Shown one piece after another: positions 1 through 64,000 of a DNA stretch of 64,000 nt. The translations under genes were made by a program, and so were the position numbers. The stretch lies in NCBI RefSeq assembly GCF_013315695.1, contig NZ_CP054353.1, one strand, 5' to 3'. The notes under the pieces are model-generated. The model saw nothing but the letters and a program-made list of their open reading frames with translations. It did not search any database and was not told the DNA's origin. Origin of the DNA: Escherichia coli. Lineage in GTDB: Bacteria > Pseudomonadota > Gammaproteobacteria > Enterobacterales > Enterobacteriaceae. How positions within the stretch are numbered: position 1 is the stretch's first letter; each line of letters starts with the position of its first letter.

Positions 1-309
1 TATCCGCAGGGGATTTTTCCGGTACTGGCAGCGTCCGGCGTTTGGGTAGCCTGTTTGCTGACATGGGCGGTAATTCCGGTAGCACTGGCTGCGTTAATTA
101 AGAATGGCCCGCTCTGGCAGGAGTTAAGGGCATCTTTGCTGAAGACAATTACCCGAAAAGAAAACGTATTTACCAGTTGGGTGATGCGATTGCTGATTGT
201 TGTAAGTCTCGCCTGGACGGGGTGGGCTATTACCCTGGTCTTTTATCTACTGACCGTTATTGCCTTCTGGATCACCCGTAATCAGATGGCGCAACAGGTA
301 GCAGCATGA
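1..309 (+). CDS. lysA: LysA-like lysis accessory membrane protein, 5' end outside window
   Basis: Open frame runs from position 1 without stop; hydrophobic segments; sits immediately upstream of lysB as in P2. Confidence 0.45.
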   Translation, partial: YPQGIFPVLAASGVWVACLLTWAVIPVALAALIKNGPLWQELRASLLKTITRKENVFTSWVMRLLIVVSLAWTGWAITLVFYLLTVIAFWITRNQMAQQVAA

Positions 310-734
310 ACCGGTTGCTGCTGGTTGTGCTGACGTTATTACTGGCGGCGCTGGGCTGGCAGACGTGGCGGCTGGCTGATGCCAGCCAGACCATCAGCAC
401 GCAGGCAGACGAGCTGCAGAGCAAAAGCCAGGCACTGGCAAAGAGCAATAGCCAGCTTATCAGCCTGTCCATTCTGACTGAAACCAATAACCGGGAGCAG
501 GCGCGGCTCTATGCCGAAGCAGAACAGACCAGCACGCTGCTGAGACAACGACAACACCGGATCGAGGAACTGAAACGTGAGAACGAGGATTTACGCCGCT
601 GGGCTGATACTCCTTTGCCTGCTGACATTATCCGGCTGCGGAAACGTCCGGCACTCACCGGAGGTATGGCTTACCGTCAGTGGTTGTCCGCGAGTGACGC
701 CGTGTCGGCTGGATCAGGCAACGCCGCGCACTAA
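306..734 (+). CDS. lysB: LysB, Rz-like inner-membrane spanin
   Basis: 142 aa, N-terminal TM helix then coiled-coil-like charged region; position between lysA and R. Confidence 0.55.
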   Translation: MNRLLLVVLTLLLAALGWQTWRLADASQTISTQADELQSKSQALAKSNSQLISLSILTETNNREQARLYAEAEQTSTLLRQRQHRIEELKRENEDLRRWADTPLPADIIRLRKRPALTGGMAYRQWLSASDAVSAGSGNAAH

Positions 735-867
735 CGGTGATCTGAACGCGTTGCTGGATGAAACGGAGGCCGCCTGGGCGGTCTGTGCAGACAAAGTGGA
801 CATGATTATTGCGTGTCAGGAGCGAAACAGTGAACAAACCACAATCCCTGCGCCACGCCCTCAATAA
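577..867 (+). CDS. lysC: LysC, Rz1-like outer-membrane lipoprotein spanin overlapping lysB out of frame
   Basis: 96 aa with lipobox LTLSGC; overlaps lysB 3' region in another frame as in Rz/Rz1 pairs. Confidence 0.5.
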   Translation: MRTRIYAAGLILLCLLTLSGCGNVRHSPEVWLTVSGCPRVTPCRLDQATPRTNGDLNALLDETEAAWAVCADKVDMIIACQERNSEQTTIPAPRPQ

Positions 868-1261
868 AGCGGTGCCTTATGTCCGCAATAACCCGGACAA
901 ACTGCATCTGTTTGTGGATAACGGTTCGCTGGTTGCCACGGGGGCCAGCTCCATGTCGTGGGAGTACCGTTACACACTGAACGCGGTGATTGAGGATTTC
1001 AGCGGCGACCAGAATCTGCTGATGGCCCCGGTTTTGCTGTGGCTGAGGGATAACCAGCCCGATGCCATCAATAACCCGGCGTTACGGGAAAAGCTATTCA
1101 CCTTTGAGGTGGATATTCTGCGCAACGATGTCTGTGATATCAGCCTGAACCTGCAACTGACGGAACGTGTGCTGGTCAGCACTGACGGCAGTGTGTCGAG
1201 CGTTGAAGCTATAGCGGAACCTGATGCACCTGAAGAAATGTGGACGGTGAAACGTGGCTGA
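830..1261 (+). CDS. R: Tail completion protein R
   Basis: Resemblance to P2 gpR as recalled; GTG start at 830 preceded by AGGAG (ORF track extends to 809). Confidence 0.65.
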   Translation: MNKPQSLRHALNKAVPYVRNNPDKLHLFVDNGSLVATGASSMSWEYRYTLNAVIEDFSGDQNLLMAPVLLWLRDNQPDAINNPALREKLFTFEVDILRNDVCDISLNLQLTERVLVSTDGSVSSVEAIAEPDAPEEMWTVKRG

Positions 1262-1700
1262 ACTGCAGAAGGTGGACGACTGGCTGAGTGCCTTGCTGGC
1301 GAATCTGGAACCAGCCTCGAGAAGCCGCATGATGCGCCAGCTGGCGCAGGAACTTCGCCGGACACAGCAGCAGAATATCAGGATGCAGCGCAACCCTGAC
1401 GGCAGCAGCTATGAACCGCGACGGGTAACAGCACGCAGTAAAAAAGGCCGTATCAAACGTCAGATGTTTGCAAAGCTGCGCACCACAAAATACCTGAAAA
1501 CTGCCGCCAGCACCGACTCTGCCAGCGTGCAGTTTGAAGGCAAGGTGCAGCGCATTGCCCGCGTTCACCATTACGGCCTGCGAGATCGCGTCAGTCGTAA
1601 GGGACCGGAGGTGCGTTACGCAGAGCGTCGCCTTCTGGGTGTAAATGATGATGTTGAGGCAATGACCCGCGACATGATTCTGCAATGGCTGGCGGGGTGA
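1254..1700 (+). CDS. S: Tail completion protein S
   Basis: 148 aa, position and size match P2 gpS; GTG start overlapping R stop. Confidence 0.65.
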   Translation: MAELQKVDDWLSALLANLEPASRSRMMRQLAQELRRTQQQNIRMQRNPDGSSYEPRRVTARSKKGRIKRQMFAKLRTTKYLKTAASTDSASVQFEGKVQRIARVHHYGLRDRVSRKGPEVRYAERRLLGVNDDVEAMTRDMILQWLAG

Positions 1701-1704
1701 TCTT

Positions 1705-1722
1705 TGTATCAGCACTGATACA
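1705..1722 (+). promoter_or_regulatory. Ogr-dependent late promoter element TGT-N12-ACA upstream of V
   Basis: tgtatcagcactgataca read directly; matches P2/P4 late-promoter activator site consensus. Confidence 0.45.
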
Positions 1723-1768
1723 AGTTGCAGCACTGCCGCCTTTCTTCCCCTGATGGCAACCTTTCCCT

Positions 1769-2347
1769 ATGAACGCACAATTAACCGAAATCATGCGCCT
1801 TATCACCAACCTAATCCGCACAGGGGTAGTCACCGAAGTGGACAGGGAAAACTGGCTTTGCCGGGTGAAAACGGGCGAGCTTGAAACCAACTGGATCAGC
1901 TGGCTGACGCTGCGTGCCGGGAATGCCCGTACATGGTGGCGACCATCGGAAGGTGAGCAGGTGGTGCTGCTGAGTCTGGGCGGCAATCTGGACACCGCCT
2001 TTGCGCTGCCCGCTGTCTATTCGAATCAGTTCGCACCACCGTCGACGTCGGCGGACGCCTGCGTGACAGAACATCCTGACGGTGGCTGGTTTGAATACGA
2101 ACCCGCCACCGGGCGCTGGTATGTCAGGGGCATCAAATCAATGGTCATTGAGGCTGCTGACAACATCACCATGAAAACCAGTGAGTTTGTACTGGAGGCT
2201 GACCGCACACGCATTAACAGCGAAGTGGTGATCAATGGTGGCGTTACCCAGGGCGGCGGAGCGATGAGTTCTAACGGGATCGTGGTTGATGCGCATCAGC
2301 ATACTGGCGTCCTGAAAGGCGGCGATACAACCGGAGGCCCGGTATGA
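1769..2347 (+). CDS. V: Baseplate assembly/spike protein V
   Basis: 192 aa; size and position match P2 gpV. Confidence 0.75.
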   Translation: MNAQLTEIMRLITNLIRTGVVTEVDRENWLCRVKTGELETNWISWLTLRAGNARTWWRPSEGEQVVLLSLGGNLDTAFALPAVYSNQFAPPSTSADACVTEHPDGGWFEYEPATGRWYVRGIKSMVIEAADNITMKTSEFVLEADRTRINSEVVINGGVTQGGGAMSSNGIVVDAHQHTGVLKGGDTTGGPV

Positions 2348-2703
2348 CGCTTTATAGCGGGATGAACAATACCAGCGGCAAAGTCATTACTGATATTGAT
2401 CATCTGCGCCAGTCGGTGCGGGACATTCTGCTGACACCGCAGGGTAGCCGTATTGCCCGCCGGGAATATGGTTCCCTGCTGTCGGCACTGATAGATCAGC
2501 CACAAAATCCGGCATTACGCCTGCAGGTCATGTCGGCAGTGTATGTGGCGCTGAGTCGCTGGGAGCCACGGTTGACGCTGGATTCCATCACCATCAACAG
2601 CAATTTTGACGGTTCAATGGTGGTGGAGCTGACCGGGCGGCGGAATAACGGTGTGCCTGTGTCCCTTTCCGTATCAACAGGAGCAGAGAATGGCAGTGAT
2701 TGA
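2344..2703 (+). CDS. W: Baseplate protein W (gp25-like)
   Basis: 119 aa; size and position match P2 gpW; start overlaps V stop. Confidence 0.75.
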   Translation: MTLYSGMNNTSGKVITDIDHLRQSVRDILLTPQGSRIARREYGSLLSALIDQPQNPALRLQVMSAVYVALSRWEPRLTLDSITINSNFDGSMVVELTGRRNNGVPVSLSVSTGAENGSD

Positions 2704-3598
2704 CCTTTCGCAGTTGCCTGCACCGCAGATTGTGGATGTGCCGGACTTTGAGACGCTGCTTGCCGAACGCAAGGCAGAATTTGTGGCGCTTCATCCGAAA
2801 GATGAACAGGAAGCAGTGATCCGCACGCTGGAACTGGAATCTGAACCCGCCACTAAATTGTTGCAGGAGAACGCTTACCGTGAGTTGCTTCTGCGCCAGC
2901 GCATTAACGAAGCCGCGCAGGCGGTGATGGTGGCTTACGCGATGGGCGGCGATCTTGACCAGCTCGCTGCCAACTACAACGTGACACGCCTGACGGTGAC
3001 GCCTGCTGATAATGATGCTGTGCCGCCCGTTGCAGCTGTGATGGAAAGCGATGAAGCGTTGCGCCTGCGTGTGCCTGCAGCCTTTGAAGGGCTTTCTGTT
3101 GCGGGGCCAACTGCAGCTTATGAATTTCATGCCCGAAGCGCCGACGGTCGGGTGGCGGATGCCAGTGCAACCAGCACGGCACCTGCAGAGGTGGTGCTGA
3201 CTGTCCTTAGCCGCGAAGGCGATGGAACTGCAGAAAAAGACCTGCTGGACGTGGTGGAAAAAGCTCTGAACAGTGAGAACGTCCGCCCGGTGGCTGACCG
3301 TCTTACGGTTCGCAGCGCAGAAATCATCCCGTATCGCGTGGAAGCCACCATTTTTCTCTATCCGGGACCGGAAGCAGAGCCGGTAATGGCAGCGGCAAAA
3401 GCCAGTCTGCAGAAGTACATTGCCAGCCAGACGCGTCTTGGTCGGGATATTCGCCGTAGCGCCATCTTTGCTGCTCTGCATGTTGAGGGTGTTCAACGTG
3501 TGGAACTGGCTTCTCCGCTGGCGGATGTGGTCCTGAACAAAACACAGGCGGCATCATGTACGCAGTGGAGCGTAACCAACGGAGGAACGGATGAATAG
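2690..3598 (+). CDS. J: Baseplate wedge protein J
   Basis: 302 aa from ATG at 2690 with AGGAG upstream (track ORF starts 2651); P2 gpJ-like. Confidence 0.75.
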   Translation: MAVIDLSQLPAPQIVDVPDFETLLAERKAEFVALHPKDEQEAVIRTLELESEPATKLLQENAYRELLLRQRINEAAQAVMVAYAMGGDLDQLAANYNVTRLTVTPADNDAVPPVAAVMESDEALRLRVPAAFEGLSVAGPTAAYEFHARSADGRVADASATSTAPAEVVLTVLSREGDGTAEKDLLDVVEKALNSENVRPVADRLTVRSAEIIPYRVEATIFLYPGPEAEPVMAAAKASLQKYIASQTRLGRDIRRSAIFAALHVEGVQRVELASPLADVVLNKTQAASCTQWSVTNGGTDE

Positions 3599-4196
3599 TC
3601 TGCTGCCACCGGGTTCAACTTCACTGGAGCGCCGACTGGCGCAAACCTGTAGCGGGATTTCTGATTTGCAGGTGCCGCTGCGTGACTTGTGGAATCCGGC
3701 TACCTGTCCGGTCAGCTTCCTGCCTTATCTCGCCTGGGCGTTCTCTGTGGATCGCTGGGACGAGGGCTGGACAGAAAGCGTCAAACGCCAGGTAGTGAAG
3801 GATGCTTTTTATATTCATCAGCATAAAGGAACCACCAGTGCCGTACGGCGAGTGGTGGAACCGTTCGGATTCCTGATCCGCATTATTGAGTGGTGGCAGA
3901 CCGGAGAAACACCGGGCACGTTTCGCCTGGATATCGGCGTGCAGGACCAGGGCATCACTGAAGATACCTATCTGGAACTTGAGCGACTGATAAGCGATGC
4001 CAAACCATGTAGCCGCCACATGATCGGCATGTCCATCAATCTGCAGACCAGCGGCCCGCATTGGGTGGGAGCCGCCAGCTATCTTGGCGAAGAAATCACG
4101 ATCTATCCGTATATCAACGAAACGATTATTTCCGGTGGCACCGCGCATGAAGGCGGGGCGGTCCATGTTATTGACACAATGAGAGTGAATCCATGA
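3591..4196 (+). CDS. I: Baseplate protein I
   Basis: 201 aa; position between J and H. Confidence 0.7.
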   Translation: MNSLLPPGSTSLERRLAQTCSGISDLQVPLRDLWNPATCPVSFLPYLAWAFSVDRWDEGWTESVKRQVVKDAFYIHQHKGTTSAVRRVVEPFGFLIRIIEWWQTGETPGTFRLDIGVQDQGITEDTYLELERLISDAKPCSRHMIGMSINLQTSGPHWVGAASYLGEEITIYPYINETIISGGTAHEGGAVHVIDTMRVNP

Positions 4197-5314
4197 GCAC
4201 AAAATTTTATACCCTGCTGACGGATATTGGCGCGGCGAAACTTGCCAGCGCCGCCGCGCTCGGTGTGCCGCTAAAAATTACCCATATGGCGGTGGGCGAT
4301 GGCGGTGGAGTATTGCCAACGCCGGACGCAAAGCAGACGGCACTGGTAAATGAGAAACGCCGGGCTGCGCTGAATATGCTTTATATCGACCCGCAGAACA
4401 GCAGCCAGATTATTGCCGAACAGGTGATCCCTGAAAACGAGGGCGGTTGGTGGATACGTGAAGTGGGCTTGTTTGATGAGTCCGGGGCATTGATTGCCGT
4501 GGGCAACTGCCCGGAAAGCTATAAGCCGCAACTGGCTGAAGGTAGCGGGCGCACTCAGACCGTGCGCATGGTGCTGATTACCAGCAGCACGGACAATATC
4601 ACCCTGAAAATCGACCCTGCTGTAGTGCTGGCAACCCGCAAGTATGTGGATGACAAGGCACTGGAGCTGAAGGTGTACGCAGATGATCAGATGGCAAAAC
4701 ATCTTGCCGCACCGGACCCGCATTCACAGTACGCGCCAAAAGCCAGCCCGACATTTACCGGAACCCCCAAAGCGCCAACGCCAGCGGCGGGGAATAATAC
4801 CACGCAGGTTGCGACCACTGCGTTTGTACAGGCGGCACTGACGGCCCTTATTAATGGTGCGCCAGCCACGCTGGACACGCTGAAAGAAATAGCCGCAGCC
4901 ATTAACAATGATCCGAATTTCAGTACCACCATTAACAATGCGCTGGCACTAAAAGCGCCACTGTCGAGTCCGGCACTCACCGGAACGCCAACAGCACCTA
5001 CTGCGGCACAGTCGGTCAACAATACACAGATTGCCACTACAGCTTTTGTGAAATCAGCGATTGCAGCAATGGTGGGTTCTGCACCCGCGGCACTGGATAC
5101 ACTGAACGAACTGGCGGCGGCACTGGGGAATGATCCGAACTTTGCCACGACAATGCTTAATGCGCTGGCAGGTAAACAACCGCTGGACAATACGCTGACT
5201 AATTTGAGTGGAAAGGATGTAGCTGGTCTTCTCGCATACCTTGGTTTGGGAGAAGGCGGCAAAACTGGGTGTGCCTGTTCCAGGGGCCTTCAGATACCGG
5301 ACAACAGGCTTTGA
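4193..5314 (+). CDS. H: Tail fibre protein H, conserved N-terminal/shaft part; ends 19 codons after the inversion crossover site
   Basis: N-terminus MSTKFYTLLTDIGAAKLA...MAVGDGGG and repeats TGTPxAPT / ALDTLNELAAALGNDPNF resemble P2 gpH; 373 aa versus about 669 aa for P2 H. Confidence 0.7.
   Translation: MSTKFYTLLTDIGAAKLASAAALGVPLKITHMAVGDGGGVLPTPDAKQTALVNEKRRAALNMLYIDPQNSSQIIAEQVIPENEGGWWIREVGLFDESGALIAVGNCPESYKPQLAEGSGRTQTVRMVLITSSTDNITLKIDPAVVLATRKYVDDKALELKVYADDQMAKHLAAPDPHSQYAPKASPTFTGTPKAPTPAAGNNTTQVATTAFVQAALTALINGAPATLDTLKEIAAAINNDPNFSTTINNALALKAPLSSPALTGTPTAPTAAQSVNNTQIATTAFVKSAIAAMVGSAPAALDTLNELAAALGNDPNFATTMLNALAGKQPLDNTLTNLSGKDVAGLLAYLGLGEGGKTGCACSRGLQIPDNRL
5229..5254. repeat. 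Left crossover site of invertible segment (hix/gix-like 26 bp)
   Basis: ttctcgcatacc-tt-ggtttgggagaa; half-sites inverted; lies inside H coding frame (LAYLGLGE). Confidence 0.6.
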
Positions 5315-5668
5315 AATGCAAGTGGTGATGGATGGATGAAATTACCCGGAACTGGAAAATCCTGCAAAATGGTCGTGGTGATTTACGCCGAGTTTATCGA
5401 CGCTGGGATGAGAATTACATTGATTAGGCATCGTGTTTTATTGAGTAAGGCCGGACTGCGGAAAAGCACCGTCATCCTGGTGATGGCGGTGCGACTTCAA
5501 AAGCGCTGGGGGAACTGGCGATGATCTTCAGAAGGCCCAACGTTAACAGGGGGCTTTATGCCGCTGCTTACAGAACGTCATCCAACCAGCGACACGGTAT
5601 CGATGAACGACAGTTGGTGGGCTGTTGGCGGGAGTAATTTTATCCAGGGTGATTTATATTGAACGAAT

Positions 5669-5914
5669 ATGTTTATAGCTGCAATGGATAACGCCGTATT
5701 TTCCCGAGGATACCACGATTGCGGGGAATATATAAATCATAGGGATGGGATTGGTGAGACGCGGGAATATATTTCTGCATCAACTCAAAATATTTGCAGT
5801 GGGAGTTTCGGTATTGAACCGCCACAAGGACGCTCCGGTACATCTAAGGCTGGAGATGATTTGCTGTTCTGCGTGGAGAAAATCATGGGAATATGTGTCA
5901 GAAGAACTTATTGA
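5669..5914 (+). pseudogene. Tail fibre assembly (tfa)-like gene fragment, apparently frameshifted
   Basis: Translation MDNAVF...DGIGETREYISAS... shares protein-level similarity with a minus-strand copy near 6480-6680; ORF breaks after 81 aa and continues in another frame. Confidence 0.3.
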
Positions 5915-6436
5915 AATTACTGAATCAGAAAACACCGGAAACCAAGATGCCAACGAAATACAGAACAGGCGACTATCCCGAAAATACAGCCGCTATCGGT
6001 CGCCATGAACGATAAATGAACTGGCGCAATATAATTGACAGATACTGGATTATCTGGACGGTGGAACTGGTTGATTCCTCCAGCACAGCGCCAGTCATTG
6101 ATTGATGGCAATGGCCTCCGGCAGTCTGGCCAGATGAAACATCCGGCGCGGGACTGTAAACTGTTGCCGTCACCGAAACAATGTAATCCAGCGCAGCGTT
6201 AAGTTGGTTGACGCTGGTGACGGCAACAGATACCGTCCGGCCGGATGTCATCAGTTGAACTGCCTGAGGCGCAGGCCATTTGCATCAATCTGGTGACTGG
6301 GAGGAATCAACCAGTTCAGTGCGTCCAGATAATCCAGCCACAAATTACCCATTTTCGCCAGTTCCCATTTATCAGACGACGTTAGCGGCTTTACCGGGTG
6401 GTTGTATTTTCATGATATTCGCCTGGCTTGATTTAA

Positions 6437-6625
6437 TTAGTAGCTCTGTCTTTCTGATTCAGTTATAGACGATTTCACTTCGATGGTGGGTGGATGATTT
6501 TTAAATCCACAGAACGGCAAATTCATAACCAGCCTTACGGATTTTGAGCGTTGTGGCAGGTTCTGGAATAAACTCACTGCAAGATATTTTTGATGCAGAA
6601 ATATATTCCCGCGTCTCACCATCAT
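6437..6625 (-). pseudogene. Second tfa-like copy in opposite orientation, frameshifted
   Basis: 30-bp perfect inverted repeat with 5753-5782; conserved peptide ...YDGETREYISAS... lies in a different frame from the track ORF here. Confidence 0.3.
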
Positions 6626-6676
6626 AGTTATAGACGGTCAATATATCCACGCCTTCGTGGTAATGCCTTGCGCTAT

Positions 6677-7129
6677 TTAAACACGGCGTCGTTCATTAAT
6701 GCAGCCCTGACGATAAGTTAAACCAACAGCCCACGGGTTGTAATTCGCCGATACCGATGTCGCTGGTGAATGACGTTCGGTGATGGGATCAGAATTAAAG
6801 CCGGTTAACCCCCTGGGCCTTCGTGCAGTCATCACGAATTGTCGCCCAGCGCCCATTCCTCTTTGAGCCATCACCCAGAATGAGTACAGGATGACGGTGC
6901 TTTTCCAGCATTTTGGGGAAAGGGATGCTAAAAACACGTCCTCATTGTTACCGCGATAATGTCGGCGTAACCGCGAATAACGACCGCATAAATCAGGTAA
7001 TTTATTTGTTGGATAATTGCCAGTTCCATCCATCAAAATGCCGCACCGTTGCAAAAGCCAGCCTGTCCGGTATCTGAAGGCCATGGAACAGTCACACCAT
7101 CCCGTTTTGCAGAGCTTCTCCCAAACCAA
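6677..7129 (-). other. 150-codon open frame reading inward from right crossover site; status uncertain
   Basis: Long stop-free frame, +1 relative to the H continuation frame; W/R/C-rich translation. Confidence 0.2.
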
Positions 7130-7141
7130 CGTTTATGAAAA
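7116..7141. repeat. Right crossover site of invertible segment
   Basis: ttctcccaaacc-aa-cgtttatgaaaa; inverted relative to left site (core TT versus AA). Confidence 0.6.
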
Positions 7142-7196
7142 TGCAGAGATAATGGCTAACTGGCATCATCCCCGGTTTTTATTCAGGGGGATGATC

Positions 7197-7763
7197 ATGC
7201 TTATTGGCTATGTACGCGTGTCAACAAATGACCAGAACACCGATTTGCAACGTAATGCACTGAACTGCGCGGGATGTGAGCGGATTTTTGAGGATAAAAT
7301 CAGTGGCACTAAGTCCGACAGACCAGGGTTGAAAAAACTGCTCAGGACACTATCGGCAGGAGACACGCTGGTTGTCTGGAAGCTGGACAGGTTGGGGCGC
7401 AGTATGCGGCATCTTGTTACGCTGATAGAAGAGTTGCGTCAGCGAGGCGTGAATTTCCGAAGCCTGACTGACAGTATTGATACCAGCACCCCAATGGGCC
7501 GTTTCTTTTTTCATGTCATGGGTGCCCTGGCTGAAATGGAACGCGAACTGATAGTTGAACGTACCAGGGCAGGGCTGGCTGCAGCTCGTGCCAAAGGCAG
7601 AGTAGGTGGACGCCGTCCTAAGTTGACCACCGAACAGTGGGCACAGATTGGGCGTTTACTCGAGGCCGGAGAATCAAGACAGCGTATTGCACTGATTTTT
7701 GATGTAGGCGTTTCTACCATTTATAGAAAATTTCCGGCAAATAAGAGCAATGAATCTCCCTGA
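7197..7763 (+). CDS. pin: Serine DNA invertase, Pin/Gin/Cin/Hin family
   Basis: MLIGYVRVSTNDQNTDLQRNAL... with catalytic Ser in VRVST and C-terminal HTH; track ORF 7017-7763 over-extends upstream. Confidence 0.9.
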   Translation: MLIGYVRVSTNDQNTDLQRNALNCAGCERIFEDKISGTKSDRPGLKKLLRTLSAGDTLVVWKLDRLGRSMRHLVTLIEELRQRGVNFRSLTDSIDTSTPMGRFFFHVMGALAEMERELIVERTRAGLAAARAKGRVGGRRPKLTTEQWAQIGRLLEAGESRQRIALIFDVGVSTIYRKFPANKSNESP

Positions 7764-7810
7764 ATCAGCATTATTTTGATTATCCCTGCAGCAGACAAAT
7801 ACCGTCATTT

Positions 7811-7828
7811 TGTGTGAATAACGGTACA
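7811..7828 (+). promoter_or_regulatory. Ogr-dependent late promoter element TGT-N12-ACA upstream of FI
   Basis: tgtgtgaataacggtaca about 75 bp upstream of FI start. Confidence 0.45.
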
Positions 7829-7904
7829 ACTGCGCTTAGCTGTTTGTCAGGCACAATCACTTCAACATAGGGCGAAGCCTAATCCAATCAGGAGGTTCGC
7901 CACT

Positions 7905-9077
7905 ATGGCTCAGGATTACCACCATGGGGTGCGCGTTGTTGAAGTCAACGAAGGCACCCGATCCATTACCACGGTGAGCACCGCCATCGTGGGTATGGTC
8001 TGCACGGGCGACGATGCCGATGCAAAAATGTTTCCTCTTAATAAACCCGTGCTGATCACTGATGTGCTGACTGCCAGCGGTAAAGCGGGTGAGTCCGGCA
8101 CGCTGGCCCGTTCGCTGGACGCCATCGCTGACCAGGCAAAACCCGTGACCGTTGTTGTGCGTGTGCCGCAGGGTGAAACGGAAGAAGAAACCACAACCAA
8201 TATCATCGGCGCAGTGACCGCCGAGGGTAAAAAAACAGGCATGAAAGCCCTGCTATCTGCCCAGTCACAGCTCGGCGTTAAACCGCGCATTCTCGGCGTG
8301 CCAGGTCACGATAACAAAGCCGTTGCTACTGAGTTGCTGAGTGTGGCGCAAAGCCTGCGTGGGTTTGCCTACCTGTCAGCATATGGCTGCAAGACGGTAC
8401 AGGAGGCGATCACTTACCGTGAAAACTTCAGCCAGCGCGAAGGGATGCTGATCTGGCCTGACTTTACTGGCTGGGACACGGTGCTGAACGCCGAAGCAAT
8501 GGCATATGCCACCGCCCGTGCGCTTGGTCTGCGTGCCAAAATTGATGAGCAGACCGGGTGGCACAAAAGCCTGTCCAACGTGGGCGTGAACGGTGTCACC
8601 GGAATTTCTGCAGATGTGTTCTGGGATCTGCAGGACCCGGCAACCGATGCAGGTCTGCTGAACCAGAACGACGTCACCACGCTTGTGCGTAAAGACGGTT
8701 TCCGCTTCTGGGGTTCCCGCTGCCTGAGTGATAACCCGCTCTTTGCCTTCGAAAACTACACCCGCACGGCGCAGGTGCTGATGGACACGATGGCAGAAGC
8801 ACACATGTGGGCGGTGGATAAACCGCTTAACCCGTCGCTGGCCCGCGACATTATCGAAGGTATCCGCGCCAAAATGCGCAACCTGGTCAGTCAGGGCTAT
8901 CTCATTGGTGGTGATTGCTGGCTGGACGAGTCGGTGAACGACAAAGACACGCTTAAAGCCGGAAAACTCACCATCGACTACGACTACACGCCAGTGCCGC
9001 CACTTGAAAATCTGATGCTGCGCCAGCGCATCACCGATCAGTACCTGGTGAATTTCGCCAGCCAGGTCAGCGCGTAA
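7905..9077 (+). CDS. FI: Contractile tail sheath protein FI
   Basis: 390 aa; AGGAGG RBS; size and position match P2 FI. Confidence 0.85.
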
Positions 9078-9086
9078 GGGGACAAC

Positions 9087-9602
9087 ATGGCTTTACCACG
9101 TAAATTAAAACATCTGAACTTGTTTAACGACGGGAACAACTGGCAGGGGATCGTTGAGTCGCTGACGCTGCCGAAATTCACCCGCAAATATGAGAAGTAT
9201 CGCGGCGGCGGTATGCCGGGGGCGGTGGATGTGGATCTGGGACTGGATGACAGTGCACTGGATACAGAATTTTCCATTGGTGGTACTGAACTGCTGCTGT
9301 TTAAGCAGATGGGCAAATCCACGGTGGATGGCATCCAGCTGCGCTTTACCGGCTCTATCCAGCGTGACGATACCGGGGAAGTGCAGGCCGTGGAGCTTGT
9401 CGTGCGTGGACGTCACAAAGAAGTGGATTCCGGCGAGTGGAAGACGGGCGAAAGCAACACCACCAAAGTGACCAGTACCAACAGCTACGCGAAGCTGACC
9501 ATCAATGGTGAGGTGCTCTATGAAGTGGACCTTATCAACATGGTGGAAATTGTGGACGGTGTGGACCTGATGGAAGCGCACCGCAACGCCCTCGGCCTCT
9601 GA
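9087..9602 (+). CDS. FII: Tail tube protein FII
   Basis: 171 aa immediately after sheath gene. Confidence 0.85.
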   Translation: MALPRKLKHLNLFNDGNNWQGIVESLTLPKFTRKYEKYRGGGMPGAVDVDLGLDDSALDTEFSIGGTELLLFKQMGKSTVDGIQLRFTGSIQRDDTGEVQAVELVVRGRHKEVDSGEWKTGESNTTKVTSTNSYAKLTINGEVLYEVDLINMVEIVDGVDLMEAHRNALGL

Positions 9603-9656
9603 TGTATCTGAACGGCGCGGAATGCCGCGCCAGAACCTAATTTACAGGACAACAAA

Positions 9657-9959
9657 ATGAGCGATAAACAGACTGAAAAGACCATTCAACTGGATACCCC
9701 CATCATGCGCGGTAAAACAGAAATTACCGAAATTGTGTTGCGTAAACCGCAGTCTGGTGCGCTGCGCGGCACACGCCTGCAGGCCATTATGGATATGGAT
9801 GTGAACGCGATGATGACCGTGATCCCCCGCATCTCCAGTCCGGCACTGACTGCACAGGAAATCGCAGAGATGGACCCGGCAGATCTCACAGCCATGTCGG
9901 TTGAGGTTGTCACTTTTTTGTTGAAGAAGTCGGTGCTTGCCGGTTTACCGACAGCCTGA
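9657..9959 (+). CDS. E: Tail assembly chaperone E
   Basis: 100 aa upstream of tape measure; contains slippery TTTTTTG at 9914-9920. Confidence 0.7.
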   Translation: MSDKQTEKTIQLDTPIMRGKTEITEIVLRKPQSGALRGTRLQAIMDMDVNAMMTVIPRISSPALTAQEIAEMDPADLTAMSVEVVTFLLKKSVLAGLPTA

Positions 9960-10093
9960 CGGTTGACGATCTGGTGGCAGATATCGCCACCATTTTTCAC
10001 TGGCCGCCATCCGTTACTGACGTTATGCCGCTGACCGAAGTGCTGGAATGGCGGTATAAAGCGATTCAGAGAAGCAGGGCCAACGATGAGTGA
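9657..10093 (+). CDS. E+E' fusion chaperone made by programmed -1 frameshift
   Basis: -1 frame after TTTTTTG stays open to TGA at 10091-10093, overlapping T start; conserved feature of tail chaperone genes. Confidence 0.5.
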
Positions 10094-13000
10094 TAACAAC
10101 CTGCGCCTGCAGGTCATTCTTAATGCGGTTGACAAACTCACCCGCCCATTCCGTGCTGCACAGGCCAGTTCGAAAGAGCTGGCTGGCGCAATCAGAAACT
10201 CCCGTGACGCATTAAAGCAACTCAATCAGGCGGGTAACAGCCTGGAAAAATTTCGCAAGCTGCAGGCTGATAACAAGAAGTTAGGTGACAGGCTGAACTA
10301 TGCCAGACAGAAGGCTAATTTGCTTAGCTCTGAGCTGGAGGCGATGGAACAACCATCACAACGGCACCTTGTGGCTTTAGGTCGGCAAACGCTGGCAGTC
10401 CAACGCCTGGAAGAACAACAAAAATATTTGCAGAAGCAAACGGCGCTTGTGCGTGCAGAACTGTACCGGGCGGGAATTTCTGCGAAAGATGATGCGGGAG
10501 CAACTGCCCGTTTAGCCCGTGAAACATCACGTTATAACCAGGAATTGTCGAAACAGGAGGCGCGGCTGAAGCGACTGGGTGAAGCTCAGCGCAGGATGAA
10601 TGCGGCGCGTGCCAGTTATGCCCGTTCGCTGGAGGTGCGTGATCGTATTGCAGGAGCCGGAGCCACCACCACGGCTGCAGGGCTGGCAATGGGAACACCA
10701 GTGATGGCGGCAGTAAAAAGCTATACCAGCATGGAAGATGCCATGAAAGGTGTGGCAAAGCAGGTCAATGGTCTGCGTGACGATAATGGCAACCGCACTG
10801 CACGTTTTTATGAAATGCAGGATGCCATCAAGGCTGCCAGCGAACAGTTGCCGATGGAAAACGGTGCGGTGGACTTCGCTGCACTGGTTGAAGGTGGTGC
10901 GCGCATGAACGTCGCAAACCCTGACGACAGCTGGGAAGACCAGAAACGTGACCTGCTGGCCTTCGCCAGTACGGCAGCAAAGGCGGCAACAGCCTTTGAG
11001 CTGCCAGCGGATGAACTGTCAGAAAGTCTGGGGAAAATCGCCCAGCTCTACAAAATACCTACCCGCAATATTGAACAGCTCGGCGATGCGCTGAACTATC
11101 TGGATGATAACGCCATGTCGAAAGGGGCGGACATCATTGATGTCATGCAACGTCTGGGCGGTGTGGCTGATCGTCTGGATTATCGTAAAGCGGCGGCGCT
11201 GGGTTCCACCTTTCTGACACTGGGCGCTGCGCCAGAGGTTGCAGCCAGTGCAGCAAACGCGATGGTGCGTGAATTGTCCATTGCCACCATGCAAAGCAAG
11301 AGTTTCTTTGAAGGGATGAATCTGCTGAAACTCAATCCTGAAGTGATTGAAAAGCAGATGACGAAGGATGCGATGGGAACTATCCAGCGTGTGCTGGAGA
11401 AGGTGAACGCACTGCCGCAGGACAAGCGTCTGTCTGCCATGACCATGTTGTTTGGTAAAGAGTTTGGTGATGACGCGGCGAAACTGGCAAACAACCTTCC
11501 GGAACTGCAGCGCCAGCTAAAACTGACTGCGGGCAATGATGCGCTCGGTTCCATGCAGAAAGAATCCGACATCAACAAAGACTCACTTTCTGCGCAGTGG
11601 TTGCTGGTCAAAACCGGAGCGCAGAACACCTTCAGCAGCCTGGGCGAAACGCTGCGCCAGCCGCTGATGGATATTCTGTACACGGTAAAAAGCATCACGG
11701 GGGCGTTGCGCCGCTGGGTGGAAGCTAACCCGGAACTGACAGGCACACTGATGAAAGTAGCGGCTGTTGTGGCTGCGGTTACCGTAGGCCTCGGCACCTT
11801 AGCGGTGGCGCTGGCTGCAGTGCTGGGGCCGCTGGCAGTCATCCGTTTGGGATTCTCTGTGCTGGGTATCAAAACGTTACCTTCCGTTACGGCAGCAGTA
11901 ACACGAACCAGCAGCGCGTTGTCCTGGCTGGCTGGCGCTCCACTGGCACTGCTGCGACGCGGGCTTGCTTCATCGGGCAACGCAGCGGGTTTACTTACTG
12001 CGCCGTTGTCGTCTTTGCGCCGCATGGCATCACTGACGGGGAATGTCCTGAAAACTGTAGCAGGTGTGCCGGTTGCACTGTTGCGGTCTGGATTATCCGG
12101 TTTACGTGCTGTTGCTGTGATGTTTATGAATCCACTGGCAGCACTACGCGGTGGACTGGCTGCCGCAGGCGCGGTGCTGCGAGTACTGGCATCCGGTCCG
12201 CTGGCGATGCTGCGCGTTGCCCTGTATGCCGTATCTGGTCTGTTAGGTGCTCTGCTCAGTCCGATAGGTCTTGTGGTTACTGCACTGGCGGGCGTGGCGC
12301 TGGTTGTCTGGAAATACTGGCAACCCATCACCGCATTTCTCGCTGGTGTGGTGGAAGGATTCAACGCGGCGGCAGGTCCCATCAGTGCAGCATTCGAACC
12401 GCTTAAGCCTGTGTTTCAGTGGATTGGCGATAAAGTGCAGGCGTTGTGGGGCTGGTTTACTGATCTGCTGACGCCCGTTAAGTCGACCTCTGCCGAACTG
12501 CAGAGTGCAGCGGCAATGGGGCGGCGATTCGGAGAGGCACTGGCGGAAGGGCTGAATATGGTCATGCATCCGCTGGACTCCCTGAAATCCGGCGTTTCCT
12601 GGTTGCTGGAGAAACTTGGCATTGTCAGTAAAGAGGCCGCAAAGGCAAAACTGCCGGAAAGCATGACGCGTCAGCAACCTGCGACGGTGAATGCAGACGG
12701 TAAAGTGATGATGCCATCGGGTGGTTTTCCGTCATGGGGATATGGCTTTGCGGGGATGTATGACAGCGGCGGGTATATCCCGCGCGGGCAGTTTGGCATC
12801 GTCGGTGAAAACGGGCCGGAAATTGTTAACGGCCCGGCAAATGTGACCAGCCGGAGAAATACAGCTGCACTGGCTGCCGTTGTTGCCGGAATGATGGGCG
12901 TTGCTGCCGCGCCAGCAGAGCTTCCACCGTTGCACCCTTTGGCACTTCCCGCGAAAGGTGGAGAAGCAATTGTGAGTCGCGCAGCCACTGTGCCGCTCGT

Positions 13001-13163
13001 TCAACGGATTGAGGCACCGACGCAGATCATCATTCAGACGCAGCCAGGACAAAGTGCGCAGGATATTGCGCGGGAGGTGGCACGCCAGCTTGATGAACGT
13101 GAACGCAGGCTGAAGGCAAAAGCCAGGAGTAACTACAGCGATCAGGGGGGATACGACGCATGA
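10086..13163 (+). CDS. T: Tail tape measure protein T
   Basis: 1025 aa; coiled-coil N-terminus, repeated hydrophobic PLAxLRxGL motifs; position after E/E'. Confidence 0.85.
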   Translation: MSDNNLRLQVILNAVDKLTRPFRAAQASSKELAGAIRNSRDALKQLNQAGNSLEKFRKLQADNKKLGDRLNYARQKANLLSSELEAMEQPSQRHLVALGRQTLAVQRLEEQQKYLQKQTALVRAELYRAGISAKDDAGATARLARETSRYNQELSKQEARLKRLGEAQRRMNAARASYARSLEVRDRIAGAGATTTAAGLAMGTPVMAAVKSYTSMEDAMKGVAKQVNGLRDDNGNRTARFYEMQDAIKAASEQLPMENGAVDFAALVEGGARMNVANPDDSWEDQKRDLLAFASTAAKAATAFELPADELSESLGKIAQLYKIPTRNIEQLGDALNYLDDNAMSKGADIIDVMQRLGGVADRLDYRKAAALGSTFLTLGAAPEVAASAANAMVRELSIATMQSKSFFEGMNLLKLNPEVIEKQMTKDAMGTIQRVLEKVNALPQDKRLSAMTMLFGKEFGDDAAKLANNLPELQRQLKLTAGNDALGSMQKESDINKDSLSAQWLLVKTGAQNTFSSLGETLRQPLMDILYTVKSITGALRRWVEANPELTGTLMKVAAVVAAVTVGLGTLAVALAAVLGPLAVIRLGFSVLGIKTLPSVTAAVTRTSSALSWLAGAPLALLRRGLASSGNAAGLLTAPLSSLRRMASLTGNVLKTVAGVPVALLRSGLSGLRAVAVMFMNPLAALRGGLAAAGAVLRVLASGPLAMLRVALYAVSGLLGALLSPIGLVVTALAGVALVVWKYWQPITAFLAGVVEGFNAAAGPISAAFEPLKPVFQWIGDKVQALWGWFTDLLTPVKSTSAELQSAAAMGRRFGEALAEGLNMVMHPLDSLKSGVSWLLEKLGIVSKEAAKAKLPESMTRQQPATVNADGKVMMPSGGFPSWGYGFAGMYDSGGYIPRGQFGIVGENGPEIVNGPANVTSRRNTAALAAVVAGMMGVAAAPAELPPLHPLALPAKGGEAIVSRAATVPLVQRIEAPTQIIIQTQPGQSAQDIAREVARQLDERERRLKAKARSNYSDQGGYDA

Positions 13164-13645
13164 TGATGGTGCTGGGATTGTACGTGTTTATGCTGCGCAC
13201 CGTTCCGTATCAGGAACTGCAGTATCAACGCAGCTGGCGACATGCGGCAAACAGTCGGGTAAACCGACGTCCGTCCACGCAGTTTCTGGGACCGGAAAAC
13301 GACATGCTGACGCTTTCCGGTGTTCTTATGCCGGAGATAACAGGCGGCAGGCTGTCGTTGCTGGCACTGGAGCAGATGGCAGAACAGGGGAAAGCATGGC
13401 CCCTGATTGAAGGCAGCGGCACGATTTACGGCATGTATGTGATTGAGGGACTGAATCAGACTAAAACGGAGTTTTTCCGCGACGGTATGCCGCGCCGGAT
13501 TGAGTTCACCCTGTCGCTCAAACGAGTGGATGAATCCCTGTCCGATATGTTCGGTGATCTCAGTGCGCAACTGAATAATCTGCAGGACACGGCAACGTCT
13601 GCCTTAAGCGATATCAGTAAAACGGTGGGAGGGCTGCTGTCGTGA
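13160..13645 (+). CDS. U: Tail protein U
   Basis: 161 aa; position and size match P2 gpU. Confidence 0.75.
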   Translation: MMMVLGLYVFMLRTVPYQELQYQRSWRHAANSRVNRRPSTQFLGPENDMLTLSGVLMPEITGGRLSLLALEQMAEQGKAWPLIEGSGTIYGMYVIEGLNQTKTEFFRDGMPRRIEFTLSLKRVDESLSDMFGDLSAQLNNLQDTATSALSDISKTVGGLLS

Positions 13646-14742
13646 ATTTCAGCGCTGAACTGCTTAACACAGGCAACAAAACTCCCGCATTCAGCATCAG
13701 TATTGAGGGCAGGGATATCACCACTGTGCTGGATAACCGCCTGATGAGTTTGACGCTGACGGATAACCGGGGCTTTGAAGCGGACCAGCTTGATCTGGAG
13801 CTGGATGACGCTGACGGAAAAATCGTGCTGCCGCGCCGTGGTGCGGTCATTACGCTGGCGCTGGGCTGGAAGGGGCAGCCGCTTTTCCCTAAAGGGGCAT
13901 TCACAGTGGACGAGATTGAACACACTGGCGCACCGGACCGCCTGACTATCCGGGCGCGAAGTGCTGATTTTCGGGAAACGCTGAATACCCGCCGTGAAAA
14001 ATCGTGGCATAAGACCACCGTCGGGGAAGTGGTGAAGGAAATAGCCGCGCGGCACAAGCTGAAGATGGCACTGGGTAAAGACCTGTCGGATAAGCCCGTG
14101 GAGCATATAGACCAGACTAATGAGAGTGACGGCAGTTTTCTGATGCGGCTGGCGCGACAGTACGGTGCCATCGCGTCGGTGAAAAATGGCAATCTGTTAT
14201 TCATCCGGCAGGGGCAGTGCAAAAGCGCCACTGGTAAACCTCTGCCAGTGATCACTATCACACGCAAGGACGGTGACAGTCACCGATTTATCCTGGCAGA
14301 TCGCGGAGCCTACACGGGCGTAATTGCCAGCTGGTTGCATACCCGCGAACCTGCGAAGAAAGAAAGCACCACGGTGAAGCGTAAGCGCAGAACTAAGAAG
14401 CAGAAGAAAGAGCCAGAAGCGAAGCAGGGCGATTACCTGGTGGGTACGGATGAAAACGTGCTGGTACTTAATCGCACTTATGCCAACCGGAGCAACGCCG
14501 AACGAGCGGCGAAAATGCAGTGGGAACGCCTGCAACGCGGCGTTGCGTCATTTTCTCTACAACTGGCAGAAGGGCGGGCAGATCTCTACACGGAAATGCC
14601 TGTGAAGGTCAGTGGTTTTAAACAGCCGATAGATGATGCGGAATGGACCATTACGACTCTGACACATACCGTCAGCCCGGATAACGGTTTTACAACCAGT
14701 ATTGAACTTGAAGTGAAAATTAATGATCTTGAAATGGAATAA
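13642..14742 (+). CDS. D: Tail/baseplate hub protein D
   Basis: 366 aa; GTG start overlapping U stop; position matches P2 gpD. Confidence 0.75.
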   Translation: MNFSAELLNTGNKTPAFSISIEGRDITTVLDNRLMSLTLTDNRGFEADQLDLELDDADGKIVLPRRGAVITLALGWKGQPLFPKGAFTVDEIEHTGAPDRLTIRARSADFRETLNTRREKSWHKTTVGEVVKEIAARHKLKMALGKDLSDKPVEHIDQTNESDGSFLMRLARQYGAIASVKNGNLLFIRQGQCKSATGKPLPVITITRKDGDSHRFILADRGAYTGVIASWLHTREPAKKESTTVKRKRRTKKQKKEPEAKQGDYLVGTDENVLVLNRTYANRSNAERAAKMQWERLQRGVASFSLQLAEGRADLYTEMPVKVSGFKQPIDDAEWTITTLTHTVSPDNGFTTSIELEVKINDLEME

Positions 14743-14810
14743 ATGGTTCTCAATATTGATATTTTGTGTATCATTGCATTGATTATGATAGCAAAGGTAG
14801 GGATCTGGAT

Positions 14811-15029
14811 ATGATGAATTGTCCAAAGTGTGGTCATGCGGCGCACACAAGGAGCAGTTTTCAAGTAACGGAAAGCACCAAAGAACGTTACTGCCAGTGC
14901 CAAAATATTAACTGCGGGAGCACTTTTGTTACCCATGAAACAGTGGTCCGGTTTATTGTGACACCTGCAGTGATTGCCACAGCCCCTCCACATCCATTGC
15001 CAGATGGTCAGGGCCATATGAATTTTTAA
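14811..15029 (+). CDS. ogr: Ogr zinc-finger late-gene transcriptional activator
   Basis: MMNCPKCGHAAH...CQCQNINCGSTF with four-Cys zinc finger; about 72 aa from ATG at 14811. Confidence 0.85.
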   Translation: MMNCPKCGHAAHTRSSFQVTESTKERYCQCQNINCGSTFVTHETVVRFIVTPAVIATAPPHPLPDGQGHMNF

Positions 15030-15036
15030 GAAAGAG

Positions 15037-15064
15037 AACCTGCTACGGCAGGTTTTATTTTTCT
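15037..15064 (+). terminator. Rho-independent terminator after ogr
   Basis: aacctgctacggcaggtt hairpin followed by T-rich run. Confidence 0.6.
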
Positions 15065-15269
15065 GTAAGCCTATCCATTTAAAGTATAAATGAATATTTA
15101 CATTGATGATTATCATTAGAGTTGCGTTAAAGACTACACCTGCCATTTGTACAATGTTTTAAAGTAATGGCTGCAATTAAATGCAGCCATTATTTATAAT
15201 GATTAATATATATAAAATATCAGACACTGAATAATAACGTACTTTATGTTCAAGGGTCGATATAATCAC

Positions 15270-16346
15270 TTAATAGAATGTTTCTACTAAAGCGTTTACA
15301 TGTTCTCTAGCCTCGCGATAACGCTCTCTTACAACGTTGATAATTTCACCGTTTGGCATTTCATAATGAGTTTGAGCAGGAAGTTTGAAAAGAGGAATTC
15401 CCAAACTTGCAGAAACTTTCCCTGAAGTATGAAAATCTTTAACTTCAGAAAGATAGGCCGCCTCCCATTCATTTAAGTTATTGATTTCACGATATCGCTC
15501 CGTGAATAGTTCTGGGAAGTTCTGATATTGTGTAAAAGCAAAAGCACAAAGGGATTCTTTGATTGAATCATAAGCTCTGGCAACACCAAGATTAGACGTA
15601 AAGTTATTGAAAACAAAGCGATCTAACTTAGGTAATGTAAGATTATTATTCACAACTTGGCTATGAAAAGTGACAAACTTTTCTGCATAGGTTTGTGCAG
15701 CAGAAGAGGGATAATGGCCATAAAGAAGCATCATTATTCCTTTCATCCCTTCTAATGAACTGTAATCAGCCATCATAGGGACGACCAGTCTATCTGAAGA
15801 TAGTAGAGCCATTTGGGTGTAGATAGAAAAACTTGGATTACAGTCAATAAAGACAACCATATCATCGTAATCATCAATATCATGTTCTAGAGTACATAGT
15901 CGACGAAATGCTGTCATATACTCTTTCCATGCGAACCTGTTAGCTGGACTGATAACTGCATAGTTCAGTGCAAGAGTAAGGGACTCGAGGAATGAATCAC
16001 CGGCGATGAGAAACAAATTATCGCTGATTTCATCATTATATTGGTTTACTGCTACTTTGAAAGAACGTCGAATACTGGTGAAATTTGAATGGCCATCTAA
16101 AAGCCAGTCCAGAAACCCTACGACATTTTTGCGTGTTCGTGAAGATTGTAGCTCTTGATTAGTATTGTACCCACGATCACCTCCTCCAAGCAGGTATTGA
16201 GAAATGTTTGCTTGCGGACACAAATCTATTACTAGTACCTGTGTGCTGGGATTTTCTTCTGCATACTGTGCAGCAATGTTGAAACCAAGTGTTGTTTTTC
16301 CAACACCGCCTTTGTTGTTATACATTGCATAAATCTTAACTGCCAT
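15270..16346 (-). CDS. Orphan ParA/MinD-like P-loop ATPase with uncharacterised C-terminal extension; prophage cargo gene of unknown function
   Basis: 358 aa; deviant Walker A KGGVGKTT at residues 12-19, A' motif VLVIDLCPQAN, Walker B-like MVVFIDCNPS; AT-rich; opposite strand to phage late genes; no ParB-like neighbour. Confidence 0.75.
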   Translation of the reverse strand: MAVKIYAMYNNKGGVGKTTLGFNIAAQYAEENPSTQVLVIDLCPQANISQYLLGGGDRGYNTNQELQSSRTRKNVVGFLDWLLDGHSNFTSIRRSFKVAVNQYNDEISDNLFLIAGDSFLESLTLALNYAVISPANRFAWKEYMTAFRRLCTLEHDIDDYDDMVVFIDCNPSFSIYTQMALLSSDRLVVPMMADYSSLEGMKGIMMLLYGHYPSSAAQTYAEKFVTFHSQVVNNNLTLPKLDRFVFNNFTSNLGVARAYDSIKESLCAFAFTQYQNFPELFTERYREINNLNEWEAAYLSEVKDFHTSGKVSASLGIPLFKLPAQTHYEMPNGEIINVVRERYREAREHVNALVETFY

Positions 16347-16641
16347 GTGTATTTCACCCGAGGTTGAATAAAAGCCTACTACATCGCTATTTTACCATTC
16401 AATTTTATCATTAGCAGATTCCAATGAAGAAGATACTTCTGGTTTATCTAATGAAAATTGTGAAGTAAAAGTAGGATACTTCATTCTTCTGCAGTGAGGG
16501 GGGCGTGGATAACATTATAATTTCTTGTTGTATAGCCTTTTCGGGAAAGAGCAGACAAGATTTACATAAAACTCTGTCGCCATTTTGCCGCCACTTCCAA
16601 AGAAAAAGGGGCTACGCTTTCACGTAACCCCTTGATTTATT

Positions 16642-17004
16642 TGGTGGAGCTGGCGGGAGTTGAACCCGCGTCCGAAATTCCTACATCCTCGGTACTACAT
16701 GCTTAGTCAGTCTTTACATTCGCTTGCCAGCTGCGGACGGACACGCCACTAACAAACTAGCCTGATTAAGTTTTAACGCTTCAACCCCAGGCAGGGCTTC
16801 CACGCGATCTCTTTTGGGTTTGACCTCTCTTGATCCCCGTCCTAAGAGCGGAGGCTAGGGAGAGAGGGCTCTAAGCAGGTTATTAAGCTGCTAAAGCGTA
16901 GTTTTCGTCGTTTGCGACTATTTTTTGCGGCTTTTTACGAGGCCAACCGCCCCTCGGCATGCACCTTGGGTTTCGCAAATCCCGTCGAATCCAGAATCAG
17001 CCCC
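16642..17004 (-). ncRNA. ssrA: tmRNA (SsrA)
   Basis: Reverse complement reads GGGGCTGATTCTGGATTCGACGGG...GGACGCGGGTTCAACTCCCGCCAGCTCCACCA; tag-coding region present. Confidence 0.95.
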
Positions 17005-17218
17005 AATGTGTAACGGTAAGTATACCAGATTCATGAGTGCCATGACCAGCCTCAATGGCGTTATCGTTAAAGATTTAGCACCCATGTAGCCTGATTTTTA
17101 TTCGATTAAGCAATGGGATGGCAACATTTGTGTCGGATGTGATAGCCAATAAGATGTGCATTCGCGCCGCCGGAGAGGGAGGCGCGGTGAGGAACTGGTC
17201 AATAATTGCAGTGCAGGT

Positions 17219-17701
17219 TTAACGGTGGGCGTTTTTCATGATACGCGCTTTATCCACCTGCCATTCGCGTTCTTTGATATCTGAACGTTTATCATGCTGT
17301 TTCTTACCTTTGGCGACGCCGATTTTCACTTTGCACCAGGCATTTTTCCAGTACAGGGAGAGCGCCACTACGGTATAGCCTTCTCGATTGACGCGACCGT
17401 ACAATGAGTCCAGTTCGCGCTGGTTGAGAAGTAACTTGCGGGTACGGGTAGGATCGCACACCACATGCGTGGAGGCCACGGCCATTGGCGTGATGTTAGC
17501 GCCAAACAGAAATGCCTCTCCGTCACGCAGAAGGACGTAGCTGTCGCTGATATTGGCTTTTCCTGCGCGCAGGGATTTAACTTCCCAGCCTTGCAGGGCA
17601 AGTCCCGCTTCGAACTCTTCTTCGATAAAGTATTCGTGACGGGCGCGCTTGTTAAGCGCGATGGTCGCTGAACCAGGTTTATGTGCTTTTTTCTTCGTCA
17701 T
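17219..17701 (-). CDS. smpB: SsrA-binding protein SmpB
   Basis: 160 aa, recognised as E. coli SmpB; adjacent to ssrA. Confidence 0.95.
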
Positions 17702-17832
17702 AAGCGTCGTGAATCATCGGTAATCTGAAATCGAAAACACCCCATATCAATCCTGCGGGGGACAAGGCTCTATCTTAGCATGAACCCGATGTTACCCAGC
17801 GCCGGGATAGCGTTTTTTTTACAGCAGGATAA

Positions 17833-18309
17833 ATGATATTATTTGTTGGATTTTTGTTGATGGAAATTGTTATGCCTCAGATTAGCCGGACCGCACTGGT
17901 ACCCTACAGCGCGGAGCAAATGTATCAGTTAGTGAATGACGTTCAGTCTTATCCTCAGTTTTTGCCGGGTTGTACCGGAAGTCGGATTCTGGAGTCCACT
18001 CCTGGGCAGATGACTGCGGCGGTAGATGTCTCTAAGGCTGGGATCAGCAAAACGTTTACTACCCGCAACCAGTTGACCAGTAACCAAAGTATTCTTATGA
18101 ATCTGGTGGATGGGCCGTTCAAGAAATTGATCGGTGGATGGAAGTTTACGCCGCTGAGCCAGGAGGCGTGTCGTATCGAGTTTCATCTCGACTTTGAGTT
18201 TACCAATAAGTTGATTGAACTCGCCTTTGGTCGCGTGTTTAAAGAGCTGGCGGCTAATATGGTCCAGGCTTTTACGGTTCGTGCGAAAGAGGTTTACAGT
18301 GCCAGGTAA
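17833..18309 (+). CDS. ratA: Ribosome association toxin RatA (YfjG)
   Basis: 158 aa; conserved position divergent from smpB. Confidence 0.85.
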
Positions 18310-18589
18310 AATTGCCGTTGAGGTGGCTTATGCGCTACCTGAGAAGCAGTACCTGCAGCGCGTGACGCTGCAGGAGGGTGCGACGGTTGAAGAAGCTATT
18401 CGTGCCAGTGGCTTGCTGGAATTGCGTACCGATATCGATTTAACTAAAAACAAAGTCGGCATTTACAGCCGTCCGGCCAAACTGAGCGATACCGTGCATG
18501 ATGGCGATCGGGTGGAGATTTATCGTCCTCTCATTGCCGATCCGAAAGAGCTGCGCAGGCAACGAGCAGAAAAATCAGCGAATAAATAA
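18299..18589 (+). CDS. ratB: RatB (YfjF)
   Basis: 96 aa from GTG at 18299 overlapping ratA stop (track ORF 18215 over-extends). Confidence 0.75.
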
Positions 18590-18595
18590 CAGACA

Positions 18596-18627
18596 GAAAA
18601 AAGGTGCTCATTGAGCACCTTTTTTAA
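18596..18627. terminator. Bidirectional rho-independent terminator between ratB and bamE
   Basis: aaaaaaggtgctcattgagcacctttttt: hairpin flanked by A and T runs. Confidence 0.65.
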
Positions 18628-18650
18628 CCTCTTTGAGAGCAACTTTATTA

Positions 18651-18992
18651 TTAGTTACCACTCAGCGCAGGTTTGTTATCAATGTTGGTCAACACACCGC
18701 TACTGTTAAAGGTCAGCGTCAGCGTTTGCTGCGTTACACCTTCATGACCAGGTTGCTGGCGGAAGACATAGAACCAGGTATTTGTACCAAATGGATCGGA
18801 CATCAGCGGTGTACCCAATGCGTACGCAACTTGTTGTTGCGTCATGCCAACACGTATTTTGGATACGTCGTTAGCGGTCAGATAATTCCCCTGGTTGATG
18901 TCAGGACGGTAAACCACTCGCTCCAGAGTGGAACAGCCTGCGGTCAACATCAATAGTACTGCTGCTGCAGCAGTCAGCGTTTTACAGCGCAT
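18651..18992 (-). CDS. bamE: Outer-membrane assembly lipoprotein BamE (SmpA)
   Basis: 113 aa with lipobox LTAGC. Confidence 0.9.
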
Positions 18993-19140
18993 AGTGATTT
19001 GATTCCTTTTCGGGCCCGAGCAGTACGTGGCTCATCTGTAATATGCCGATGATAATAGACCTTTCATCACTTTAAAACCTTTTGCTTTCCGGTCCTACGG
19101 CGTTTTGCTGTTTACTCTGACCGTGAAGCAGGAAAAAAGT

Positions 19141-20802
19141 TTACGCCGCAAGCAGTTCTTTCGCATTCGCCAGTGTGTTACGTGTGACTTCACTGCCACC
19201 AAGCAGGCGTGCCAGCTCTTGTAACCGCGCTTTTTTATCCAGGGATTGCATGTGCGTTTCTGTCATCGCACCATCGGTTTCTTTGCTGACAAAATAGTGT
19301 TGATGACCACATCCCGCGACTTGTGGCAGGTGGGTAACACACATCACCTGAGTTGATTCGCCAAGTTGACGCAGCAGTTTGCCGACAACTGCCGCTGTTG
19401 GGCCGCTAATCCCTACATCCACTTCATCAAAAATCAGTGCCGGGGTTTCCATTTTACGCGCCGTGATGACCTGAATTGCCAATGCGATGCGGGACAACTC
19501 ACCACCGGATGCGACTTTGGCAATAGGCTGCATTGGCTGACCTGGGTTGGTGGTTACCCGAAACTCAATACGATCAGCGCCGTCAGCGCCCAGGTGATGC
19601 TCGTCAAATTTAACATCGATCGTAAACTGCCCATGCGGCATAGAGAGTGCATGCATACTGTCGGTGATCAGCTGTGCAAGTTCTTCTGCATAGTGCTGGC
19701 GTTGCTGGTGTAACGCGCGCGCCGTTTCCAGTGCCTGCTGATGATGTTTCGTTACCGCCAGCGCGAGCGTTTCTTGTGAGTCGGCCTGATCGTCCAGTTG
19801 CTGCTGTTCTTCCAGTAGCGACTGGTAATACTGTGGCAATGCCTCAGGGCTGACGTGATGTTTACGTGCCAGCGAAATCTGTCTTGAGATGCGCTGTTCA
19901 AGTTCAAACAGTCGGTTGGGATCGAGATCCAGACGATCGCAGTAGTGGCGCAGTTCATCGCTGGCTTCAGCAATCTGGATGGTAGCTTCTTCCAGCATAT
20001 CAAGTACGCCGGACAGTTTGCTGTCCATGCCAATCAATTCGCTCACCAGTTGTTTAGCCGTGTAAAGCTGACTTTGCAGGTTTGCGTCTTCACCGTCGGC
20101 CATTACTGCCAATGCATTCTGGCTGGTAGTCAGCAATTGACCGCTGTTCGCCAGACGTTTGTACTCTTCGTCGATTTGCTCAAACTCTCCGGGCTGCGGA
20201 TTAAATTCGTTAAGTTCTTTTAATTGGTATTGCAGCAGTTCTGCACGGGCGGCGCGTTCCTGACTTAACTGTTGATGATGCGCGAGGTCACGGCAGCTTT
20301 GATGCCACAACTGATAACGTGCGGTCATTTCCTGGAGTAGAGAGGTTTCATTGGCATAGCCATCAAGCAGGAATTTTTGGTGCTCGGGTTTGGTGAGTAA
20401 CTGATGAGCGTGCTGACCATGGATCTGAATCAGCAACTGACCCAGTTCGCGCAGTTGTGAAAGAGGAACCGCTGTACCGTTGATAAAACCACGGGAGCGA
20501 CCATCGCTGCTGATTACGCGACGAAGCAAACATTCATGCCCGTCTTCAAGCTGGTTTTCTTCCAGCCAGCGCAGGGCCGCTGGCGTATCTTTCAGAGAAA
20601 AACGGGCGCACAGGTCAGCGCGAGCAGCGCCGGTACGCACCATGTCGGCTTCAGCGCGACCACCGAGACAAAGACCGAGGGCATCTATTGCAATAGATTT
20701 ACCCGCGCCGGTCTCGCCAGTTATTACGGTCATGCCGCTATGAAAATCAATCTCAAGCTCACGAACGATAGCAAAGTTGCTGATGGTCAGTTGTGCCAAC
20801 AT
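19141..20802 (-). CDS. recN: DNA repair protein RecN
   Basis: 553 aa SMC-like; Walker A GETGAGKS. Confidence 0.95.
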
Positions 20803-20830
20803 AGTTGTTTTCCTGTATGAAAAACCATTA

Positions 20831-20868
20831 CTGTTATTGTGTACAGTATAAACTGGTTTTATATACAG
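20831..20868 (-). promoter_or_regulatory. Overlapping LexA (SOS) boxes in recN promoter
   Basis: CTGT-N8-ACAG motifs: ctgttattgtgtacag, and ctgtatataaaaccag on minus strand. Confidence 0.7.
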
Positions 20869-20887
20869 TAAAGAGGCTGGCGTAAAA

Positions 20888-22480
<1,593 letters not shown>

Positions 22481-22488
22481 ATATCTGA

Positions 22489-22516
22489 TGGCCGACGCGA
22501 AGTCGGCCATTTTTTT
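22489..22516 (+). terminator. Rho-independent terminator after grpE
   Basis: tggccgacgcgaagtcggcca hairpin plus TTTTTTT; the T run overlaps the stop codon of the convergent acidic ORF. Confidence 0.7.
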
Positions 22517-23156
22517 AGCTTAAAAAATCCTGTACTTCCAGCCACGGCGTGTTGAAATCATCTATTTTTTTATATTCGTTCATTGGCAGAACGGCCACGT
22601 TATAACTATCTGTTCCTTCATTCAGATTGAAAATTTGGTAGCCCCGTTCATTAAGCTGGTCCTGAATGCGTCCAAAGATCTCGTCAAGGTAACGATCACC
22701 ATCTTCGCAGGCATCTGCAATTTCATCTTCCTGAGTTATGTCGATAAGCAGACTTCGTAGTGTCTCTGAGGCTGTCAGGTCTTTACACAGATCGTAGAAG
22801 CGGTCAGCAGCAAAATTTGCCAGCTCACCATCTTCTTCTTCGCCTTTCCAGTCAACAATATGGATTAATCCTTCGTTGCGTAGGATTTGTAAAAATGCCT
22901 GCCCCAATGCGTCATTTCCTAAATCGCCACCGCTGCAATTGAGAACGTCTTGCAATCCATATTCGTCTTCATCTTCGTCTTCAAAGATTTCAGGAGTGGT
23001 GGCAAGTTGAGAGACGATACCAGACCATAGCGTTGGCTCGTGGGGGAAAAACACGCTGGCGACAACGTTGAGATCGTCTTCAAAATCCTTATCCCACTCA
23101 ATTACATAATCTTCTGACATAACATCGATATCCTTTCCGAATAATTGAAATGTCAT
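22515..23156 (-). CDS. Hypothetical highly acidic protein (about 201-213 aa), function unknown
   Basis: Uninterrupted ORF, D/E-rich including EDEDEDEY; likely start at internal Met with AAGGA RBS (about 23120); region GC visibly below flanking core genes. Confidence 0.55.
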
Positions 23157-23240
23157 TATTGCATTGTGAAGTAAAAGGAAGGAATTGATGGAATCCTAAA
23201 AGGCGGCGATAAGAAAGGCGAACCGGAGCTCGCCACTGTA

Positions 23241-24503
23241 TTACTCCGCCACGCTCTCGCGTAGCGGTTTCACAGGAAAAACTTTTACCTGCTTAATCAT
23301 ATTGTCCTGAACGTCGAGAATATCAATATCGTACTCGCCAATACGCACGCGGGTGCCTGCTACCGGGATCTCCTCCAGCGCTTCCAGAATGACGCCGTTA
23401 ACAGTACGAGCATCATCTTCCGGTAGATGCCAGTTAAAGGCTTTGTTAATTTCTCGCACGTTGGCAGTGCCATCAATAATCACCGAACCGTCGTTTTGTG
23501 GCGTAACTTCTTCGGCAAGTGTTGGCGACATCGACGTGGTGAAATCGCCGACAATCTCTTCCAGAATATCTTCAACCGTCACCAGCCCCTGAATGTCTCC
23601 ATACTCGTTGACGACCAGGCCGACTTTCTTTTTGTTGCGCTGAAACTTCACCAACTGCGTGCTGAGCGGCGTACCTTCCGGGACAAAATAGATCTCGTCC
23701 GCGGCGCGTAGCATGGTTTCTTTGGTGAACTCTTTTTTCTCCGACATGAGTCGCCAGGCTTCACGCACACGCAGCATACTGATGGCGTCGTCCAACGAGT
23801 CACGGTAGAGCACGATACGTCCGTGAGGTGAGTGGGAGAGTTGGCGCAGAATCGATTTCCAGTCATCGTTGATATCAATACCGATAATTTCACTGCGCGG
23901 CACCATGATGTCATCGACGGTCATCTTTTCCAGATCGAGAACCGAAAGCAGCATATCCTGATTGCGACGGGAAATTTGTGAGCGCGATTCGTGCACGATG
24001 GTGCGCAACTCTTCTTTGCTCAAAGAGCCGCTAACCACGATATCGGTTTTGATGCCCATCATGCGCATTAACATGCGGGTAATAGCATTCAGCAACCAGA
24101 CCAGCGGCATCATCAAAATTTGCAGCGGAGCCAGCAGAAAACTACTCGGATAAGCGACTTTTTCCGGGTACAGCGCGGCAATGGTTTTCGGCAATACCTC
24201 AGCAAAAACCAGTACGACAAAAGTCAGCACACCAGTCGCAATTGCCACGCCCGCATCGCCGTACAAACGCATCCCAACAATAGTGCCGAGCGCGGAGGCA
24301 AGAATATTGACCAGGTTATTGCCGATTAACACCAGGCTAATCAGGCGGTCTGGCTTACGCAGCAATTTTTCGACGCGTTTGGCCGAGCGATTACCCTGTT
24401 TCGCCATATGTCGCAGACGATAGCGGTTGAGGGTCATCATTCCGGTTTCGGACCCGGAAAAATAGGCTGAAATGACCACCATGATGATCAGAATAATGAT
24501 CAA
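23241..24503 (-). CDS. yfjD: CorC/CNNM-family inner-membrane protein YfjD (DUF21-CBS-CorC_HlyC)
   Basis: 420 aa; N-terminal TM helices, CBS pair, C-terminal transporter-associated domain. Confidence 0.85.
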   Translation of the reverse strand: MIIILIIMVVISAYFSGSETGMMTLNRYRLRHMAKQGNRSAKRVEKLLRKPDRLISLVLIGNNLVNILASALGTIVGMRLYGDAGVAIATGVLTFVVLVFAEVLPKTIAALYPEKVAYPSSFLLAPLQILMMPLVWLLNAITRMLMRMMGIKTDIVVSGSLSKEELRTIVHESRSQISRRNQDMLLSVLDLEKMTVDDIMVPRSEIIGIDINDDWKSILRQLSHSPHGRIVLYRDSLDDAISMLRVREAWRLMSEKKEFTKETMLRAADEIYFVPEGTPLSTQLVKFQRNKKKVGLVVNEYGDIQGLVTVEDILEEIVGDFTTSMSPTLAEEVTPQNDGSVIIDGTANVREINKAFNWHLPEDDARTVNGVILEALEEIPVAGTRVRIGEYDIDILDVQDNMIKQVKVFPVKPLRESVAE

Positions 24504-24547
24504 CGTAGTAGTAGAAATGTGTTCCAGGGGAAACTCCTTTTCTGGGT

Positions 24548-25339
24548 TTAGCTGATTAACTGCTGGACAATTCGGCTGCCGAAGTAGGCCAGTGTCAGAA
24601 TGACTGCACCCGCAACGTTAAACCAGACGACGCGGCGTCCACGCCATCCTTCATGATAATGTCCCCACAGCAGCACAATATAGACAAACCACGCCACGAT
24701 AGAGAGCACTGCCTTGTCGATATTTTCCATGCTAAATAAGTTGTGCATGTAGAACAGGCCAGTGCAAAGAGTGAGCGTTAGCAGCACCACGCCAATCTGC
24801 GTGATGTGGAACATTTTACGCTCGATACTCATCAATGGCGGCATTTCCTGGTTAAACGCCAGTTTCTTGTTCTTCAGTTGGTAATCAATCCACGCCAGTT
24901 GCAGCGCGTACAGGGCGGCGATAATTAGCGTGGCATAGGAAAAGAGCGATAAGCCAATGTGCACCAGCATCCCAGGCGTTGCTTCCAGATGGGTGATGTA
25001 TTCATTGGGCATGAAGGTCGCCAGCGCCAGGTTGATAAGCGCAAAGGCATAGACAATGGGTAGCAGCAACCAGCCACGATTGCGAGAAGCCACAATGGTC
25101 ATTACCGTACAGATCATCAAACTGACCAATGAACCAACGTTCAGCAGGCTGAGGTTTTGTCCGCTATCACCGTCGGGCAGGATGCGGGCTTCCAGAGCGA
25201 TTGCGTGGCAGACCAGCGCAATGACCGCAGAAATAATAGCCATGCGCCGCCAGCCGCCGTTTTTTTGCAGCAGACCGGGAACAATCAGCGCAAGACTGAC
25301 GGAGTAGGCGACAAGCGCGAGCAGAGCAAAAACGGGCAT
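24548..25339 (-). CDS. ypjD: Inner-membrane protein YpjD (cytochrome c assembly-like)
   Basis: Multi-TM protein, about 263 aa from internal Met (track ORF extends to 25414). Confidence 0.8.
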   Translation of the reverse strand: MPVFALLALVAYSVSLALIVPGLLQKNGGWRRMAIISAVIALVCHAIALEARILPDGDSGQNLSLLNVGSLVSLMICTVMTIVASRNRGWLLLPIVYAFALINLALATFMPNEYITHLEATPGMLVHIGLSLFSYATLIIAALYALQLAWIDYQLKNKKLAFNQEMPPLMSIERKMFHITQIGVVLLTLTLCTGLFYMHNLFSMENIDKAVLSIVAWFVYIVLLWGHYHEGWRGRRVVWFNVAGAVILTLAYFGSRIVQQLIS

Positions 25340-25505
25340 AGTAATGTCGACAGTTTGAGCAATAAGAAAGAGAAGCAGTATAGCGTCAGGTGAACGCTGC
25401 TCCAACCGTTGCATAACAACAAAGACGCCTTCATGTTATACTGCGGCAAAATACTGATGATGTGTCGCGATTGCGGCCAACCGTTTCCACCCCAGGCGAG
25501 AGACA

Positions 25506-26867
25506 ATGTTTGATAATTTAACCGATCGTTTGTCGCGCACGCTGCGCAATATCAGTGGCCGTGGACGCCTCACTGAAGACAACGTAAAAGATACGCTGCG
25601 CGAAGTGCGCATGGCGCTGCTGGAGGCGGACGTCGCCCTGCCGGTAGTGCGTGAGTTTATCAATCGCGTAAAAGAGAAAGCGGTTGGTCATGAAGTTAAT
25701 AAGAGCCTGACGCCGGGGCAGGAGTTCGTCAAAATCGTCCGTAACGAACTGGTTGCGGCGATGGGCGAAGAGAACCAGACCCTGAATCTGGCTGCGCAAC
25801 CGCCAGCGGTGGTACTGATGGCGGGCCTGCAAGGTGCCGGTAAAACAACCAGCGTGGGCAAGCTCGGTAAGTTCCTGCGTGAGAAGCACAAGAAAAAAGT
25901 GTTGGTGGTTTCTGCCGACGTTTATCGTCCGGCGGCAATCAAACAGCTGGAGACGCTGGCAGAGCAGGTGGGCGTTGATTTCTTCCCTTCTGATGTTGGT
26001 CAGAAGCCGGTAGATATCGTTAACGCGGCGCTGAAAGAAGCCAAACTGAAATTCTACGACGTGCTGCTGGTGGATACCGCCGGTCGTCTGCACGTTGACG
26101 AAGCGATGATGGACGAGATCAAACAAGTCCATGCGTCGATTAATCCGGTTGAAACCCTGTTTGTGGTTGATGCCATGACTGGTCAGGATGCGGCCAATAC
26201 GGCAAAAGCATTCAATGAAGCGTTACCGCTTACTGGTGTAGTGTTGACCAAAGTGGACGGCGATGCCCGCGGTGGTGCGGCGCTCTCTATTCGTCACATC
26301 ACTGGCAAACCGATCAAGTTCCTCGGTGTTGGCGAGAAAACTGAGGCGCTGGAGCCGTTCCATCCGGACCGCATCGCGTCGCGTATTCTCGGCATGGGCG
26401 ACGTACTGTCACTGATCGAAGATATTGAAAGCAAAGTTGACCGCGCGCAGGCAGAGAAATTAGCCAGCAAGCTGAAAAAAGGCGACGGCTTCGATCTCAA
26501 CGACTTTCTTGAGCAGCTGCGCCAGATGAAAAATATGGGCGGCATGGCTAGCCTGATGGGCAAGCTGCCGGGCATGGGGCAGATCCCGGATAACGTCAAG
26601 TCGCAGATGGACGATAAAGTGCTGGTGCGTATGGAAGCCATCATCAACTCGATGACGATGAAAGAGCGCGCTAAGCCAGAAATCATCAAAGGTTCGCGTA
26701 AGCGTCGTATCGCCGCCGGTTGCGGGATGCAGGTACAGGACGTTAACCGCCTTCTGAAACAGTTCGACGACATGCAGCGCATGATGAAGAAAATGAAGAA
26801 GGGCGGGATGGCGAAGATGATGAGAAGCATGAAAGGGATGATGCCGCCGGGATTTCCTGGTCGCTAA
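25506..26867 (+). CDS. ffh: Signal recognition particle protein Ffh
   Basis: 453 aa; GTPase motifs GLQGAGKTT, DTAGR, TKVDG; Met-rich C-terminus. Confidence 0.95.
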   Translation: MFDNLTDRLSRTLRNISGRGRLTEDNVKDTLREVRMALLEADVALPVVREFINRVKEKAVGHEVNKSLTPGQEFVKIVRNELVAAMGEENQTLNLAAQPPAVVLMAGLQGAGKTTSVGKLGKFLREKHKKKVLVVSADVYRPAAIKQLETLAEQVGVDFFPSDVGQKPVDIVNAALKEAKLKFYDVLLVDTAGRLHVDEAMMDEIKQVHASINPVETLFVVDAMTGQDAANTAKAFNEALPLTGVVLTKVDGDARGGAALSIRHITGKPIKFLGVGEKTEALEPFHPDRIASRILGMGDVLSLIEDIESKVDRAQAEKLASKLKKGDGFDLNDFLEQLRQMKNMGGMASLMGKLPGMGQIPDNVKSQMDDKVLVRMEAIINSMTMKERAKPEIIKGSRKRRIAAGCGMQVQDVNRLLKQFDDMQRMMKKMKKGGMAKMMRSMKGMMPPGFPGR

Positions 26868-26925
26868 ATGACCTTATGCGACAGAGTTATTAACTGCTGA
26901 TTGCATTTTCTCCAGAAATCAGTAA

Positions 26926-27252
<327 letters not shown>

Positions 27253-27270
27253 TCTGTCACGGTGGTCATG

Positions 27271-27819
27271 ATGAGCAAACAACTCACCGCGCAAGCACCT
27301 GTTGATCCCATCGTTTTGGGAAAAATGGGTTCGTCTTACGGTATTCGTGGGTGGCTCAGAGTGTTTTCTTCCACCGAAGACGCCGAAAGCATTTTTGACT
27401 ATCAGCCCTGGTTTATCCAGAAGGCGGGTCAGTGGCAGCAAGTCCAGCTGGAAAGCTGGAAGCACCACAATCAGGACATGATCATCAAGCTGAAAGGCGT
27501 TGACGATCGTGATGCGGCGAACCTGCTGACGAATTGTGAAATTGTCGTGGATTCATCGCAGTTGCCTCAGCTTGAAGAGGGTGACTACTACTGGAAAGAC
27601 TTGATGGGCTGCCAGGTAGTAACCACTGAAGGCTACGATCTCGGTAAAGTCGTCGATATGATGGAAACCGGATCTAATGACGTTCTCGTCATTAAGGCAA
27701 ACCTGAAAGATGCGTTTGGTATCAAGGAACGTCTCGTACCGTTCCTCGATGGGCAGGTTATCAAGAAAGTCGATCTCACTACTCGTTCAATCGAAGTAGA
27801 TTGGGATCCTGGTTTTTAA
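27271..27819 (+). CDS. rimM: Ribosome maturation factor RimM
   Basis: 182 aa from MSKQLTAQ. Confidence 0.9.
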
Positions 27820-27849
27820 ACCACCGGATAAACGGTAAAAGACGGCGCT

Positions 27850-28617
27850 ATGTGGATTGGCATAATTAGCCTGTTTCCTGAAATGTTCCGCGCAATTACC
27901 GATTACGGGGTAACTGGCCGGGCAGTTAAAAATGGCCTGCTGAGCATCCAGAGCTGGAGTCCTCGCGACTTCACGCATGACCGGCACCGTACCGTGGACG
28001 ATCGTCCTTACGGCGGCGGACCGGGGATGTTAATGATGGTGCAACCCTTGCGGGACGCCATTCATGCAGCAAAAGCCGCGGCGGGTGAAGGCGCAAAGGT
28101 GATTTATCTGTCACCACAGGGACGCAAGCTTGATCAAGCGGGCGTCAGCGAACTGGCAACGAATCAAAAATTGATTCTGGTGTGCGGTCGCTACGAAGGT
28201 ATAGATGAGCGCGTGATCCAAACCGAAATTGACGAAGAATGGTCAATCGGCGATTACGTTCTCAGTGGTGGTGAGTTACCAGCAATGACGCTGATTGACT
28301 CCGTTTCCCGGTTTATTCCGGGAGTACTGGGACATGAAGCCTCGGCAACGGAAGATTCCTTTGCTGAAGGATTGCTGGATTGCCCGCACTATACGCGGCC
28401 TGAGGTGTTAGAAGGGATGGAAGTTCCGCCAGTGTTACTGTCGGGCAACCATGCCGAGATACGTCGCTGGCGTTTGAAACACTCGCTGGGCCGTACCTGG
28501 CTTAGAAGACCTGAACTTCTGGAAAACCTGGCTCTGACTGAAGAGCAAGCAAGGTTGCTGGCGGAGTTCAAAACGGAACACGCACAACAGCAACATAAAC
28601 ATGATGGGATGGCGTAA
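27850..28617 (+). CDS. trmD: tRNA (guanine37-N1)-methyltransferase TrmD
   Basis: 255 aa [13 protein letters not shown]. Confidence 0.95.
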
Positions 28618-28655
28618 GCCCCCGAGATATCAGTTTACCCAGGATAAGAGATTAA

Positions 28656-29006
<351 letters not shown>

Positions 29007-29036
29007 GATTTCGCTAAAGCGACATCCTGTTAAGAA

Positions 29037-29068
29037 GGGCTGGCCAATTGGCTGGCCCTTTTTTTATC
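29037..29068 (+). terminator. Rho-independent terminator of rpsP-rimM-trmD-rplS operon
   Basis: GC-rich imperfect hairpin gggctggccaattggctggccc followed by TTTTTTT. Confidence 0.55.
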
Positions 29069-29082
29069 TGTTTGCTCGTGTT

Positions 29083-29565
29083 TTAAGGGGTTGTAATCAC
29101 CACTGCGACGCGGCGGTTCTCGGCGCGGCCCTGGGCGGTCTTGTTACTGGCTATGGGATATTTTTTTCCTAAACCCTGTGTGGTGAGATTGCTGCGCGGA
29201 ATTTGTCCACCCATAGCCCATGCATCGGCCACGACATTCGCCCGTTTTAATGATAAGACTTCGTTGTAACTGTCTTCACCATAGTTGTCGGTGTGTCCAT
29301 CCATACGGGCATGTGTTAGCCCTGTCGAGGCCAATTTGGCTGCCATGGTTTGGATTTGTTGCTGGCTTTCCGGGAGCAATTTGTAGTCATTTTTTGCGAA
29401 CAGAATGGCATCTGATAAGCCCAGCGACCAGTCGCCGGCGGATTCAGTAAATCCATAAGATTGCATAGCGGCGACTTGCTCAGGAGTAAACTTTCCCTGA
29501 GGGGACTGGCAGCCAGTAAGTATTAGCGAGGTGAAAATCAGGGGTGCTACCAGGTGCTTTATCAT
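29083..29565 (-). CDS. yfiB: OmpA-family lipoprotein YfiB
   Basis: 160 aa, lipobox LTGC, OmpA-like C-terminus. Confidence 0.9.
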   Translation of the reverse strand: MIKHLVAPLIFTSLILTGCQSPQGKFTPEQVAAMQSYGFTESAGDWSLGLSDAILFAKNDYKLLPESQQQIQTMAAKLASTGLTHARMDGHTDNYGEDSYNEVLSLKRANVVADAWAMGGQIPRSNLTTQGLGKKYPIASNKTAQGRAENRRVAVVITTP

Positions 29566-29580
29566 ATCGATATATCCTTG

Positions 29581-30807
29581 TTATCTCACCAGCTTTTCGG
29601 CACGCTGGTGTTTGGCCTGATACATATTGTGATCGGCAAGCTCTTGTAAATTTTCCGCAGAGGCGTGCTCAATGGTCATCGCGTAACCAATGCTTAATGT
29701 CATGGTAGTCTGATGGCCATTATGAAGATCAAACGGGAGATTAAAAATTTGTGTCAGTGCTGAGCATATCTGCTGCACTTCAGATTCCGATTGTACATCA
29801 TAGAGCACCATAGCGAATTCATCGCCGCCCAGGCGGTATGCTTTATGTCGCAGCCCGCCAAATTCAGTTAACCGTTTTGCTATTTCAATCAAGACTCTAT
29901 CGCCCGTCGCATGACCCCAGGTATCATTGATATATTTGAAATTATCGCCATCAAGAAATAGTAACGCCGACGTTTTTCGGGCATCGGAATTGTTCATCAA
30001 CGTGTTGATGCCGCTACGAAACGCTGCGCGGTTAGCCAGCCCGGTTAATGGGTCATGTAGCGCGGTACGTAGAAGCTGCGCATTTTTGGCCTGTAAACGA
30101 AGCTGCCACTCTTCCATTTCATCCAGCAGACTGTTGAAGTCGAGAGCGAAGCGGTGAAACTCAGCGATACGTTCTTCCGAAACTCGTCGGGAAAAATTGC
30201 GGTTAGAACGCACATCATGTACGACATCGGTGATATTTTTCAGCGCTTCCACCAGGCCATTGTGCAAATGGCGGGTGAGGGTAATTGCGATGCCTGATGC
30301 CAGCAGAATACAACCGGTCAGGACAGCGAGCGAAAACCAGATAAAATGGCTGATTGAACTGTCGCGAGCAGTTAAGCGTACTTCGCCAATGGTTTCACCA
30401 TTGTGACGAATCGGCTGAGTGATGGGGGCAGGGAAGAGCCAGTGGCTTATGAAATTGCTGAAAGTATCGCCTGGATCCTTACGGGTGTAATGCCAGGATG
30501 CCAGAATATTTTGCTGCTTATCACGCACTTCTGCAGTTGAAAATTGCCCTTGCTTCCCCAGCGCTGCCAGTGTTTGAGTTGCTGCAGGGCCATCGGCAAA
30601 AACGACCGCTGCTTCCAGACTGTAAGTCATTGTTGCTGCTGTCAGTGCCAGGTTTTTTTGCGCGTACTGTTTCAGGGTCAGCACCGAGGTCACGGAAAGC
30701 AGCAACCAGATCAGCATCATAGTGATAAATATGCTGGTCATACTGATGTTGCGTAATGCTCTTTTAAACGTGGGGCGCTTATTAAGAGAATTATCGTTAT
30801 CCATCAT
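29581..30807 (-). CDS. dgcN: Diguanylate cyclase DgcN (YfiN)
   Basis: 408 aa; TM-HAMP-GGDEF with GGDEF motif. Confidence 0.9.
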
Positions 30808-31315
30808 TTTTCTTCCGTGCGAGCATTAAGACATCCGGGTTGACCTTTACACCGCTACGCGATAAGGCATCCAGGTTTACGGCAAATCTGACGTCATTAT
30901 TGTGGATGATTAGACAAAAGGCGCTACCAATAATGCATTCGGTATTTTGTTCGGCAATTAATAATAACGCCTTTGACGGATATTGTTCGGTTAATTCCAT
31001 CTGGAATATCGGTGACTCGTTGCCAAAATAAAAACCATTGCAGCCTGAAATCATCGCCTCTTGTTGAGTGTGAATGATGACAGGTAGATAAGGCAAAGAT
31101 GTCGTGCCATTCTCTTGTAGGGCGTTACTAAAATGTGAAGATGAAAAGATACATAACTTTGGTGGCCCTGATAGCGCAGGCCAGCGGGTGTAACTGACAA
31201 TACCGGAAACCATCATACGCACGTTTTTCGCAACGTCAGAAGGTTCCTGAGCGAGTATTGGTGCTCCCGTCAGCAGGAGAATCAGCAGTAAGAACAGTCG
31301 GTGAGAAAAACGCAT
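30797..31315 (-). CDS. yfiR: Periplasmic repressor of DgcN, YfiR
   Basis: 172 aa with signal peptide; overlaps dgcN start. Confidence 0.85.
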
Positions 31316-31464
31316 TCAGGGATCCTCACCATCTTCGCTCGAAATGCATCGATATTTTTTAAGAATGCTCATTAAAATATCATTCTTTCATGCGGTCGTC
31401 ATCAATGTGAGAAATAAAACACAATGAGTAGAATCTCATGTTTAATTTATTTGTGGGGGTTTAA

Positions 31465-31830
31465 TTAATTTAATCGTATTGTGCTGGCATTTTCATCAGC
31501 CCCTTTTTGCCATACTTCATGCAGTTGGCTGGCATTTTCAACATTGTTGCAGCTGGCAGGAAAGCTTTTACCGGAAAGTCCTCGGGCATAAGTAAAATCG
31601 GTCTGGCAAGTTTTCTTTTGTCCTTCGGCATATCCTTTAAGGTATAGACCGCGATCCGCCTGTGAATCGCTAAATGCATCGTCATCTTTTATGGCGTTGC
31701 CCGATATCGCATCTTCCATACCAACATCATACCAGTCGGTGCTGGTCAAGGTTGGCGCGTGAGTATAAGGATCAATCTGACATCCGCTAACCAGTAAAGC
31801 CAACAAGGGGGCGATAAACTTTTTCATCAT
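31465..31830 (-). CDS. yfiL: Lipoprotein YfiL
   Basis: About 121 aa from MMKKF; lipobox LVSGC. Confidence 0.75.
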   Translation of the reverse strand: MMKKFIAPLLALLVSGCQIDPYTHAPTLTSTDWYDVGMEDAISGNAIKDDDAFSDSQADRGLYLKGYAEGQKKTCQTDFTYARGLSGKSFPASCNNVENASQLHEVWQKGADENASTIRLN

Positions 31831-31876
31831 TTCTTTCTCCTTTTTCAAAGCATAGCGGATTGTTTTCAAAAGGTGG

Positions 31877-31946
31877 TGTAAATTTATTTATACATAAACA
31901 AGGGTTAAAAGCGCGAATAAATTGTTTGTGTAAAGAAAAATGTACG
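31877..31946 (+). promoter_or_regulatory. TyrR boxes in aroF promoter
   Basis: tgtaaatttatttataca at 31877-31894 (TGTAAA-N6-TTTACA-like) and tgtaaagaaaaatgtacg at 31929-31946. Confidence 0.65.
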
Positions 31947-32040
31947 AAATATGGATTGAAAACTTTACTTTATGTGTTATCGTTACGTCATCCTCGCTGA
32001 GGATCAACTATCGCAAACGAGCATAAACAGGATCGCCATC

Positions 32041-33111
32041 ATGCAAAAAGACGCGCTGAATAACGTACATATTACCGACGAACAAGTTTTAATGACTCCG
32101 GAACAACTGAAGGCCGCTTTTCCATTAAGCCTGCAACAGGAAGCCCAGATTGCTGACTCGCGTAAAACCATTTCAGATATTATCGCCGGGCGCGATCCTC
32201 GTCTGTTGGTAGTATGTGGTCCTTGTTCCATTCATGATCCGGAAACTGCTCTGGAATATGCTCGTCGATTTAAAGCCCTTGCCGCAGAGGTCAGCGATAG
32301 CCTCTATCTGGTAATGCGCGTCTATTTTGAAAAACCCCGTACCACTGTCGGTTGGAAAGGGTTGATTAACGATCCCCATATGGATGGCTCTTTTGATGTA
32401 GAAGCCGGGCTGCAGATCGCGCGTAAATTGCTGCTTGAGCTGGTGAATATGGGACTGCCACTGGCGACGGAAGCGTTAGATCCGAATAGCCCGCAATACC
32501 TGGGCGATCTGTTTAGCTGGTCAGCAATTGGTGCTCGTACAACGGAATCGCAAACACACCGTGAAATGGCCTCCGGGCTTTCCATGCCGGTTGGTTTTAA
32601 AAACGGCACCGACGGCAGCCTTGCAACGGCTATTAACGCTATGCGTGCCGCCGCCCAGCCGCACCGTTTTGTTGGCATTAACCAGGCAGGGCAGGTTGCG
32701 TTGCTACAAACTCAGGGGAATCCGGACGGGCATGTGATCCTGCGCGGTGGTAAAGCGCCGAACTATAGCCCTGCGGATGTTGCGCAATGTGAAAAAGAGA
32801 TGGAACAGGCGGGACTGCGCCCGTCTCTGATGGTAGATTGCAGCCACGGTAATTCCAATAAAGATTATCGCCGTCAGCCTGCGGTGGCAGAATCCGTGGT
32901 TGCTCAAATCAAAGATGGCAATCGCTCAATTATTGGTCTGATGATCGAAAGTAATATCCACGAGGGCAATCAGTCTTCCGAGCAACCGCGCAGTGAAATG
33001 AAATACGGTGTATCCGTAACCGATGCCTGCATTAGTTGGGAAATGACCGATGCCTTGCTGCGTGAAATTCATCAGGATCTGAACGGGCAGCTGACGGCTC
33101 GCGTGGCTTAA
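32041..33111 (+). CDS. aroF: Tyr-sensitive DAHP synthase AroF
   Basis: 356 aa from [15 protein letters not shown]. Confidence 0.95.
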
Positions 33112-33121
33112 GAGGTTTATT

Positions 33122-34243
33122 ATGGTTGCTGAATTGACCGCATTACGCGATCAAATTGATGAAGTCGATAAAGCGCTGCTGAATTTATTAGCGAAGCGTC
33201 TGGAACTGGTTGCTGAAGTTGGCGAGGTGAAAAGCCGCTTTGGACTGCCTATTTATGTTCCGGAGCGCGAGGCATCTATGCTGGCCTCGCGGCGTGCAGA
33301 GGCGGAAGCTCTGGGTGTACCGCCAGATCTGATTGAGGATGTTTTGCGTCGGGTGATGCGTGAATCTTACTCCAGTGAAAACGACAAAGGATTTAAAACG
33401 CTTTGTCCGTCACTGCGTCCGGTGGTTATCGTCGGTGGTGGCGGTCAGATGGGACGTCTGTTCGAGAAGATGCTGGCACTCTCGGGTTATCAGGTGCGGA
33501 TTCTGGAGCAACATGACTGGGATCGCGCAGCTGATATTGTTGCCGATGCCGGAATGGTGATTGTTAGTGTGCCCATCCACGTTACTGAACAAGTTATTGG
33601 CAAATTACCGCCTTTACCGAAAGATTGTATTCTGGTCGATCTGGCATCAGTGAAAAATGGGCCATTACAGGCCATGCTGGCGGCGCATGATGGTCCGGTG
33701 CTGGGGCTACACCCGATGTTCGGTCCGGACAGCGGTAGCCTGGCAAAGCAAGTTGTGGTCTGGTGTGATGGACGTAAGCCGGAAGCATACCAATGGTTTC
33801 TGGAGCAAATTCAGGTCTGGGGCGCTCGGCTGCATCGTATTAGCGCTGTCGAGCACGATCAGAATATGGCGTTTATTCAGGCTCTGCGCCACTTTGCTAC
33901 TTTTGCTTATGGGCTGCACCTGGCAGAAGAAAATGTTCAGCTTGAGCAACTTCTGGCGCTCTCTTCGCCGATTTACCGCCTTGAACTGGCGATGGTTGGG
34001 CGACTGTTTGCTCAGGATCCGCAGCTTTATGCCGACATTATTATGTCGTCAGAGCGTAATCTGGCGTTAATCAAACGTTACTATAAGCGTTTCGGCGAGG
34101 CGATTGAGTTGCTGGAGCAGGGCGATAAGCAGGCGTTTATTGACAGTTTCCGCAAGGTGGAGCACTGGTTCGGCGATTACGCACAGCGTTTTCAGAGTGA
34201 AAGCCGCGTGTTATTGCGTCAGGCGAATGACAACCGTCACTAA
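33122..34243 (+). CDS. tyrA: Chorismate mutase / prephenate dehydrogenase TyrA
   Basis: 373 aa [20 protein letters not shown]. Confidence 0.95.
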
Positions 34244-34285
34244 TAATCCAGTGCCGGGTGATTCACATCATCCGGCACCTTTTCA

Positions 34286-35446
34286 TCAGGTTGGATCAAC
34301 AGGCACTACGTTCTCACTTGGGTAACAGCCCAATACCTTCATCGAACGGGTGATGTCCCCTAACTCTTTCAATGCTTTTTGCATTTCCGCTGATTCAAGA
34401 TTGGCCTGAATATCCAGATAAAACATCTCTTCCCATGGATTACCGTGAATCGGGCGTGACTCCAGACGGGTCATAATCAGATTGTGGTTGCGCAGTACCA
34501 GCAACGCTTCAACCAGCGCACCAGCTTGTTGCCCGGTCGCCATTAACAACGTCGTTTTCGCTGGAACCTGGTCAGACACGTTAATGGCTTTACGTGCCAA
34601 CACCACAAATCGGGTGAAGTTTTGTCGCTGATTCGCTTCAATACGCTCCAGTACCTGCAAACCGTACAAAGTGCCGCCAGCTTCGCTTCCCAACGCAGCA
34701 ACATGCGGTGATTTTGCCTGTGCAACCTTTTCCATTGCCGCAGACGTACTTTCGGTATATTCAATCTTCCAGTGCGGATAACGATTAAGGAATTTGCTGC
34801 ATTGCTGGAATGGCTGCGGATGGCTGTAGACCGTATTGATGGTGGATAAATCAGTAGTGCCGGAGACCAACAAACAATGGTCGATAGTTAACGTCATCTC
34901 GCCAACAATCGACAAACTGGTATGTTGCAGCAGATCGTAAACGTCGTTTATGGCACCGGAGCTGGTATTTTCAATCGGTACGACGGCATAGTCGGCCTGG
35001 CCGGTTTCCACCTGATTAAAAATATCGGCAAATTTGGCGCAGCCACTTTCAATGAATTGCTCAAAGTGACGCGCAGCGTACTGACGAGCGGCAAGATGTG
35101 AATAGGAGCCTTTGGGGCCGAGAAAAGCGATGCGTGCTGAGTGCGGATTAATTTTATTGAGATGTTGCTGGAGCAGTGCCTGCTGAGTTAATACGGAATC
35201 TTCAATGATGAGCTGGAACAGGCGAGTAATGTAATGGGCGTCCAGATGGTGCGCTTTACCGAGCGTAATTAATCTTTCCAGCAAATCGCGTTCGCGATCA
35301 ATATTACGTACCGGGCGATGCGAGAGCAGTTTGGCTTTTCCCACCTCGACGGCCAGTTCGCGTCGCTCTGCCAGTAATGCTAATAATTTTTCATCCAGCG
35401 CGCTGATTTTCTCTCGCAGCGCCAGTAACGGGTTTTCCGATGTCAT
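34286..35446 (-). CDS. pheA: Chorismate mutase / prephenate dehydratase PheA
   Basis: 386 aa [22 protein letters not shown]. Confidence 0.95.
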
Positions 35447-35465
35447 AGTGTTGCCTTTTTGTTAT

Positions 35466-35498
35466 CAATAAAAAAGGCCCCCCGATTTGGGAGGCCTT
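35466..35498 (-). terminator. pheA attenuator terminator
   Basis: Minus strand ggcctcccaaatcggggggcc hairpin plus TTTTTTATT between pheL and pheA. Confidence 0.75.
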
Positions 35499-35544
35499 AT
35501 TGTTCGTCTTCGCATTCTGTTTCACACGACGAAACGCCTCCCAT

Positions 35545-35592
35545 TCAGGGGAAGGTAAAAAAGAATGCGAAGAAAAACGGTGTGTGTTTCAT
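35545..35592 (-). CDS. pheL: pheA leader peptide PheL
   Basis: MKHTPFFFAFFFTFP*; seven Phe codons; K-12 as recalled has Ile at position 4. Confidence 0.85.
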   Translation of the reverse strand: MKHTPFFFAFFFTFP

Positions 35593-35695
35593 GTTTGTTT
35601 CCTTAAGTGACTTTAGTACAGTACCCGTACTGTTTTCACGCTGTCAACAAAAAACGCGCCCGAAGGCGCGTTGGCGATACACTCAATATAAAGGA

Positions 35696-36091
<396 letters not shown>

Positions 36092-36283
36092 TCAAAATGT
36101 GTGATGGAAATCTCATAATTTTGTCACTTTTTGTCAACGAATCTTTTTTGTGAGAAATCGCAGGAAGAGGTGTTTTTTACTTGAGGAATATCTCAAAGCG
36201 AGCCATATTTGATGAGATCGATAGTGACTAAATCGCTTCAGTTTCACAACTAACAGAATAAAAAAACGGCAGCTCAAGGGCTG

Positions 36284-37709
36284 TAATGCCAGTCAGTTAA
36301 GCAACTGACTGGCTCTTTTTCGGGGCTGTGGGGTATTTCCAGGGCCTCTCCTTTACCACTCTCGGGAAGGCCCTTTCCCTTCTTGTCGGTAATTTCACAA
36401 GTTGTCCCATACTTGCAAGATCGCGCATCAGCTCCGGTATACGTCCCGGTGAAGCGCCCTGCAATGTCATCAGCATTCTCATCACCATTCCGCATGATTC
36501 TGAGAAACTCAGTTGATTCGGCCAGTAACCTTTCAGATGTTCCGCCATTTTAATCATCTGATATCTCACCAGATTATAAGCCAGTAAGACACCCCACAGC
36601 TCTTGCTCCACAAGCTCCGGTTTTTTACTTCTCAGCGTCAGCCTGCTCAGTTGCATCGTCTGTTTTATCTCCCTGTATCCCAGTTCGATTTCCCAGCGAT
36701 GACTGTACAGATCCGCCATTTCTCCTCCGGGGAAGCGCATGGCGTCCGTCATCGACGTCAGCAGATGGCAGACTTTTCCTTTGCGCGTCACGGTCAGCAG
36801 GCGGGCTGTCACTTCATTTCCCAGTCCCGGCCACTTTTTTCGTGCCTGCGGGCTGGTTTTCAGCTTCACCAGATGATCGCCTTTACCCAGTTTTCTGATC
36901 TCTTCATATTGCGCTCCCTTTCTGAGAGGTATCATCCAGTGGCGGTGTTCTCCCGCCAGGCTCCAGGCATTTAACAGTCCCAGTGAGTAATAACCTTTAT
37001 CCATTAACGTCAGAGTGTTATCGCCGGTTTGTTCTATAAGTTGCTCAGCAAGCTCATTTTCGCTGTTCTTCATCGTGCCGAAGGCTGCAGCCGTCAGCAG
37101 ATGGCTGGTCAGTTCCATCTGGCAGACCATTTTGACCTGCGGGTAGAGCGCCGGGTTCCCGGCATGTGTCTGGCGGGGGAAGGCTGCATCGTTCTCTGGT
37201 GTATCCGGTGTGCGCCAGAACACACCATCGATGGCCAGCAGGGTCAGGCCGCACCAGTGCGGATGCGGCGTGGCGTTATGCCAGAGCTGCGCTGTTTTCG
37301 TGAACACGCGGCGGACAGCCTCACTTCCCAGGCGCTGGCGGGCCTGAATAACGGCACTGGGGGCAACGAAGGGGCGATTGCCCGGCAGCATGATGTCCAG
37401 GCGATTCACAATCTGGTGAAGAGGTTCTTTACGCTCAAGCGCCATGCCAACAATACACCAGACCATCATTTCGAGGGGAAGACGGCGCTTGCGTAGCGTT
37501 ACAGTACCTGATTCGGCAAGGCAACGAGAGATGAGTTCGGGGTCGAGGTAATCCCCCAGAGAAGTCAGTGGGTTACGCAGAGAATCGTAACGGGATACCA
37601 GATCAAGAGCCTGTCCAATGTGCATAAAAAAATCCGGAAACAAGTGAGCGTTTCCGGATTCTTACACAGCCACTGGATCGGTCAACTGATCCTTAACTGA
37701 TCGGCATTA
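36284..37709 (-). mobile_element. IS4 insertion sequence, 1426 bp, complete
   Basis: Terminal inverted repeats taatgccagtcagttaag / taatgccgatcagttaag at both ends; encodes IS4 transposase; no flanking direct repeat. Confidence 0.9.
36297..37625 (-). CDS. insG: IS4 transposase
   Basis: About 442 aa from [19 protein letters not shown] (track ORF 448 aa). Confidence 0.9.
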
Positions 37710-37750
37710 CAGCCCGAAGGCTGGCATTTTTAAATCAGATAAAGTCAGAC

Positions 37751-39064
<1,314 letters not shown>

Positions 39065-39135
39065 TCACTAGTTAAACTGAAACTCCAGACAAACAACGCG
39101 TACCCAGGGTACGCGTTGCCGTTCTAACTTTTTTC

Positions 39136-40788
<1,653 letters not shown>

Positions 40789-41000
40789 TTAGGTTGAAAA
40801 GACGATGGAATAACCAGGACGGGAAAGCAGTATACCCGAACATGACCTGTGCCACAAACTTTCATTATCCCTCCTCTTCGCCAGCGCACTATTGAAATCA
40901 GGAGTGAGAAAATAGCCCCTTTGGGGTAAATGTTTTTGACGCAAATCAAGCGCTTGTCATTTAAAAAATGACACAAATGGCGCTTGACCACGTAATTCCC

Positions 41001-41792
41001 TTAGAGATCAATTTCCTGCCGTTTTACCTGTTGCCAGACTTCTTCCATTGTTTCGAGGTCAACACCTGTCATTTCCAGTCCACGCGCGGCAACAATACGC
41101 TCCACTTCGCGAAAACGGCGCTCGAATTTTTCATTGGCTTTTTGTAGTGCAATCTCTGCTTTTGTCCCTAAATGGCGGGCCATGTTGACCGTGGCAAACA
41201 GCAGGTCACCCATTTCCTCCTCCAGTTTAGCCTGGTCGACAACAGCCTGCCGCGCCTCGTACATCACCTCGTCGATCTCTTCGTAGACTTTATCGACTAC
41301 CGGACCAAGCGTCGTCCAGTCGAAACCAACGTTGGCGCAACGTTTCTGGATTTTTTGCGCACGCATTAAAGCCGGTAAACTACGAGGAATATCGTCCAGC
41401 GCCGAATGCTGCGCTTTCTGCGCGCGCTCTTCGGTTTTGATTTGCTCCCAACGGGCAAGCACTTCACTACTGTTTTCGGCAGAACTGTCAGCAAAAACAT
41501 GCGGATGGCGACGTTCTAATTTATCGCTGATCGCGGCGCAAATATCATTAAAGTCAAAGCGCCCTTCTTCCTGGGCCATTTGTGCGTAAAACACCACCTG
41601 GAACAGCAGATCGCCCAGTTCACCGCGCAGATCGTCAAAATCTTCACGGGCGATGGCGTCCAGCACCTCGTAGGTTTCTTCAAGGGTGTAAGGCGCAATG
41701 GTGGCAAATGTCTGCTCTTTATCCCACGGGCAGCCGTTTTCCGGATCGCGCAGGCGCTGCATAATAGTGAGCAAACGGTCGATTTGATTCAT
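41001..41792 (-). CDS. mazG: Nucleoside triphosphate pyrophosphohydrolase MazG
   Basis: 263 aa; tandem MazG domains with repeated EExxE motifs. Confidence 0.9.
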   Translation of the reverse strand: MNQIDRLLTIMQRLRDPENGCPWDKEQTFATIAPYTLEETYEVLDAIAREDFDDLRGELGDLLFQVVFYAQMAQEEGRFDFNDICAAISDKLERRHPHVFADSSAENSSEVLARWEQIKTEERAQKAQHSALDDIPRSLPALMRAQKIQKRCANVGFDWTTLGPVVDKVYEEIDEVMYEARQAVVDQAKLEEEMGDLLFATVNMARHLGTKAEIALQKANEKFERRFREVERIVAARGLEMTGVDLETMEEVWQQVKRQEIDL

Positions 41793-41863
41793 TAGAATGT
41801 CCTGAAAATTGCGGGTCTGTCAGGTGGAAACCTGTGACCAGAATAGAAGTGAGTTAGTAACAC

Positions 41864-42199
41864 CTAGCCAATCAGCACGTTAATTTTGGCTTTAATGAGT
41901 TGTAATTCCTCTGGGGCAACCGTTCCTTTCTTCGTTACTCCTCTTGCCCGCCAGGCGATTCTTTTTACCTGATCAGCTAACGCTACGCCATCACGTTCCT
42001 GACCGGATAGAACAACTTCAAACGGATATCCTTTTGATTGCGTTGTACAAGGAACACACAGACACATACCTGTTTTGTTGTTGTACATGAACGGACTGAG
42101 GACAACAGCCGGACGATGTCCGGCTTGCTCGCTACCTTTTGTCGGGTCAAAATCAACCCAAATCAGATCGCCCATATCGGGTACGTATCGGCTTACCAT
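41864..42199 (-). CDS. mazF: mRNA interferase toxin MazF
   Basis: 111 aa [35 protein letters not shown]. Confidence 0.95.
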   Translation of the reverse strand: MVSRYVPDMGDLIWVDFDPTKGSEQAGHRPAVVLSPFMYNNKTGMCLCVPCTTQSKGYPFEVVLSGQERDGVALADQVKRIAWRARGVTKKGTVAPEELQLIKAKINVLIG

Positions 42200-42447
42200 T
42201 ACCAGACTTCCTTATCTTTCGGCTCCCCCCAGTCGATATTCTCGTGGAGGTTTTCCGGCGTGATGTCGCTGACCAGTTCAGCAAGCGTAAATACGGGCTC
42301 TTTACGTACTGGCTCAATAATTAATTTGCCATCCACCAGGTCAATCTTCACTTCATCATCAATATTCAGATTGAGCGCCTGCATTAACGTAGCTGGGATC
42401 CGCACTGCAGGAGAATTTCCCCAACGCTTTACGCTACTGTGGATCAT
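42199..42447 (-). CDS. mazE: Antitoxin MazE
   Basis: 82 aa [25 protein letters not shown]; overlaps mazF start. Confidence 0.95.
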
Positions 42448-42524
42448 AACCCTTTCCTCAAACCGCTATCATATGTAGATACAGTATATATCAATCTACA
42501 TTGTAGATACGAGCAAATTTCGGC

Positions 42525-44759
42525 CTAACTCCCGTGCAACCGACGTGCGTCGATAACATCCGGCACCTGGTTGAGTTTACCCAGCACGCGGCCCAGCACT
42601 TGCAGGTTGTAAATCTCAATGGTCATGTCGATGGTCGCCAGTTGCTGTTTGGTGTCGCTACGGCTGGCAACGCCAAGCACGTTCACTTTCTCATTGGCGA
42701 GAATGGTTGTGATATCACGTAACAACCCACTACGATCATTAGCCACCACGCGGACCACCAGCGAATATCCGGCGGAGTAGCTCTCGCCCCATACCGCATC
42801 AACAATACGTTCTGGCGCATGGGAGCGCAGTTCCGCTAGTTGTTCGCAATCGGCGCGGTGTACTGAAATACCGCGTCCCTGAGTAATGAAACCAACTATT
42901 TCATCACCAGGAATCGGCTGGCAGCAGCGCGCGATGTGGTGCATCAGGTTACCGACACCTTCAACCACCACACGACCGTTATCTTTACTGCGGTTTTGCG
43001 GCGTATAGCTTTTTTGCTGAAGTTGCTTCAGCGCGGCGGCATCCTGCTCTTCGGCACTCGGCTTATTAAATTGCGATTGCAGGAAGTTCACCATCTGATT
43101 GAGACGGATATCCCCGCCACCAATCGCCGCCAGCAACTCGTCGACATCATTGAAGTTGTAACGCGGCAGCAGATGTTTTTCTGCTTCTTTCAGGCTGATC
43201 CCCAGATGTTCCAGCTCGTCGTCAAGGATTTGCCGCCCAGCCAGAATGTTTTTGTCACGGTCCTGTTTACGGAACCAGGCGTGAATTTTCGAACGCCCAC
43301 GGCTGGTTGTGACGTAACCGAGGTTTGGGTTTAACCAGTCACGGCTGGGGTTCGGCTGTTTCTGGGTGATAATTTCAATCTGGTCGCCCATCTGCAGCTG
43401 GTAGGTGAACGGCACAATGCGCCCGCCAATTTTTGCCCCGATGCAGCGGTGTCCGACATCACTGTGGATGTGGTAAGCGAAGTCCAGCGGTGTTGATCCC
43501 GCAGGCAAATCAACGACATCACCTTTCGGCGTAAAGACGTACACCCGGTCGTCAAAGACCTGGCTACGTACTTCGTCGAGCATTTCGCCGGAATCAGCCA
43601 TCTCTTCCTGCCACGCAATCAGTTTACGCAGCCAGGCAATCCGGTCTTCATGTCCCGAACGTGCGCCGCCAGCTGCCGCGCCCTCTTTATATTTCCAGTG
43701 CGCAGCAACACCCAACTCTGCATCTTCATGCATCTGTTTAGTGCGGATTTGGATCTCTACGGTTTTGCCACCCGGCCCCAGAACCACGGTATGAATAGAC
43801 TGATAACCGTTTGGTTTCGGGTTAGCGACGTAATCGTCAAACTCATCCGGCAGGTGGCGATAGTGAGTGTGCACTATCCCCAGTGCGGCATAACAATCCT
43901 GTAAACGCTCGGCGACAATACGTACCGCACGCACATCAAACAGCTCATCGAAGGCGAGGTTCTTTTTCTGCATTTTGCGCCAGATGCTGTAGATATGTTT
44001 CGGTCGACCATACACTTCAGCTTTAACGCCTTCAGCTTTCATCTCAGCGCGCAGATGACCGACAAACTCTTCGATATAGTGTTCGCGGTCGAGACGGCGT
44101 TCATGCAGCAGTTTTGCGATGCGTTTGTATTCGGTCGGGTGGAGATAACGGAAGCAGTAATCTTCCAGCTCCCATTTCAGTTGTCCAATCCCAAGACGGT
44201 TCGCCAACGGCGCGTAGATATTGGTGCACTCTTTTGCCGCCAGTACGCGTTCATCTTCCGGCGCGTCTTTTACTTCGCGCAGATGAGCAATACGCTCTGC
44301 CAGTTTGATGACCACGCAGCGAAAATCATCGACCATCGCCAATAACATCCGGCGAACGTTATCGACCTGTTCGGAGGAAACAGAATCGGTATGCGTCGCT
44401 TTCAGCTGGCGGATCGCCGCCATATCACGCACGCCGTGAATAAGGTTAACGACCGACTTACCGACGCTCTCACGCAGCACATCTTCGCTGACTACGTTGG
44501 CATCGGCCAGAGGGAACAGCAGCGCCGCCCGCAGCGTGTCAATGTCCATACTTAATGTCGAGAGGATCTCCACCATCTCAACACCACGCCACAATAACAG
44601 ACTGGCATCCGGATGCCCCTGCGTCTGTTGCAGACAATACGCCCAGGTTTCGGCTAAGCACTCACACGACTTCTGGCTGGTAATACCCAGACTTGCGATC
44701 CATTTTTCCGGATCAAATTCACCAGCCTTATTGATATGTGCACTTCTTACCGCAACCAT
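42525..44759 (-). CDS. relA: (p)ppGpp synthetase RelA
   Basis: 744 aa; synthetase, TGS and ACT regions. Confidence 0.95.
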   Translation of the reverse strand: MVAVRSAHINKAGEFDPEKWIASLGITSQKSCECLAETWAYCLQQTQGHPDASLLLWRGVEMVEILSTLSMDIDTLRAALLFPLADANVVSEDVLRESVGKSVVNLIHGVRDMAAIRQLKATHTDSVSSEQVDNVRRMLLAMVDDFRCVVIKLAERIAHLREVKDAPEDERVLAAKECTNIYAPLANRLGIGQLKWELEDYCFRYLHPTEYKRIAKLLHERRLDREHYIEEFVGHLRAEMKAEGVKAEVYGRPKHIYSIWRKMQKKNLAFDELFDVRAVRIVAERLQDCYAALGIVHTHYRHLPDEFDDYVANPKPNGYQSIHTVVLGPGGKTVEIQIRTKQMHEDAELGVAAHWKYKEGAAAGGARSGHEDRIAWLRKLIAWQEEMADSGEMLDEVRSQVFDDRVYVFTPKGDVVDLPAGSTPLDFAYHIHSDVGHRCIGAKIGGRIVPFTYQLQMGDQIEIITQKQPNPSRDWLNPNLGYVTTSRGRSKIHAWFRKQDRDKNILAGRQILDDELEHLGISLKEAEKHLLPRYNFNDVDELLAAIGGGDIRLNQMVNFLQSQFNKPSAEEQDAAALKQLQQKSYTPQNRSKDNGRVVVEGVGNLMHHIARCCQPIPGDEIVGFITQGRGISVHRADCEQLAELRSHAPERIVDAVWGESYSAGYSLVVRVVANDRSGLLRDITTILANEKVNVLGVASRSDTKQQLATIDMTIEIYNLQVLGRVLGKLNQVPDVIDARRLHGS

Positions 44760-44806
44760 CGTCCTCTCCTTTAGGGACCAGACCTGCCGAAATCGGCAAA
44801 TCGTAA

Positions 44807-46108
44807 CTATTTAACGCGCGAGAAAAGTACCATCGATTCCAGATGTCCCGTGTGTGGGAACATATCCAGCATCGCCAGTCGCGCAATGGTATATCCTGCT
44901 TTTAATAACGCTTCGCTATCCCGAGCCAGCGTTGCAGGATTACAGGATACATAAACTATACGAATAGGTTCCAGTTTTATAATTTGCTGCATAACACCTG
45001 CGGCACCTGCTCGCGCCGGGTCCAGCAACACTTTATCGAAGCCGTTTTTCGCCCACGGCTGCTTTGTGACATCTTCTTCAAGATTTTCGTGATAAAACGT
45101 CACATTGTGTAAGCCATTAAGACGCGCATTCTGCTGGCCTTTTTCCACCAGCGCCGGAACACCTTCTACACCCACCACACTGGCAGCTTGTGTCGCCAAT
45201 GGCAGTGTAAAGTTGCCCATACCGCAGAACAGATCCAGTACGCGATCTTCAGGTTGTACATCCAGCCATTCCAACGCACGCGCTACCATTTTTTGGTTCA
45301 CACCCGCATTGACCTGAATAAAATCGCGCGGGCTAAAAGTTAAGCGCAACCCGTTTGAGTCATACCAGGGCATCTCACCAGAGACGGTTTCGAGTATCTC
45401 ACTATCGGGGGCGAGATACAGATCCAGTCCTTCAGAATGCGAAAAGCGTTCCAGTTTTTCGCGATCTGCCGAACTTAGCGGTGCGGTATGGCGCAAAATC
45501 ATCAGCGTGCCGCTGGTTGCCTGTACCAGTTCAACATGACCAAGATGGCGCATAGCTTGTAAGCTGCCCAGGCATGCCCTGACTTTGGGCAGCAATGCTT
45601 CAAGTTGGGGCACTAAAATGGGGCATTGTTTAACGTCGACAATGTCACTGGAGCCCGCTTTGCGAAACCCCATCTGAAGTTGCTGTGTTTTCGGTAAGTA
45701 GTTCAGACTTAAACGCGCGCGACGGCGATAGCCCCAGGGAACATCGGCGATCACTTCAGAGACTTCGTGTTTCATTAATCGGGCGAGTGCCGCACTTTTG
45801 CTTCGCTGCTGTAAATCCACACTGGCGTGTTGTTGCTGACAGCCGCCGCATACGCCAAAATGAGGGCAGCGTGGCGTTTCGCGTTCCGGGCTATCGCTTA
45901 ACCGGCGCACGACTTTAGCGCGGGCGTATTGTTTTTTATCTTCAGTAACAGTAACTTCCGCGTTTTCCTGTGGCAATAATCCAGGAATAAATAACGTTTT
46001 GCCGTTATGTCGCGCCACGCCCTGACCAAAAGAGTCGAGGTCATTGACTGAAACGGTTATGATCTGACGCGTCGTCGTGTGTCGTTTTGCAGAGTAGAAT
46101 TGCGCCAT
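44807..46108 (-). CDS. rlmD: 23S rRNA m5U1939 methyltransferase RlmD (RumA)
   Basis: 433 aa; TRAM domain, Cys cluster, SAM-binding motif. Confidence 0.9.
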
Positions 46109-46164
46109 TGGCGAGACTTTCTCAATTTAACAGTGTGACCTTAATTGTCCCATAACGGAACTCC

Positions 46165-48921
46165 ATGACCAACTACAGCCTGCGCGCACGCATGATGATT
46201 CTGATCCTGGCACCGACCGTCCTGATTGGTTTATTGCTGAGTATCTTTTTCGTCGTGCATCGCTATAACGACTTGCAGCGTCAACTGGAAGATGCCGGTG
46301 CCAGCATTATTGAGCCGCTTGCAGTTTCTACTGAATATGGCATGAGCCTGCAAAATCGCGAATCTATCGGTCAGTTAATAAGCGTACTGCATCGCCGCCA
46401 TTCCGATATTGTTCGCGCAATTTCGGTTTATGATGAAAATAACCGACTCTTTGTCACCTCCAATTTTCATCTTGATCCTTCATCAATGCAGCTCGGTAGC
46501 AACGTGCCGTTTCCTCGCCAGCTCACTGTCACACGTGACGGCGATATTATGATCCTCCGCACGCCGATTATTTCTGAGAGTTACTCCCCCGACGAATCGC
46601 CCAGTAGCGATGCCAAAAATAGTCAAAATATGTTGGGATATATTGCGCTTGAGCTGGATCTTAAATCGGTTCGCTTGCAGCAATATAAAGAGATCTTTAT
46701 TTCCAGCGTGATGATGCTGTTTTGTATCGGTATTGCGCTTATTTTTGGCTGGCGCTTAATGCGCGATGTAACCGGTCCGATTCGCAATATGGTGAATACC
46801 GTCGACCGCATCCGTCGCGGGCAACTCGACAGCCGGGTGGAAGGATTTATGCTCGGCGAGCTGGATATGCTGAAAAACGGTATCAACTCGATGGCAATGT
46901 CGCTGGCTGCTTATCACGAAGAGATGCAACACAATATCGACCAGGCGACGTCCGATCTGCGTGAAACGCTGGAGCAAATGGAGATTCAGAACGTTGAGTT
47001 GGATCTGGCGAAAAAGCGCGCCCAGGAAGCGGCGCGTATTAAATCCGAGTTTCTGGCAAATATGTCACACGAGCTGCGTACACCACTGAATGGTGTTATT
47101 GGCTTTACCCGCCTGACGCTGAAAACAGAATTAACACCAACGCAGCGCGATCACCTGAATACGATTGAACGTTCGGCAAATAATTTGCTGGCAATTATTA
47201 ATGATGTTCTCGACTTCTCGAAACTGGAAGCCGGTAAGCTGATTCTGGAAAGTATTCCATTCCCACTACGCAGCACGCTGGATGAAGTCGTTACCCTGCT
47301 GGCACATTCTTCTCACGATAAAGGGCTGGAACTGACGCTCAATATTAAAAGCGACGTGCCTGATAACGTGATCGGCGACCCACTACGATTACAGCAAATC
47401 ATCACTAACCTGGTGGGGAATGCAATTAAATTCACCGAGAATGGCAACATTGATATTCTGGTAGAAAAACGTGCGCTGAGTAATACCAAAGTGCAAATTG
47501 AAGTGCAGATTCGGGATACCGGCATTGGTATTCCTGAACGCGATCAATCGCGCTTATTCCAGGCCTTCAGACAGGCTGATGCCAGTATTTCCCGCCGTCA
47601 TGGTGGCACCGGGCTGGGGCTGGTGATTACACAAAAACTGGTTAATGAAATGGGCGGTGATATTTCGTTCCATAGCCAGCCGAATCGTGGTTCAACTTTC
47701 TGGTTCCACATTAATCTCGATCTGAACCCGAACATTATTATCGAAGGGCCATCCACCCAGTGCCTCGCCGGTAAGCGCCTGGCCTATGTCGAACCAAATT
47801 CCGCAGCAGCGCAATGCACGCTGGATATTTTAAGTGAAACGCCGCTGGAAGTGGTTTATAGCCCAACGTTCTCCGCGCTGCCTCCCGCGCATTACGACAT
47901 GATGTTATTAGGCATAGCGGTGACCTTCCGCGAGCCGCTAACAATGCAACATGAGCGATTAGCGAAAGCAGTATCGATGACCGATTTCCTGATGCTGGCA
48001 CTTCCTTGCCATGCACAAGTCAATGCTGAAAAACTTAAGCAAGATGGTATCGGCGCGTGTCTGCTGAAACCATTAACACCTACGCGCCTGTTGCCTGCCC
48101 TGACGGAATTTTGTCATCACAAACAAAACACGCTTTTGCCTGTAACCGATGAAAGTAAGCTGGCAATGACAGTCATGGCGGTTGATGACAACCCCGCTAA
48201 CCTGAAACTTATCGGCGCATTGCTGGAAGATATGGTGCAACATGTGGAACTTTGCGATAGCGGGCATCAGGCGGTTGAACGGGCGAAACAGATGCCGTTC
48301 GATTTGATCTTAATGGATATTCAAATGCCGGACATGGATGGCATTCGGGCCTGCGAACTCATCCACCAACTCCCGCATCAGCAACAAACGCCGGTTATCG
48401 CGGTAACGGCGCATGCAATGGCCGGGCAAAAAGAGAAGCTGCTTGGCGCAGGGATGAGCGATTATCTGGCGAAACCGATTGAAGAAGAGCGATTGCATAA
48501 TTTGTTGTTGCGCTACAAGCCTGGCAGCGGTATTTCCTCTCGCGTCGTGACGCCCGAAGTCAACGAAATTGTGGTGAACCCGAATGCGACCCTCGACTGG
48601 CAACTGGCACTACGCCAGGCAGCAGGAAAAACCGATTTAGCGCGCGATATGCTGCAAATGTTACTCGATTTCCTGCCTGAAGTTCGCAACAAAGTTGAGG
48701 AACAGCTGGTTGGAGAAAACCCGGAAGGCCTGGTTGATTTGATTCATAAACTGCATGGCAGTTGCGGCTATAGCGGTGTGCCGCGTATGAAGAATCTCTG
48801 CCAACTGATCGAACAACAGCTACGTAGCGGTACTAAAGAAGAAGATTTGGAGCCGGAGCTGCTGGAACTGTTAGACGAGATGGATAATGTAGCGCGCGAA
48901 GCCAGCAAAATTCTCGGGTAA
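46165..48921 (+). CDS. barA: Tripartite sensor histidine kinase BarA
   Basis: 918 aa; two TM helices, HAMP, HisKA (HELRTP), ATPase, receiver and HPt domains. Confidence 0.95.
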
Positions 48922-48983
48922 CGGACGTCTTGTCGAGTAGCAATCGGCTTTTTATGAAGCTGGTTTCAGACTGGTGACAAAGT

Positions 48984-49030
48984 GCCTGTGTTTATGCCGG
49001 ATGCGGCGTTAACGCCTTATCCTGCCTACA
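48984..49030. repeat. REP (repetitive extragenic palindromic) element
   Basis: gcctgtgtttatgccggatgcggcgttaacgccttatcc matches REP consensus GCCGGATGCGGCG. Confidence 0.6.
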
Positions 49031-49114
49031 AAACCAATTAAATTCAATGAATTAAAAAGTATGTTGGCCTGATACGTAGCGCAACAGGCAATTTTGCGTT
49101 TGGCATCAGTCTCA

Positions 49115-49148
49115 AACCGGCTCCTGACAGAGCCGGTTTTTGTTTTCA
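49115..49148. terminator. Bidirectional terminator between barA and gudD
   Basis: aaaccggctcctgacagagccggttttt hairpin with flanking T run. Confidence 0.6.
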
Positions 49149-49151
49149 GTC

Positions 49152-50492
49152 TTAACGCACCATGCACGGGCGCTTGTTATCAAACGTCCAGCCAGGAATC
49201 AGGTACTGCATTCCCATCGCATCGTCACGCGCGCCAAGCCCGTGTTTCTGATACAGCTCGTGGGCTTTCATCACCTGATCCATATCGATTTCTACGCCCA
49301 ATCCTGGTTTTTGCGGCACCTGTACCAGCCCGCCTTTGATCTCAAACGGTTCTTTGGTCAGACGCTGATTGCCTTCCTGCCAGATCCAGTGCGTATCAAT
49401 AGCAGTAATTTTACCCGGTGCAGCAGCGGCTACATGGGTAAACATCGCCAGGGAAATATCGAAGTGGTTGTTAGAGTGTGAACCCCAGGTCAGGCCAAAT
49501 TCATGGCACATTTGCGCCACACGTACCGAACCTTGCATCGTCCAGAAATGCGGATCCGCCAGCGGGATATCAACGGATTGCAGGGAGAGCGTATGGCCCA
49601 TCTGCCGCCAGTCGGTGGCGATCATATTGGTTGCGGTCGGCAGGCCTGTCGCGCGACGGAACTCTGCCATCACTTCACGCCCGGAGAAACCTTGCTCCGC
49701 ACCACACGGATCTTCTGCATAAGCCAGCGAACCTTTCAGGTATGTACCAATTTTAATCGCTTCGTTCAGCGACCAGGCACCGTTAGGATCGAGGGTAATA
49801 CGCGCCTGTGGGAAGCGTTGCGCCAGTGCCACAATAGATTCTGCTTCTTCTTCCCCGGCCAGTACACCGCCCTTCAGTTTGAAATCGTTGAAGCCATATT
49901 TTTCATATGCCGCTTCCGCCAGGCGCACCACCGCATCCGGCGTCATCGCTTCTTCGTGACGCAGGCGATACCAGTCACATTGATCATCCGGCTGGCTTTG
50001 ATACGGCAGCGGTGTGGCTTTGCGATTACCGACGAAGAACAGATAACCGAGCATTTCGACTTCGCTACGCTGTTGACCATCGCCCAGCAGCGATGCCACG
50101 TTAACCCCCAGATGCTGCCCCAGCAGATCCAGCATTGCCGCTTCTATCCCGGTAACCACATGAATAGTGGTCCGCAGGTCAAATGTCTGCAAACCGCGCC
50201 CGCCGGCATCACGATCGGCAAATGTATTACGCACCAGCGTCAGAACGTTTTTGTATTCACCCAGCGTTTTACCCACCACCAGCGGAATCGCATCTTCCAG
50301 CGTTTTACGGATTTTCTCGCCGCCGGGAATTTCCCCTACCCCAGTGTGACCAGAATTATCTTTGATAATCACAATATTACGCGTGAAGAACGGTGCGTGT
50401 GCACCACTCAGATTCATCAGCATACTGTCATGGCCCGCCACCGGGATGACCTGCATTTCAGTAACAACAGGCGTCGAAAATTGAGAACTCAT
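49152..50492 (-). CDS. gudD: Glucarate dehydratase GudD
   Basis: 446 aa from [23 protein letters not shown]; enolase superfamily. Confidence 0.9.
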
Positions 50493-50512
50493 CTTTATGT
50501 CCTTTTTCAAAA

Positions 50513-51853
50513 TCAATGACGGCCGAAAACGGGACGTTTACGGTCAAAGGTCCAGCCGGGGATCAGGTACTGCATCGGGCCCGCGTCGTTACGCGCACCG
50601 CCAGGCAGACGTTTATAGGCCTCATGCGCCTTTTGTACCTGCTCCCAGTCCAGTTCCACGCCCAGACCGGGCGCATCAGGAACGGCAATTTTTCCATTTT
50701 TAATCTCCAGCGGATTTTTGGTCAGGCGACAATCGCCCTCCTGCCAAATCCAGTGGGTATCGATAGCGGTAGGATTACCCGGTGCCGCCGCGCCCACATG
50801 GGTAAACATCGCCAGAGAGATATCAAAGTGGTTATTGGAATGGCAGCCCCAGGTCAGCCCCCAGTCGTCGCAAAGCTGCGCTACGCGGACTGCACCGGAA
50901 AGCGTCCAGAAGTGCGGGTCGGCAAGTGGAATATCTACCGCATTGAGCATCACCGCATGGCCCATTTCGCGCCAGTTGGTGGCGATCATATTAGTCGCGA
51001 CGGGCAAGCCGGTCGCCCGCCGAAATTCCGCCATCACTTCACCTCCGGAGAAACCCTGTTCTGCGCCACACGGATCTTCGGCATAGGTGAGAACATCATT
51101 CAGCCCTTTGCACAGAGAAATAGCTTCATCAAGCAGCCATGCTCCGTTGGGATCAACGGTAATCCGCGCATCCGGGAAGCGTTTCTTCAATGCACGAACA
51201 GTGTCGATTTCTTGCTCGCCAGGTAACACTCCGCCCTTAAGTTTGAAATCTTTAAAGCCATAGCGATCCTGTGAAGCTTCCGCCAGACGCACAACGGCTT
51301 CGCTGTTCATCGCTTTCTGATGCCGCAATTGATACCACTCATGGTTGCCCGGCGTATTTTCCAGATAAGGAAGATCGGTTTTGGTCCGATCACCGATATA
51401 AAACAGATAACCGAGAACGGTAATAGCATCACGTTGCTTGCCTGGCCCTAACAGTTCGCAGACCGGAACATTCAGCGCCTTACCTAGCAGGTCAAGCAAG
51501 GCGGCTTCCAGCGCCGCCACGGCATTAACGCGCAATTCAAAAGTCCAGGCACCTTTGCCGAAGGTATCAAAATCGGCTGCCTGATTACCTTTATGCACCT
51601 GCTGAACCACTTTATTCAGGCGCGCAACTTCCTGGCCCAGCACCATCGGAATAGCCTCGACCAGTGTCTGATAAATCACCTCTCCGCCCGGCGCTTCACC
51701 AATGCCGGTATGCCCGGCGTTATCGGTGAGTACCACAATATTGCGGGTGAAATATGCGTTATGTGCACCACCAATATTAAGCAACATGCTATCGTGCCCG
51801 GCGACCGGAATGACTTTCATATCAGTAATAACAGGACTGGATTGTGTCGTCAT
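50513..51853 (-). CDS. gudX: Glucarate dehydratase-related protein GudX
   Basis: 446 aa paralog of GudD. Confidence 0.9.
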
Positions 51854-51854
51854 C

Positions 51855-53207
51855 TTATTGCCCCGCGACAGGTTTCAGCTCGATACGCTTGATATCGCCC
51901 ACCAGCACCAGGTAGCTCAGTACCGCGATTAAGGCATGAACACCAACATAAATCAGCGCCCCATTAAAGGAGCCAGTCGTGCCAACGATATAACCAATTG
52001 CGATTGGCGTGACGATGCCAGAAATGTTACCAAACATGTTGAACAGGCCACCGGAAAGACCGCTGATCTCTTTTGGCGCAGTATCAGCCATTACAGCCCA
52101 ACCCAGCGCCCCGATCCCCTTACCGAAGAAGGCCAGCGCCATAAAGCCGATGATCATCCACTCAACGTTGACGTAGTTGCAGAACACCATCACCATCGAC
52201 AGCAACATGCCCATTACGATCGGTGTTTTACGCGCAATGTTCAGCGATCCCGTGCGGCGCATCAGCCAGTCGGAAATAATCCCACCCAGCACACCGCCGA
52301 TAAAACCGCAAACCGCCGGAACGGAAGCCACAAAGCCCGCTTTCAGAATCGACATCCCACGCGCCTGCACCAGATAAACCGGAAACCAGGTAATGAAAAA
52401 GTAAGTCAGGGCGTTGATACAGTACTGACCGATATAAACGCCGATCATCATCCGTGACCCGAGCAGCTGTTTGATCTGCCCCCACTTCACGCTGAACGGC
52501 ACTTTAACTTTGGTGTTTTGCTGATCCATATTGATCAGCGCGCCACCCGCGGCGATGTACTCCAGCTCTTTCTGATTTACACCCGGATGTTGATTTGGCT
52601 CGTGGATGACTTTCAACCAGATAAAGCTGATGACAATGCCCAGACCGCCCATAAAGAAAAAGACGTGTGACCAGCCCACTTCATGCGTCAGCCAGCCCAT
52701 AATCGGCGCGAAGATCACCGTTGCGAAGTATTGAGCGGAGTTAAAAATCGACACCGCCGTTCCCCTTTCCTGCGCCGGAAACCAGGCCGCAACAATGCGA
52801 CTGTTGCCGGGGAAAGAGGGCGCTTCAGCAAGCCCGACCAGGAAGCGCAGCGTAAACAGGGCAACGATAATGCCGAATCCACTAAAGATATCGACGAAGC
52901 CTTGCAGCAAGGTAAACATCGACCAGATAAAGATCGACCAGAAGTAGACGCGTTTTGAACCAAAACGATCCAGCAACCAACCACCAGGGATCTGCCCGAT
53001 AACATAAGCCCATGAGAAAGCAGAGAACACATAGCCCATTCCCACAGGATCAAGGCCGATATCTTTGGCCATTTCCGAACCGGCGATAGAGAGCGTAGCG
53101 CGGTCGCCGTAGTTGAAGGATGTGACGATAAACAACATCACCACTATCCAGTAACGAGCATTCGTGCGTTTTTCCACACTGCTCGCAGCCTGACTTAAAG
53201 AACTCAT
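51855..53207 (-). CDS. gudP: Glucarate/galactarate MFS transporter GudP
   Basis: 450 aa, 12-TM MFS. Confidence 0.9.
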
Positions 53208-53641
53208 TGTTGCACTCCTGAAAATTCGCGTTAGCCACGCTCACTCTGGACTGCGACATCGCCAGGAAATCAGAGGTGACGTAGGGTGTTTTTTGCCGTT
53301 TTTATAGGTCGTTCGCCGAATGCGGCGCGTGTTTATATCTGGCAATAGCAGTATAAAAAGCGCGCCATAGCGGCTCACCGTGCAACAACACAACATTAAT
53401 GCGTTCAATGAGGCCCGATTTTGGCATTAGCCCTGGACGGTGGAATCCACTTCACGGAAATGAAAACAAGAACAAGAAAGGAAGGGTTAAAACGAAGAAA
53501 TAAAGAAGAGTATGAAATGGATCGCTTGACTCCAGGCAAACGCCAGTAAAAATCCGCACTATGAAGCAGTTTTTACTGGCATTTGCCTGAAAAGATTCGA
53601 TTCAGCACTGCTAAAACGGCATTTACCGCTTGCTGAACATA

Positions 53642-54091
53642 TCAGGACAACAGCGTGCCCCAATGTTCGACCCACGGATTTGATTCCGTTTCCGGTTCCG
53701 GGTTCTCACTGGCGTCAATCAACAGCATTTCTCCCACTCGCTGAGCGCTCTGTTCCTGCAACAAGGCATCGAACTGTTTGCCGCCATTGCAGAAATTCAC
53801 ATAACTACTGTCGCCGAGCGCAATCACGCCATAACGCAGATTCGGCTGGAAGCCCAGGGTATCTTTAATTCCCTGAAAGAGCGGCACAATGCAATCAGGA
53901 AGGTCACCCTGCCCGGTCGTGGACGTAACCACCAGAACATACTTATCCTGATAGGGCAGCCAGTCGCTTAATTCAGGATCTTCAAATACCGTTGCTTTGT
54001 GGCCCTGCGCGGTCAGAATTGCTTCCGCTTCTTCCGCCACTAACAGCGAATTTCCGTACATAGTGCCGACAAAAATACCAATTTCCGCCAT
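53642..54091 (-). CDS. yqcA: Flavodoxin YqcA
   Basis: 149 aa [15 protein letters not shown]. Confidence 0.85.
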
Positions 54092-54108
54092 ACCGTTTTC
54101 TCCCTGGA

Positions 54109-54891
54109 TTAGGAACTTATCTCTCCATCCTGACCCGATGGCGCACTGAACTCAACCCTTTCATTTTCAGGAAGCAGACCCCGCCAGCCAAATTGTGATA
54201 ACGCCTGCATCCAGGTGTCGTCCAGGCCCGCGTGAATAGTCAGCGGCTCGCCAGTAAAAGGATGCGTCAATGACAACTGACTGGCATGCAGCATTAACCG
54301 CTGAAGGCCAAAATGTTCAGCACCGCTGCGATTCTGGCGTAAATCACCATGTTTGCTGTCGCCAATAATCGGGTGGCGCAAATGGGCAAGATGGCGACGG
54401 AGCTGGTGCTTACGTCCGGTTTTCGGCTCCAGTTCCACCAGGCCGTAGCGCGTGGTCGGGTAACGTCCGGTCGCTACCGGCATTTCTACGGTCGCCAGAC
54501 CGCGATAATGCGTCACTGCTGGCTGCGGGCCTTTATCTTCGCGGGCAAATTTATCAGCGATTTTGTCCAGTTCTTCCACCAGTGGATAATCCAGCACCGC
54601 TTCTTCCATCAACCAGCCGCGCACAATCGCATGATAACGTTTCTGGATTTGGTGCTGTTCAAACTGTTGTGCCAGCAGCCGTCCGGCCTCGCTGGATAAT
54701 CCCATCAACAACACACCAGAAGTGGGTCGGTCCAGACGATGAGCAGTAAACACATGCTGGCCTATCTGGTCACGCACGGTTTGCATGACCACTACTTTCT
54801 CGTCGCGATCCAGCCAGCTGCGGTGAACCAGCCAGCCGGAGGGTTTATTTACCGCAACCAGCCATTCATCCTGATAGAGTATTTCCAGCAT
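54109..54891 (-). CDS. truC: tRNA pseudouridine65 synthase TruC
   Basis: 260 aa; RluA-family motif HRLDRPTSG. Confidence 0.9.
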
Positions 54892-55220
54892 TAGCTCGCA
54901 TCATCCGCAAAAAGAGCATCCAGTTTTTCCAGCTCAGCCAGAATAAGCGCGCGTTGCGGGTGGTCCGTCGCCAGCGCCATTTCATAATAGGGAGCAACGG
55001 CAAAAGCGCCCGGTAACGGCTGGTTGTTTTCTAACAAATCGTGCATTCGCGGGATCAGCACCCACTGCAACCACTCCAGTGGTTCCATGGTGTCCATAAA
55101 GAACGGTTGGGTACTATTAAATTGATGCGGCTGGGGTTCATCGTTTCGCCAGTGCTGATGTTCACGCAGTAACGCTTCAAGCGCCTGCAACTGGAAACGA
55201 ACGCGGTCATGAGTGGTCAT
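54891..55220 (-). CDS. yqcC: DUF446 protein YqcC
   Basis: 109 aa; overlaps truC start. Confidence 0.8.
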   Translation of the reverse strand: MTTHDRVRFQLQALEALLREHQHWRNDEPQPHQFNSTQPFFMDTMEPLEWLQWVLIPRMHDLLENNQPLPGAFAVAPYYEMALATDHPQRALILAELEKLDALFADDAS

Positions 55221-55263
55221 AAAGCAACCTCAATAAGAAAAACTGCCGCGAAGGATAGCAGGA

Positions 55264-55631
55264 ATAAAAAAAGGGAGCACTGTATTCACAGTGCTCCCGG
55301 TTCGTTTCGCAGCATTCCAGCTACTTTTGTTGCTCCCTGCTCATCCTTGACAACTTTTCCTCTGGCCTTGCGGCCAATCGTTCATCCTGAACTATTGCTT
55401 CCTGCTCACACCACCCCGATGTGATACTTCATCCTGAAGTGTCCCTGGCCTTCCTGACCCACCGAATCATCCTGACCGGTTCTCATTCTCCATCCTGGAG
55501 GTGTCCTTTAACGCGTCCTGCGTCATCCTCTTCGCTTCATCCAGAAGCCTTTCCCTGAAACACCATCCTGGTGTGTCCTTCAGAAGTGTCATCATCCTGA
55601 TGTTCACTTCGTTGTCTGACTCCCTGTCGAC
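55264..55631 (-). ncRNA. csrB: CsrB small RNA (CsrA-sequestering)
   Basis: About 368 nt; minus strand starts GTCGACAGGGAGTCAGACAACGAAGTGAACATCAGGATGATGACAC and carries many CAGGA(U/A)G repeats; terminator hairpin gggagcactgtgaatacagtgctccc plus T run. Confidence 0.9.
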
Positions 55632-55804
55632 GAAGATAGAATCGTCTTTTTCGCGAAGTCTTACAAGGCGCTTACAGACAATGCCTTAAGGAAAATTTCA
55701 TATGAAAGTTAAGAATTGACAAGCAATATATTGATTTTAAATGAAAATAACGATTCTTATCTTTTTAAGTATTCGCTTATTTCCTGGCGATCTCCTACAG
55801 AGTC

Positions 55805-55822
55805 TGTAAGAGATCTCTCACA
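55805..55822. promoter_or_regulatory. UvrY response-regulator binding inverted repeat upstream of csrB
   Basis: Palindrome tgtaagagatctctcaca about 175 bp upstream of csrB 5' end. Confidence 0.5.
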
Positions 55823-55841
55823 ACAAGATGGGGTATTTGGA

Positions 55842-56387
55842 TTACAGAAGAGGCTTAAGTTGATTAAGGAATTCCGCAAGATTTGAGGCTAAATGCGTCC
55901 GTTTGCGTGTTCCCAGCGTCTCTTTGCACACTTCACCGGAGAGATTACACACCGAGATGACCTCTAACTCTTCTTCCAGCGTCGCGATAAATAGCGTGGG
56001 CGGCAGTTTTAGCCTTTTCTGAGTCACCAGATGACCAATCAGATTTTCCTGCACCCGACGGAAGTCGTCTTCACTCCAGGTTTGCAGCAATGTCAGTTTG
56101 ATATCGCCAAACTGCGCGTGCATATCCCCGGCAAACTGAGTCGTATAAAAGGTATGAATTGTGGGTTGTATCACAATATCAAAAGCGCGTTCAACCGCGT
56201 TTACATTTTGTTCCCCGGTAAACGGCTGGGGTTGCCAGTATACGGCGTCTTCGGTGGTTGAAATAATGCACGGTGAAGGAACGCCGTACAGTTCCTCACT
56301 CAACGGCCAGCTTTTATGCTCTTCATGCCACGCATCGCAGTAGCGTGCAGTAAAATCTTTCAGGGCTTGTGCGGTCAAATCGTCCAC
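55842..56387 (-). CDS. syd: SecY-interacting protein Syd
   Basis: 181 aa [22 protein letters not shown]. Confidence 0.9.
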
Positions 56388-56454
56388 TAATTTCTCTCTT
56401 CACTTAAACCAGATACACTTGTCGTTTAGTTTATCTGGTTTATGACGGTGAAAC

Positions 56455-57303
56455 ATGTCTTCTTATGCAAACCATCAGGCACTTGCGGGCCTGACTCTTG
56501 GAAAATCAACCGATTACCGGGATACCTATGACGCCAGCCTACTGCAAGGCGTTCCGCGTAGTCTGAATCGCGATCCGCTGGGTCTGAAAGCGGATAACCT
56601 GCCTTTTCACGGTACGGATATCTGGACGCTATATGAACTTTCCTGGCTGAATGCGAAAGGTTTGCCGCAGGTCGCCGTCGGTCATGTTGAACTTGATTAC
56701 ACCAGCGCAAATCTGATTGAGTCGAAGAGTTTTAAGCTCTATCTCAACAGTTTTAACCAGACGCGTTTTAATAACTGGGATGAGGTGCGCCAGACGCTGG
56801 AGCGCGACTTAAGCACTTGCGCTCAGGGTAAGGTTAGCGTGGCGTTATATCGTCTTGATGAACTGGAAGGCCAACCGATAGGTCATTTCAATGGCACTTG
56901 CATTGATGACCAGGATATCACTATCGATAACTATGAATTCACTACTGACTATCTGGAGAATGCCACCAGTGGCGAAAAAGTAGTAGAAGAGACGCTCGTC
57001 AGCCACCTGCTGAAATCAAACTGCCTGATCACCCATCAACCAGATTGGGGATCGATCCAAATTCAGTATCGTGGACGCCAAATTGACAGAGAAAAACTGC
57101 TGCGTTACCTGGTTTCTTTCCGTCATCACAACGAGTTCCACGAACAGTGCGTGGAACGCATCTTTAATGACCTGTTACGCTTCTGCCAGCCAGAGAAATT
57201 GAGCGTTTACGCACGTTATACCCGTCGTGGCGGTCTGGACATTAACCCGTGGCGCAGTAATAGCGATTTTGTCCCATCGACCACAAGACTGGTTCGGCAA
57301 TAA
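56455..57303 (+). CDS. queF: NADPH-dependent 7-cyano-7-deazaguanine reductase QueF
   Basis: 282 aa, two-domain QueF. Confidence 0.9.
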
Positions 57304-57414
57304 ATTTTTTCTCAATTTTGCGTGCTGGATTCACGCAGAAGGTTGTGAAAGGTCATCAGGCAGGGCTATTGTAATCAAAGGGAATGACGATATTCGTCCC
57401 ATAAGGAGTTTTTC

Positions 57415-58779
57415 TTGATTACACATATTAGCCCGCTTGGCTCCATGGATATGTTGTCGCAGCTGGAAGTGGATATGCTTAAACGCACCGCCAGCAGCGA
57501 CCTCTATCAACTGTTTCGCAACTGTTCACTTGCCGTACTGAACTCCGGTAGTTTGACCGATAACAGCAAAGAATTGCTGTCTCGTTTTGAAAATTTCGAT
57601 ATTAACGTCCTGCGCCGTGAACGCGGCGTAAAGCTGGAACTGATTAATCCCCCGGAAGAGGCTTTTGTCGATGGGCGAATTATTCGCGCTTTGCAGGCCA
57701 ACTTGTTCGCGGTTCTGCGCGACATTCTCTTCGTTTACGGGCAAATCCATAACACCGTTCGTTTTCCCAACCTGAATCTCGACAACTCCGTCCACATCAC
57801 TAACCTGGTCTTTTCCATCTTGCGTAACGCTCGCGCGCTGCATGTTGGTGAAGCGCCAAATATGGTGGTCTGCTGGGGCGGGCACTCAATTAACGAAAAC
57901 GAGTATTTGTATGCCCGTCGCGTCGGGAATCAGCTGGGCCTGCGTGAGCTGAATATCTGCACCGGCTGTGGTCCGGGAGCGATGGAAGCGCCGATGAAAG
58001 GTGCTGCGGTCGGACACGCACAGCAGCGTTACAAAGACAGTCGTTTTATTGGTATGACAGAGCCGTCGATTATCGCCGCTGAACCGCCTAACCCGCTGGT
58101 CAACGAATTGATCATCATGCCGGATATCGAAAAACGTCTGGAAGCGTTTGTCCGTATCGCTCACGGTATCATTATCTTCCCTGGCGGTGTGGGTACGGCA
58201 GAAGAGTTGCTGTATTTGCTGGGAATTTTAATGAACCCGGCCAACAAAGATCAGGTTTTACCATTGATCCTCACCGGCCCGAAAGAGAGCGCCGACTACT
58301 TCCGCGTACTGGACGAGTTTGTCGTGCATACGCTGGGTGAAAACGCGCGCCGCCATTACCGCATCATCATTGATGACGCCGCAGAAGTCGCTCGTCAGAT
58401 GAAAAAATCGATGCCGCTGGTGAAAGAAAATCGCCGCGACACAGGCGATGCCTACAGCTTTAACTGGTCAATGCGCATTGCGCCAGATTTGCAAATGCCG
58501 TTTGAGCCGTCTCACGAGAATATGGCTAATCTGAAGCTTTACCCGGATCAACCCGTTGAAGTGCTGGCTGCCGACCTGCGCCGTGCGTTCTCCGGTATTG
58601 TGGCGGGTAACGTAAAAGAAGTCGGTATTCGCGCCATTGAAGAGTTTGGTCCTTATAAAATCAACGGCGATAAAGAGATTATGCGTCGTATGGATGACCT
58701 GCTACAGGGTTTTGTTGCCCAGCATCGTATGAAGTTGCCAGGCTCAGCCTACATCCCTTGCTACGAAATCTGCACGTAA
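57415..58779 (+). CDS. ppnN: Nucleotide 5'-monophosphate nucleosidase PpnN (YgdH), LOG family
   Basis: 454 aa; LOG-type motifs. Confidence 0.85.
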
Positions 58780-59334
58780 TCTCCCTCCCCCGGTGACGTT
58801 TGTTGCCGGGTTTTCTCGTTTTTGGTCACATACCCATCAATTTATTTCATTTGTTATATGAATGTTTCTTACCACCCTCACGCGATAAATATCATTATAG
58901 TTAATATGTCATACAATTTATGTTGTAACGCAAACGTTTCCCTATTTTCATAAACCACATTTTATCGCTATGAAAAAGAAATTATCGCCATGATTAACTA
59001 AAAGTATTGATTTTTTCAGTTCAACCTACATATATTGCGCGCCCCGGAAGAAGTCAGATGTCGTTTAATGGGCAAATATTGCCCTTAAATTCTCTTTTAC
59101 TTTTGATTTACAGAGTAAAGCGTTGGGATAATCTATCTTCCAAGTAGATTATTGTATTTGGGATCAAGATCACTGATAGATACATAACTTGTGTGTATCT
59201 TTCCGCCCTCAAATTATTACGGCGGTAAATGATTAAGCCATCGCCGATAGACAGATTTCATTTTTACGGTCAGGCACCTTCCCGGGCTGAACTGGCTAAA
59301 AGCTGAATTATTTGCATTCCTCCAGGAGAAATAG

Positions 59335-60624
59335 ATGGAAACGACTCAAACCAGCACGATTGCGTCGAAAGACTCTCGTAGTGCCTGGCGCAAGACAGAC
59401 ACCATGTGGATGCTGGGCCTTTACGGCACGGCAATCGGCGCGGGCGTGCTGTTCCTGCCAATCAACGCCGGTGTTGGCGGTATGATCCCGCTGATCATCA
59501 TGGCTATCCTTGCGTTCCCGATGACATTTTTTGCTCACCGCGGCCTGACTCGCTTCGTACTGTCTGGTAAAAACCCAGGCGAAGACATCACCGAGGTTGT
59601 AGAAGAACACTTTGGTATTGGCGCAGGTAAACTGATTACCCTGCTCTACTTCTTCGCTATCTACCCGATCCTGCTGGTTTATAGCGTGGCAATCACCAAT
59701 ACAGTTGAAAGCTTCATGTCTCACCAGCTGGGTATGACACCACCGCCGCGTGCGATTCTGTCGCTGATCCTGATCGTGGGTATGATGACCATCGTTCGCT
59801 TCGGTGAGCAGATGATCGTTAAAGCGATGAGCATTCTGGTATTCCCGTTTGTTGGCGTACTGATGCTGCTGGCTCTGTACCTGATCCCGCAGTGGAACGG
59901 CGCAGCACTGGAAACACTGTCTCTGGACACTGCATCTGCAACCGGAAACGGTCTGTGGATGACCCTGTGGCTGGCAATTCCGGTAATGGTGTTCTCGTTC
60001 AACCACTCTCCGATCATCTCTTCTTTCGCCGTTGCGAAGCGTGAAGAGTACGGCGATATGGCAGAACAGAAATGCTCTAAGATCCTGGCATTCGCACACA
60101 TCATGATGGTGCTGACCGTAATGTTCTTCGTCTTCAGCTGCGTACTGAGCCTGACTCCGGCAGACCTGGCTGCGGCTAAAGAGCAGAACATCTCGATTCT
60201 GTCTTACCTGGCTAACCACTTTAACGCGCCGATCATCGCGTGGATGGCTCCGATTATCGCGATTATCGCTATCACCAAATCCTTCCTCGGCCACTACCTG
60301 GGCGCACGTGAAGGCTTCAACGGTATGGTGATTAAATCTCTGCGTGGTAAAGGTAAGTCTATCGAAATCAACAAGCTGAACCGTATCACTGCGCTGTTCA
60401 TGCTGGTAACGACCTGGATTGTTGCCACCCTGAACCCGAGCATCCTGGGTATGATTGAAACCCTGGGCGGCCCAATCATCGCGATGATCCTGTTCCTGAT
60501 GCCGATGTACGCAATTCAGAAAGTACCGGCAATGCGTAAGTACAGCGGTCACATCAGCAACGTATTCGTTGTCGTGATGGGTCTGATTGCAATCTCCGCA
60601 ATCTTCTACTCTCTGTTCAGCTAA
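59335..60624 (+). CDS. sdaC: Serine:H+ symporter SdaC
   Basis: 429 aa multi-[28 protein letters not shown]. Confidence 0.95.
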
Positions 60625-60681
60625 GTCCTTTCGCGCCGCTTTCGGGCGGCGCTTCCTCCGTTTTAACGCGATGTATTTCCT

Positions 60682-62049
60682 ATGATTAGCGTATTCGATA
60701 TTTTCAAAATCGGCATTGGCCCTTCCAGTTCTCATACCGTTGGACCGATGAAAGCGGGTAAACAATTTACCGACGATCTGATTGCCCGTAACCTGCTTAA
60801 AGACGTGACCCGCGTGGTGGTTGACGTGTACGGCTCGCTCTCTCTGACCGGTAAAGGCCACCACACAGATATCGCCATAATTATGGGTCTGGCGGGTAAC
60901 CTGCCGGATACCGTGGATATCGATTCCATCCCTGGTTTTATTCAGGATGTGAATACTCATGGTCGCCTGATGCTGGCAAACGGTCAGCATGAAGTGGAGT
61001 TCCCGGTTGATCAGTGCATGAACTTCCATGCCGACAACCTTTCTCTGCATGAAAACGGTATGCGCATTACCGCACTGGCGGGCGATAAAGTCGTTTACAG
61101 CCAGACTTATTACTCTATCGGCGGTGGCTTTATTGTTGATGAAGAACATTTTGGTCAGCAGGATAGCGCACCGGTTGAAGTTCCTTATCCGTACAGTTCA
61201 GCAGCCGATCTGCAAAAACATTGTCAGGAAACCGGGCTGTCACTCTCTGGCCTGATGATGAAAAACGAGCTGGCGCTGCACAGCAAAGAAGAGCTGGAAC
61301 AGCACCTGGCGAACGTCTGGGAAGTCATGCGTGGCGGTATTGAGCGCGGTATTTCTACCGAAGGCGTGTTACCTGGCAAACTGCGCGTTCCACGCCGTGC
61401 TGCGGCACTACGCCGGATGCTGGTCAGCCAGGATAAAACCACCACTGACCCGATGGCGGTTGTTGACTGGATCAACATGTTTGCACTGGCAGTGAACGAA
61501 GAGAATGCTGCTGGCGGTCGTGTGGTGACTGCGCCGACTAACGGTGCGTGCGGGATTATTCCGGCCGTGCTGGCGTACTACGACAAGTTTATCCGCGAAG
61601 TGAACGCTAACTCACTGGCTCGTTACCTGCTGGTAGCCAGCGCCATTGGTTCTCTTTATAAGATGAACGCGTCGATTTCTGGTGCCGAAGTGGGTTGCCA
61701 GGGTGAAGTTGGCGTGGCGTGCTCAATGGCGGCGGCTGGTCTGGCAGAGCTGTTAGGCGCAAGCCCGGCGCAGGTGTGCATCGCGGCGGAAATCGCCATG
61801 GAGCACAACCTCGGTCTGACGTGTGATCCGGTTGCTGGACAGGTCCAGGTGCCATGCATCGAGCGTAACGCCATTGCGGCAGTAAAAGCGGTGAACGCCG
61901 CACGTATGGCACTGCGCCGTACCAGCGAGCCGCGCGTCTGCCTCGATAAAGTTATCGAAACTATGTACGAAACAGGTAAAGATATGAACGCCAAGTACCG
62001 CGAAACCTCTCGCGGCGGCCTGGCAATGAAGATCGTTGCCTGCGATTAA
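60682..62049 (+). CDS. sdaB: L-serine deaminase II SdaB
   Basis: 455 aa MISVFDIFKIGIGPSSSHTVGPM. Confidence 0.95.
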   Translation: MISVFDIFKIGIGPSSSHTVGPMKAGKQFTDDLIARNLLKDVTRVVVDVYGSLSLTGKGHHTDIAIIMGLAGNLPDTVDIDSIPGFIQDVNTHGRLMLANGQHEVEFPVDQCMNFHADNLSLHENGMRITALAGDKVVYSQTYYSIGGGFIVDEEHFGQQDSAPVEVPYPYSSAADLQKHCQETGLSLSGLMMKNELALHSKEELEQHLANVWEVMRGGIERGISTEGVLPGKLRVPRRAAALRRMLVSQDKTTTDPMAVVDWINMFALAVNEENAAGGRVVTAPTNGACGIIPAVLAYYDKFIREVNANSLARYLLVASAIGSLYKMNASISGAEVGCQGEVGVACSMAAAGLAELLGASPAQVCIAAEIAMEHNLGLTCDPVAGQVQVPCIERNAIAAVKAVNAARMALRRTSEPRVCLDKVIETMYETGKDMNAKYRETSRGGLAMKIVACD

Positions 62050-62916
<867 letters not shown>

Positions 62917-62968
62917 CGACGTGCCGGATGCAAACGATTACCAGCACATTGAATTTAATGCACTTATA

Positions 62969-63004
62969 TGCCGGATAAGACGCGGCTAGCGTCGCATCCG
63001 GCAT
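62969..63004. repeat. REP-like palindromic element
   Basis: tgccggataagacgcggctagcgtcgcatccggca. Confidence 0.5.
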
Positions 63005-63020
63005 TATCACATCAGCGCAT

Positions 63021-64000
63021 TTACCAGGCGGTATGGTAAAGCTCTACAATATCCTCAAGCGTTGCTTCACGCGGGTTGCCACCGGTACAAACATCATCCA
63101 GTGCCGCCTGCGCCAGTGCCGGAATGTCTTCCTTGCGTACACCAACATCACGCAAATGTGGCGGAATACCGACATCACGGTTGAGAGCAAACACCGCTTC
63201 AACAGCGGCATTACGCGCCTCTTCCAGGCTCATACCTTCCGCTTTCACGCCCATAACGCGCGCGATATCGCGGTACTTCTCACCGGTACAGTCAGCGTTA
63301 TAGCGCATGACATGCGGTAACAGGATGGCGTTCGCAACACCGTGTGGCGTGTTGTAAAACGCGCCCAGTGGATGCGCCATACCATGCACCAACCCTAACC
63401 CAACATTCGAGAAGCCCATACCCGCAACATACTGCCCGAGCGCCATTTCTTCTCCGGCATCCTTATCACCAGCAACCGATCCTCGCAGCGCCCCAGCAAT
63501 GATTTCAATCGCTTTAATGTGCAGTGCATCAGTTAGTGCCCACGCGCCACGGGTAATATACCCCTCAATAGCATGAGTGAGCGCATCGACACCCGTCGCG
63601 GCTTTCAGCGCTGGAGGCATACCATCCATCATGTCAGCGTCAATAAACGCCACCTGCGGGATATCATGCGGATCAACGCAAACAAACTTGCGCCGTTTTT
63701 CTTCGTCAGTGATCACGTAGTTAATGGTCACTTCTGCCGCAGTACCTGCTGTGGTGGGGATTGCCAGAATCGGTACACTGGGTTTATTGGTCGGGGAAAG
63801 CCCTTCCAGGCTACGCACATCGGCAAACTCCGGGTTGTTGCTGATAATGCCAATCGCTTTACACGTATCCTGTGGAGAACCACCACCAATAGCGATCAGG
63901 TAATCCGCGCCGCTATTCTGGAATACATCGAGCCCTTCTTTGACGACAGTAATTGTTGGGTTGGGCACGACGCCGTCGTAAATCGCCCATGCCAGTCCTG
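63021..64000 (-). CDS. fucO: Lactaldehyde reductase FucO, 3' portion; 5' end beyond window
   Basis: Iron-containing alcohol dehydrogenase sequence; minus-strand frame still open at window end. Confidence 0.9.
   Translation of the reverse strand, partial: GLAWAIYDGVVPNPTITVVKEGLDVFQNSGADYLIAIGGGSPQDTCKAIGIISNNPEFADVRSLEGLSPTNKPSVPILAIPTTAGTAAEVTINYVITDEEKRRKFVCVDPHDIPQVAFIDADMMDGMPPALKAATGVDALTHAIEGYITRGAWALTDALHIKAIEIIAGALRGSVAGDKDAGEEMALGQYVAGMGFSNVGLGLVHGMAHPLGAFYNTPHGVANAILLPHVMRYNADCTGEKYRDIARVMGVKAEGMSLEEARNAAVEAVFALNRDVGIPPHLRDVGVRKEDIPALAQAALDDVCTGGNPREATLEDIVELYHTAW

Follow-up and report, generated by a model that had tools for sequence, protein, structure and literature searches.

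A solitary ParA/MinD-fold ATPase gene between ogr and attL of a P2/186-like Escherichia coli prophage as a candidate anti-phage factor

The P2/186-like prophage in the analysed window, a stretch of 64,000 nucleotides of Escherichia coli DNA, carries between its ogr gene and attL a single gene whose product, an ATPase with a ParA/MinD fold, belongs to a distinct “DxCPQ” clade and, in our assessment, most likely defends the lysogen from other phages on its own, as has been reported for the distant homolog GiPD474. The assignment as a probable one-gene anti-phage factor is based on this distant, full-length relationship to GiPD474. An anti-phage role had been put forward in the original prediction; it gains support from the end-to-end homology to the GiPD474 family and from the defence genes and prophage slots in the neighbourhood of the homologs, whereas the identity of only 32% to the presumptive GiPD474 cluster, the different slot and the rarity of the gene in E. 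coli speak against it. If the defence reading holds true, the known anti-phage genes would be extended by a single 1.1-kb gene whose range stretches from enterobacteria to cyanobacteria, and GiPD474 would represent the tip of a much larger clade. PADLOC v2 contains a model neither for the gene described here nor for GiPD474.

The gene and its predicted product

The gene (positions 15270-16346, minus strand, stop codon included) starts with ATG and encodes a protein of 358 aa; both the list of open reading frames and the RefSeq annotation of E. coli 1002W03 (“ParA family protein”, WP_113870597.1) agree with the predicted ORF. The three motifs read from it beforehand are likewise present, namely a deviant Walker A motif (K12-GGVGKTT-19; 16290-16313, minus strand) with the signature lysine K12 and the P-loop lysine K17, a switch I or A' box (V37-LVIDLCPQAN-47; 16206-16238, minus strand), placed by a phmmer alignment to Soj, and a Walker B motif (M163-VVFIDCNPS-172; 15831-15860, minus strand) with the invariant D168. 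The stretch K12-GGVGKT-18 corresponds to the deviant Walker A of the ParA/MinD superfamily, and K12 and K17 are kept in 56 of the 57 rows of an alignment of relatives (A1). Judged from the sequence, the motif set for ATP binding and dimerisation, consisting of the signature Lys12, Lys17, Asp41 and Asp168, is intact.

The AlphaFold model of the protein (pLDDT 93.7, pTM 0.93) forms one globular ParA/MinD fold and leaves no room for the separate C-terminal domain of about 150 residues that had been postulated. According to the order of secondary structure elements in the model, the last strand-helix elements (299-315 and 340-355) seem to correspond to the usual C-terminal part of this fold. Approximately 100 extra residues, which distinguish the protein from canonical ParA, Soj, McdA and MinD, seem to be distributed among several insertions at roughly 56-110, 210-235, 277-298 and 318-338, positions that derive from the secondary structure and the Soj motif positions and not from a residue-level superposition. 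Structural alignments gave a low identity of about 15-21% to canonical ParA proteins. Domain and structure comparisons of the protein, which is acidic (pI 5.25), revealed no nuclease, protease, pore or other effector module. PADLOC v2 returned only a P-loop-level match (PDC-M28B, E 0.02) and none beyond the P-loop, all NCBIfam matches were far below their cutoffs, and the BFVD viral fold library yielded nothing useful, the best match having a TM score of 0.45. No C-terminal membrane-targeting helix was obvious on casual inspection.

In the switch I motif “DxDPQ” of ParA-type proteins the second aspartate (Soj D44, HpSoj D41, McdA D38) is needed for ATP hydrolysis, and in Soj-type proteins a change at this catalytic residue leads to locked ATP dimers. 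The protein encoded in the prophage possesses the first aspartate (D41) and carries Cys43 at the second position, which pairs in the phmmer alignment with D44 of Soj (1wcv) and with A44 of the D44A structure (2bek). A cysteine occupies this position in 116 of 120 proteins of its own family, in 117 of 119 proteins of the GiPD474 family and in 55 of the 57 rows of A1, “DxCPQ” thus being common to both families. The missing second aspartate bears on catalysis and not on membership in the fold. Since Cys43 replaces the aspartate required for hydrolysis in Soj, the ATP-bound dimer is probably long-lived or its hydrolysis dependent on a partner; the clade-wide replacement of Asp by Cys offers a direct, testable handle on the mechanism. 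The 361-aa protein DIP2308 from Corynebacterium diphtheriae, known from structural genomics (PDB 3pg5) and otherwise uncharacterised, differs in that it keeps the switch I aspartate (“DCDPQ”).

The cargo slot between ogr and ssrA

The last conserved phage gene before the slot is the ogr/Delta-like late activator gene (14811-15029, plus strand), an ORF to which the RefSeq annotation was transferred from positions 19782-20000 of locus L001. It is followed by a bidirectional terminator-like hairpin (15035-15056; terminator scan of both strands) at the left slot edge. The right edge is formed by a conserved att-proximal phage arm (16551-16641, blastn boundaries), behind which ssrA (tmRNA; 16642-17004, minus strand; ARAGORN and annotation) represents the integration target. 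The location of the ParA-like gene between ogr and ssrA had been predicted correctly, as had its transcription against the phage late genes, which lie on the opposite strand, and the AT-rich character of the locus, the gene having a GC content of 0.383, while the tail genes reach 0.556 and the host flank 0.496.

In blastn comparisons with other ssrA-integrated P2-like prophages the homology ends at 15065 and restarts at 16551/16552, delimiting a variable cargo cassette (15066-16550). Among 5426 complete E. coli genomes, 778 contain the att-proximal arm as a 90-bp segment with about 92% identity. The same boundaries enclose a 504-bp BRCT-like cassette in other genomes (loci L026 and L027), while locus L028 harbours a retron-type reverse transcriptase cassette in this slot, with the homology ending at 14941 and restarting at 16574. 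Our slot survey, comprising nine sampled loci and three cassette counts, assigned the BRCT-like allele, a gene of 160 aa, to at least 176 E. coli genomes, the retron-type reverse transcriptase (PADLOC RT_VI, 2.9e-18) together with a small ORF to 33 genomes, and the ParA-like gene to two of the 5426 complete E. coli genomes plus one copy truncated by IS3. Different cassettes within identical boundaries bear out the proposed cargo slot, and with its conserved flanks and its interchangeable, unrelated cargo including known defence genes it fits the definition that Rousset et al. gave of a defence hotspot in prophages. The ParA-like gene is a self-contained, horizontally mobile prophage cargo that is subject to cassette-type allelic replacement in the ogr-attL slot.

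The old/tin locus, flanked by gpA and gpQ, has been described as a defence hotspot of P2-like prophages (Rousset et al. 2022, PMC9122126). Both loci are variable, have conserved phage genes on either side and hold interchangeable defence cargo, but the slot described here is a different locus, located between ogr and attL. Since “ogr” is absent from the text of Rousset et al. (PMC9122126), this slot lies outside their survey. It could be mined for more cargo like the gpA-gpQ hotspot, one candidate being the unexplained 160-aa BRCT-like gene. A TIR-domain gene is present at the gpA-gpQ locus of the same prophage.

With respect to expression, a candidate extended -10 element (TGGTAAAAT; 16389-16397, minus strand), picked out by eye, may lie about 45 nt upstream of the ATG. 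The consensus promoter scan identified no sigma-70 site on the minus strand of 16347-16606, and a perfect TATAAT at 16514-16519 (minus strand) is not accompanied by a -35 element. The inverted-repeat search located an imperfect palindrome (I1; 15153-15204) with 26-nt arms of 77% complementarity about 65 nt past the stop codon, a possible transcript end that is not followed by a T-run. Read-through from ssrA was also considered as a source of expression and ruled out: the terminator scan detected a strong terminator directly behind ssrA (16606-16633, minus strand; 12-bp stem, 6 GC pairs, T-run), which is predicted to insulate the ParA-like gene. The AT-rich cassette might be silenced in E. coli.

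Relationship to GiPD474 and distribution of the family

GiPD474 (STM474_RS13505) is a single-gene phage-defence ATPase of Gifsy-1(4/74) and Gifsy-3(14028s) (Bosma, Noireaux & Bowden, Appl Environ Microbiol 2025; PMC12724215). Its deletion restored the plating of FO1, and its expression from a plasmid in E. coli K-12 caused a drop of about 5 logs for T4 and of 5.5 logs for Alf5 (PMC12724215). Overall the reported reduction in plating is about 5 logs for T4, FO1 and Alf5. Our literature search on ParA-like prophage defence retrieved only this paper and papers on Gifsy-1.

The cluster P0288, which was assigned to GiPD474 by the published length, motif position, taxa and neighbourhood and not by accession, comprises proteins of 361 aa with GGVGKT at 29-34 from S. 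Typhimurium and E. coli, encoded just downstream of cI. BLASTP aligned aa 6-327 of the 358-aa protein with this presumptive GiPD474 cluster (32% identity, E 3e-46), and in hhalign the two families matched end to end over 340 columns (probability 100%, E 8.2e-51), establishing full-length homology to GiPD474 by way of P0288. The statement in the original prediction that the gene cannot be assigned to any named system is consequently outdated, GiPD474 being its nearest named relative. The identity of 32% falls short of the at least 70% that the authors of GiPD474 demand of homologs in addition to 70% coverage (PMC12724215).

Both are single prophage genes for proteins of about 360 aa which combine the AAA_31 or ParA-MinD-Soj fold with extra elements and share the Walker A motif NNKGGVGKT, the switch I motif DxCPQ and the Walker B motif FIDCNPSF; furthermore, both lack a conserved partner gene and have spread horizontally. 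They differ in location, as the gene described here occupies the ogr-attL slot of a P2/186-like prophage whereas GiPD474 lies downstream of cI, beside cII-cro-cI in the lambdoid immunity region, and in the N-terminal extension of roughly 16 residues which is found in GiPD474 alone. GiPD474 has been described only within the Enterobacteriaceae (PMC12724215), whereas the subfamily of the 358-aa protein reaches cyanobacteria, Burkholderia, Vibrio and Xanthomonadales.

This family of proteins of about 358 aa is widespread, with about 60% identity from enterobacteria to cyanobacteria. In the loci seen its members are always solitary and located in prophage accessory slots, in a mobilisable island or among restriction-modification, Argonaute and retron genes, and the GC content of the gene is lower than that of its flanks in every host examined. 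The Morganella homolog occupies the lysis-terminase slot of a lambdoid prophage, and those of P. syringae and Stenotrophomonas are situated at prophage ends. The Pantoea homolog resides in an integrative mobilisable element and adjoins a gene for DUF4238, a validated defence gene (PMC9122126), while the Kosakonia homolog adjoins a full retron RT_VI. In Vibrio the homolog occurs with SIR2, a type I restriction subunit and a pyocin, and in Nostoc it lies on a 48.7-kb plasmid, flanked on one side by a HaeIII restriction-modification system and on the other by a pPIWI-RE Argonaute system. ColRNAI plasmids of 3.3-5 kb and Acinetobacter plasmids of 8.5 kb carry, as their main cargo, more distant homologs that match over the full length (33% identity). 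Distant relatives are furthermore encoded just downstream of cI in phi297, Klebsiella phage ST11-VIM1phi8.2, S.Inf 5-2 and ST160, the protein of the P22-like ST160/SE1 having slot and size in common with the others at this position.

No ParB is annotated anywhere in the prophage including the cassette, and the region 14700-17100 contains no tandem repeats, only short two-copy repeats of the kind expected by chance; the absence of a ParB and of a centromere-like array noted at the outset was thus confirmed. Nor are the homologs consistently paired with ParB, which had been named as an observation that would count against the proposed defence or lysogenic-conversion role: no ParB was detected beside family members in about 25 loci. 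The 111- and 112-aa genes upstream of the family members in Pantoea and Kosakonia were discarded as candidate partners, being unrelated to each other. When the 300 nt on either side of the gene were compared among ten family loci, similarity was confined to two near-identical Stenotrophomonas loci, so that across the contexts of the family the ORF alone is conserved and the flanks are not. Without an adjacent ParB or other centromere-binding partner and without a centromere-like repeat array the locus does not constitute a ParABS system, and the data support the view of the protein as an orphan ParA-type ATPase lacking a partition partner; canonical ParA, Soj, McdA and MinD differ in being associated with ParB-, McdB- or MinE-type partner genes or a centromere.

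Proposed mode of action and alternative explanations

In the proposed model a promoter of its own within the cassette would drive expression of the ParA-like gene during lysogeny, and the protein would bind ATP and assemble into the sandwich dimer characteristic of ATPases with a deviant Walker A motif, which given Cys43 is probably persistent or hydrolyses ATP only with a partner. As a speculative further step, this dimer might bind or sequester a phage component or DNA in an ATP-dependent manner after adsorption instead of destroying it enzymatically. Due to the lack of any nuclease, protease, pore or other effector module such a non-enzymatic interference seems probable. That the protein works like GiPD474 would by itself tell little about the mechanism. 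A more far-reaching generalisation, which we consider doubtful, would unite the “DxCPQ” proteins (the families of the 358-aa protein and of GiPD474, phi297, S.Inf 5-2 and the relatives on tiny ColE1-type plasmids) into one large cross-phylum class of effector-free single-protein immune factors whose hydrolysis-impaired ATP sandwich dimer traps or mislocalises a phage component or DNA, with the ogr-attL slot as an uncatalogued P2/186-like defence hotspot. If true, this dimer-trap principle would be one not represented among known defence systems.

ParA/MinD ATPases normally act through partners, and the 358-aa protein has no effector domain of its own, both of which would suit a sensing or regulatory role dependent on a partner from outside the cassette, supplied by the host or by another gene of the prophage. 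A precedent is RemAIN in Gifsy-1 of S. Typhimurium 14028 (STM14_3218-3220; Sargen & Helaine 2024), in which, as reported, the ParA-like RemA, the immunity protein RemI and the HEPN anticodon nuclease RemN are encoded in one operon (PMC13043305, PMC9879122), the ATPase driving a nuclease in prophage defence. RemA is likewise a ParA-like ATPase from a prophage accessory region and acts in anti-phage defence. However, RemA (840 bp, 279 aa) belongs to a three-gene operon, whereas the 358-aa protein is encoded by the only gene of its cassette, with ogr and ssrA as the nearest other genes; this difference in size and layout disfavours an equivalence of the two. Taking furthermore into account that no neighbouring gene is conserved across about 11 distinct contexts with dissimilar flanks, and that GiPD474 acts alone in a heterologous host (PMC12724215), such a dependence on a distant partner seems unlikely.

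The ParA fold with its intact dimerisation motifs, the 33%-identity homologs on ColRNAI and Acinetobacter plasmids and the close homolog on the Nostoc plasmid may also indicate a service to the mobile element itself, i.e. the positioning, stabilising or segregating of an excised or replicating element or of a small plasmid without ParB, or else an interference with host positioning as a form of lysogenic conversion. We attach a low probability to this explanation: an integrated prophage needs no partition, high-copy ColE1-type plasmids are not known to use partition systems, neither ParB nor centromere repeats nor conserved flanking DNA were found, and the gene is a replaceable allele beside a retron-type reverse transcriptase and a BRCT-like gene. 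The defence phenotype of the homolog GiPD474 (PMC12724215) points in the same direction.

An attack on competing mobile DNA other than lytic phages, for instance by poisoning ParABS systems via mixed dimers or the titration of ParB, would be in line with the naturally altered catalytic residue C43 of this ParA homolog, a kind of change that leads to locked ATP dimers in Soj-type proteins, and with the competition between the carrier elements and plasmids. It appears very improbable, since GiPD474 restricts T4 and Felix O1-type phages, which are not known to rely on ParABS, and since the low identity to canonical ParA proteins makes mixed dimers with them unlikely. The idea of a decaying or functionless hitchhiker in a junk slot, to which the rarity of the gene in complete E. 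coli genomes, the copy cut by IS3 and the lack of a clear promoter in the consensus scan might be attributed, deserves hardly any credence and seems largely refuted by the conservation data. The frame is intact, none of the catalytic-site motifs has been lost, an alignment of 18 sequences from distant phyla contains 116 invariant columns, saturated synonymous sites together with a pN of 0.10-0.28 indicate strong purifying selection, and the exact-protein cluster occurs on more than 246 contigs.

Gene, fold and ATPase motifs

ORF calling on the window yielded a 358-aa ParA-like gene at 15270-16346 (minus strand) that is flanked on the left by the tail genes, gene D and ogr of the P2/186-like prophage, and on the right by ssrA (16642-17004, minus strand) and smpB. 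Together with the RefSeq annotation this bears out the ORF and the neighbours (ogr left, ssrA right) of the original prediction, and the motifs quoted there, K12-GGVGKTT, V37-LVIDLCPQAN and M163-VVFIDCNPS, were all recovered in the protein. The DNA stretch carrying the gene is 100% identical in E. coli 1002W03, where RefSeq labels the product “ParA family protein”. The gene is indeed AT-rich, with a GC content of 0.383, whereas the tail genes reach 0.556 and the host flank 0.496. The reported absence of a ParB partner and of a centromere-like array was also borne out: no ParB is annotated in the late or the early region of the same prophage, and neither tandem repeats nor a convincing repeat family were detected in or around the gene.

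Since a strong terminator (16633-16606) directly follows ssrA within the 90 bp between slot and ssrA, the ParA-like gene is not simply read through from ssrA. A consensus promoter scan detected no promoter for the gene; by eye, a candidate extended -10-like TGGTAAAAT at 16397-16389 and a lone upstream TATAAT at 16519-16514 were noted. Between the stop codon and the ogr terminator there is an imperfect palindrome (15153-15204) whose 26-nt arms abut without a spacer; it is not followed by a T-run.

The original prediction had assumed an unknown C-terminal domain, but no such domain emerged. Pfam assigned AAA_31 to residues 4-205 and CbiA out to residue 264, the PHROG family phrog_164 spans residues 4-344, and the Foldseek result is consistent with a single ParA fold rather than a separate C-terminal domain. 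The Walker B strand starts near residue 165 vs near 114 in Soj, and about 150 vs about 100 residues are left past this motif. Hence, the protein is a single ParA fold with approximately 100 added residues. According to the order of secondary structure elements the additions would be located roughly at 56-110, 210-235, 277-298 and 318-338, these limits being approximate and not derived from a residue-level superposition.

The signature residue Lys12 as well as Lys17, Asp41 and Asp168 vary little, if at all. In the alignment Cys43 (codon 16218-16220, within switch I at 16206-16238) pairs with residue 44 of T. thermophilus Soj, which is Asp in the wild-type structure 1wcv and Ala in 2bek, the latter being the D44A mutant employed to trap the ATP-bound Soj dimer. 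The same substitution appears in the titles of the PDB entries HpSoj D41A and McdA D38A. The Asp at this position is critical for hydrolysis in Soj-type switch I. Cys occupies it in 116 of 120 proteins of the window protein's family, in 117 of 119 GiPD474-family proteins and, within the 60 nearest cluster representatives, in 42 of the 48 proteins that are full-length. Judging from these sequences, “DxCPQ” instead of “DxDPQ” is a hallmark of the whole extended clade, the GiPD474 family included; E. coli BcsQ presumably carries a similar “DACPDN”. Based on the knowledge of Soj-type ATPases and on the conserved motifs with their Cys we infer that the protein may bind ATP and form a sandwich dimer, its hydrolysis being slow or dependent on a partner.

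Relationship to GiPD474 and distribution of the family

GiPD474, described by Bosma, Noireaux & Bowden (2025, PMC12724215), combines an “unknown domain” with an AAA_31/ParA-MinD-Soj fold whose GGVGKT occupies residues 29-34. Its deletion restored plating of Felix O1, and its expression from a low-copy plasmid in E. coli K-12 lowered plating of T4 by about 5 logs and of Alf5 by about 5.5 logs, without an effect on T7, SP6, LPST153, Jbel, VpaE1 and S16 (PMC12724215). We equated the protein cluster P0288 with GiPD474 by the published descriptors, not by accession; it fits every one of them (361 aa, GGVGKT at 29-34, members from S. Typhimurium and E. coli). The window protein shares 32% identity with P0288 over residues 6-327 (E 3e-46), and a profile-profile alignment of both families runs from end to end over 340 columns (probability 100%, E 8.2e-51). 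The two hence have their entire architecture in common, extra elements included. Although the window protein falls outside the published definition of GiPD474 homologs and is not in any PADLOC v2 family, its full-length homology indicates that it is clearly the same kind of protein, so that the original statement that it could not be assigned to any named system no longer holds. By sequence, the gene would thus belong with the recently recognised lone ParA-like prophage genes.

The neighbourhood, a further published descriptor, agrees too: in P0391, the E. coli member 93% identical to P0288, the gene order is cII-like, cro-like, cI and the ParA-like gene. Full-length relatives of 31-34% identity are likewise encoded directly downstream of cI in Pseudomonas phage phi297, Klebsiella phage ST11-VIM1phi8.2 and Salmonella phage S.Inf 5-2, a place held by rexAB in lambda, and the P22-like phages ST160 and SE1 have a ParA-like gene of similar size there. 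RemA of RemAIN, another prophage ParA-like ATPase, is unlikely to be an equivalent: it is described as a protein of 279 aa that works together with RemI and the HEPN nuclease RemN (PMC13043305, PMC9879122), whereas the window gene is solitary and encodes 358 aa.

A search against 5.8 billion proteins gave 2844 matches. The best 120 of these, almost all of 340-376 aa and with at least 59% identity, are distributed over Enterobacterales, Aeromonas, Vibrio, Pseudomonas, Stenotrophomonas, Burkholderia, Ralstonia and several cyanobacteria. This tight family forms a single cluster among the 1.84 billion representatives of 50%-identity clusters, and about 60 more clusters of similar length match at E <= 1e-30 with 30-38% identity. 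Comparison of family members revealed saturated synonymous sites but pN values of 0.10-0.28. The gene is AT-richer than its flanks in every host examined, and between contexts the ORF alone is conserved, flanking DNA and neighbouring small genes being unrelated.

The contexts are diverse. The Morganella member lies antisense to the phage genes in the lysis-terminase slot of a lambdoid prophage, those of P. syringae and Stenotrophomonas lie at prophage ends, and those of Aeromonas and Burkholderia in small recombinase-bearing islands. In Nostoc the gene is located on a 48.7-kb plasmid, with a HaeIII-type restriction-modification pair on one side and a pPIWI-RE Argonaute system on the other. In Kosakonia it lies beside a complete type VI retron RT, and in Vibrio it is accompanied by SIR2, H-NS, a pyocin and a type I restriction subunit. 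The Pantoea member, in an integrative mobilisable element, adjoins a gene for DUF4238, a domain validated as a single-gene defence (Rousset et al., PMC9122126). ParB-paired homologs had been named as a finding that would speak against the original prediction; no ParB-family gene was found beside any close member's locus examined. Beyond the literature searched are the extent of the clade, its DxCPQ hallmark and the solitary presence in several prophage slots and defence islands. Genes for small serine recombinases (Pfam Resolvase) were detected within about 2 kb of the members in Kosakonia, Aeromonas, Vibrio and P. syringae (sampled loci L003 6965-7516, L041 5354-5902, L040 4056-4697 and L005 5451-6152) and may hint at how the gene moves.

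Distant full-length homologs (352 aa, 33% identity) represent the largest gene on very small (3.3-5 kb) ColRNAI/Rop plasmids from Klebsiella, E. coli and Salmonella (L035 1737-2795; L036 893-1951; L037 4791-5849), neighboured by DUF6530 and DUF2251 genes, and further ones occur on 8.5-kb Acinetobacter OXA-72 plasmids. In total, 151 plasmids match at E<1e-30, 115 of them non-mobilisable.

A replaceable cassette between ogr and ssrA

According to blastn against other ssrA-integrated P2-like prophages, homology ends at 15065, just past the bidirectional ogr terminator (15035-15056), and resumes at 16551; the 90-bp arm from there to ssrA is present in 778 of 5426 complete E. coli genomes. The survey of slot occupancy proposed with the original prediction showed that the occupant varies, the nine sampled loci and cassette counts comprising the ParA-like gene, a 160-aa gene and a retron-type RT. 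The 160-aa gene, annotated as BRCT domain or hypothetical, shares strand and boundaries with the ParA-like gene, occurs in six of the nine loci (among them L026 4486-4968; L027 4485-4967; L032-L034 2485-2967) and in at least 176 E. coli genomes (megablast), and matches the PADLOC candidate PDC-S48 weakly (E 4e-7). The 257-aa retron-type RT, overlapping a 57-aa ORF (L028 2414-3329; PADLOC RT_VI, 2.9e-18), was found in 33 E. coli genomes; in the sampled locus L028 its cassette boundaries differ slightly, homology being lost at 14941 and regained at 16574, and the RT is shorter than the full 319-aa RT_VI beside the Kosakonia member (L003 9845-10804).

The ParA cassette itself was found in two complete E. 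coli genomes, and a third has an IS3-truncated copy adjoining ssrA. In a larger protein collection, the commonest member of the protein's 90%-identity cluster occurs on 246 contigs. In Eco_23-2667 (L002 6808-8564) IS3 interrupts the gene after about 188 codons, and past the IS the P2-like late genes are replaced by another island, which encodes a 1283-aa P-loop NTPase. The known hotspot of P2-like phages is located between gpA and gpQ (old/tin), and the word “ogr” is absent from the paper describing it (Rousset et al., PMC9122126); the ogr-attL interval as a cargo hotspot is beyond the literature searched.

Putative function and remaining prophage cargo

Because of its fold and motifs, its nature as solitary, mobile and strongly constrained cargo, its cassette behaviour and its homology to a published single-gene defence protein, the window gene probably acts against phages as a self-contained unit that is expressed from the prophage. 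For its relative GiPD474, the literature already contains this central notion of a defence factor that consists of one lone ParA-like prophage gene. The protein would be expressed in the lysogen, form an ATP-locked dimer and, since it contains no enzymatic effector, presumably act through binding or sequestration.

A role as partner-dependent sensor seems unlikely. The same applies to a role in maintaining or positioning the element, which would agree with the distant homologs on the 3.3-5 kb ColRNAI and the Acinetobacter plasmids; however, no ParB was found on these plasmids either. An interference with the partition systems of other mobile elements appears highly improbable, and a functionless remnant even more so.

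The gpA-gpQ hotspot of the same prophage (L030 3610-4629, in the same genome but outside the window) harbours genes for a TIR-domain protein and a 138-aa hypothetical protein, and two further hypothetical genes. At L030 15275-19001, likewise outside the window, the prophage integrase is directly followed by a second integrase, beyond which lie the genes for a 661-aa ATP-binding protein and for polarity suppression (psu). This arrangement has the look of a tandem P4-like satellite that carries hotspot cargo of its own. Finally, minus-strand tail-fibre assembly and gp53-like genes adjoining a “recombinase family protein” (window 6337-7763) resemble a Cin/Gin-type invertible tail-fibre segment within the late operon.

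Follow-up and report, generated by a model that had tools for sequence, protein, structure and literature searches.

A gene for a hyper-acidic DUF6630 protein in a variably occupied slot between yfjD and grpE of Escherichia coli and other Enterobacteriaceae

Orphan immunity proteins of T6SS, CDI and polymorphic toxin systems, including the SUKH/SMI1-KNR4 and colicin Im types, are small, cytoplasmic and acidic, are encoded by AT-rich, strain-variable, stand-alone genes, and often show diversifying selection at their interfaces. A strongly negative charge also characterises Ocr and ArdA, and anti-restriction genes of this kind normally reside on phages and plasmids. Intergenic slots of variable content, kept by recombination between homologous flanks, are a general feature of the accessory genome in E. 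coli. The gene described here lies between yfjD and grpE in a stretch of 64,000 nucleotides of E. coli DNA (assembly GCF_013315695.1, contig NZ_CP054353.1), which in its whole length we call the window, and it has something in common with each of these systems. Like orphan immunity genes it is AT-rich, strain-variable and stand-alone and encodes a small, cytoplasmic, acidic protein, and one of its relatives sits in a VgrG/DUF4123 cluster behind a tandem array, but it has no sequence or fold relation to immunity proteins, no toxin neighbour and no diversifying selection, and its place is a fixed one between core genes, not in a toxin locus or mobile island. The negative charge density of its product is comparable to that of Ocr and ArdA, yet there is no Pfam or fold match to them and the gene is chromosomal rather than borne on phages or plasmids. 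Like other variable intergenic slots it displays a clean two-state polymorphism, deep alleles, exchange across species and no mobility genes, while its cargo is, unlike theirs, a single gene, and the slot is shared by at least three named genera (Escherichia, Salmonella and Superficieibacter).

We hold it to be close to certain that this is an intact, selectively maintained, single-copy accessory gene of the chromosome, which encodes a cytoplasmic hyper-acidic DUF6630 protein of 201 aa from its own ribosome-binding site and shares a terminator with grpE; that the yfjD-grpE slot is old and variable, several genera of Enterobacteriaceae having it occupied in a minority of their strains; that the alleles spread by vertical inheritance and by homologous recombination via the flanks, with no mobile element; and that the window carries the rarer of two deep allele classes. 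Both the protein and its family are already catalogued, in RefSeq and Pfam respectively, and no paper mentioning DUF6630, PF20335 or the WP accessions was found in the literature library searched. What is new here is the two-state population structure, the depth of the alleles, the sharing of the slot across genera and the lack of a solved fold relative.

The gene order in this region of the window is recN(-), nadK(-), grpE(+), the gene in question (-), yfjD(-), ypjD(-) and ffh(+), with the gene convergent to grpE, and within the stretch compared the sequence differs by one base from the chromosome of E. coli MS 21-1. RefSeq labels the product "DUF6630 family protein" (WP_001287920.1) and places the CDS at 22515..23120. 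A preliminary description, made from the sequence alone, had reported a minus-strand reading frame at 22515-23156. This frame of 213 codons is indeed open, but its start is not the likelier one: the ATG at 23156 was rejected as initiator, since homologues down to 58% identity, as well as the RefSeq annotation, begin at the ATG at 23120. The upstream ATG is missing in Salmonella, in Superficieibacter and in a related Enterobacteriaceae metagenome-assembled genome (MAG), full-length homologues have ~201 aa, and the alignment runs from the Met at 23120. The true start is probably this ATG, giving a product of 201 aa, not 213. The core of the ribosome-binding site, AAAGGA, is invariant across all seven lineages aligned, and the full GGAAAGGA is found in five of the seven. 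Further upstream, a scan for consensus sigma-70 promoters returned only an unconserved TTCACA-18-AATTAT (23170-23141), with counts not above those in shuffled sequences, and no sigma-32-type promoter was seen by eye 5' of the gene; the extended -10 element given in Table 1 is a candidate.

Table 1. Features of the yfjD-grpE intergenic segment, in window coordinates.
Feature	Position	Strand	Evidence
Whole variable intergenic segment, 760 bp, in place of the 54-bp K-12-type yfjD-grpE spacer	22481..23240	.	Genome comparison
Bidirectional terminator hairpin common to the convergent grpE and DUF6630 genes	22487..22511	+	Terminator scan: 10 pairs, 6 of them G-C
DUF6630-family CDS (201 aa and stop)	22515..23120	-	ORF, RefSeq WP_001287920.1, Pfam, homologues, dN/dS, AlphaFold2
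In-frame upstream extension (12 codons), most likely 5' untranslated leader	23121..23156	-	Unconserved ATG, homologues
Ribosome-binding site GGAAAGGA, 10 nt 5' of the ATG at 23120	23131..23138	-	Sequence, alignment
Candidate extended -10 promoter element TGCAATAAT (inferred)	23155..23163	-	By eye; the ATG at 23156 lies inside
Terminator-like hairpin GGCGAGCTCCGGTTCGCC followed by TTTCTT, directly 3' of the yfjD stop	23217..23234	-	Terminator scan

Two properties of the gene that had been pointed out from the sequence hold up well. It is AT-richer than its surroundings, with a GC content of 43.9% against 50.9% for the window and a GC3 of 42% against 52-60% for grpE and yfjD, and its stop codon does fall inside the T tract of the grpE terminator: the T-run extends over 22510-22516, and the stop, read on the plus strand as TTA (22515-22517), consists of the last two T of this run and the next A. 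The hairpin on the grpE side is kept among Escherichia alleles, while Salmonella and K-12 each have another hairpin instead. The hairpin on the yfjD side, terminator-like but modest, is kept in all occupied loci from Escherichia to Salmonella and separates yfjD from the DUF6630 gene. The sole Rfam result, for the isrD sRNA at 22482-22514, is sub-threshold (23.4 bits against a gathering cut-off of 37, E 0.049) and probably reflects a mere hairpin likeness of the grpE terminator.

The distribution of the segment among 5426 complete E. coli genomes falls into two states. In 303 of them (~6%), including pathogenic O103:H2 and ETEC-labelled strains, the slot is occupied, always on the chromosome and in single copy, and 5122 have the K-12-type empty junction with its 54-bp spacer, so that the two classes sum to 5425 and 94% of E. 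coli are without the gene. The locus is thus strain-variable, as had been suspected, and K-12 does lack the gene: it has only the short spacer, with a different hairpin, between yfjD and grpE. This also disposes of the possibility, raised at the same time, of a conserved core gene that K-12 shares with most E. coli. The K-12 spacer was searched for remains of the gene and nothing better than in shuffled sequence was found, so the junction does not tell deletion from insertion. Between the two states the whole intergenic region is replaced, including the last grpE codons, and the borders of the 760-bp segment have no inverted repeats and only trivial direct repeats. Since there is neither a remnant in K-12 nor a terminal repeat, the states represent alternative versions of the intergenic region and not an insertion with clean junctions. 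No paralogue of the gene is present within the window.

The end of grpE deserves a separate description. In all occupied loci with a grpE 3' end that was read, which span Escherichia to Salmonella, GrpE ends in KAK and has 196 aa; that of K-12 ends in KAKA and has 197 aa (window 22466-22480 against 5116-5133 of the K-12 locus L004), and the last codons differ also at synonymous sites between the occupied and the empty state. The length of GrpE and these synonymous differences track the state of the slot, which places a recombination boundary inside the 3' end of grpE. The divergent relative at locus L012 adjoins a grpE of the KAKA type. In Salmonella (L005 5606-5810) and a related MAG (L007 5606-5810) the DUF6630 gene is followed by a spacer of ~200 bp before grpE. 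This spacer holds a REP-like palindrome, GCCGGGTGGCGGCTTCGCCTTACCCGGCCTAC, which the Escherichia version lacks.

The gene occupies the same position, in the same orientation, in several lineages of Enterobacteriaceae. Protein identity to the window is ~82% in a divergent Escherichia labelled E. coli (SCPM-O-B-8794), 82% in E. whittamii, 80% in a contig labelled E. fergusonii with E. coli-like flanks, 66% in Superficieibacter electus, 60% in a further metagenomic lineage (P0018) and 58% both in Salmonella enterica isolates and in an Enterobacteriaceae MAG. Even a homologue with 33% identity (P0038) faces a grpE in convergent orientation, on a contig that ends before the other flank; the GrpE encoded there shares 94% identity with the E. 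coli protein. A contig scan with one genome per species returned four loci and was negative for the S. enterica representative, a weak negative in view of the narrow search patterns; in Salmonella, too, the gene seems to be accessory. The slot is an old presence/absence polymorphism spread by flank homology, not a recent insertion.

The preliminary description had instead likened the locus to a small cassette inserted right at the grpE terminator. A GC content below that of the flanks and the absence of the gene from K-12 and 94% of E. coli would suit a recent insertion of a mobile cassette in this strain, but it is highly improbable in view of the occupation of the slot in several genera, the replacement of the whole spacer and the grpE 3' end with no clean insertion, the old synonymous divergence between alleles (see below) and the lack of repeats, integrase or IS at the borders. 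No recombinase, integrase or IS adjoins the gene, and no copies were found on phages or viral contigs. There are no genuine plasmid copies either, as the two matches in 'plasmids' are chromosomal core segments of Salmonella records. In Salmonella Senftenberg NCTC10384 the 728-kb 'Plasmid 2' (NZ_LN868944.1 18446-27048) carries ffh-ypjD-yfjD-DUF6630-grpE-nadK-recN with an Escherichia-like allele, that is, chromosomal core sequence filed as a plasmid, and this replicon may be mislabelled or a contaminant. An Escherichia-like fragment of the gene with 77% identity on a 413-bp contig of Streptomyces cahuitamycinicus (NZ_POUC01000996.1, ~1x coverage) is almost certainly contamination.

Two deep allele classes exist in E. 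coli. The window-type allele is found in 10 genomes (five identical, five at 96-99%) and the O103:H2-type allele in 293, of which 197 have at least 99% identity to the O103 allele. The dS between the two classes is 0.73, as opposed to 0.05-0.17 for ffh, ypjD, yfjD, grpE, nadK and recN of the same two genomes. The window allele is about equidistant (dS 0.77-0.85) from every other Escherichia allele, which implies that its source lineage is unsampled. The DUF6630 genes of Salmonella and the MAG are 93% identical, with flanks at 82-87%, and the O103 and SCPM alleles are 96% identical, with flanks at 91-95%; in both cases the genes are closer than their flanks, pointing to exchange between lineages into the same slot. 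The GC content of orthologues remains at 42-46% in all hosts, whatever the GC3 of the flanks (up to 72%).

Pairwise dN/dS is 0.07-0.2 for all pairs of the DUF6630 gene and 0.00-0.09 for the neighbouring genes, so the gene is under purifying selection, though the constraint on it is weaker than on the genes beside it. Diversifying selection was not detected, as pN does not exceed pS in any 30-codon window. The dN/dS values, together with the length kept at 201 aa and a confident structure model, establish that the reading frame is a genuine gene rather than one open by chance. The same observations make it barely credible that we are looking at a functionless remnant drifting towards loss, as could be thought from the loss of the gene from most strains and from one frameshifted copy (among three carrier loci whose annotation was opened): the length is preserved across 58% identity, the predicted fold is confident, and among the matches listed from the 303 carriers every one covers the full 606 bases.

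As had been noticed at the outset, the protein is exceptionally rich in Asp and Glu and contains the run EDEDEDEY. Its 201 residues include 27 Asp and 23 Glu (25%) against 11 Lys and Arg, resulting in a net charge of about -39 and a pI of 4.05, and the sequence contains neither a signal peptide nor a membrane segment. The initial impression that it has no recognisable motif was mistaken, since residues 49-199 match Pfam DUF6630 (PF20335) with 50.8 bits against a gathering cut-off of 27 (E = 3.1e-13), over profile positions 20-145 of 158. The relatives all match DUF6630 as well, with modest scores of 30-56 bits, and therefore form a peripheral branch of the family, which differs from the rest in an extra N-terminal helical region (~50-80 aa) and in its extreme acidity. 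As far as sequence searches reach, the branch is very small. Among 1.84 billion representatives, a scan with the single sequence detected no more than 29 at E <= 1e-3, profile searches added little, and a scan of metagenomes with DNA patterns returned 93 loci with ~20 true relatives, including one new lineage.

In a 19-sequence alignment reaching down to 22% identity, Pro43, Asp90, Glu94, Leu156 and Asp171 are invariant, and Gly98, Phe103, Arg107 and Phe149 nearly so. The core motif shared with distant members is D-W-[KR]-G-E followed by a G-x-D hairpin; its Trp91 is invariant in an alignment of six distant members but not in the 19-sequence one, where some Salmonella-type rows have Tyr. Acidity is a family property: a net charge of -14 to -40 was counted in 19 of 20 members, with identities down to 22%, the exception being P0057 (net -3, pI 5.58). 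In the confident AlphaFold2 model (pLDDT 91.4, pTM 0.88) the N-terminal part is helical, and the four strands of the C-terminal part (86-90, 161-167, 172-179 and 195-198) pack with helices. The model has no fold relatives in PDB or BFVD, and sequence searches of the PDB, run with two profiles and with one distant member, produced chance matches only. NCBIfam and PHROGs scans gave no match, PADLOC-DB defence models included no family at E <= 1 for this protein and three relatives, and Pfam hmmscan at E <= 1 returned only DUF6630 and a chance UPF0180, with no Imm*, SUKH/SMI1_KNR4, colicin immunity, ArdA or Ocr-type family.

What could such a protein do? Immunity proteins and DNA mimics, which the preliminary description had brought up as acidic proteins of this kind, are hypotheses only. 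A net charge of -39 over 201 aa, with acidic runs and with acidity conserved in the family, invites the idea of a nucleic-acid mimic, whose negative surface would imitate DNA or RNA and sequester a restriction enzyme, a nucleoid protein or a nuclease of a phage or toxin. We consider this role quite unlikely, because the Pfam search just described contained no ArdA or Ocr-type match, the model has no fold match to solved DNA mimics or viral protein models, and the gene is absent from phages, viral contigs and genuine plasmids.

The genomic contexts of the relatives offer another approach. Across seven independent DUF6630 contexts there is no conserved neighbour gene. Beside the yfjD-X-grpE arrangement of Enterobacteriaceae (X being the DUF6630 gene), Budvicia-type genomes have recR-X-htpG, one homologue (L010) lies between an opp-like ABC operon and DUF924/moeA, and another (L019) is near thiamine genes. 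A likeness to SUKH proteins, seen by eye in the two small ORFs that follow the L010 homologue, was dropped, as Pfam gave it no support at E <= 10. A relative with 35% identity (P0035, locus L011) is located at the end of a cluster that encodes a VgrG tip and a DUF4123 adaptor; it comes directly after two tandem copies of a two-gene module and adjoins an IS3. The module (L011 3265-5191), downstream of the VgrG and DUF4123 genes, encodes proteins of ~207 and 86 aa with no Pfam match, and its copies are 83% identical (3265-4215 and 4234-5191); this has the look of a type VI array of immunity type, as yet uncharacterised. Finally, in nine near-identical gut-metagenome contigs (the L098 group; L098 6531-8222) the gene is 46 bp downstream of an ADP-ribosylglycohydrolase gene, an enzyme class which includes an immunity protein, in the T6SS Tre1/Tri1 system. 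The protein of this group comprises only the C-terminal DUF6630 core and a Cys4, zinc-ribbon-like tail, an arrangement not seen in the enterobacterial members. Two themes weakly recur among the contexts: chaperone genes, in two slots, and loci of interbacterial conflict, in two single lineages.

From the first theme a role as an accessory factor of proteostasis could be imagined, in which the acidic protein would assist or modulate the Hsp70/Hsp90 network, for example as a holdase-like or co-chaperone-binding factor. Two unrelated slots adjoin chaperone genes, grpE in one and htpG in the other, and even the allele with 33% identity adjoins a grpE. Nevertheless we regard such a role as unlikely. 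In the window the gene and grpE run towards each other and are thus not co-transcribed, no sigma-32-like promoter was seen by eye, 94% of E. coli manage without the gene, other relatives are in unrelated contexts, and the fold has no similarity to known co-chaperones.

The neighbour on the other side suggests a cation-related partner of the CorB-type (CNNM/CBS) transporter YfjD, a carboxylate-rich protein that would either take up divalent cations such as Mg2+ as ligands or have a regulatory effect on YfjD. In all Enterobacteriaceae the gene is directly downstream of ypjD-yfjD on the same strand with only the modest hairpin in between, and 50 carboxylates with invariant Asp and Glu would be suited to cations. 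However, relatives outside Enterobacteriaceae are not near yfjD, and yfjD is universal in E. coli but the DUF6630 gene rare, so that we think this very unlikely.

Our preferred, though tentative, reading, to which we would give well below even chances, is that the protein is a stand-alone stoichiometric binder that neutralises a basic protein surface, most likely as an orphan immunity-type protein against an interbacterial toxin acting in the cytoplasm. The protein would act alone, with no partner encoded beside its gene, and the toxin would be one delivered by competitors. We favour a binder because the protein is cytoplasmic and hyper-acidic and has no enzymatic signature, and because the gene has no partner gene, is patchy and AT-rich, and has relatives in two conflict-type contexts. 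Enzymatic, DNA-mimic or chaperone-factor roles are less likely in our opinion. The conservation of acidity across the family and the lack of a signal peptide or membrane segment are consistent with a cytoplasmic immunity-like binder, as is the occurrence of the gene as a strain-variable, AT-rich singleton with no conserved neighbour across the seven contexts. P0035 is placed as genes are in type VI effector/immunity arrays, with VgrG/DUF4123 and a tandem module, and the position of a distant relative directly downstream of the ADP-ribosylglycohydrolase gene points the same way.

Several observations weigh against an immunity-like binder. No toxin gene adjoins in the window or in most relatives, with only L011 in a VgrG/DUF4123 cluster, and the type VI and ADP-ribosylglycohydrolase contexts are each represented by a single lineage. 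There is no match to Pfam immunity or SUKH families, PADLOC or PHROGs, and no solved or viral fold relative. Diversifying selection, frequent at immunity interfaces, was not detected here, and with two domains in 201 aa the protein is larger than many immunity proteins. The chaperone genes next to two of the slots (grpE and htpG) point elsewhere, and the invariant Asp90, Glu94 and Asp171 could equally mark a metal or active site. The remaining probability belongs to a function not yet conceived.

A more far-reaching version of this proposal is that DUF6630 represents a hitherto unseen fold and that its members make up a new family of protective proteins that act alone, as orphan immunity proteins or decoys against an interbacterial toxin acting in the cytoplasm. 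Their genes would sit next to chaperone genes in fixed slots and would persist in Enterobacteriaceae as a presence/absence polymorphism that crosses species and has deep allele classes. In this full form it is doubtful. If an immunity or decoy role were true, it would add a new family to the biology of interbacterial conflict and would mean that such genes can persist in core-genome slots without their toxins; if the protein were instead linked to chaperones, it would be a strain-specific modifier of proteostasis. In either case it is a well-defined target, hyper-acidic and under purifying selection, with a confident fold and no solved structural relative, and natural carrier and non-carrier strains, which are not isogenic, exist for testing.

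Elsewhere in the window, positions 1-17004 are taken up by an island integrated at ssrA (tmRNA 16642-17004) with an integrase at 15246-16475. It encodes a DUF3644 protein, a DNA methyltransferase (12587-13552), a MobQ relaxase (8532-10034), an HTH and reverse-transcriptase pair (7081-8455), a TIR-domain protein (5382-6266) and an H-NS-family gene (788-1195), and looks like a mobilisable defence island. An IS4-family transposase gene (36297-37643) is situated between raiA and bamD.

Follow-up and report, generated by a model that had tools for sequence, protein, structure and literature searches.

An Undamaged relA–mazE–mazF–mazG Locus in Escherichia coli with mazEF as a Probable Accessory Cassette

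The toxin–antitoxin genes mazEF lie next to relA in many E. coli chromosomes, and this raises the question of whether such a neighbourhood is a single stringent-response unit or an operon into which mazEF has been inserted. The locus considered here belongs to a stretch of 64,000 nucleotides of E. coli contig NZ_CP054353.1 (assembly GCF_013315695.1), referred to below as the window. An initial annotation had described it as an intact stringent-response/toxin-antitoxin cluster organised as in K-12. Judged from sequence comparison, it is almost certainly the orthologous, undamaged E. coli relA–mazE–mazF–mazG operon, in which mazEF probably forms an accessory cassette and the activities of the products can be presumed from those of K-12.

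The identities proposed for the four genes are borne out, far outside chance, by NCBIfam equivalog scores well above the model cutoffs. RelA matches NF008124 over residues 1–744 with 1678 bits (cutoff 728), whereas its score against the SpoT model NF008303, 472 bits, falls below the cutoff of 947. The full set of Pfam domains is found in this protein, namely HD_4 (the pseudo-hydrolase HD domain), RelA_SpoT (synthetase), TGS, RelA_AH_RIS and ACT_4. MazE matches NF007312 with 194.3 bits (cutoff 113) and PF04014 with 52.9 bits (24.7), and it has the layout of an N-terminal AbrB/SpoVT-type DNA-binding domain followed by a C-terminal MazF-binding tail. For MazF, the corresponding values are 223.8 bits against NF007386 (cutoff 120) and 82.7 bits against PF02452 (23.1). 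MazG scores 369 bits with NF007113 (cutoff 208) and 418 bits with TIGR00444, and PF03819 is matched in two stretches, which correspond to two tandem MazG domains. Structural records give a similar picture: MazE is identical at 81 of 82 residues to the MazE of PDB entries 1MVF and 1UB4, the single change being N60S, and MazF at 109 of 111 residues to that of 3NFC, 5CK9 and 1UB4, the only changes being S80R and A88V. By these matches, the pair is a MazEF type II toxin–antitoxin system, made of the E. coli MazE and MazF equivalogs. From the 98–99% identity to characterised proteins, we infer that it would share their ACA cleavage, growth arrest, neutralisation by MazE and degradation of the antitoxin by ClpAP/Lon. 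The features of the locus are collected in Table 1.

Table 1. Features of the relA–mazG locus, in positions of the window.
Feature	Position	Strand	Basis
relA, ribosome-dependent (p)ppGpp synthetase (GTP diphosphokinase), 744 aa	42525-44759	minus	ORF list; NF008124
relA–mazE spacer, 77 bp; in K-12 the mazEF promoter/operator region and mazE Shine–Dalgarno	42448-42524	minus	K-12 comparison
Alternating palindrome ATCTACA-A-TGTAGAT-N13-ATCTACA; in K-12 the MazE/MazEF operator (putative here)	42474-42508	minus	Inverted repeats I1 and I2; direct repeat D1
mazE, type II antitoxin, 82 aa	42199-42447	minus	ORF list; NF007312; PF04014
mazF, ACA-specific endoribonuclease toxin, 111 aa	41864-42199	minus	ORF list; NF007386; PF02452
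mazF–mazG spacer, 71 bp	41793-41863	minus	K-12 comparison
mazG, nucleoside triphosphate pyrophosphohydrolase, 263 aa	41001-41792	minus	ORF list; NF007113/TIGR00444; PF03819
mazEF cassette extent, ~0.69 kb	41834-42524	minus	Alignment of window, K-12 and two mazEF-less genomes
Region homologous to K-12 antisense RNA aMEF (ameF, b4844)	42159-42558	plus	K-12 annotation 2911051-2911450

The organisation of the locus is that of K-12 MG1655. Genes b2784, b2783, b2782 and b2781 have the same order, lengths and strand relationship, and mazEF is located downstream of relA and upstream of mazG, as the initial annotation had stated. The antitoxin gene directly precedes the toxin gene, and both are read from the minus strand, as is the whole cluster, a detail that the annotation did not mention. 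The reported overlap of mazE and mazF is likewise the K-12 one and amounts to a single nucleotide, common to the stop codon of the former and the start codon of the latter within ...TGG TAATG GTA.... All four open reading frames are full, and comparison with K-12 shows zero internal stops in relA, mazE, mazF and mazG, so that their description as complete was correct. In isolate AF3, identical DNA is annotated by RefSeq as relA, mazE, mazF and mazG. A 5-kb region around the locus is matched at 95–100% identity in 5,425 of 5,426 complete E. coli genomes, where the same genes are annotated.

Some features of the window lie outside the cluster. The window is not collinear throughout with AF3, despite 100% identity, and the break in collinearity pointed to an IS4 junction, raiA–IS4–eno. 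This hybrid IS4 copy is placed 3.3 kb from the cluster and marks an inversion of about 160 kb relative to the closest genomes, for which a reciprocal bamD–IS4–ygcG junction is predicted. Additionally, at the window's left end, a P2-like prophage adjoins ssrA.

The phrase "as in K-12" holds for organisation only, as the sequences differ: DNA identity between the window and the K-12 genes is about 97%, with four amino acid changes over MazE, MazF and MazG. RelA has 63 nucleotide differences, all silent, and zero amino acid differences; its protein record, WP_000226815.1, is common to other E. coli. MazE carries N60S, with six silent changes and one replacement, and MazF carries S80R and A88V, with nine silent changes and two replacements. 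In mazG, 25 codons are changed, and the only replacement is L204M. From these silent and replacement counts, purifying selection is evident on all four genes. Further differences concern the spacer between mazF and mazG, which is 71 bp in the window and 70 bp in K-12 owing to one additional G that follows the mazF stop codon, and the bases directly before the mazG ATG, which read TTCTA instead of ATTCA. The number of ACA sites also differs, with 8 in mazF of the window versus 9 in K-12 (one self-cleavage site is lost) and 11 versus 6 in mazG.

The replacements in the toxin bear on whether the pair is functional. The initial annotation had suggested aligning MazE and MazF with their K-12 counterparts and inspecting the catalytic residues. 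This was done, and its reading was not overturned: in alignment with K-12 and PDB MazF sequences, E24, R29 and T52 are retained, and differences occur solely at residues 80 and 88. E24A is the standard inactive MazF mutant (PMC5888573), while in the E. coli enzyme R29 and T52 are the residues at the phosphate that is cut (PMC10864209). Another paper (PMC10893535) was considered as a source for the E. coli residues and rejected; its R29 and T52 belong to the MazF of Symbiobacterium.

A system with intact frames might nevertheless be functionally altered or attenuated, through a weakened toxin, a changed affinity between the partners or a shifted RNA preference. The S80R change is non-conservative and adds a charge three residues past Q77, a residue that, by our own reasoning from the alignment, corresponds to D75–Q76 near the third base in the MazF–SEA model (PMC10864209). 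The allele is also found in a minority of complete genomes, since mazEF DNA at least 99% identical to that of the window occurs in 52 of 4,418 of them, and both O157:H7 and CE10 have the K-12 MazF allele rather than that of the window. Several observations argue against such an alteration, however. No change affects E24 or the catalytic residues, the MazF equivalog score is nearly twice its cutoff, and silent changes in mazF outnumber replacements nine to two. The exact MazE, MazF and MazG proteins are each present on at least 1000 public contigs, and the record of the MazF protein is titled 'MULTISPECIES ... Enterobacteriaceae', so that for MazF the contig count points to a widespread, maintained allele. 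Moreover, residues i and i+3 of a beta strand have their side chains on opposite faces, and residue 80 would thus probably point away from the RNA groove. An altered or attenuated pair is therefore considered very improbable. The more specific proposal that MazE N60S and MazF S80R+A88V form a co-adapted pair of minority E. coli lineages, with altered affinity or a shifted RNA preference, is regarded as an extremely improbable one; if it were true, the MazEF of this lineage would be measurably unlike the K-12 system.

The region between relA and mazE is where regulation of the pair may be sought. All 77 of its 77 positions are identical to K-12, compared with about 97% identity in the flanking genes. 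The promoter palindrome whose confirmation had been recommended is present within it (Table 1), identical to that of K-12. This alternating palindrome, in which the central arm is able to pair with either outer arm, occurs in exact form once in the window and in none of 100 shuffles, and it represents a putative MazE/MazEF operator. Promoter function in the K-12 spacer was described by Marianovsky 2001, as cited by PMC5888573, and the assignment of a promoter to the window is putative, made entirely from K-12 identity. A sigma-70 consensus scan gave two matches versus a shuffled mean of 4.5 and did not pick out the known P2 and P3 promoters. Because this result was below the shuffled level and the one spacer match overlaps the start codon of mazE, the −35 and −10 boxes of mazEF were left unassigned.

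A scan for terminators returned 7 candidates, close to the chance mean of 5.0, with none on the minus strand between the relA, mazE, mazF and mazG genes. Together with spacers of 77 and 71 bp, this is consistent with a single relA–mazEFG transcription unit. In K-12, co-transcription of relA–mazEF and of mazEFG was reported (PMC8749433; PMC7167474).

Such an arrangement invites the idea of an integrated stringent-response module, in which the mazEF promoter is shut off by RelA-made ppGpp, the unstable MazE is lost, and MazF is released to cause programmed cell death, the linkage to relA being adaptive. This model was published by Aizenman 1996 and in later papers, according to the summaries in PMC7167474 and PMC1626106. 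A distance of 77 bp separates mazEF from relA upstream of it, and the minus strand carries no terminator-like site in that interval; this agrees with the model insofar as it is consistent with co-transcription, and the perfectly conserved spacer could be taken in the same way. At a divergence of about 3%, however, zero differences in 77 bp have a chance expectation of about 10%, so the conservation of the spacer is weak evidence. The distribution of mazEF among genomes weighs against the model.

The pair is found at the relA–mazG site in 4,415 of 5,426 complete E. coli genomes (about 81%), whereas in about 1,010 (about 19%) relA lies directly beside mazG without mazEF. These mazEF-less genomes carry an identical RelA protein, again WP_000226815.1, and their matched span is 763 bp versus 1401 bp in the window. 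It was considered that mazEF might merely be divergent in the roughly 1,000 genomes and missed by megablast; this was ruled out by sensitive blastn and alignment, which showed true absence and a different short spacer. Among loci of this type (AGR6137 and AR_0104 were examined, and UTI89 is known from the literature), relA and mazG are as in the window. AGR6137 and AR_0104 also share the sequence of the window as far as the relA stop codon and again over the final ~42 nt ahead of mazG. What differs is the interval between them: the mazEF-less loci have a 95-nt relA–mazG spacer, in which an unrelated stretch of about 53 nt with a hairpin (AGCTGGATA...TATCCAGC) stands in place of the cassette. 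The G+C content is about 47% over mazEF versus 51–55% in relA and mazG.

Because about 1,010 complete genomes have relA next to mazG without mazEF, the pair is best regarded as an accessory cassette that entered a relA–mazG operon, and not as an intrinsic component of stringent control. A review says the same of mazEF and treats its linkage to relA as positional (PMC7167474). The label of a stringent-response/toxin-antitoxin cluster implies a functional unit, which the positional linkage and the absence of mazEF from about 19% of genomes make doubtful. The integrated module appears quite unlikely.

What the cassette does for the cell is disputed, with stress response, cell death, phage defence and selfish persistence all proposed, and the literature is in disagreement about its benefit (PMC7167474). 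One possibility is that its main role is phage defence by abortive infection and that the neighbourhood of relA is incidental. The same review reports that deletion of mazEF raises P1 infection loads (PMC7167474), and a patchy, cassette-like distribution is typical of accessory defence genes. On the other hand, the window gives no evidence for this role: the locus is flanked by housekeeping genes and not by a defence island, and published support is limited. Phage defence as the main role is, on balance, rather unlikely.

Under the reading of mazEF as an accessory cassette in an undamaged operon, and by analogy with K-12, the products would act as follows. RelA would synthesise (p)ppGpp on stalled ribosomes, and MazG would function as a nucleoside triphosphate pyrophosphohydrolase. 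MazF would be a ribosome-independent endoribonuclease, cutting single-stranded RNA at ACA by means of R29 and T52. MazE would serve as a protease-labile antitoxin, with its C-terminal tail blocking the MazF dimer, while its AbrB-type domain, alone or within the MazE–MazF complex, would repress the operon by binding the alternating palindrome ahead of mazE. Translation of mazE and mazF may be coupled through the base that the two genes share. In addition, the mRNA that encodes MazF could itself be cut by the toxin at ACA, and the antisense RNA aMEF could tune expression.

The function of aMEF as an antisense RNA on mazEF was described previously (PMC8749433). The homologous region of the window is identical to K-12 at 392 of 400 positions, and the 52 nt that precede its start hold two changes. 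An Rfam scan of positions 38000–48000 on both strands, with E-values up to 1, gave no matches; aMEF has no Rfam family, and the scan is thus uninformative on this RNA.

Related toxin–antitoxin systems should be distinguished from this locus. E. coli has another chromosomal pair of the MazEF family, chpBIK (ChpS/ChpB), whose products belong to the same protein families. This second pair is a paralogue and not the locus in the window, because MazE scores only 35 bits against the ChpS model (cutoff 101) and MazF 52 bits against the ChpB model (cutoff 129), far under both cutoffs. Plasmid systems such as pemIK of R100 and kis-kid (parD) of R1 likewise have a toxin of the PemK/MazF fold family (PF02452) and two overlapping genes, the antitoxin gene coming first. 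In blastn searches, eight plasmid records (for instance, H85) gave weak matches of 60–80% identity to mazF. The mazEF of the window differs from these systems in being chromosomal, between relA and mazG, and has about 69% DNA identity to the plasmid mazF-like genes.

Both the intact relA–mazEF–mazG cluster and the variable presence of mazEF in E. coli are already known, the latter from published work, and the stretch holds nothing new in this respect. As mazEF is among the most studied toxin–antitoxin systems, the significance of the locus beyond correct annotation is slight. The minority alleles, if they behaved differently, would make a modest addition to the natural variation in toxin–antitoxin pairs. 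The presence of mazEF informs on the accessory gene content and lineage of a strain, and it places this one outside the mazEF-less set.

The relA-mazE-mazF-mazG cluster was described in the initial annotation as intact and arranged as in K-12, and this finding is correct, ordinary and already known. An open-reading-frame listing over 39000-47000 recovered four complete frames exactly at the annotated places, and a codon comparison with K-12 MG1655 found no internal stop in any of them. At the mazE/mazF junction, the minus strand reads ...GTC TGG TAATG GTA AGC...; the mazE stop and the mazF start therefore have one base in common within TAATG, which bears out the annotated overlap. The mazEF pair lies downstream of relA and upstream of mazG, with rlmD and barA on one side of the cluster and pyrG and eno on the other, the same genes and neighbours as in K-12.

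All four proteins score well above the cutoffs of their NCBIfam equivalog models. RelA does not reach the SpoT model's cutoff, and MazE and MazF lie far under those for ChpS and ChpB, the paralogous second pair of E. coli. The Pfam content is as expected, comprising HD_4, RelA_SpoT, TGS, AH/RIS and ACT in RelA, MazE_antitoxin in MazE, PemK_toxin in MazF, and two MazG stretches in MazG.

Features of the relA-mazG cluster and its surroundings (differences are relative to K-12 MG1655)
Feature	Position	Strand	Description	Nucleotide differences	Protein differences	NCBIfam bits (cutoff)
relA	42525-44759	minus	complete ORF, 744 aa	63	0	1678 (728)
mazE	42199-42447	minus	complete ORF, 82 aa	7	N60S	194 (113)
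mazF	41864-42199	minus	complete ORF, 111 aa	11	S80R, A88V	224 (120)
mazG	41001-41792	minus	complete ORF, 263 aa	26	L204M	369 (208)
mazEF cassette	about 41834-42524		~0.69 kb, from alignment with mazEF-less genomes
Palindrome	42474-42508		35-nt pattern
aMEF counterpart	42159-42558	plus	392/400 identical to the K-12-annotated antisense RNA
Antisense frame	42038-42478	plus	predicted, 146 codons, TTG start
P2-like prophage	1-16641		late genes (tail sheath, tape measure, gpD-like, baseplate)
ssrA	about 16642-17004		tmRNA gene
Distant AF3 match	16642-36384		opposite orientation, ~160 kb off
Main AF3 match	36261-64000		99.98% match
IS4 left flank	36270-36283		14 bp, raiA terminator, CAGCTCAAGGGCTG
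IS4	36284-37709		1426 bp
IS4 right flank	37710-37723		14 bp, eno terminator, CAGCCCGAAGGCTG
eno terminator side of IS4	37710-37750		insertion 41 nt past the eno stop codon

Gene-by-gene comparison with the K-12 MG1655 locus showed that silent changes outnumber replacements in each gene, which indicates purifying selection. All E. coli genomes examined share one RelA protein accession, whether or not they carry mazEF. Between relA and mazE, the 77-bp spacer matches K-12 at 77/77 positions. The mazF-mazG spacer measures 71 bp, versus 70 bp in K-12, and differs slightly at either end. In a search of solved structures, MazF differs at the same two residues from PDB 3NFC, 5CK9 and 1UB4, and MazE at one residue from 1MVF and 1UB4. 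In E. coli MazF, Arg-29 and Thr-52 touch the cleavage site (PMC10864209), and the E24A variant serves as an inactive control (PMC5888573). E24, R29 and T52 are all kept here, the only changes being at residues 80 and 88, so the alignment revealed no inactivating catalytic substitution.

The promoter palindrome expected upstream of mazE was likewise recovered, as the only match to the full 35-nt pattern in the window and with none in 100 shuffles. Its ATCTACA/TGTAGAT arms are separated by one base, the central arm can also pair with a further ATCTACA(T) lying 13 nt beyond it, and the outer ATCTACA copies are direct repeats of each other spaced 28 bp apart. Judged by its sequence, this arrangement is the "alternating palindrome" that Marianovsky et al. 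2001 described (cited in PMC5888573). Consensus scans for promoters and terminators performed at or below chance level and failed to pick out the known promoters; Rfam gave no match within 38000-48000.

By analogy with work on K-12 (PMC10864209, PMC5888573, PMC7167474), MazF would act as a ribosome-independent, ACA-specific endoribonuclease, which MazE would bind and block until degraded by ClpAP and Lon. Both MazE and the MazE-MazF complex would repress transcription at the palindrome, and MazF would also be expected to cut its own message. There are two ACA sites in mazE, as in K-12, 8 in mazF against 9 in K-12 (T93 is ACG here and ACA there), and 11 in mazG against 6; all these changes in count (41001-42199, minus strand) are silent. 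The antisense RNA aMEF, reported to raise mazEF expression (PMC8749433), has a closely similar counterpart. The predicted antisense frame running across mazF and mazE overlaps the aMEF region and is also open in K-12 (4931-5371 of the reference locus).

The exact MazF, MazE and MazG sequences each occur on at least 1000 contigs, under record names such as "MULTISPECIES: endoribonuclease MazF [Enterobacteriaceae]". The MazF protein allele of K-12 is present in O157:H7 and strain CE10, and a third allele occurs in strain GF131. At the DNA level, the allele of mazEF and its promoter is a minority one, with 52 of 4,418 matching complete genomes at least 99% identical. A 5-kb query (40500-45500) found matches of 95-100% identity in 5,425 of the 5,426 complete E. 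coli genomes, with relA, mazE, mazF, mazG, rlmD and pyrG annotated beneath them. Because only five of the 5,426 (AF3, MSB1_4I, MS 21-1 and two others) reach 99% identity over this region, the lineage is uncommon; AF3, a UK blood-culture isolate, is among the 100% matches. In the genomes at least 99% identical, a 10-kb query containing IS4 found 13-18 matching places, which suggests that the lineage carries at least a dozen copies of IS4.

The window is not collinear with AF3, its nearest complete relative. The two AF3 matches meet at an IS4 copy that joins the terminators of raiA and eno, a junction also found in strain TW10690. In AF3, two IS4 copies lie ~160 kb apart in opposite orientation, each bordered on both sides by its own 14-mer. 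Since the flanks are mismatched here, the element looks like a hybrid formed by recombination between the inverted copies, and the raiA...ygcG segment has apparently been inverted; in AF3 this segment holds cys genes, type I-E cas genes and CRISPR arrays. It does not include the relA-mazG cluster, which is 3.3 kb away from the joint and remains unaffected. The insertion falls within the eno terminator hairpin, where IS4 takes the place of the T-run expected after the stem on the eno transcript, as it does in AF3. The P2-like prophage adjoins ssrA; the same site in the otherwise near-identical AF3 holds a P4-like satellite with IS1 and a gene for a NACHT-domain protein instead.

A megablast search with mazEF and its promoter matched 4,418 of the 5,426 complete genomes. 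A more sensitive blastn query of 1.4 kb, from the mazG end through mazEF to the relA end, matched 5,425, of which 4,415 cover at least 80% of it. The remaining matches are split into two pieces that together cover 51% of the query, extend over 763 bp rather than 1401 bp, and have only relA and mazG annotated beneath them; relA is thus followed directly by mazG in ~1,010 of the 5,426 genomes. Two such strains, AGR6137 and AR_0104, were aligned together with K-12 and the window; likeness ends just past the relA stop and returns ~42 nt before the mazG start. Where the window has mazEF, their 95-nt spacer (positions 594-688 of both loci) contains ~53 nt of unrelated sequence that include a hairpin, AGCTGGATA-N12-TATCCAGC. 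G+C content is ~47% over mazEF against 51-55% in relA and mazG.

The absence of mazEF from between relA and mazG has already been published and is quantified here: in strains without these systems, such as UTI89, "relA-mazG ... form undisturbed bicistronic operons", and the insertion probably happened independently of function (PMC7167474). What mazEF does physiologically is contested, the proposals being cell death linked to the stringent response, reversible stasis, defence against phage and selfish persistence (PMC7167474), and the window bears on this dispute solely through the presence/absence pattern. "Intact" thus says something real but modest, namely that the strain is one of the ~81% of complete genomes with the cassette, and the pattern argues against an obligatory tie of mazEF to relA.

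Follow-up and report, generated by a model that had tools for sequence, protein, structure and literature searches.

In Escherichia coli K-12, the RNA CsrB binds and sequesters CsrA (review PMC7652899). The inverted repeat TGTGAGAGATCTCTTACA, centred at -183/-182 of the K-12 csrB promoter, is protected by phosphorylated UvrY (UvrY-P) in DNase I footprints, and its in vivo crosslinking to UvrY depends on barA (Zere et al. 2015, PMC4682653). The same study mentioned a third half-site as 'partially conserved' TGTAGGAGA. It also detected ChIP-exo crosslinking of UvrY from -56 to +25, where there was no in vitro footprint, and placed a putative IHF site between the UvrY crosslinking regions. An IHF requirement and a DNA-bending model have been published for csrB, with CsrB down about 10-fold in K-12 ihf mutants, and a NAR 2025 paper described activation of the csrB promoter by ArcA/CytR. 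For the csrB/SirA-BarA system of Salmonella enterica, the same 18-mer has been reported, centred at -182/-181 (PMC4682653), together with the same extra half-site, a putative IHF site and IHF-dependent expression; our comparison with Salmonella is drawn entirely from that paper. UvrY-P likewise activates the E. coli csrC promoter, which lies outside the DNA analysed here, and does so from an inverted repeat further upstream (PMC4682653), but this repeat, TGTGAGACATTGCCGATA, is much less symmetric than that of csrB, and csrC is IHF-independent. Zere et al. (PMC4682653) also cited the narG promoter, with NarL at about -190 and IHF at about -125, as having the same 'repositioning' layout, in which a FixJ/NarL-family regulator bound far upstream would be brought to the promoter by IHF bending; narG differs from csrB in regulator, signal and target, and the likeness can be read only as an analogy of mechanism.

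The window, that is, the whole stretch of 64,000 nucleotides that was analysed, is a piece of E. coli chromosome that matches E. coli chromosomes at 100% and keeps the K-12 gene order rlmD-barA-gudDXP-yqcA-truC-yqcC-csrB-syd-queF. Its 621-bp yqcC-syd interval aligned gap-free and at 99% identity with that of K-12 MG1655 (csrB, b4408), where the gene order is the same; 8 SNPs separate the two, one of them 3 nt upstream of the repeat. Almost certainly, then, we are dealing with the canonical barA ... csrB segment of the E. coli chromosome. The first-pass annotation had placed barA, csrB and the repeat within 10 kb and had called them known biology and a positive control for motif reading. The whole span is 9658 bp, all three identifications were correct, and the locus is indeed ordinary, well studied and already known: a positive control and no discovery. 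For each element (Table 1), this analysis established what it is, where it lies, that it is intact and how it is conserved, while binding by UvrY-P, the dependence on barA and on IHF, and the sequestration of CsrA come from the literature and not from this strain. Knowledge of the BarA-UvrY-Csr circuit is unchanged by these results, whose value is one of calibration: the GGA repeats, the activator site and the sensor kinase gene were enough for a sponge RNA to be recognised correctly without tools.

Table 1. Features of the barA-csrB locus in window coordinates; negative and positive offsets are relative to the csrB start
Feature	Position	Strand	Basis
barA, tripartite hybrid sensor histidine kinase, 918 aa	46165..48921	+	RefSeq annotation, Pfam, K-12 identity
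csrB, predicted CsrA-sequestering sponge RNA gene, 369 nt	55263..55631	-	Rfam RF00018 and mapping of K-12 b4408
csrB intrinsic terminator, 11-bp GC-rich stem (55273-55298) followed by a U7 tract	55263..55298	-	terminator scan
Putative csrB core promoter, -35 TTGTAA (55661-55666), 17-bp spacer, -10 GATTCT (55638-55643)	55638..55666	-	conservation
Two TGTAAG hexamers, -45 to -40 and -34 to -29	55660..55676	-	pattern positions
Putative IHF site AATCAATATATTG, consensus WATCAANNNNTTR, -105 to -93	55724..55736	-	pattern match
Third UvrY-type half-site TGTAGGAGATCGC, -168 to -156, 5 bp promoter-proximal to the repeat	55787..55799	-	published, conserved
UvrY (SirA/GacA-type) binding inverted repeat TGTGAGAGATCTCTTACA on the csrB strand	55805..55822	-	identity with published K-12 site

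The annotation of barA was taken from a 100%-identical RefSeq record. The Pfam domains sCache_4, HAMP, HisKA, HATPase_c, Response_reg and Hpt were all found above cutoff, and the phospho-relay residues H302, D718 and H861 were present, so that sensor through Hpt domains and the relay residues are united in one chain, as in BarA/GacS tripartite kinases. With 33 nucleotide differences in the gene and 0 amino-acid differences, the protein is residue for residue the BarA of K-12, and the naming of this gene as the BarA sensor kinase was well founded. The distance of 'about 7 kb' given between barA and csrB also agrees with our measurements, which run from the barA stop codon 6341 bp to the csrB 3' end, 6710 bp to the csrB start and 6884 bp to the repeat. 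A tblastn search of the window with K-12 UvrY matched only the receiver domain of BarA itself (28.6% identity), showing that the window does not contain uvrY. The K-12 gene is located at 1.995 Mb, about 0.92 Mb away; a position of uvrY outside the window is the normal arrangement and no argument against the identity of barA. The claim that the BarA/UvrY system activates csrB holds as a description of the known circuit, but not as a direct action of BarA, for which UvrY, encoded elsewhere, is an obligatory intermediate.

The csrB gene was identified by a match to Rfam RF00018 (CsrB) at 55263-55622 on the minus strand, which covered model positions 1-356 of 356 with 382.9 bits (gathering score 71; E = 2e-111). 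In the alignment to the K-12 yqcC-syd intergenic region, b4408 mapped without gaps to 55263-55631. The earlier placement at 55264-55631 on the minus strand is confirmed, its 3' end being 1 nt off at the U-tract (55263), which is immaterial. The terminator scan returned GGGAGCACTGTGAATACAGTGCTCCC followed by TTTTTTTATT, and this hairpin also closes the Rfam CsrB model. There are 2 SNPs in csrB relative to K-12: in the terminator stem a G-U pair has become A-U, and C62A turns CAGGAC into AAGGAC, the window version matching the Rfam consensus. The CsrB predicted for the window would differ by these 2 nt from the CsrA-sequestering CsrB of K-12.

The dense array of CAGGA(U/A)G CsrA-binding repeats that had been noticed in csrB is real. 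The gene holds 22 GGA in its 369 nt, far above background: 2546 stretches of equal length, taken from both strands, averaged 4.75 (sd 2.63), and csrB itself was the maximum. Eight heptamers are exact CAGGA[T/A]G, and 12 are within one mismatch of CAGGATG while retaining the GGA. Counting GGA motifs in predicted stem-loops, a check suggested at the outset, placed 9 (MFE) or 12 (centroid) of the 22 in hairpin loops, with most of the others unpaired, and the folding z-score was -4.3. We also considered that 55221-55841 codes for small proteins instead of a non-coding RNA, as six mechanical ORFs of 40-71 aa overlap this interval. This is extremely improbable given the full-length covariance-model match to CsrB, the curated annotation of the K-12 counterpart as an ncRNA, the lack of any annotated CDS there in the RefSeq match or the K-12 record, and a repeat structure and terminator typical of CsrB RNA; the protein-coding reading was rejected.

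No new RNA family appeared in a permissive Rfam scan of 45500-57500. The scan gave a sub-threshold REP/naRNA4-like match at 48990-49026 and also picked up the antisense image of the csrB terminator.

Upstream of csrB, the 18-mer TGTAAGAGATCTCTCACA at 55805-55822 occurs once in the window, while 0 occurrences are expected from shuffles. Read on the csrB strand, it is identical letter for letter and in position to the published K-12 UvrY-P site, so the UvrY-binding repeat was rightly recognised as such. It spans -191 to -174 relative to the csrB start, and 'about 175 bp upstream' is correct for its proximal edge (-174), its centre being at -183/-182. In the proposed comparison, the K-12 csrB promoter proved to have the same 18-mer, third half-site and start site as the window, and the repeat is centred at -183/-182 in both. 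However, the description of the 18-mer as a perfect palindrome was wrong: 8/9 pairs are symmetric, with one A/C mismatch, and the reverse complement differs at 2 positions, which makes the repeat nearly perfect.

The symmetry itself invites another explanation, namely that the 18-mer has no connection with UvrY and either became palindromic by chance or serves another protein. Zero-spacer 18-bp palindromes with at least 8/9 pairs number 14 in the window (none perfect), as against 6.6±2.7 in shuffles, and a second near-palindrome lies in the same csrB promoter at -79 to -62. Near-palindromes of equal quality are common, and symmetry alone is not beyond chance; what counts as evidence is which sequence this is, where it lies and how well it is conserved. 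The identical sequence at the same distance carries the published UvrY-P DNase I footprint and ChIP-exo signal, the exact 18-mer is unique, it matches 11/12 specified positions of TGTAAGN6CTTACA and is the only window site within 1 mismatch of it, and the box adjoins GGA-rich RNAs in many genera, all of which leave hardly any chance that the 18-mer has nothing to do with UvrY. The check also marks the limits of sequence-only reading: 'perfect' was wrong, symmetry by itself is not significant in 64 kb, and a short distance between barA and csrB does not mean direct action.

Absence of the repeat from other E. coli csrB upstream regions had been named as the result that would speak against its role. 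Of 5426 complete E. coli genomes, 5425 contain the csrB upstream region, and 5422 of these show at most 2 mismatches in a 40-mer that encloses the repeat. An exact 28-nt word within this 40-mer is common to 5093 genomes; it would cover most of the repeat if each genome carries the common variant 3 nt upstream. Conservation within E. coli was judged from identity bands, this exact-word logic and a sample of the most divergent matches, with no per-genome count of variants. The repeat was intact in 7/8 aligned haplotypes, the exception being A1.S1.18 (NZ_CP146595.1), which reads TGTGAGATAT-TCTTACA. The objection therefore fails.

Beyond E. coli, the same TGTAAGN6CTTACA consensus, an upstream activating sequence, forms the GacA/VarA boxes that precede the multi-GGA sponge RNAs rsmX/Y/Z and Vibrio csrB/C/D, RNAs that differ from CsrB in size and family. 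The box TGTRAGAGATCTCTYACA turned up 125 times, in 120 loci from Enterobacterales, Vibrionaceae, Shewanella, Halomonadaceae and Alcanivorax, and the version with exactly AGAGATCTCT at its centre adjoins GGA-rich regions in Vibrio, Photobacterium, Shewanella, Halomonadaceae and Alcanivorax. At 99 of the 125 sites, the 420 nt on one flank contained 15 or more GGA, compared with a mean of 3.3 on the other. Rfam confirmed CsrB in 11/16 sampled loci; some loci have only about 10-16 GGA and gave no Rfam match at the gathering score. Measured from the first position of the CsrB model, the box in Enterobacterales is 166-195 bp away. The invariance of the repeat across species arises partly by construction, the repeat having been the search key. 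CsrB-like, GGA-rich RNAs thus accompany the box in a range of Gammaproteobacteria.

Since the third half-site lay outside the search key, its conservation is independent, as is that of the IHF core and of the -35 TTG: TGTRRG was present in 31/31 Enterobacterales csrB upstream regions, with a spacing of 5 bp in 29 and 4 bp in 2. Nearer to the gene, the IHF-consensus match sits between the two UvrY crosslinking regions, that is, between the activator site and the promoter. Among the 31 Enterobacterales, conservation reaches at least 90% in the core columns C98/A99 and T105/T106 of this match, although the strict consensus is matched by only 4 of them and a relaxed one by 17. From these patterns we infer that the match at 55724-55736 is probably the IHF site, the exact position being putative. 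A strict sigma-70 scan of 55150-55900 returned no promoter, and because of this the promoter hexamers in Table 1 were assigned from conservation; in the 31 Enterobacterales the TTG of the -35 element is invariant and CTTGTAAGAC and GATTCTAT form conserved blocks. The empty strict scan would fit a weak, activator-dependent promoter. The pair of TGTAAG hexamers falls inside the promoter-proximal UvrY crosslinking region.

The differences from K-12 include a cluster of four SNPs at -99 to -87, in and beside the IHF-consensus match. Across -105 to -87, the window carries AATCAATATATTG, K-12 AATCAAAATGTTG, 4/6 other aligned haplotypes AAACAACATGTTG and a BL21 derivative AAACAACATGTTA, the last two both breaking the WATCAA core. 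Because loss of IHF lowers CsrB about 10-fold, E. coli lineages might carry differing csrB promoter alleles at this hot spot that set lineage-specific CsrB levels; we consider this unlikely, though if true, the alleles could also fix the set-point of the whole Csr network.

Taken with the published K-12 work, these elements suggest how the locus may operate. BarA, as a membrane tripartite kinase, would autophosphorylate and pass phosphate from H302 through D718 and H861 to the response regulator UvrY. Phospho-UvrY would then bind the 18-bp repeat, nearly perfect in its symmetry, whose centre lies 182.5 bp upstream of csrB, and would probably use the adjacent third half-site too. Bending of the DNA by IHF at about -100 could bring UvrY-P to the weak sigma-70 promoter (TTGTAA-N17-GATTCT), leading to csrB transcription, and the 369-nt CsrB, displaying its 22 GGA, many of them in short hairpin loops, would sequester CsrA dimers from their mRNA targets.

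It could also be supposed that the closeness of barA and csrB is functional, reflecting selection for co-inheritance of sensor and target or for a place in one chromosomal domain. Within the short flanks available, which allowed linkage to be judged in Enterobacteriaceae, four other loci carry barA on the side of csrB where it lies here, those of E. albertii, Enterobacter sp. Ag1, E. asburiae and Cedecea neteri; in E. albertii, where gudPXD is absent, it is only about 1.7 kb from csrB. A 47%-identical BarA-like C-terminal match also appeared in Pantoea stewartii. However, the signal passes via the distant UvrY, and the second target, csrC, is also encoded elsewhere. In addition, the intervening content varies with the presence or absence of gudPXD, as would be expected if the synteny is passive, conservation extends over all of syd-csrB-yqcC-truC-yqcA, a block with housekeeping genes that have nothing to do with Csr, and Vibrio and Photobacterium loci show only weak matches of 28-40% identity, typical of paralogous kinases. 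A functional closeness is thus very unlikely, and inherited gene order is the best explanation for barA and csrB lying 6-7 kb apart.

Rfam matched its CsrB family (RF00018) to the minus strand of the window at 55263-55622 over the whole model, scoring 382.9 bits where the gathering score is 71. The 621-bp yqcC-syd interval aligned with that of K-12 without gaps at 99% identity, and the K-12 coordinates therefore carry over to give csrB a start at 55631; the first-pass annotation, which had placed the gene at 55264-55631, was correct to within 1 nt. The dense CsrA-binding repeats that it described are also present, as csrB contains 22 GGA motifs compared with 4.75±2.63 in windows of the same size on both strands of the 64 kb, where the maximum is csrB itself, and carries 8 exact CAGGA[T/A]G heptamers and 12 heptamers within one mismatch of CAGGATG. 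RNAfold gave -119.9 kcal/mol (z = -4.3), and none of the shuffled sequences folded equally well. In the predicted structures, 9 (MFE) or 12 (centroid) GGA motifs were in hairpin loops, and the rest were mostly in unpaired linkers; at the 3' end, a stem of 11 bp precedes a U7 tract. Counting GGA motifs in predicted stem-loops was the check that the first-pass annotation had suggested, and these counts and the predicted folding are as expected for a CsrA sponge, as CsrB has been reviewed to be (PMC7652899). Two SNPs separate this csrB from that of K-12: C62A gives the Rfam consensus base, and the other changes a stem G-U pair to A-U. Six short mechanical ORFs overlap the interval, and a coding reading found no support.

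The 18-mer upstream of csrB, TGTAAGAGATCTCTCACA, occurred once in the window, with 0 occurrences expected from shuffles. It had been described as a perfect palindrome, a word that has to be dropped: the repeat differs from its own reverse complement at 2 positions and thus has 8 of 9 pairs. Zero-spacer 18-bp repeats with at least 8/9 pairs numbered 14 in the window, none of them perfect, compared with 6.6±2.7 in shuffles; the symmetry by itself is unremarkable, and it is the specific sequence that counts. The repeat matches TGTAAGN6CTTACA with no more than one mismatch, which no other site in the window does, and Zere et al. (2015; PMC4682653) reported the identical "nearly perfect" repeat at the identical position. 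In their study, it was the strongest ChIP-exo target of UvrY, with barA-dependent crosslinking, and was protected by phosphorylated UvrY in DNase I footprints (PMC4682653). This agreement of sequence and position with the published UvrY-P footprint site argues for the UvrY-binding identity that the 18-mer had been given.

Features of the window (negative positions are counted from the csrB start, 55631, on the csrB strand)
Feature	Window	Relative to csrB start	Strand	Remark
barA	46165-48921		+	918-aa ORF
csrB	55263-55631		-	RF00018 match and K-12 coordinate transfer
UvrY repeat	55805-55822	-191 to -174		reads TGTGAGAGATCTCTTACA on csrB strand; centre -183/-182
Third half-site, TGTAGGAGA(TCGC)	55787-55799	-168 to -156	-	5 bp downstream of repeat
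Putative IHF site, AATCAATATATTG		-105 to -93	-	fits the IHF consensus WATCAANNNNTTR
Near-palindrome, AACTTTCATATGAAATTT	55693-55710	-79 to -62		8/9 pairs
TGTAAG hexamers (two)		-45 to -40, -34 to -29	-	within promoter-proximal crosslinking region
gudP-yqcA intergenic ORF	53421-53549		+	42 aa
naRNA4 match	48990-49026		-	sub-threshold
tmRNA (ssrA)	16642-17004		-	Rfam, 295.8 bits
Phe leader	35468-35593		-	Rfam, 132.2 bits

BarA possesses sCache_4, HAMP, HisKA, HATPase_c, receiver and Hpt domains and has no amino-acid difference from the K-12 protein (33 nucleotide differences), with H302, D718 and H861 retained. The barA stop codon lies 6341 bp from the 3' end of csrB and 6884 bp from the repeat, and the total span from barA to the repeat is 9658 bp, so that all three do lie within 10 kb. 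A tblastn search with K-12 UvrY matched nothing in the window but the receiver domain of BarA itself, and uvrY in K-12 is ~0.92 Mb away. That BarA activates csrB is correct for the BarA/UvrY system but not as direct action, since the effect of BarA on csrB is exclusively through UvrY.

The 12-kb stretch at 45500-57500 matched E. coli chromosomes, with 100% identity to NZ_OZ547117.1, and 5414 of 5426 complete E. coli genomes contained 80% or more of it. The annotated order is rlmD, barA (+), gudD, gudX, gudP, yqcA, truC, yqcC (all -), syd (-) and queF (+), which is also the order in K-12, whose record adds the ncRNA csrB (b4408) between yqcC and syd. The PGAP annotation of NZ_OZ547117.1 (L001) is missing the csrB feature at 10722-11342 of the retrieved locus (window 55221-55841), an omission that leaves a major regulatory RNA unannotated. 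PGAP places a 42-aa "hypothetical protein" (WP_001296328.1) between gudP and yqcA that is not in the curated K-12 record. The barA-gudD match to naRNA4, a REP-derived family in Rfam (31.7 bits vs 59.5, E = 0.017), is probably a REP element directly 3' of barA.

In E. albertii, Cedecea and two Enterobacter species, barA again lay in the neighbourhood of csrB, and Pantoea stewartii gave a BarA-like C-terminal match (47% identity). In E. albertii (L010, 2516-7354), gudPXD is absent, barA is directly beside yqcA and csrB is only ~1.7 kb from barA, and the barA-yqcA gap holds ~2.4 kb of other DNA in Enterobacter sp. Ag1 and in Cedecea. This varying content fits inherited synteny as the source of the closeness; no evidence was found that the proximity is functional, and that reading seems very improbable.

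Of 5426 E. coli genomes, 5425 carried the 210-bp csrB upstream region, in single copy. A 40-mer surrounding the repeat was identical in 142 genomes and showed 1-2 mismatches in 5280 and 3-4 in 3, and 5093 genomes had a 28-nt exact word in common with it. Sampled matches of 97.5% identity suggest that these 5093 genomes carry a common variant located 3 nt upstream of the repeat; in that case, no fewer than 17 of the 18 repeat positions fall within the word. When the weakest match, K-12 and five genomes from the 2-mismatch class were aligned with the window, mismatches were confined to the flanks of the repeat, except in strain A1.S1.18. This urine isolate (L008, NZ_CP146595.1) reads TGTGAGATAT-TCTTACA at ~312-329 of the locus, with one substitution and a 1-nt deletion; no other sampled E. 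coli had a damaged repeat, and the isolate may either contain an assembly error or be a natural mutant of the csrB promoter. Absence of the palindrome from other E. coli, which the first-pass annotation had named as refuting it, was thus not observed, and the interpretation as a UvrY site stands.

Beyond E. coli, a scan for TGTRAGAGATCTCTYACA with one genome per species returned at least 120 loci and at least 125 sites; because the scan looked for the repeat itself, every site necessarily has it unchanged, and conservation of the flanks is independent of this. Genera among the matches listed were Citrobacter, Enterobacter, Pantoea, Dickeya, Serratia, Yersinia, Vibrio, Photobacterium, Shewanella, Vreelandella/Halomonas, Alcanivorax and Kangiella. 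Within 420 nt, 99 of the 125 listed sites had a flank with 15 or more GGA and 112 a flank with 10 or more, and the opposite flank averaged 3.3. Rfam called CsrB in 11 of 16 sampled box loci, and the distance from the box to the first CsrB model position, 183 bp in the window, was 166-195 bp across nine Enterobacterales loci and ~255-265 bp across two from Vibrionaceae. The syd-box-csrB-yqcC-truC-yqcA block was kept throughout Enterobacterales and could still be recognised in Photobacterium (L021) and, in a looser form, in Shewanella (L018).

Five Photobacterium loci (L021, L068, L079, L033, L109) contain two tandem CsrB-like GGA-rich genes ~750-800 bp apart; each gene has its own 18-bp box in L068 and L079, and Rfam called 2 CsrB copies in L021. 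The box adjoins 25-27 GGA in Shewanella (L018, L025, L075, L086) and ~10-16 in Halomonadaceae and Alcanivorax loci (L011, L054 and others), and no Rfam family reached its gathering score in L018, L011 or L054. In Kangiella (L032, L042, L046), the box is present and GGA enrichment is slight.

Zere et al. mentioned an additional half-site beside the repeat as "partially conserved" (PMC4682653). We observed TGTRRG at this third half-site in all 31 Enterobacterales upstream regions, with a spacing of 5 bp in 29 and 4 bp in the others, which is stronger conservation than that description implies. In most species the half-site (TGTGAGAGATCGC) is better than the one in E. coli. The IHF-consensus match falls in the area to which Zere et al. 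assign their putative IHF site; they found CsrB ~10-fold lower upon IHF loss and proposed that IHF bending delivers UvrY-P to the csrB promoter; their promoter-proximal UvrY crosslinking region gave no in vitro footprint (PMC4682653). According to a 2025 study, ArcA and CytR activate this promoter. A strict sigma-70 scan of the csrB region returned no promoter; from conservation, we infer the hexamers TTGTAA (-35 to -30) and GATTCT (-12 to -7) with 17 bp between them. Across the 31 regions, the TTG of the -35 hexamer and the core columns of the IHF match showed little or no variation.

Apart from the word "perfect", the first-pass annotation was borne out in observation and interpretation; as it stated, the barA-UvrY-csrB picture was all known already, the biology of the window here is fully known, and only minor loose ends are left: the damaged repeat of A1.S1.18, a SNP cluster and a second near-palindrome. 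The cluster, 13 bp at -99 to -87, holds 4 of the 8 differences from K-12 in the yqcC-syd interval and overlaps the IHF match. Among 8 E. coli haplotypes, the allele within -105 to -87 (55718-55736) is AATCAATATATTG in the window and eco-241, AATCAAAATGTTG in K-12, AAACAACATGTTG in four others and AAACAACATGTTA in a BL21 derivative, the WATCAA core being broken in the last two alleles. The 18-bp near-palindrome at -79 to -62, to which we know of no assigned regulator, is invariant across the 8 haplotypes, and its TTTC-N4-GAAA core is retained in several Enterobacteriaceae.
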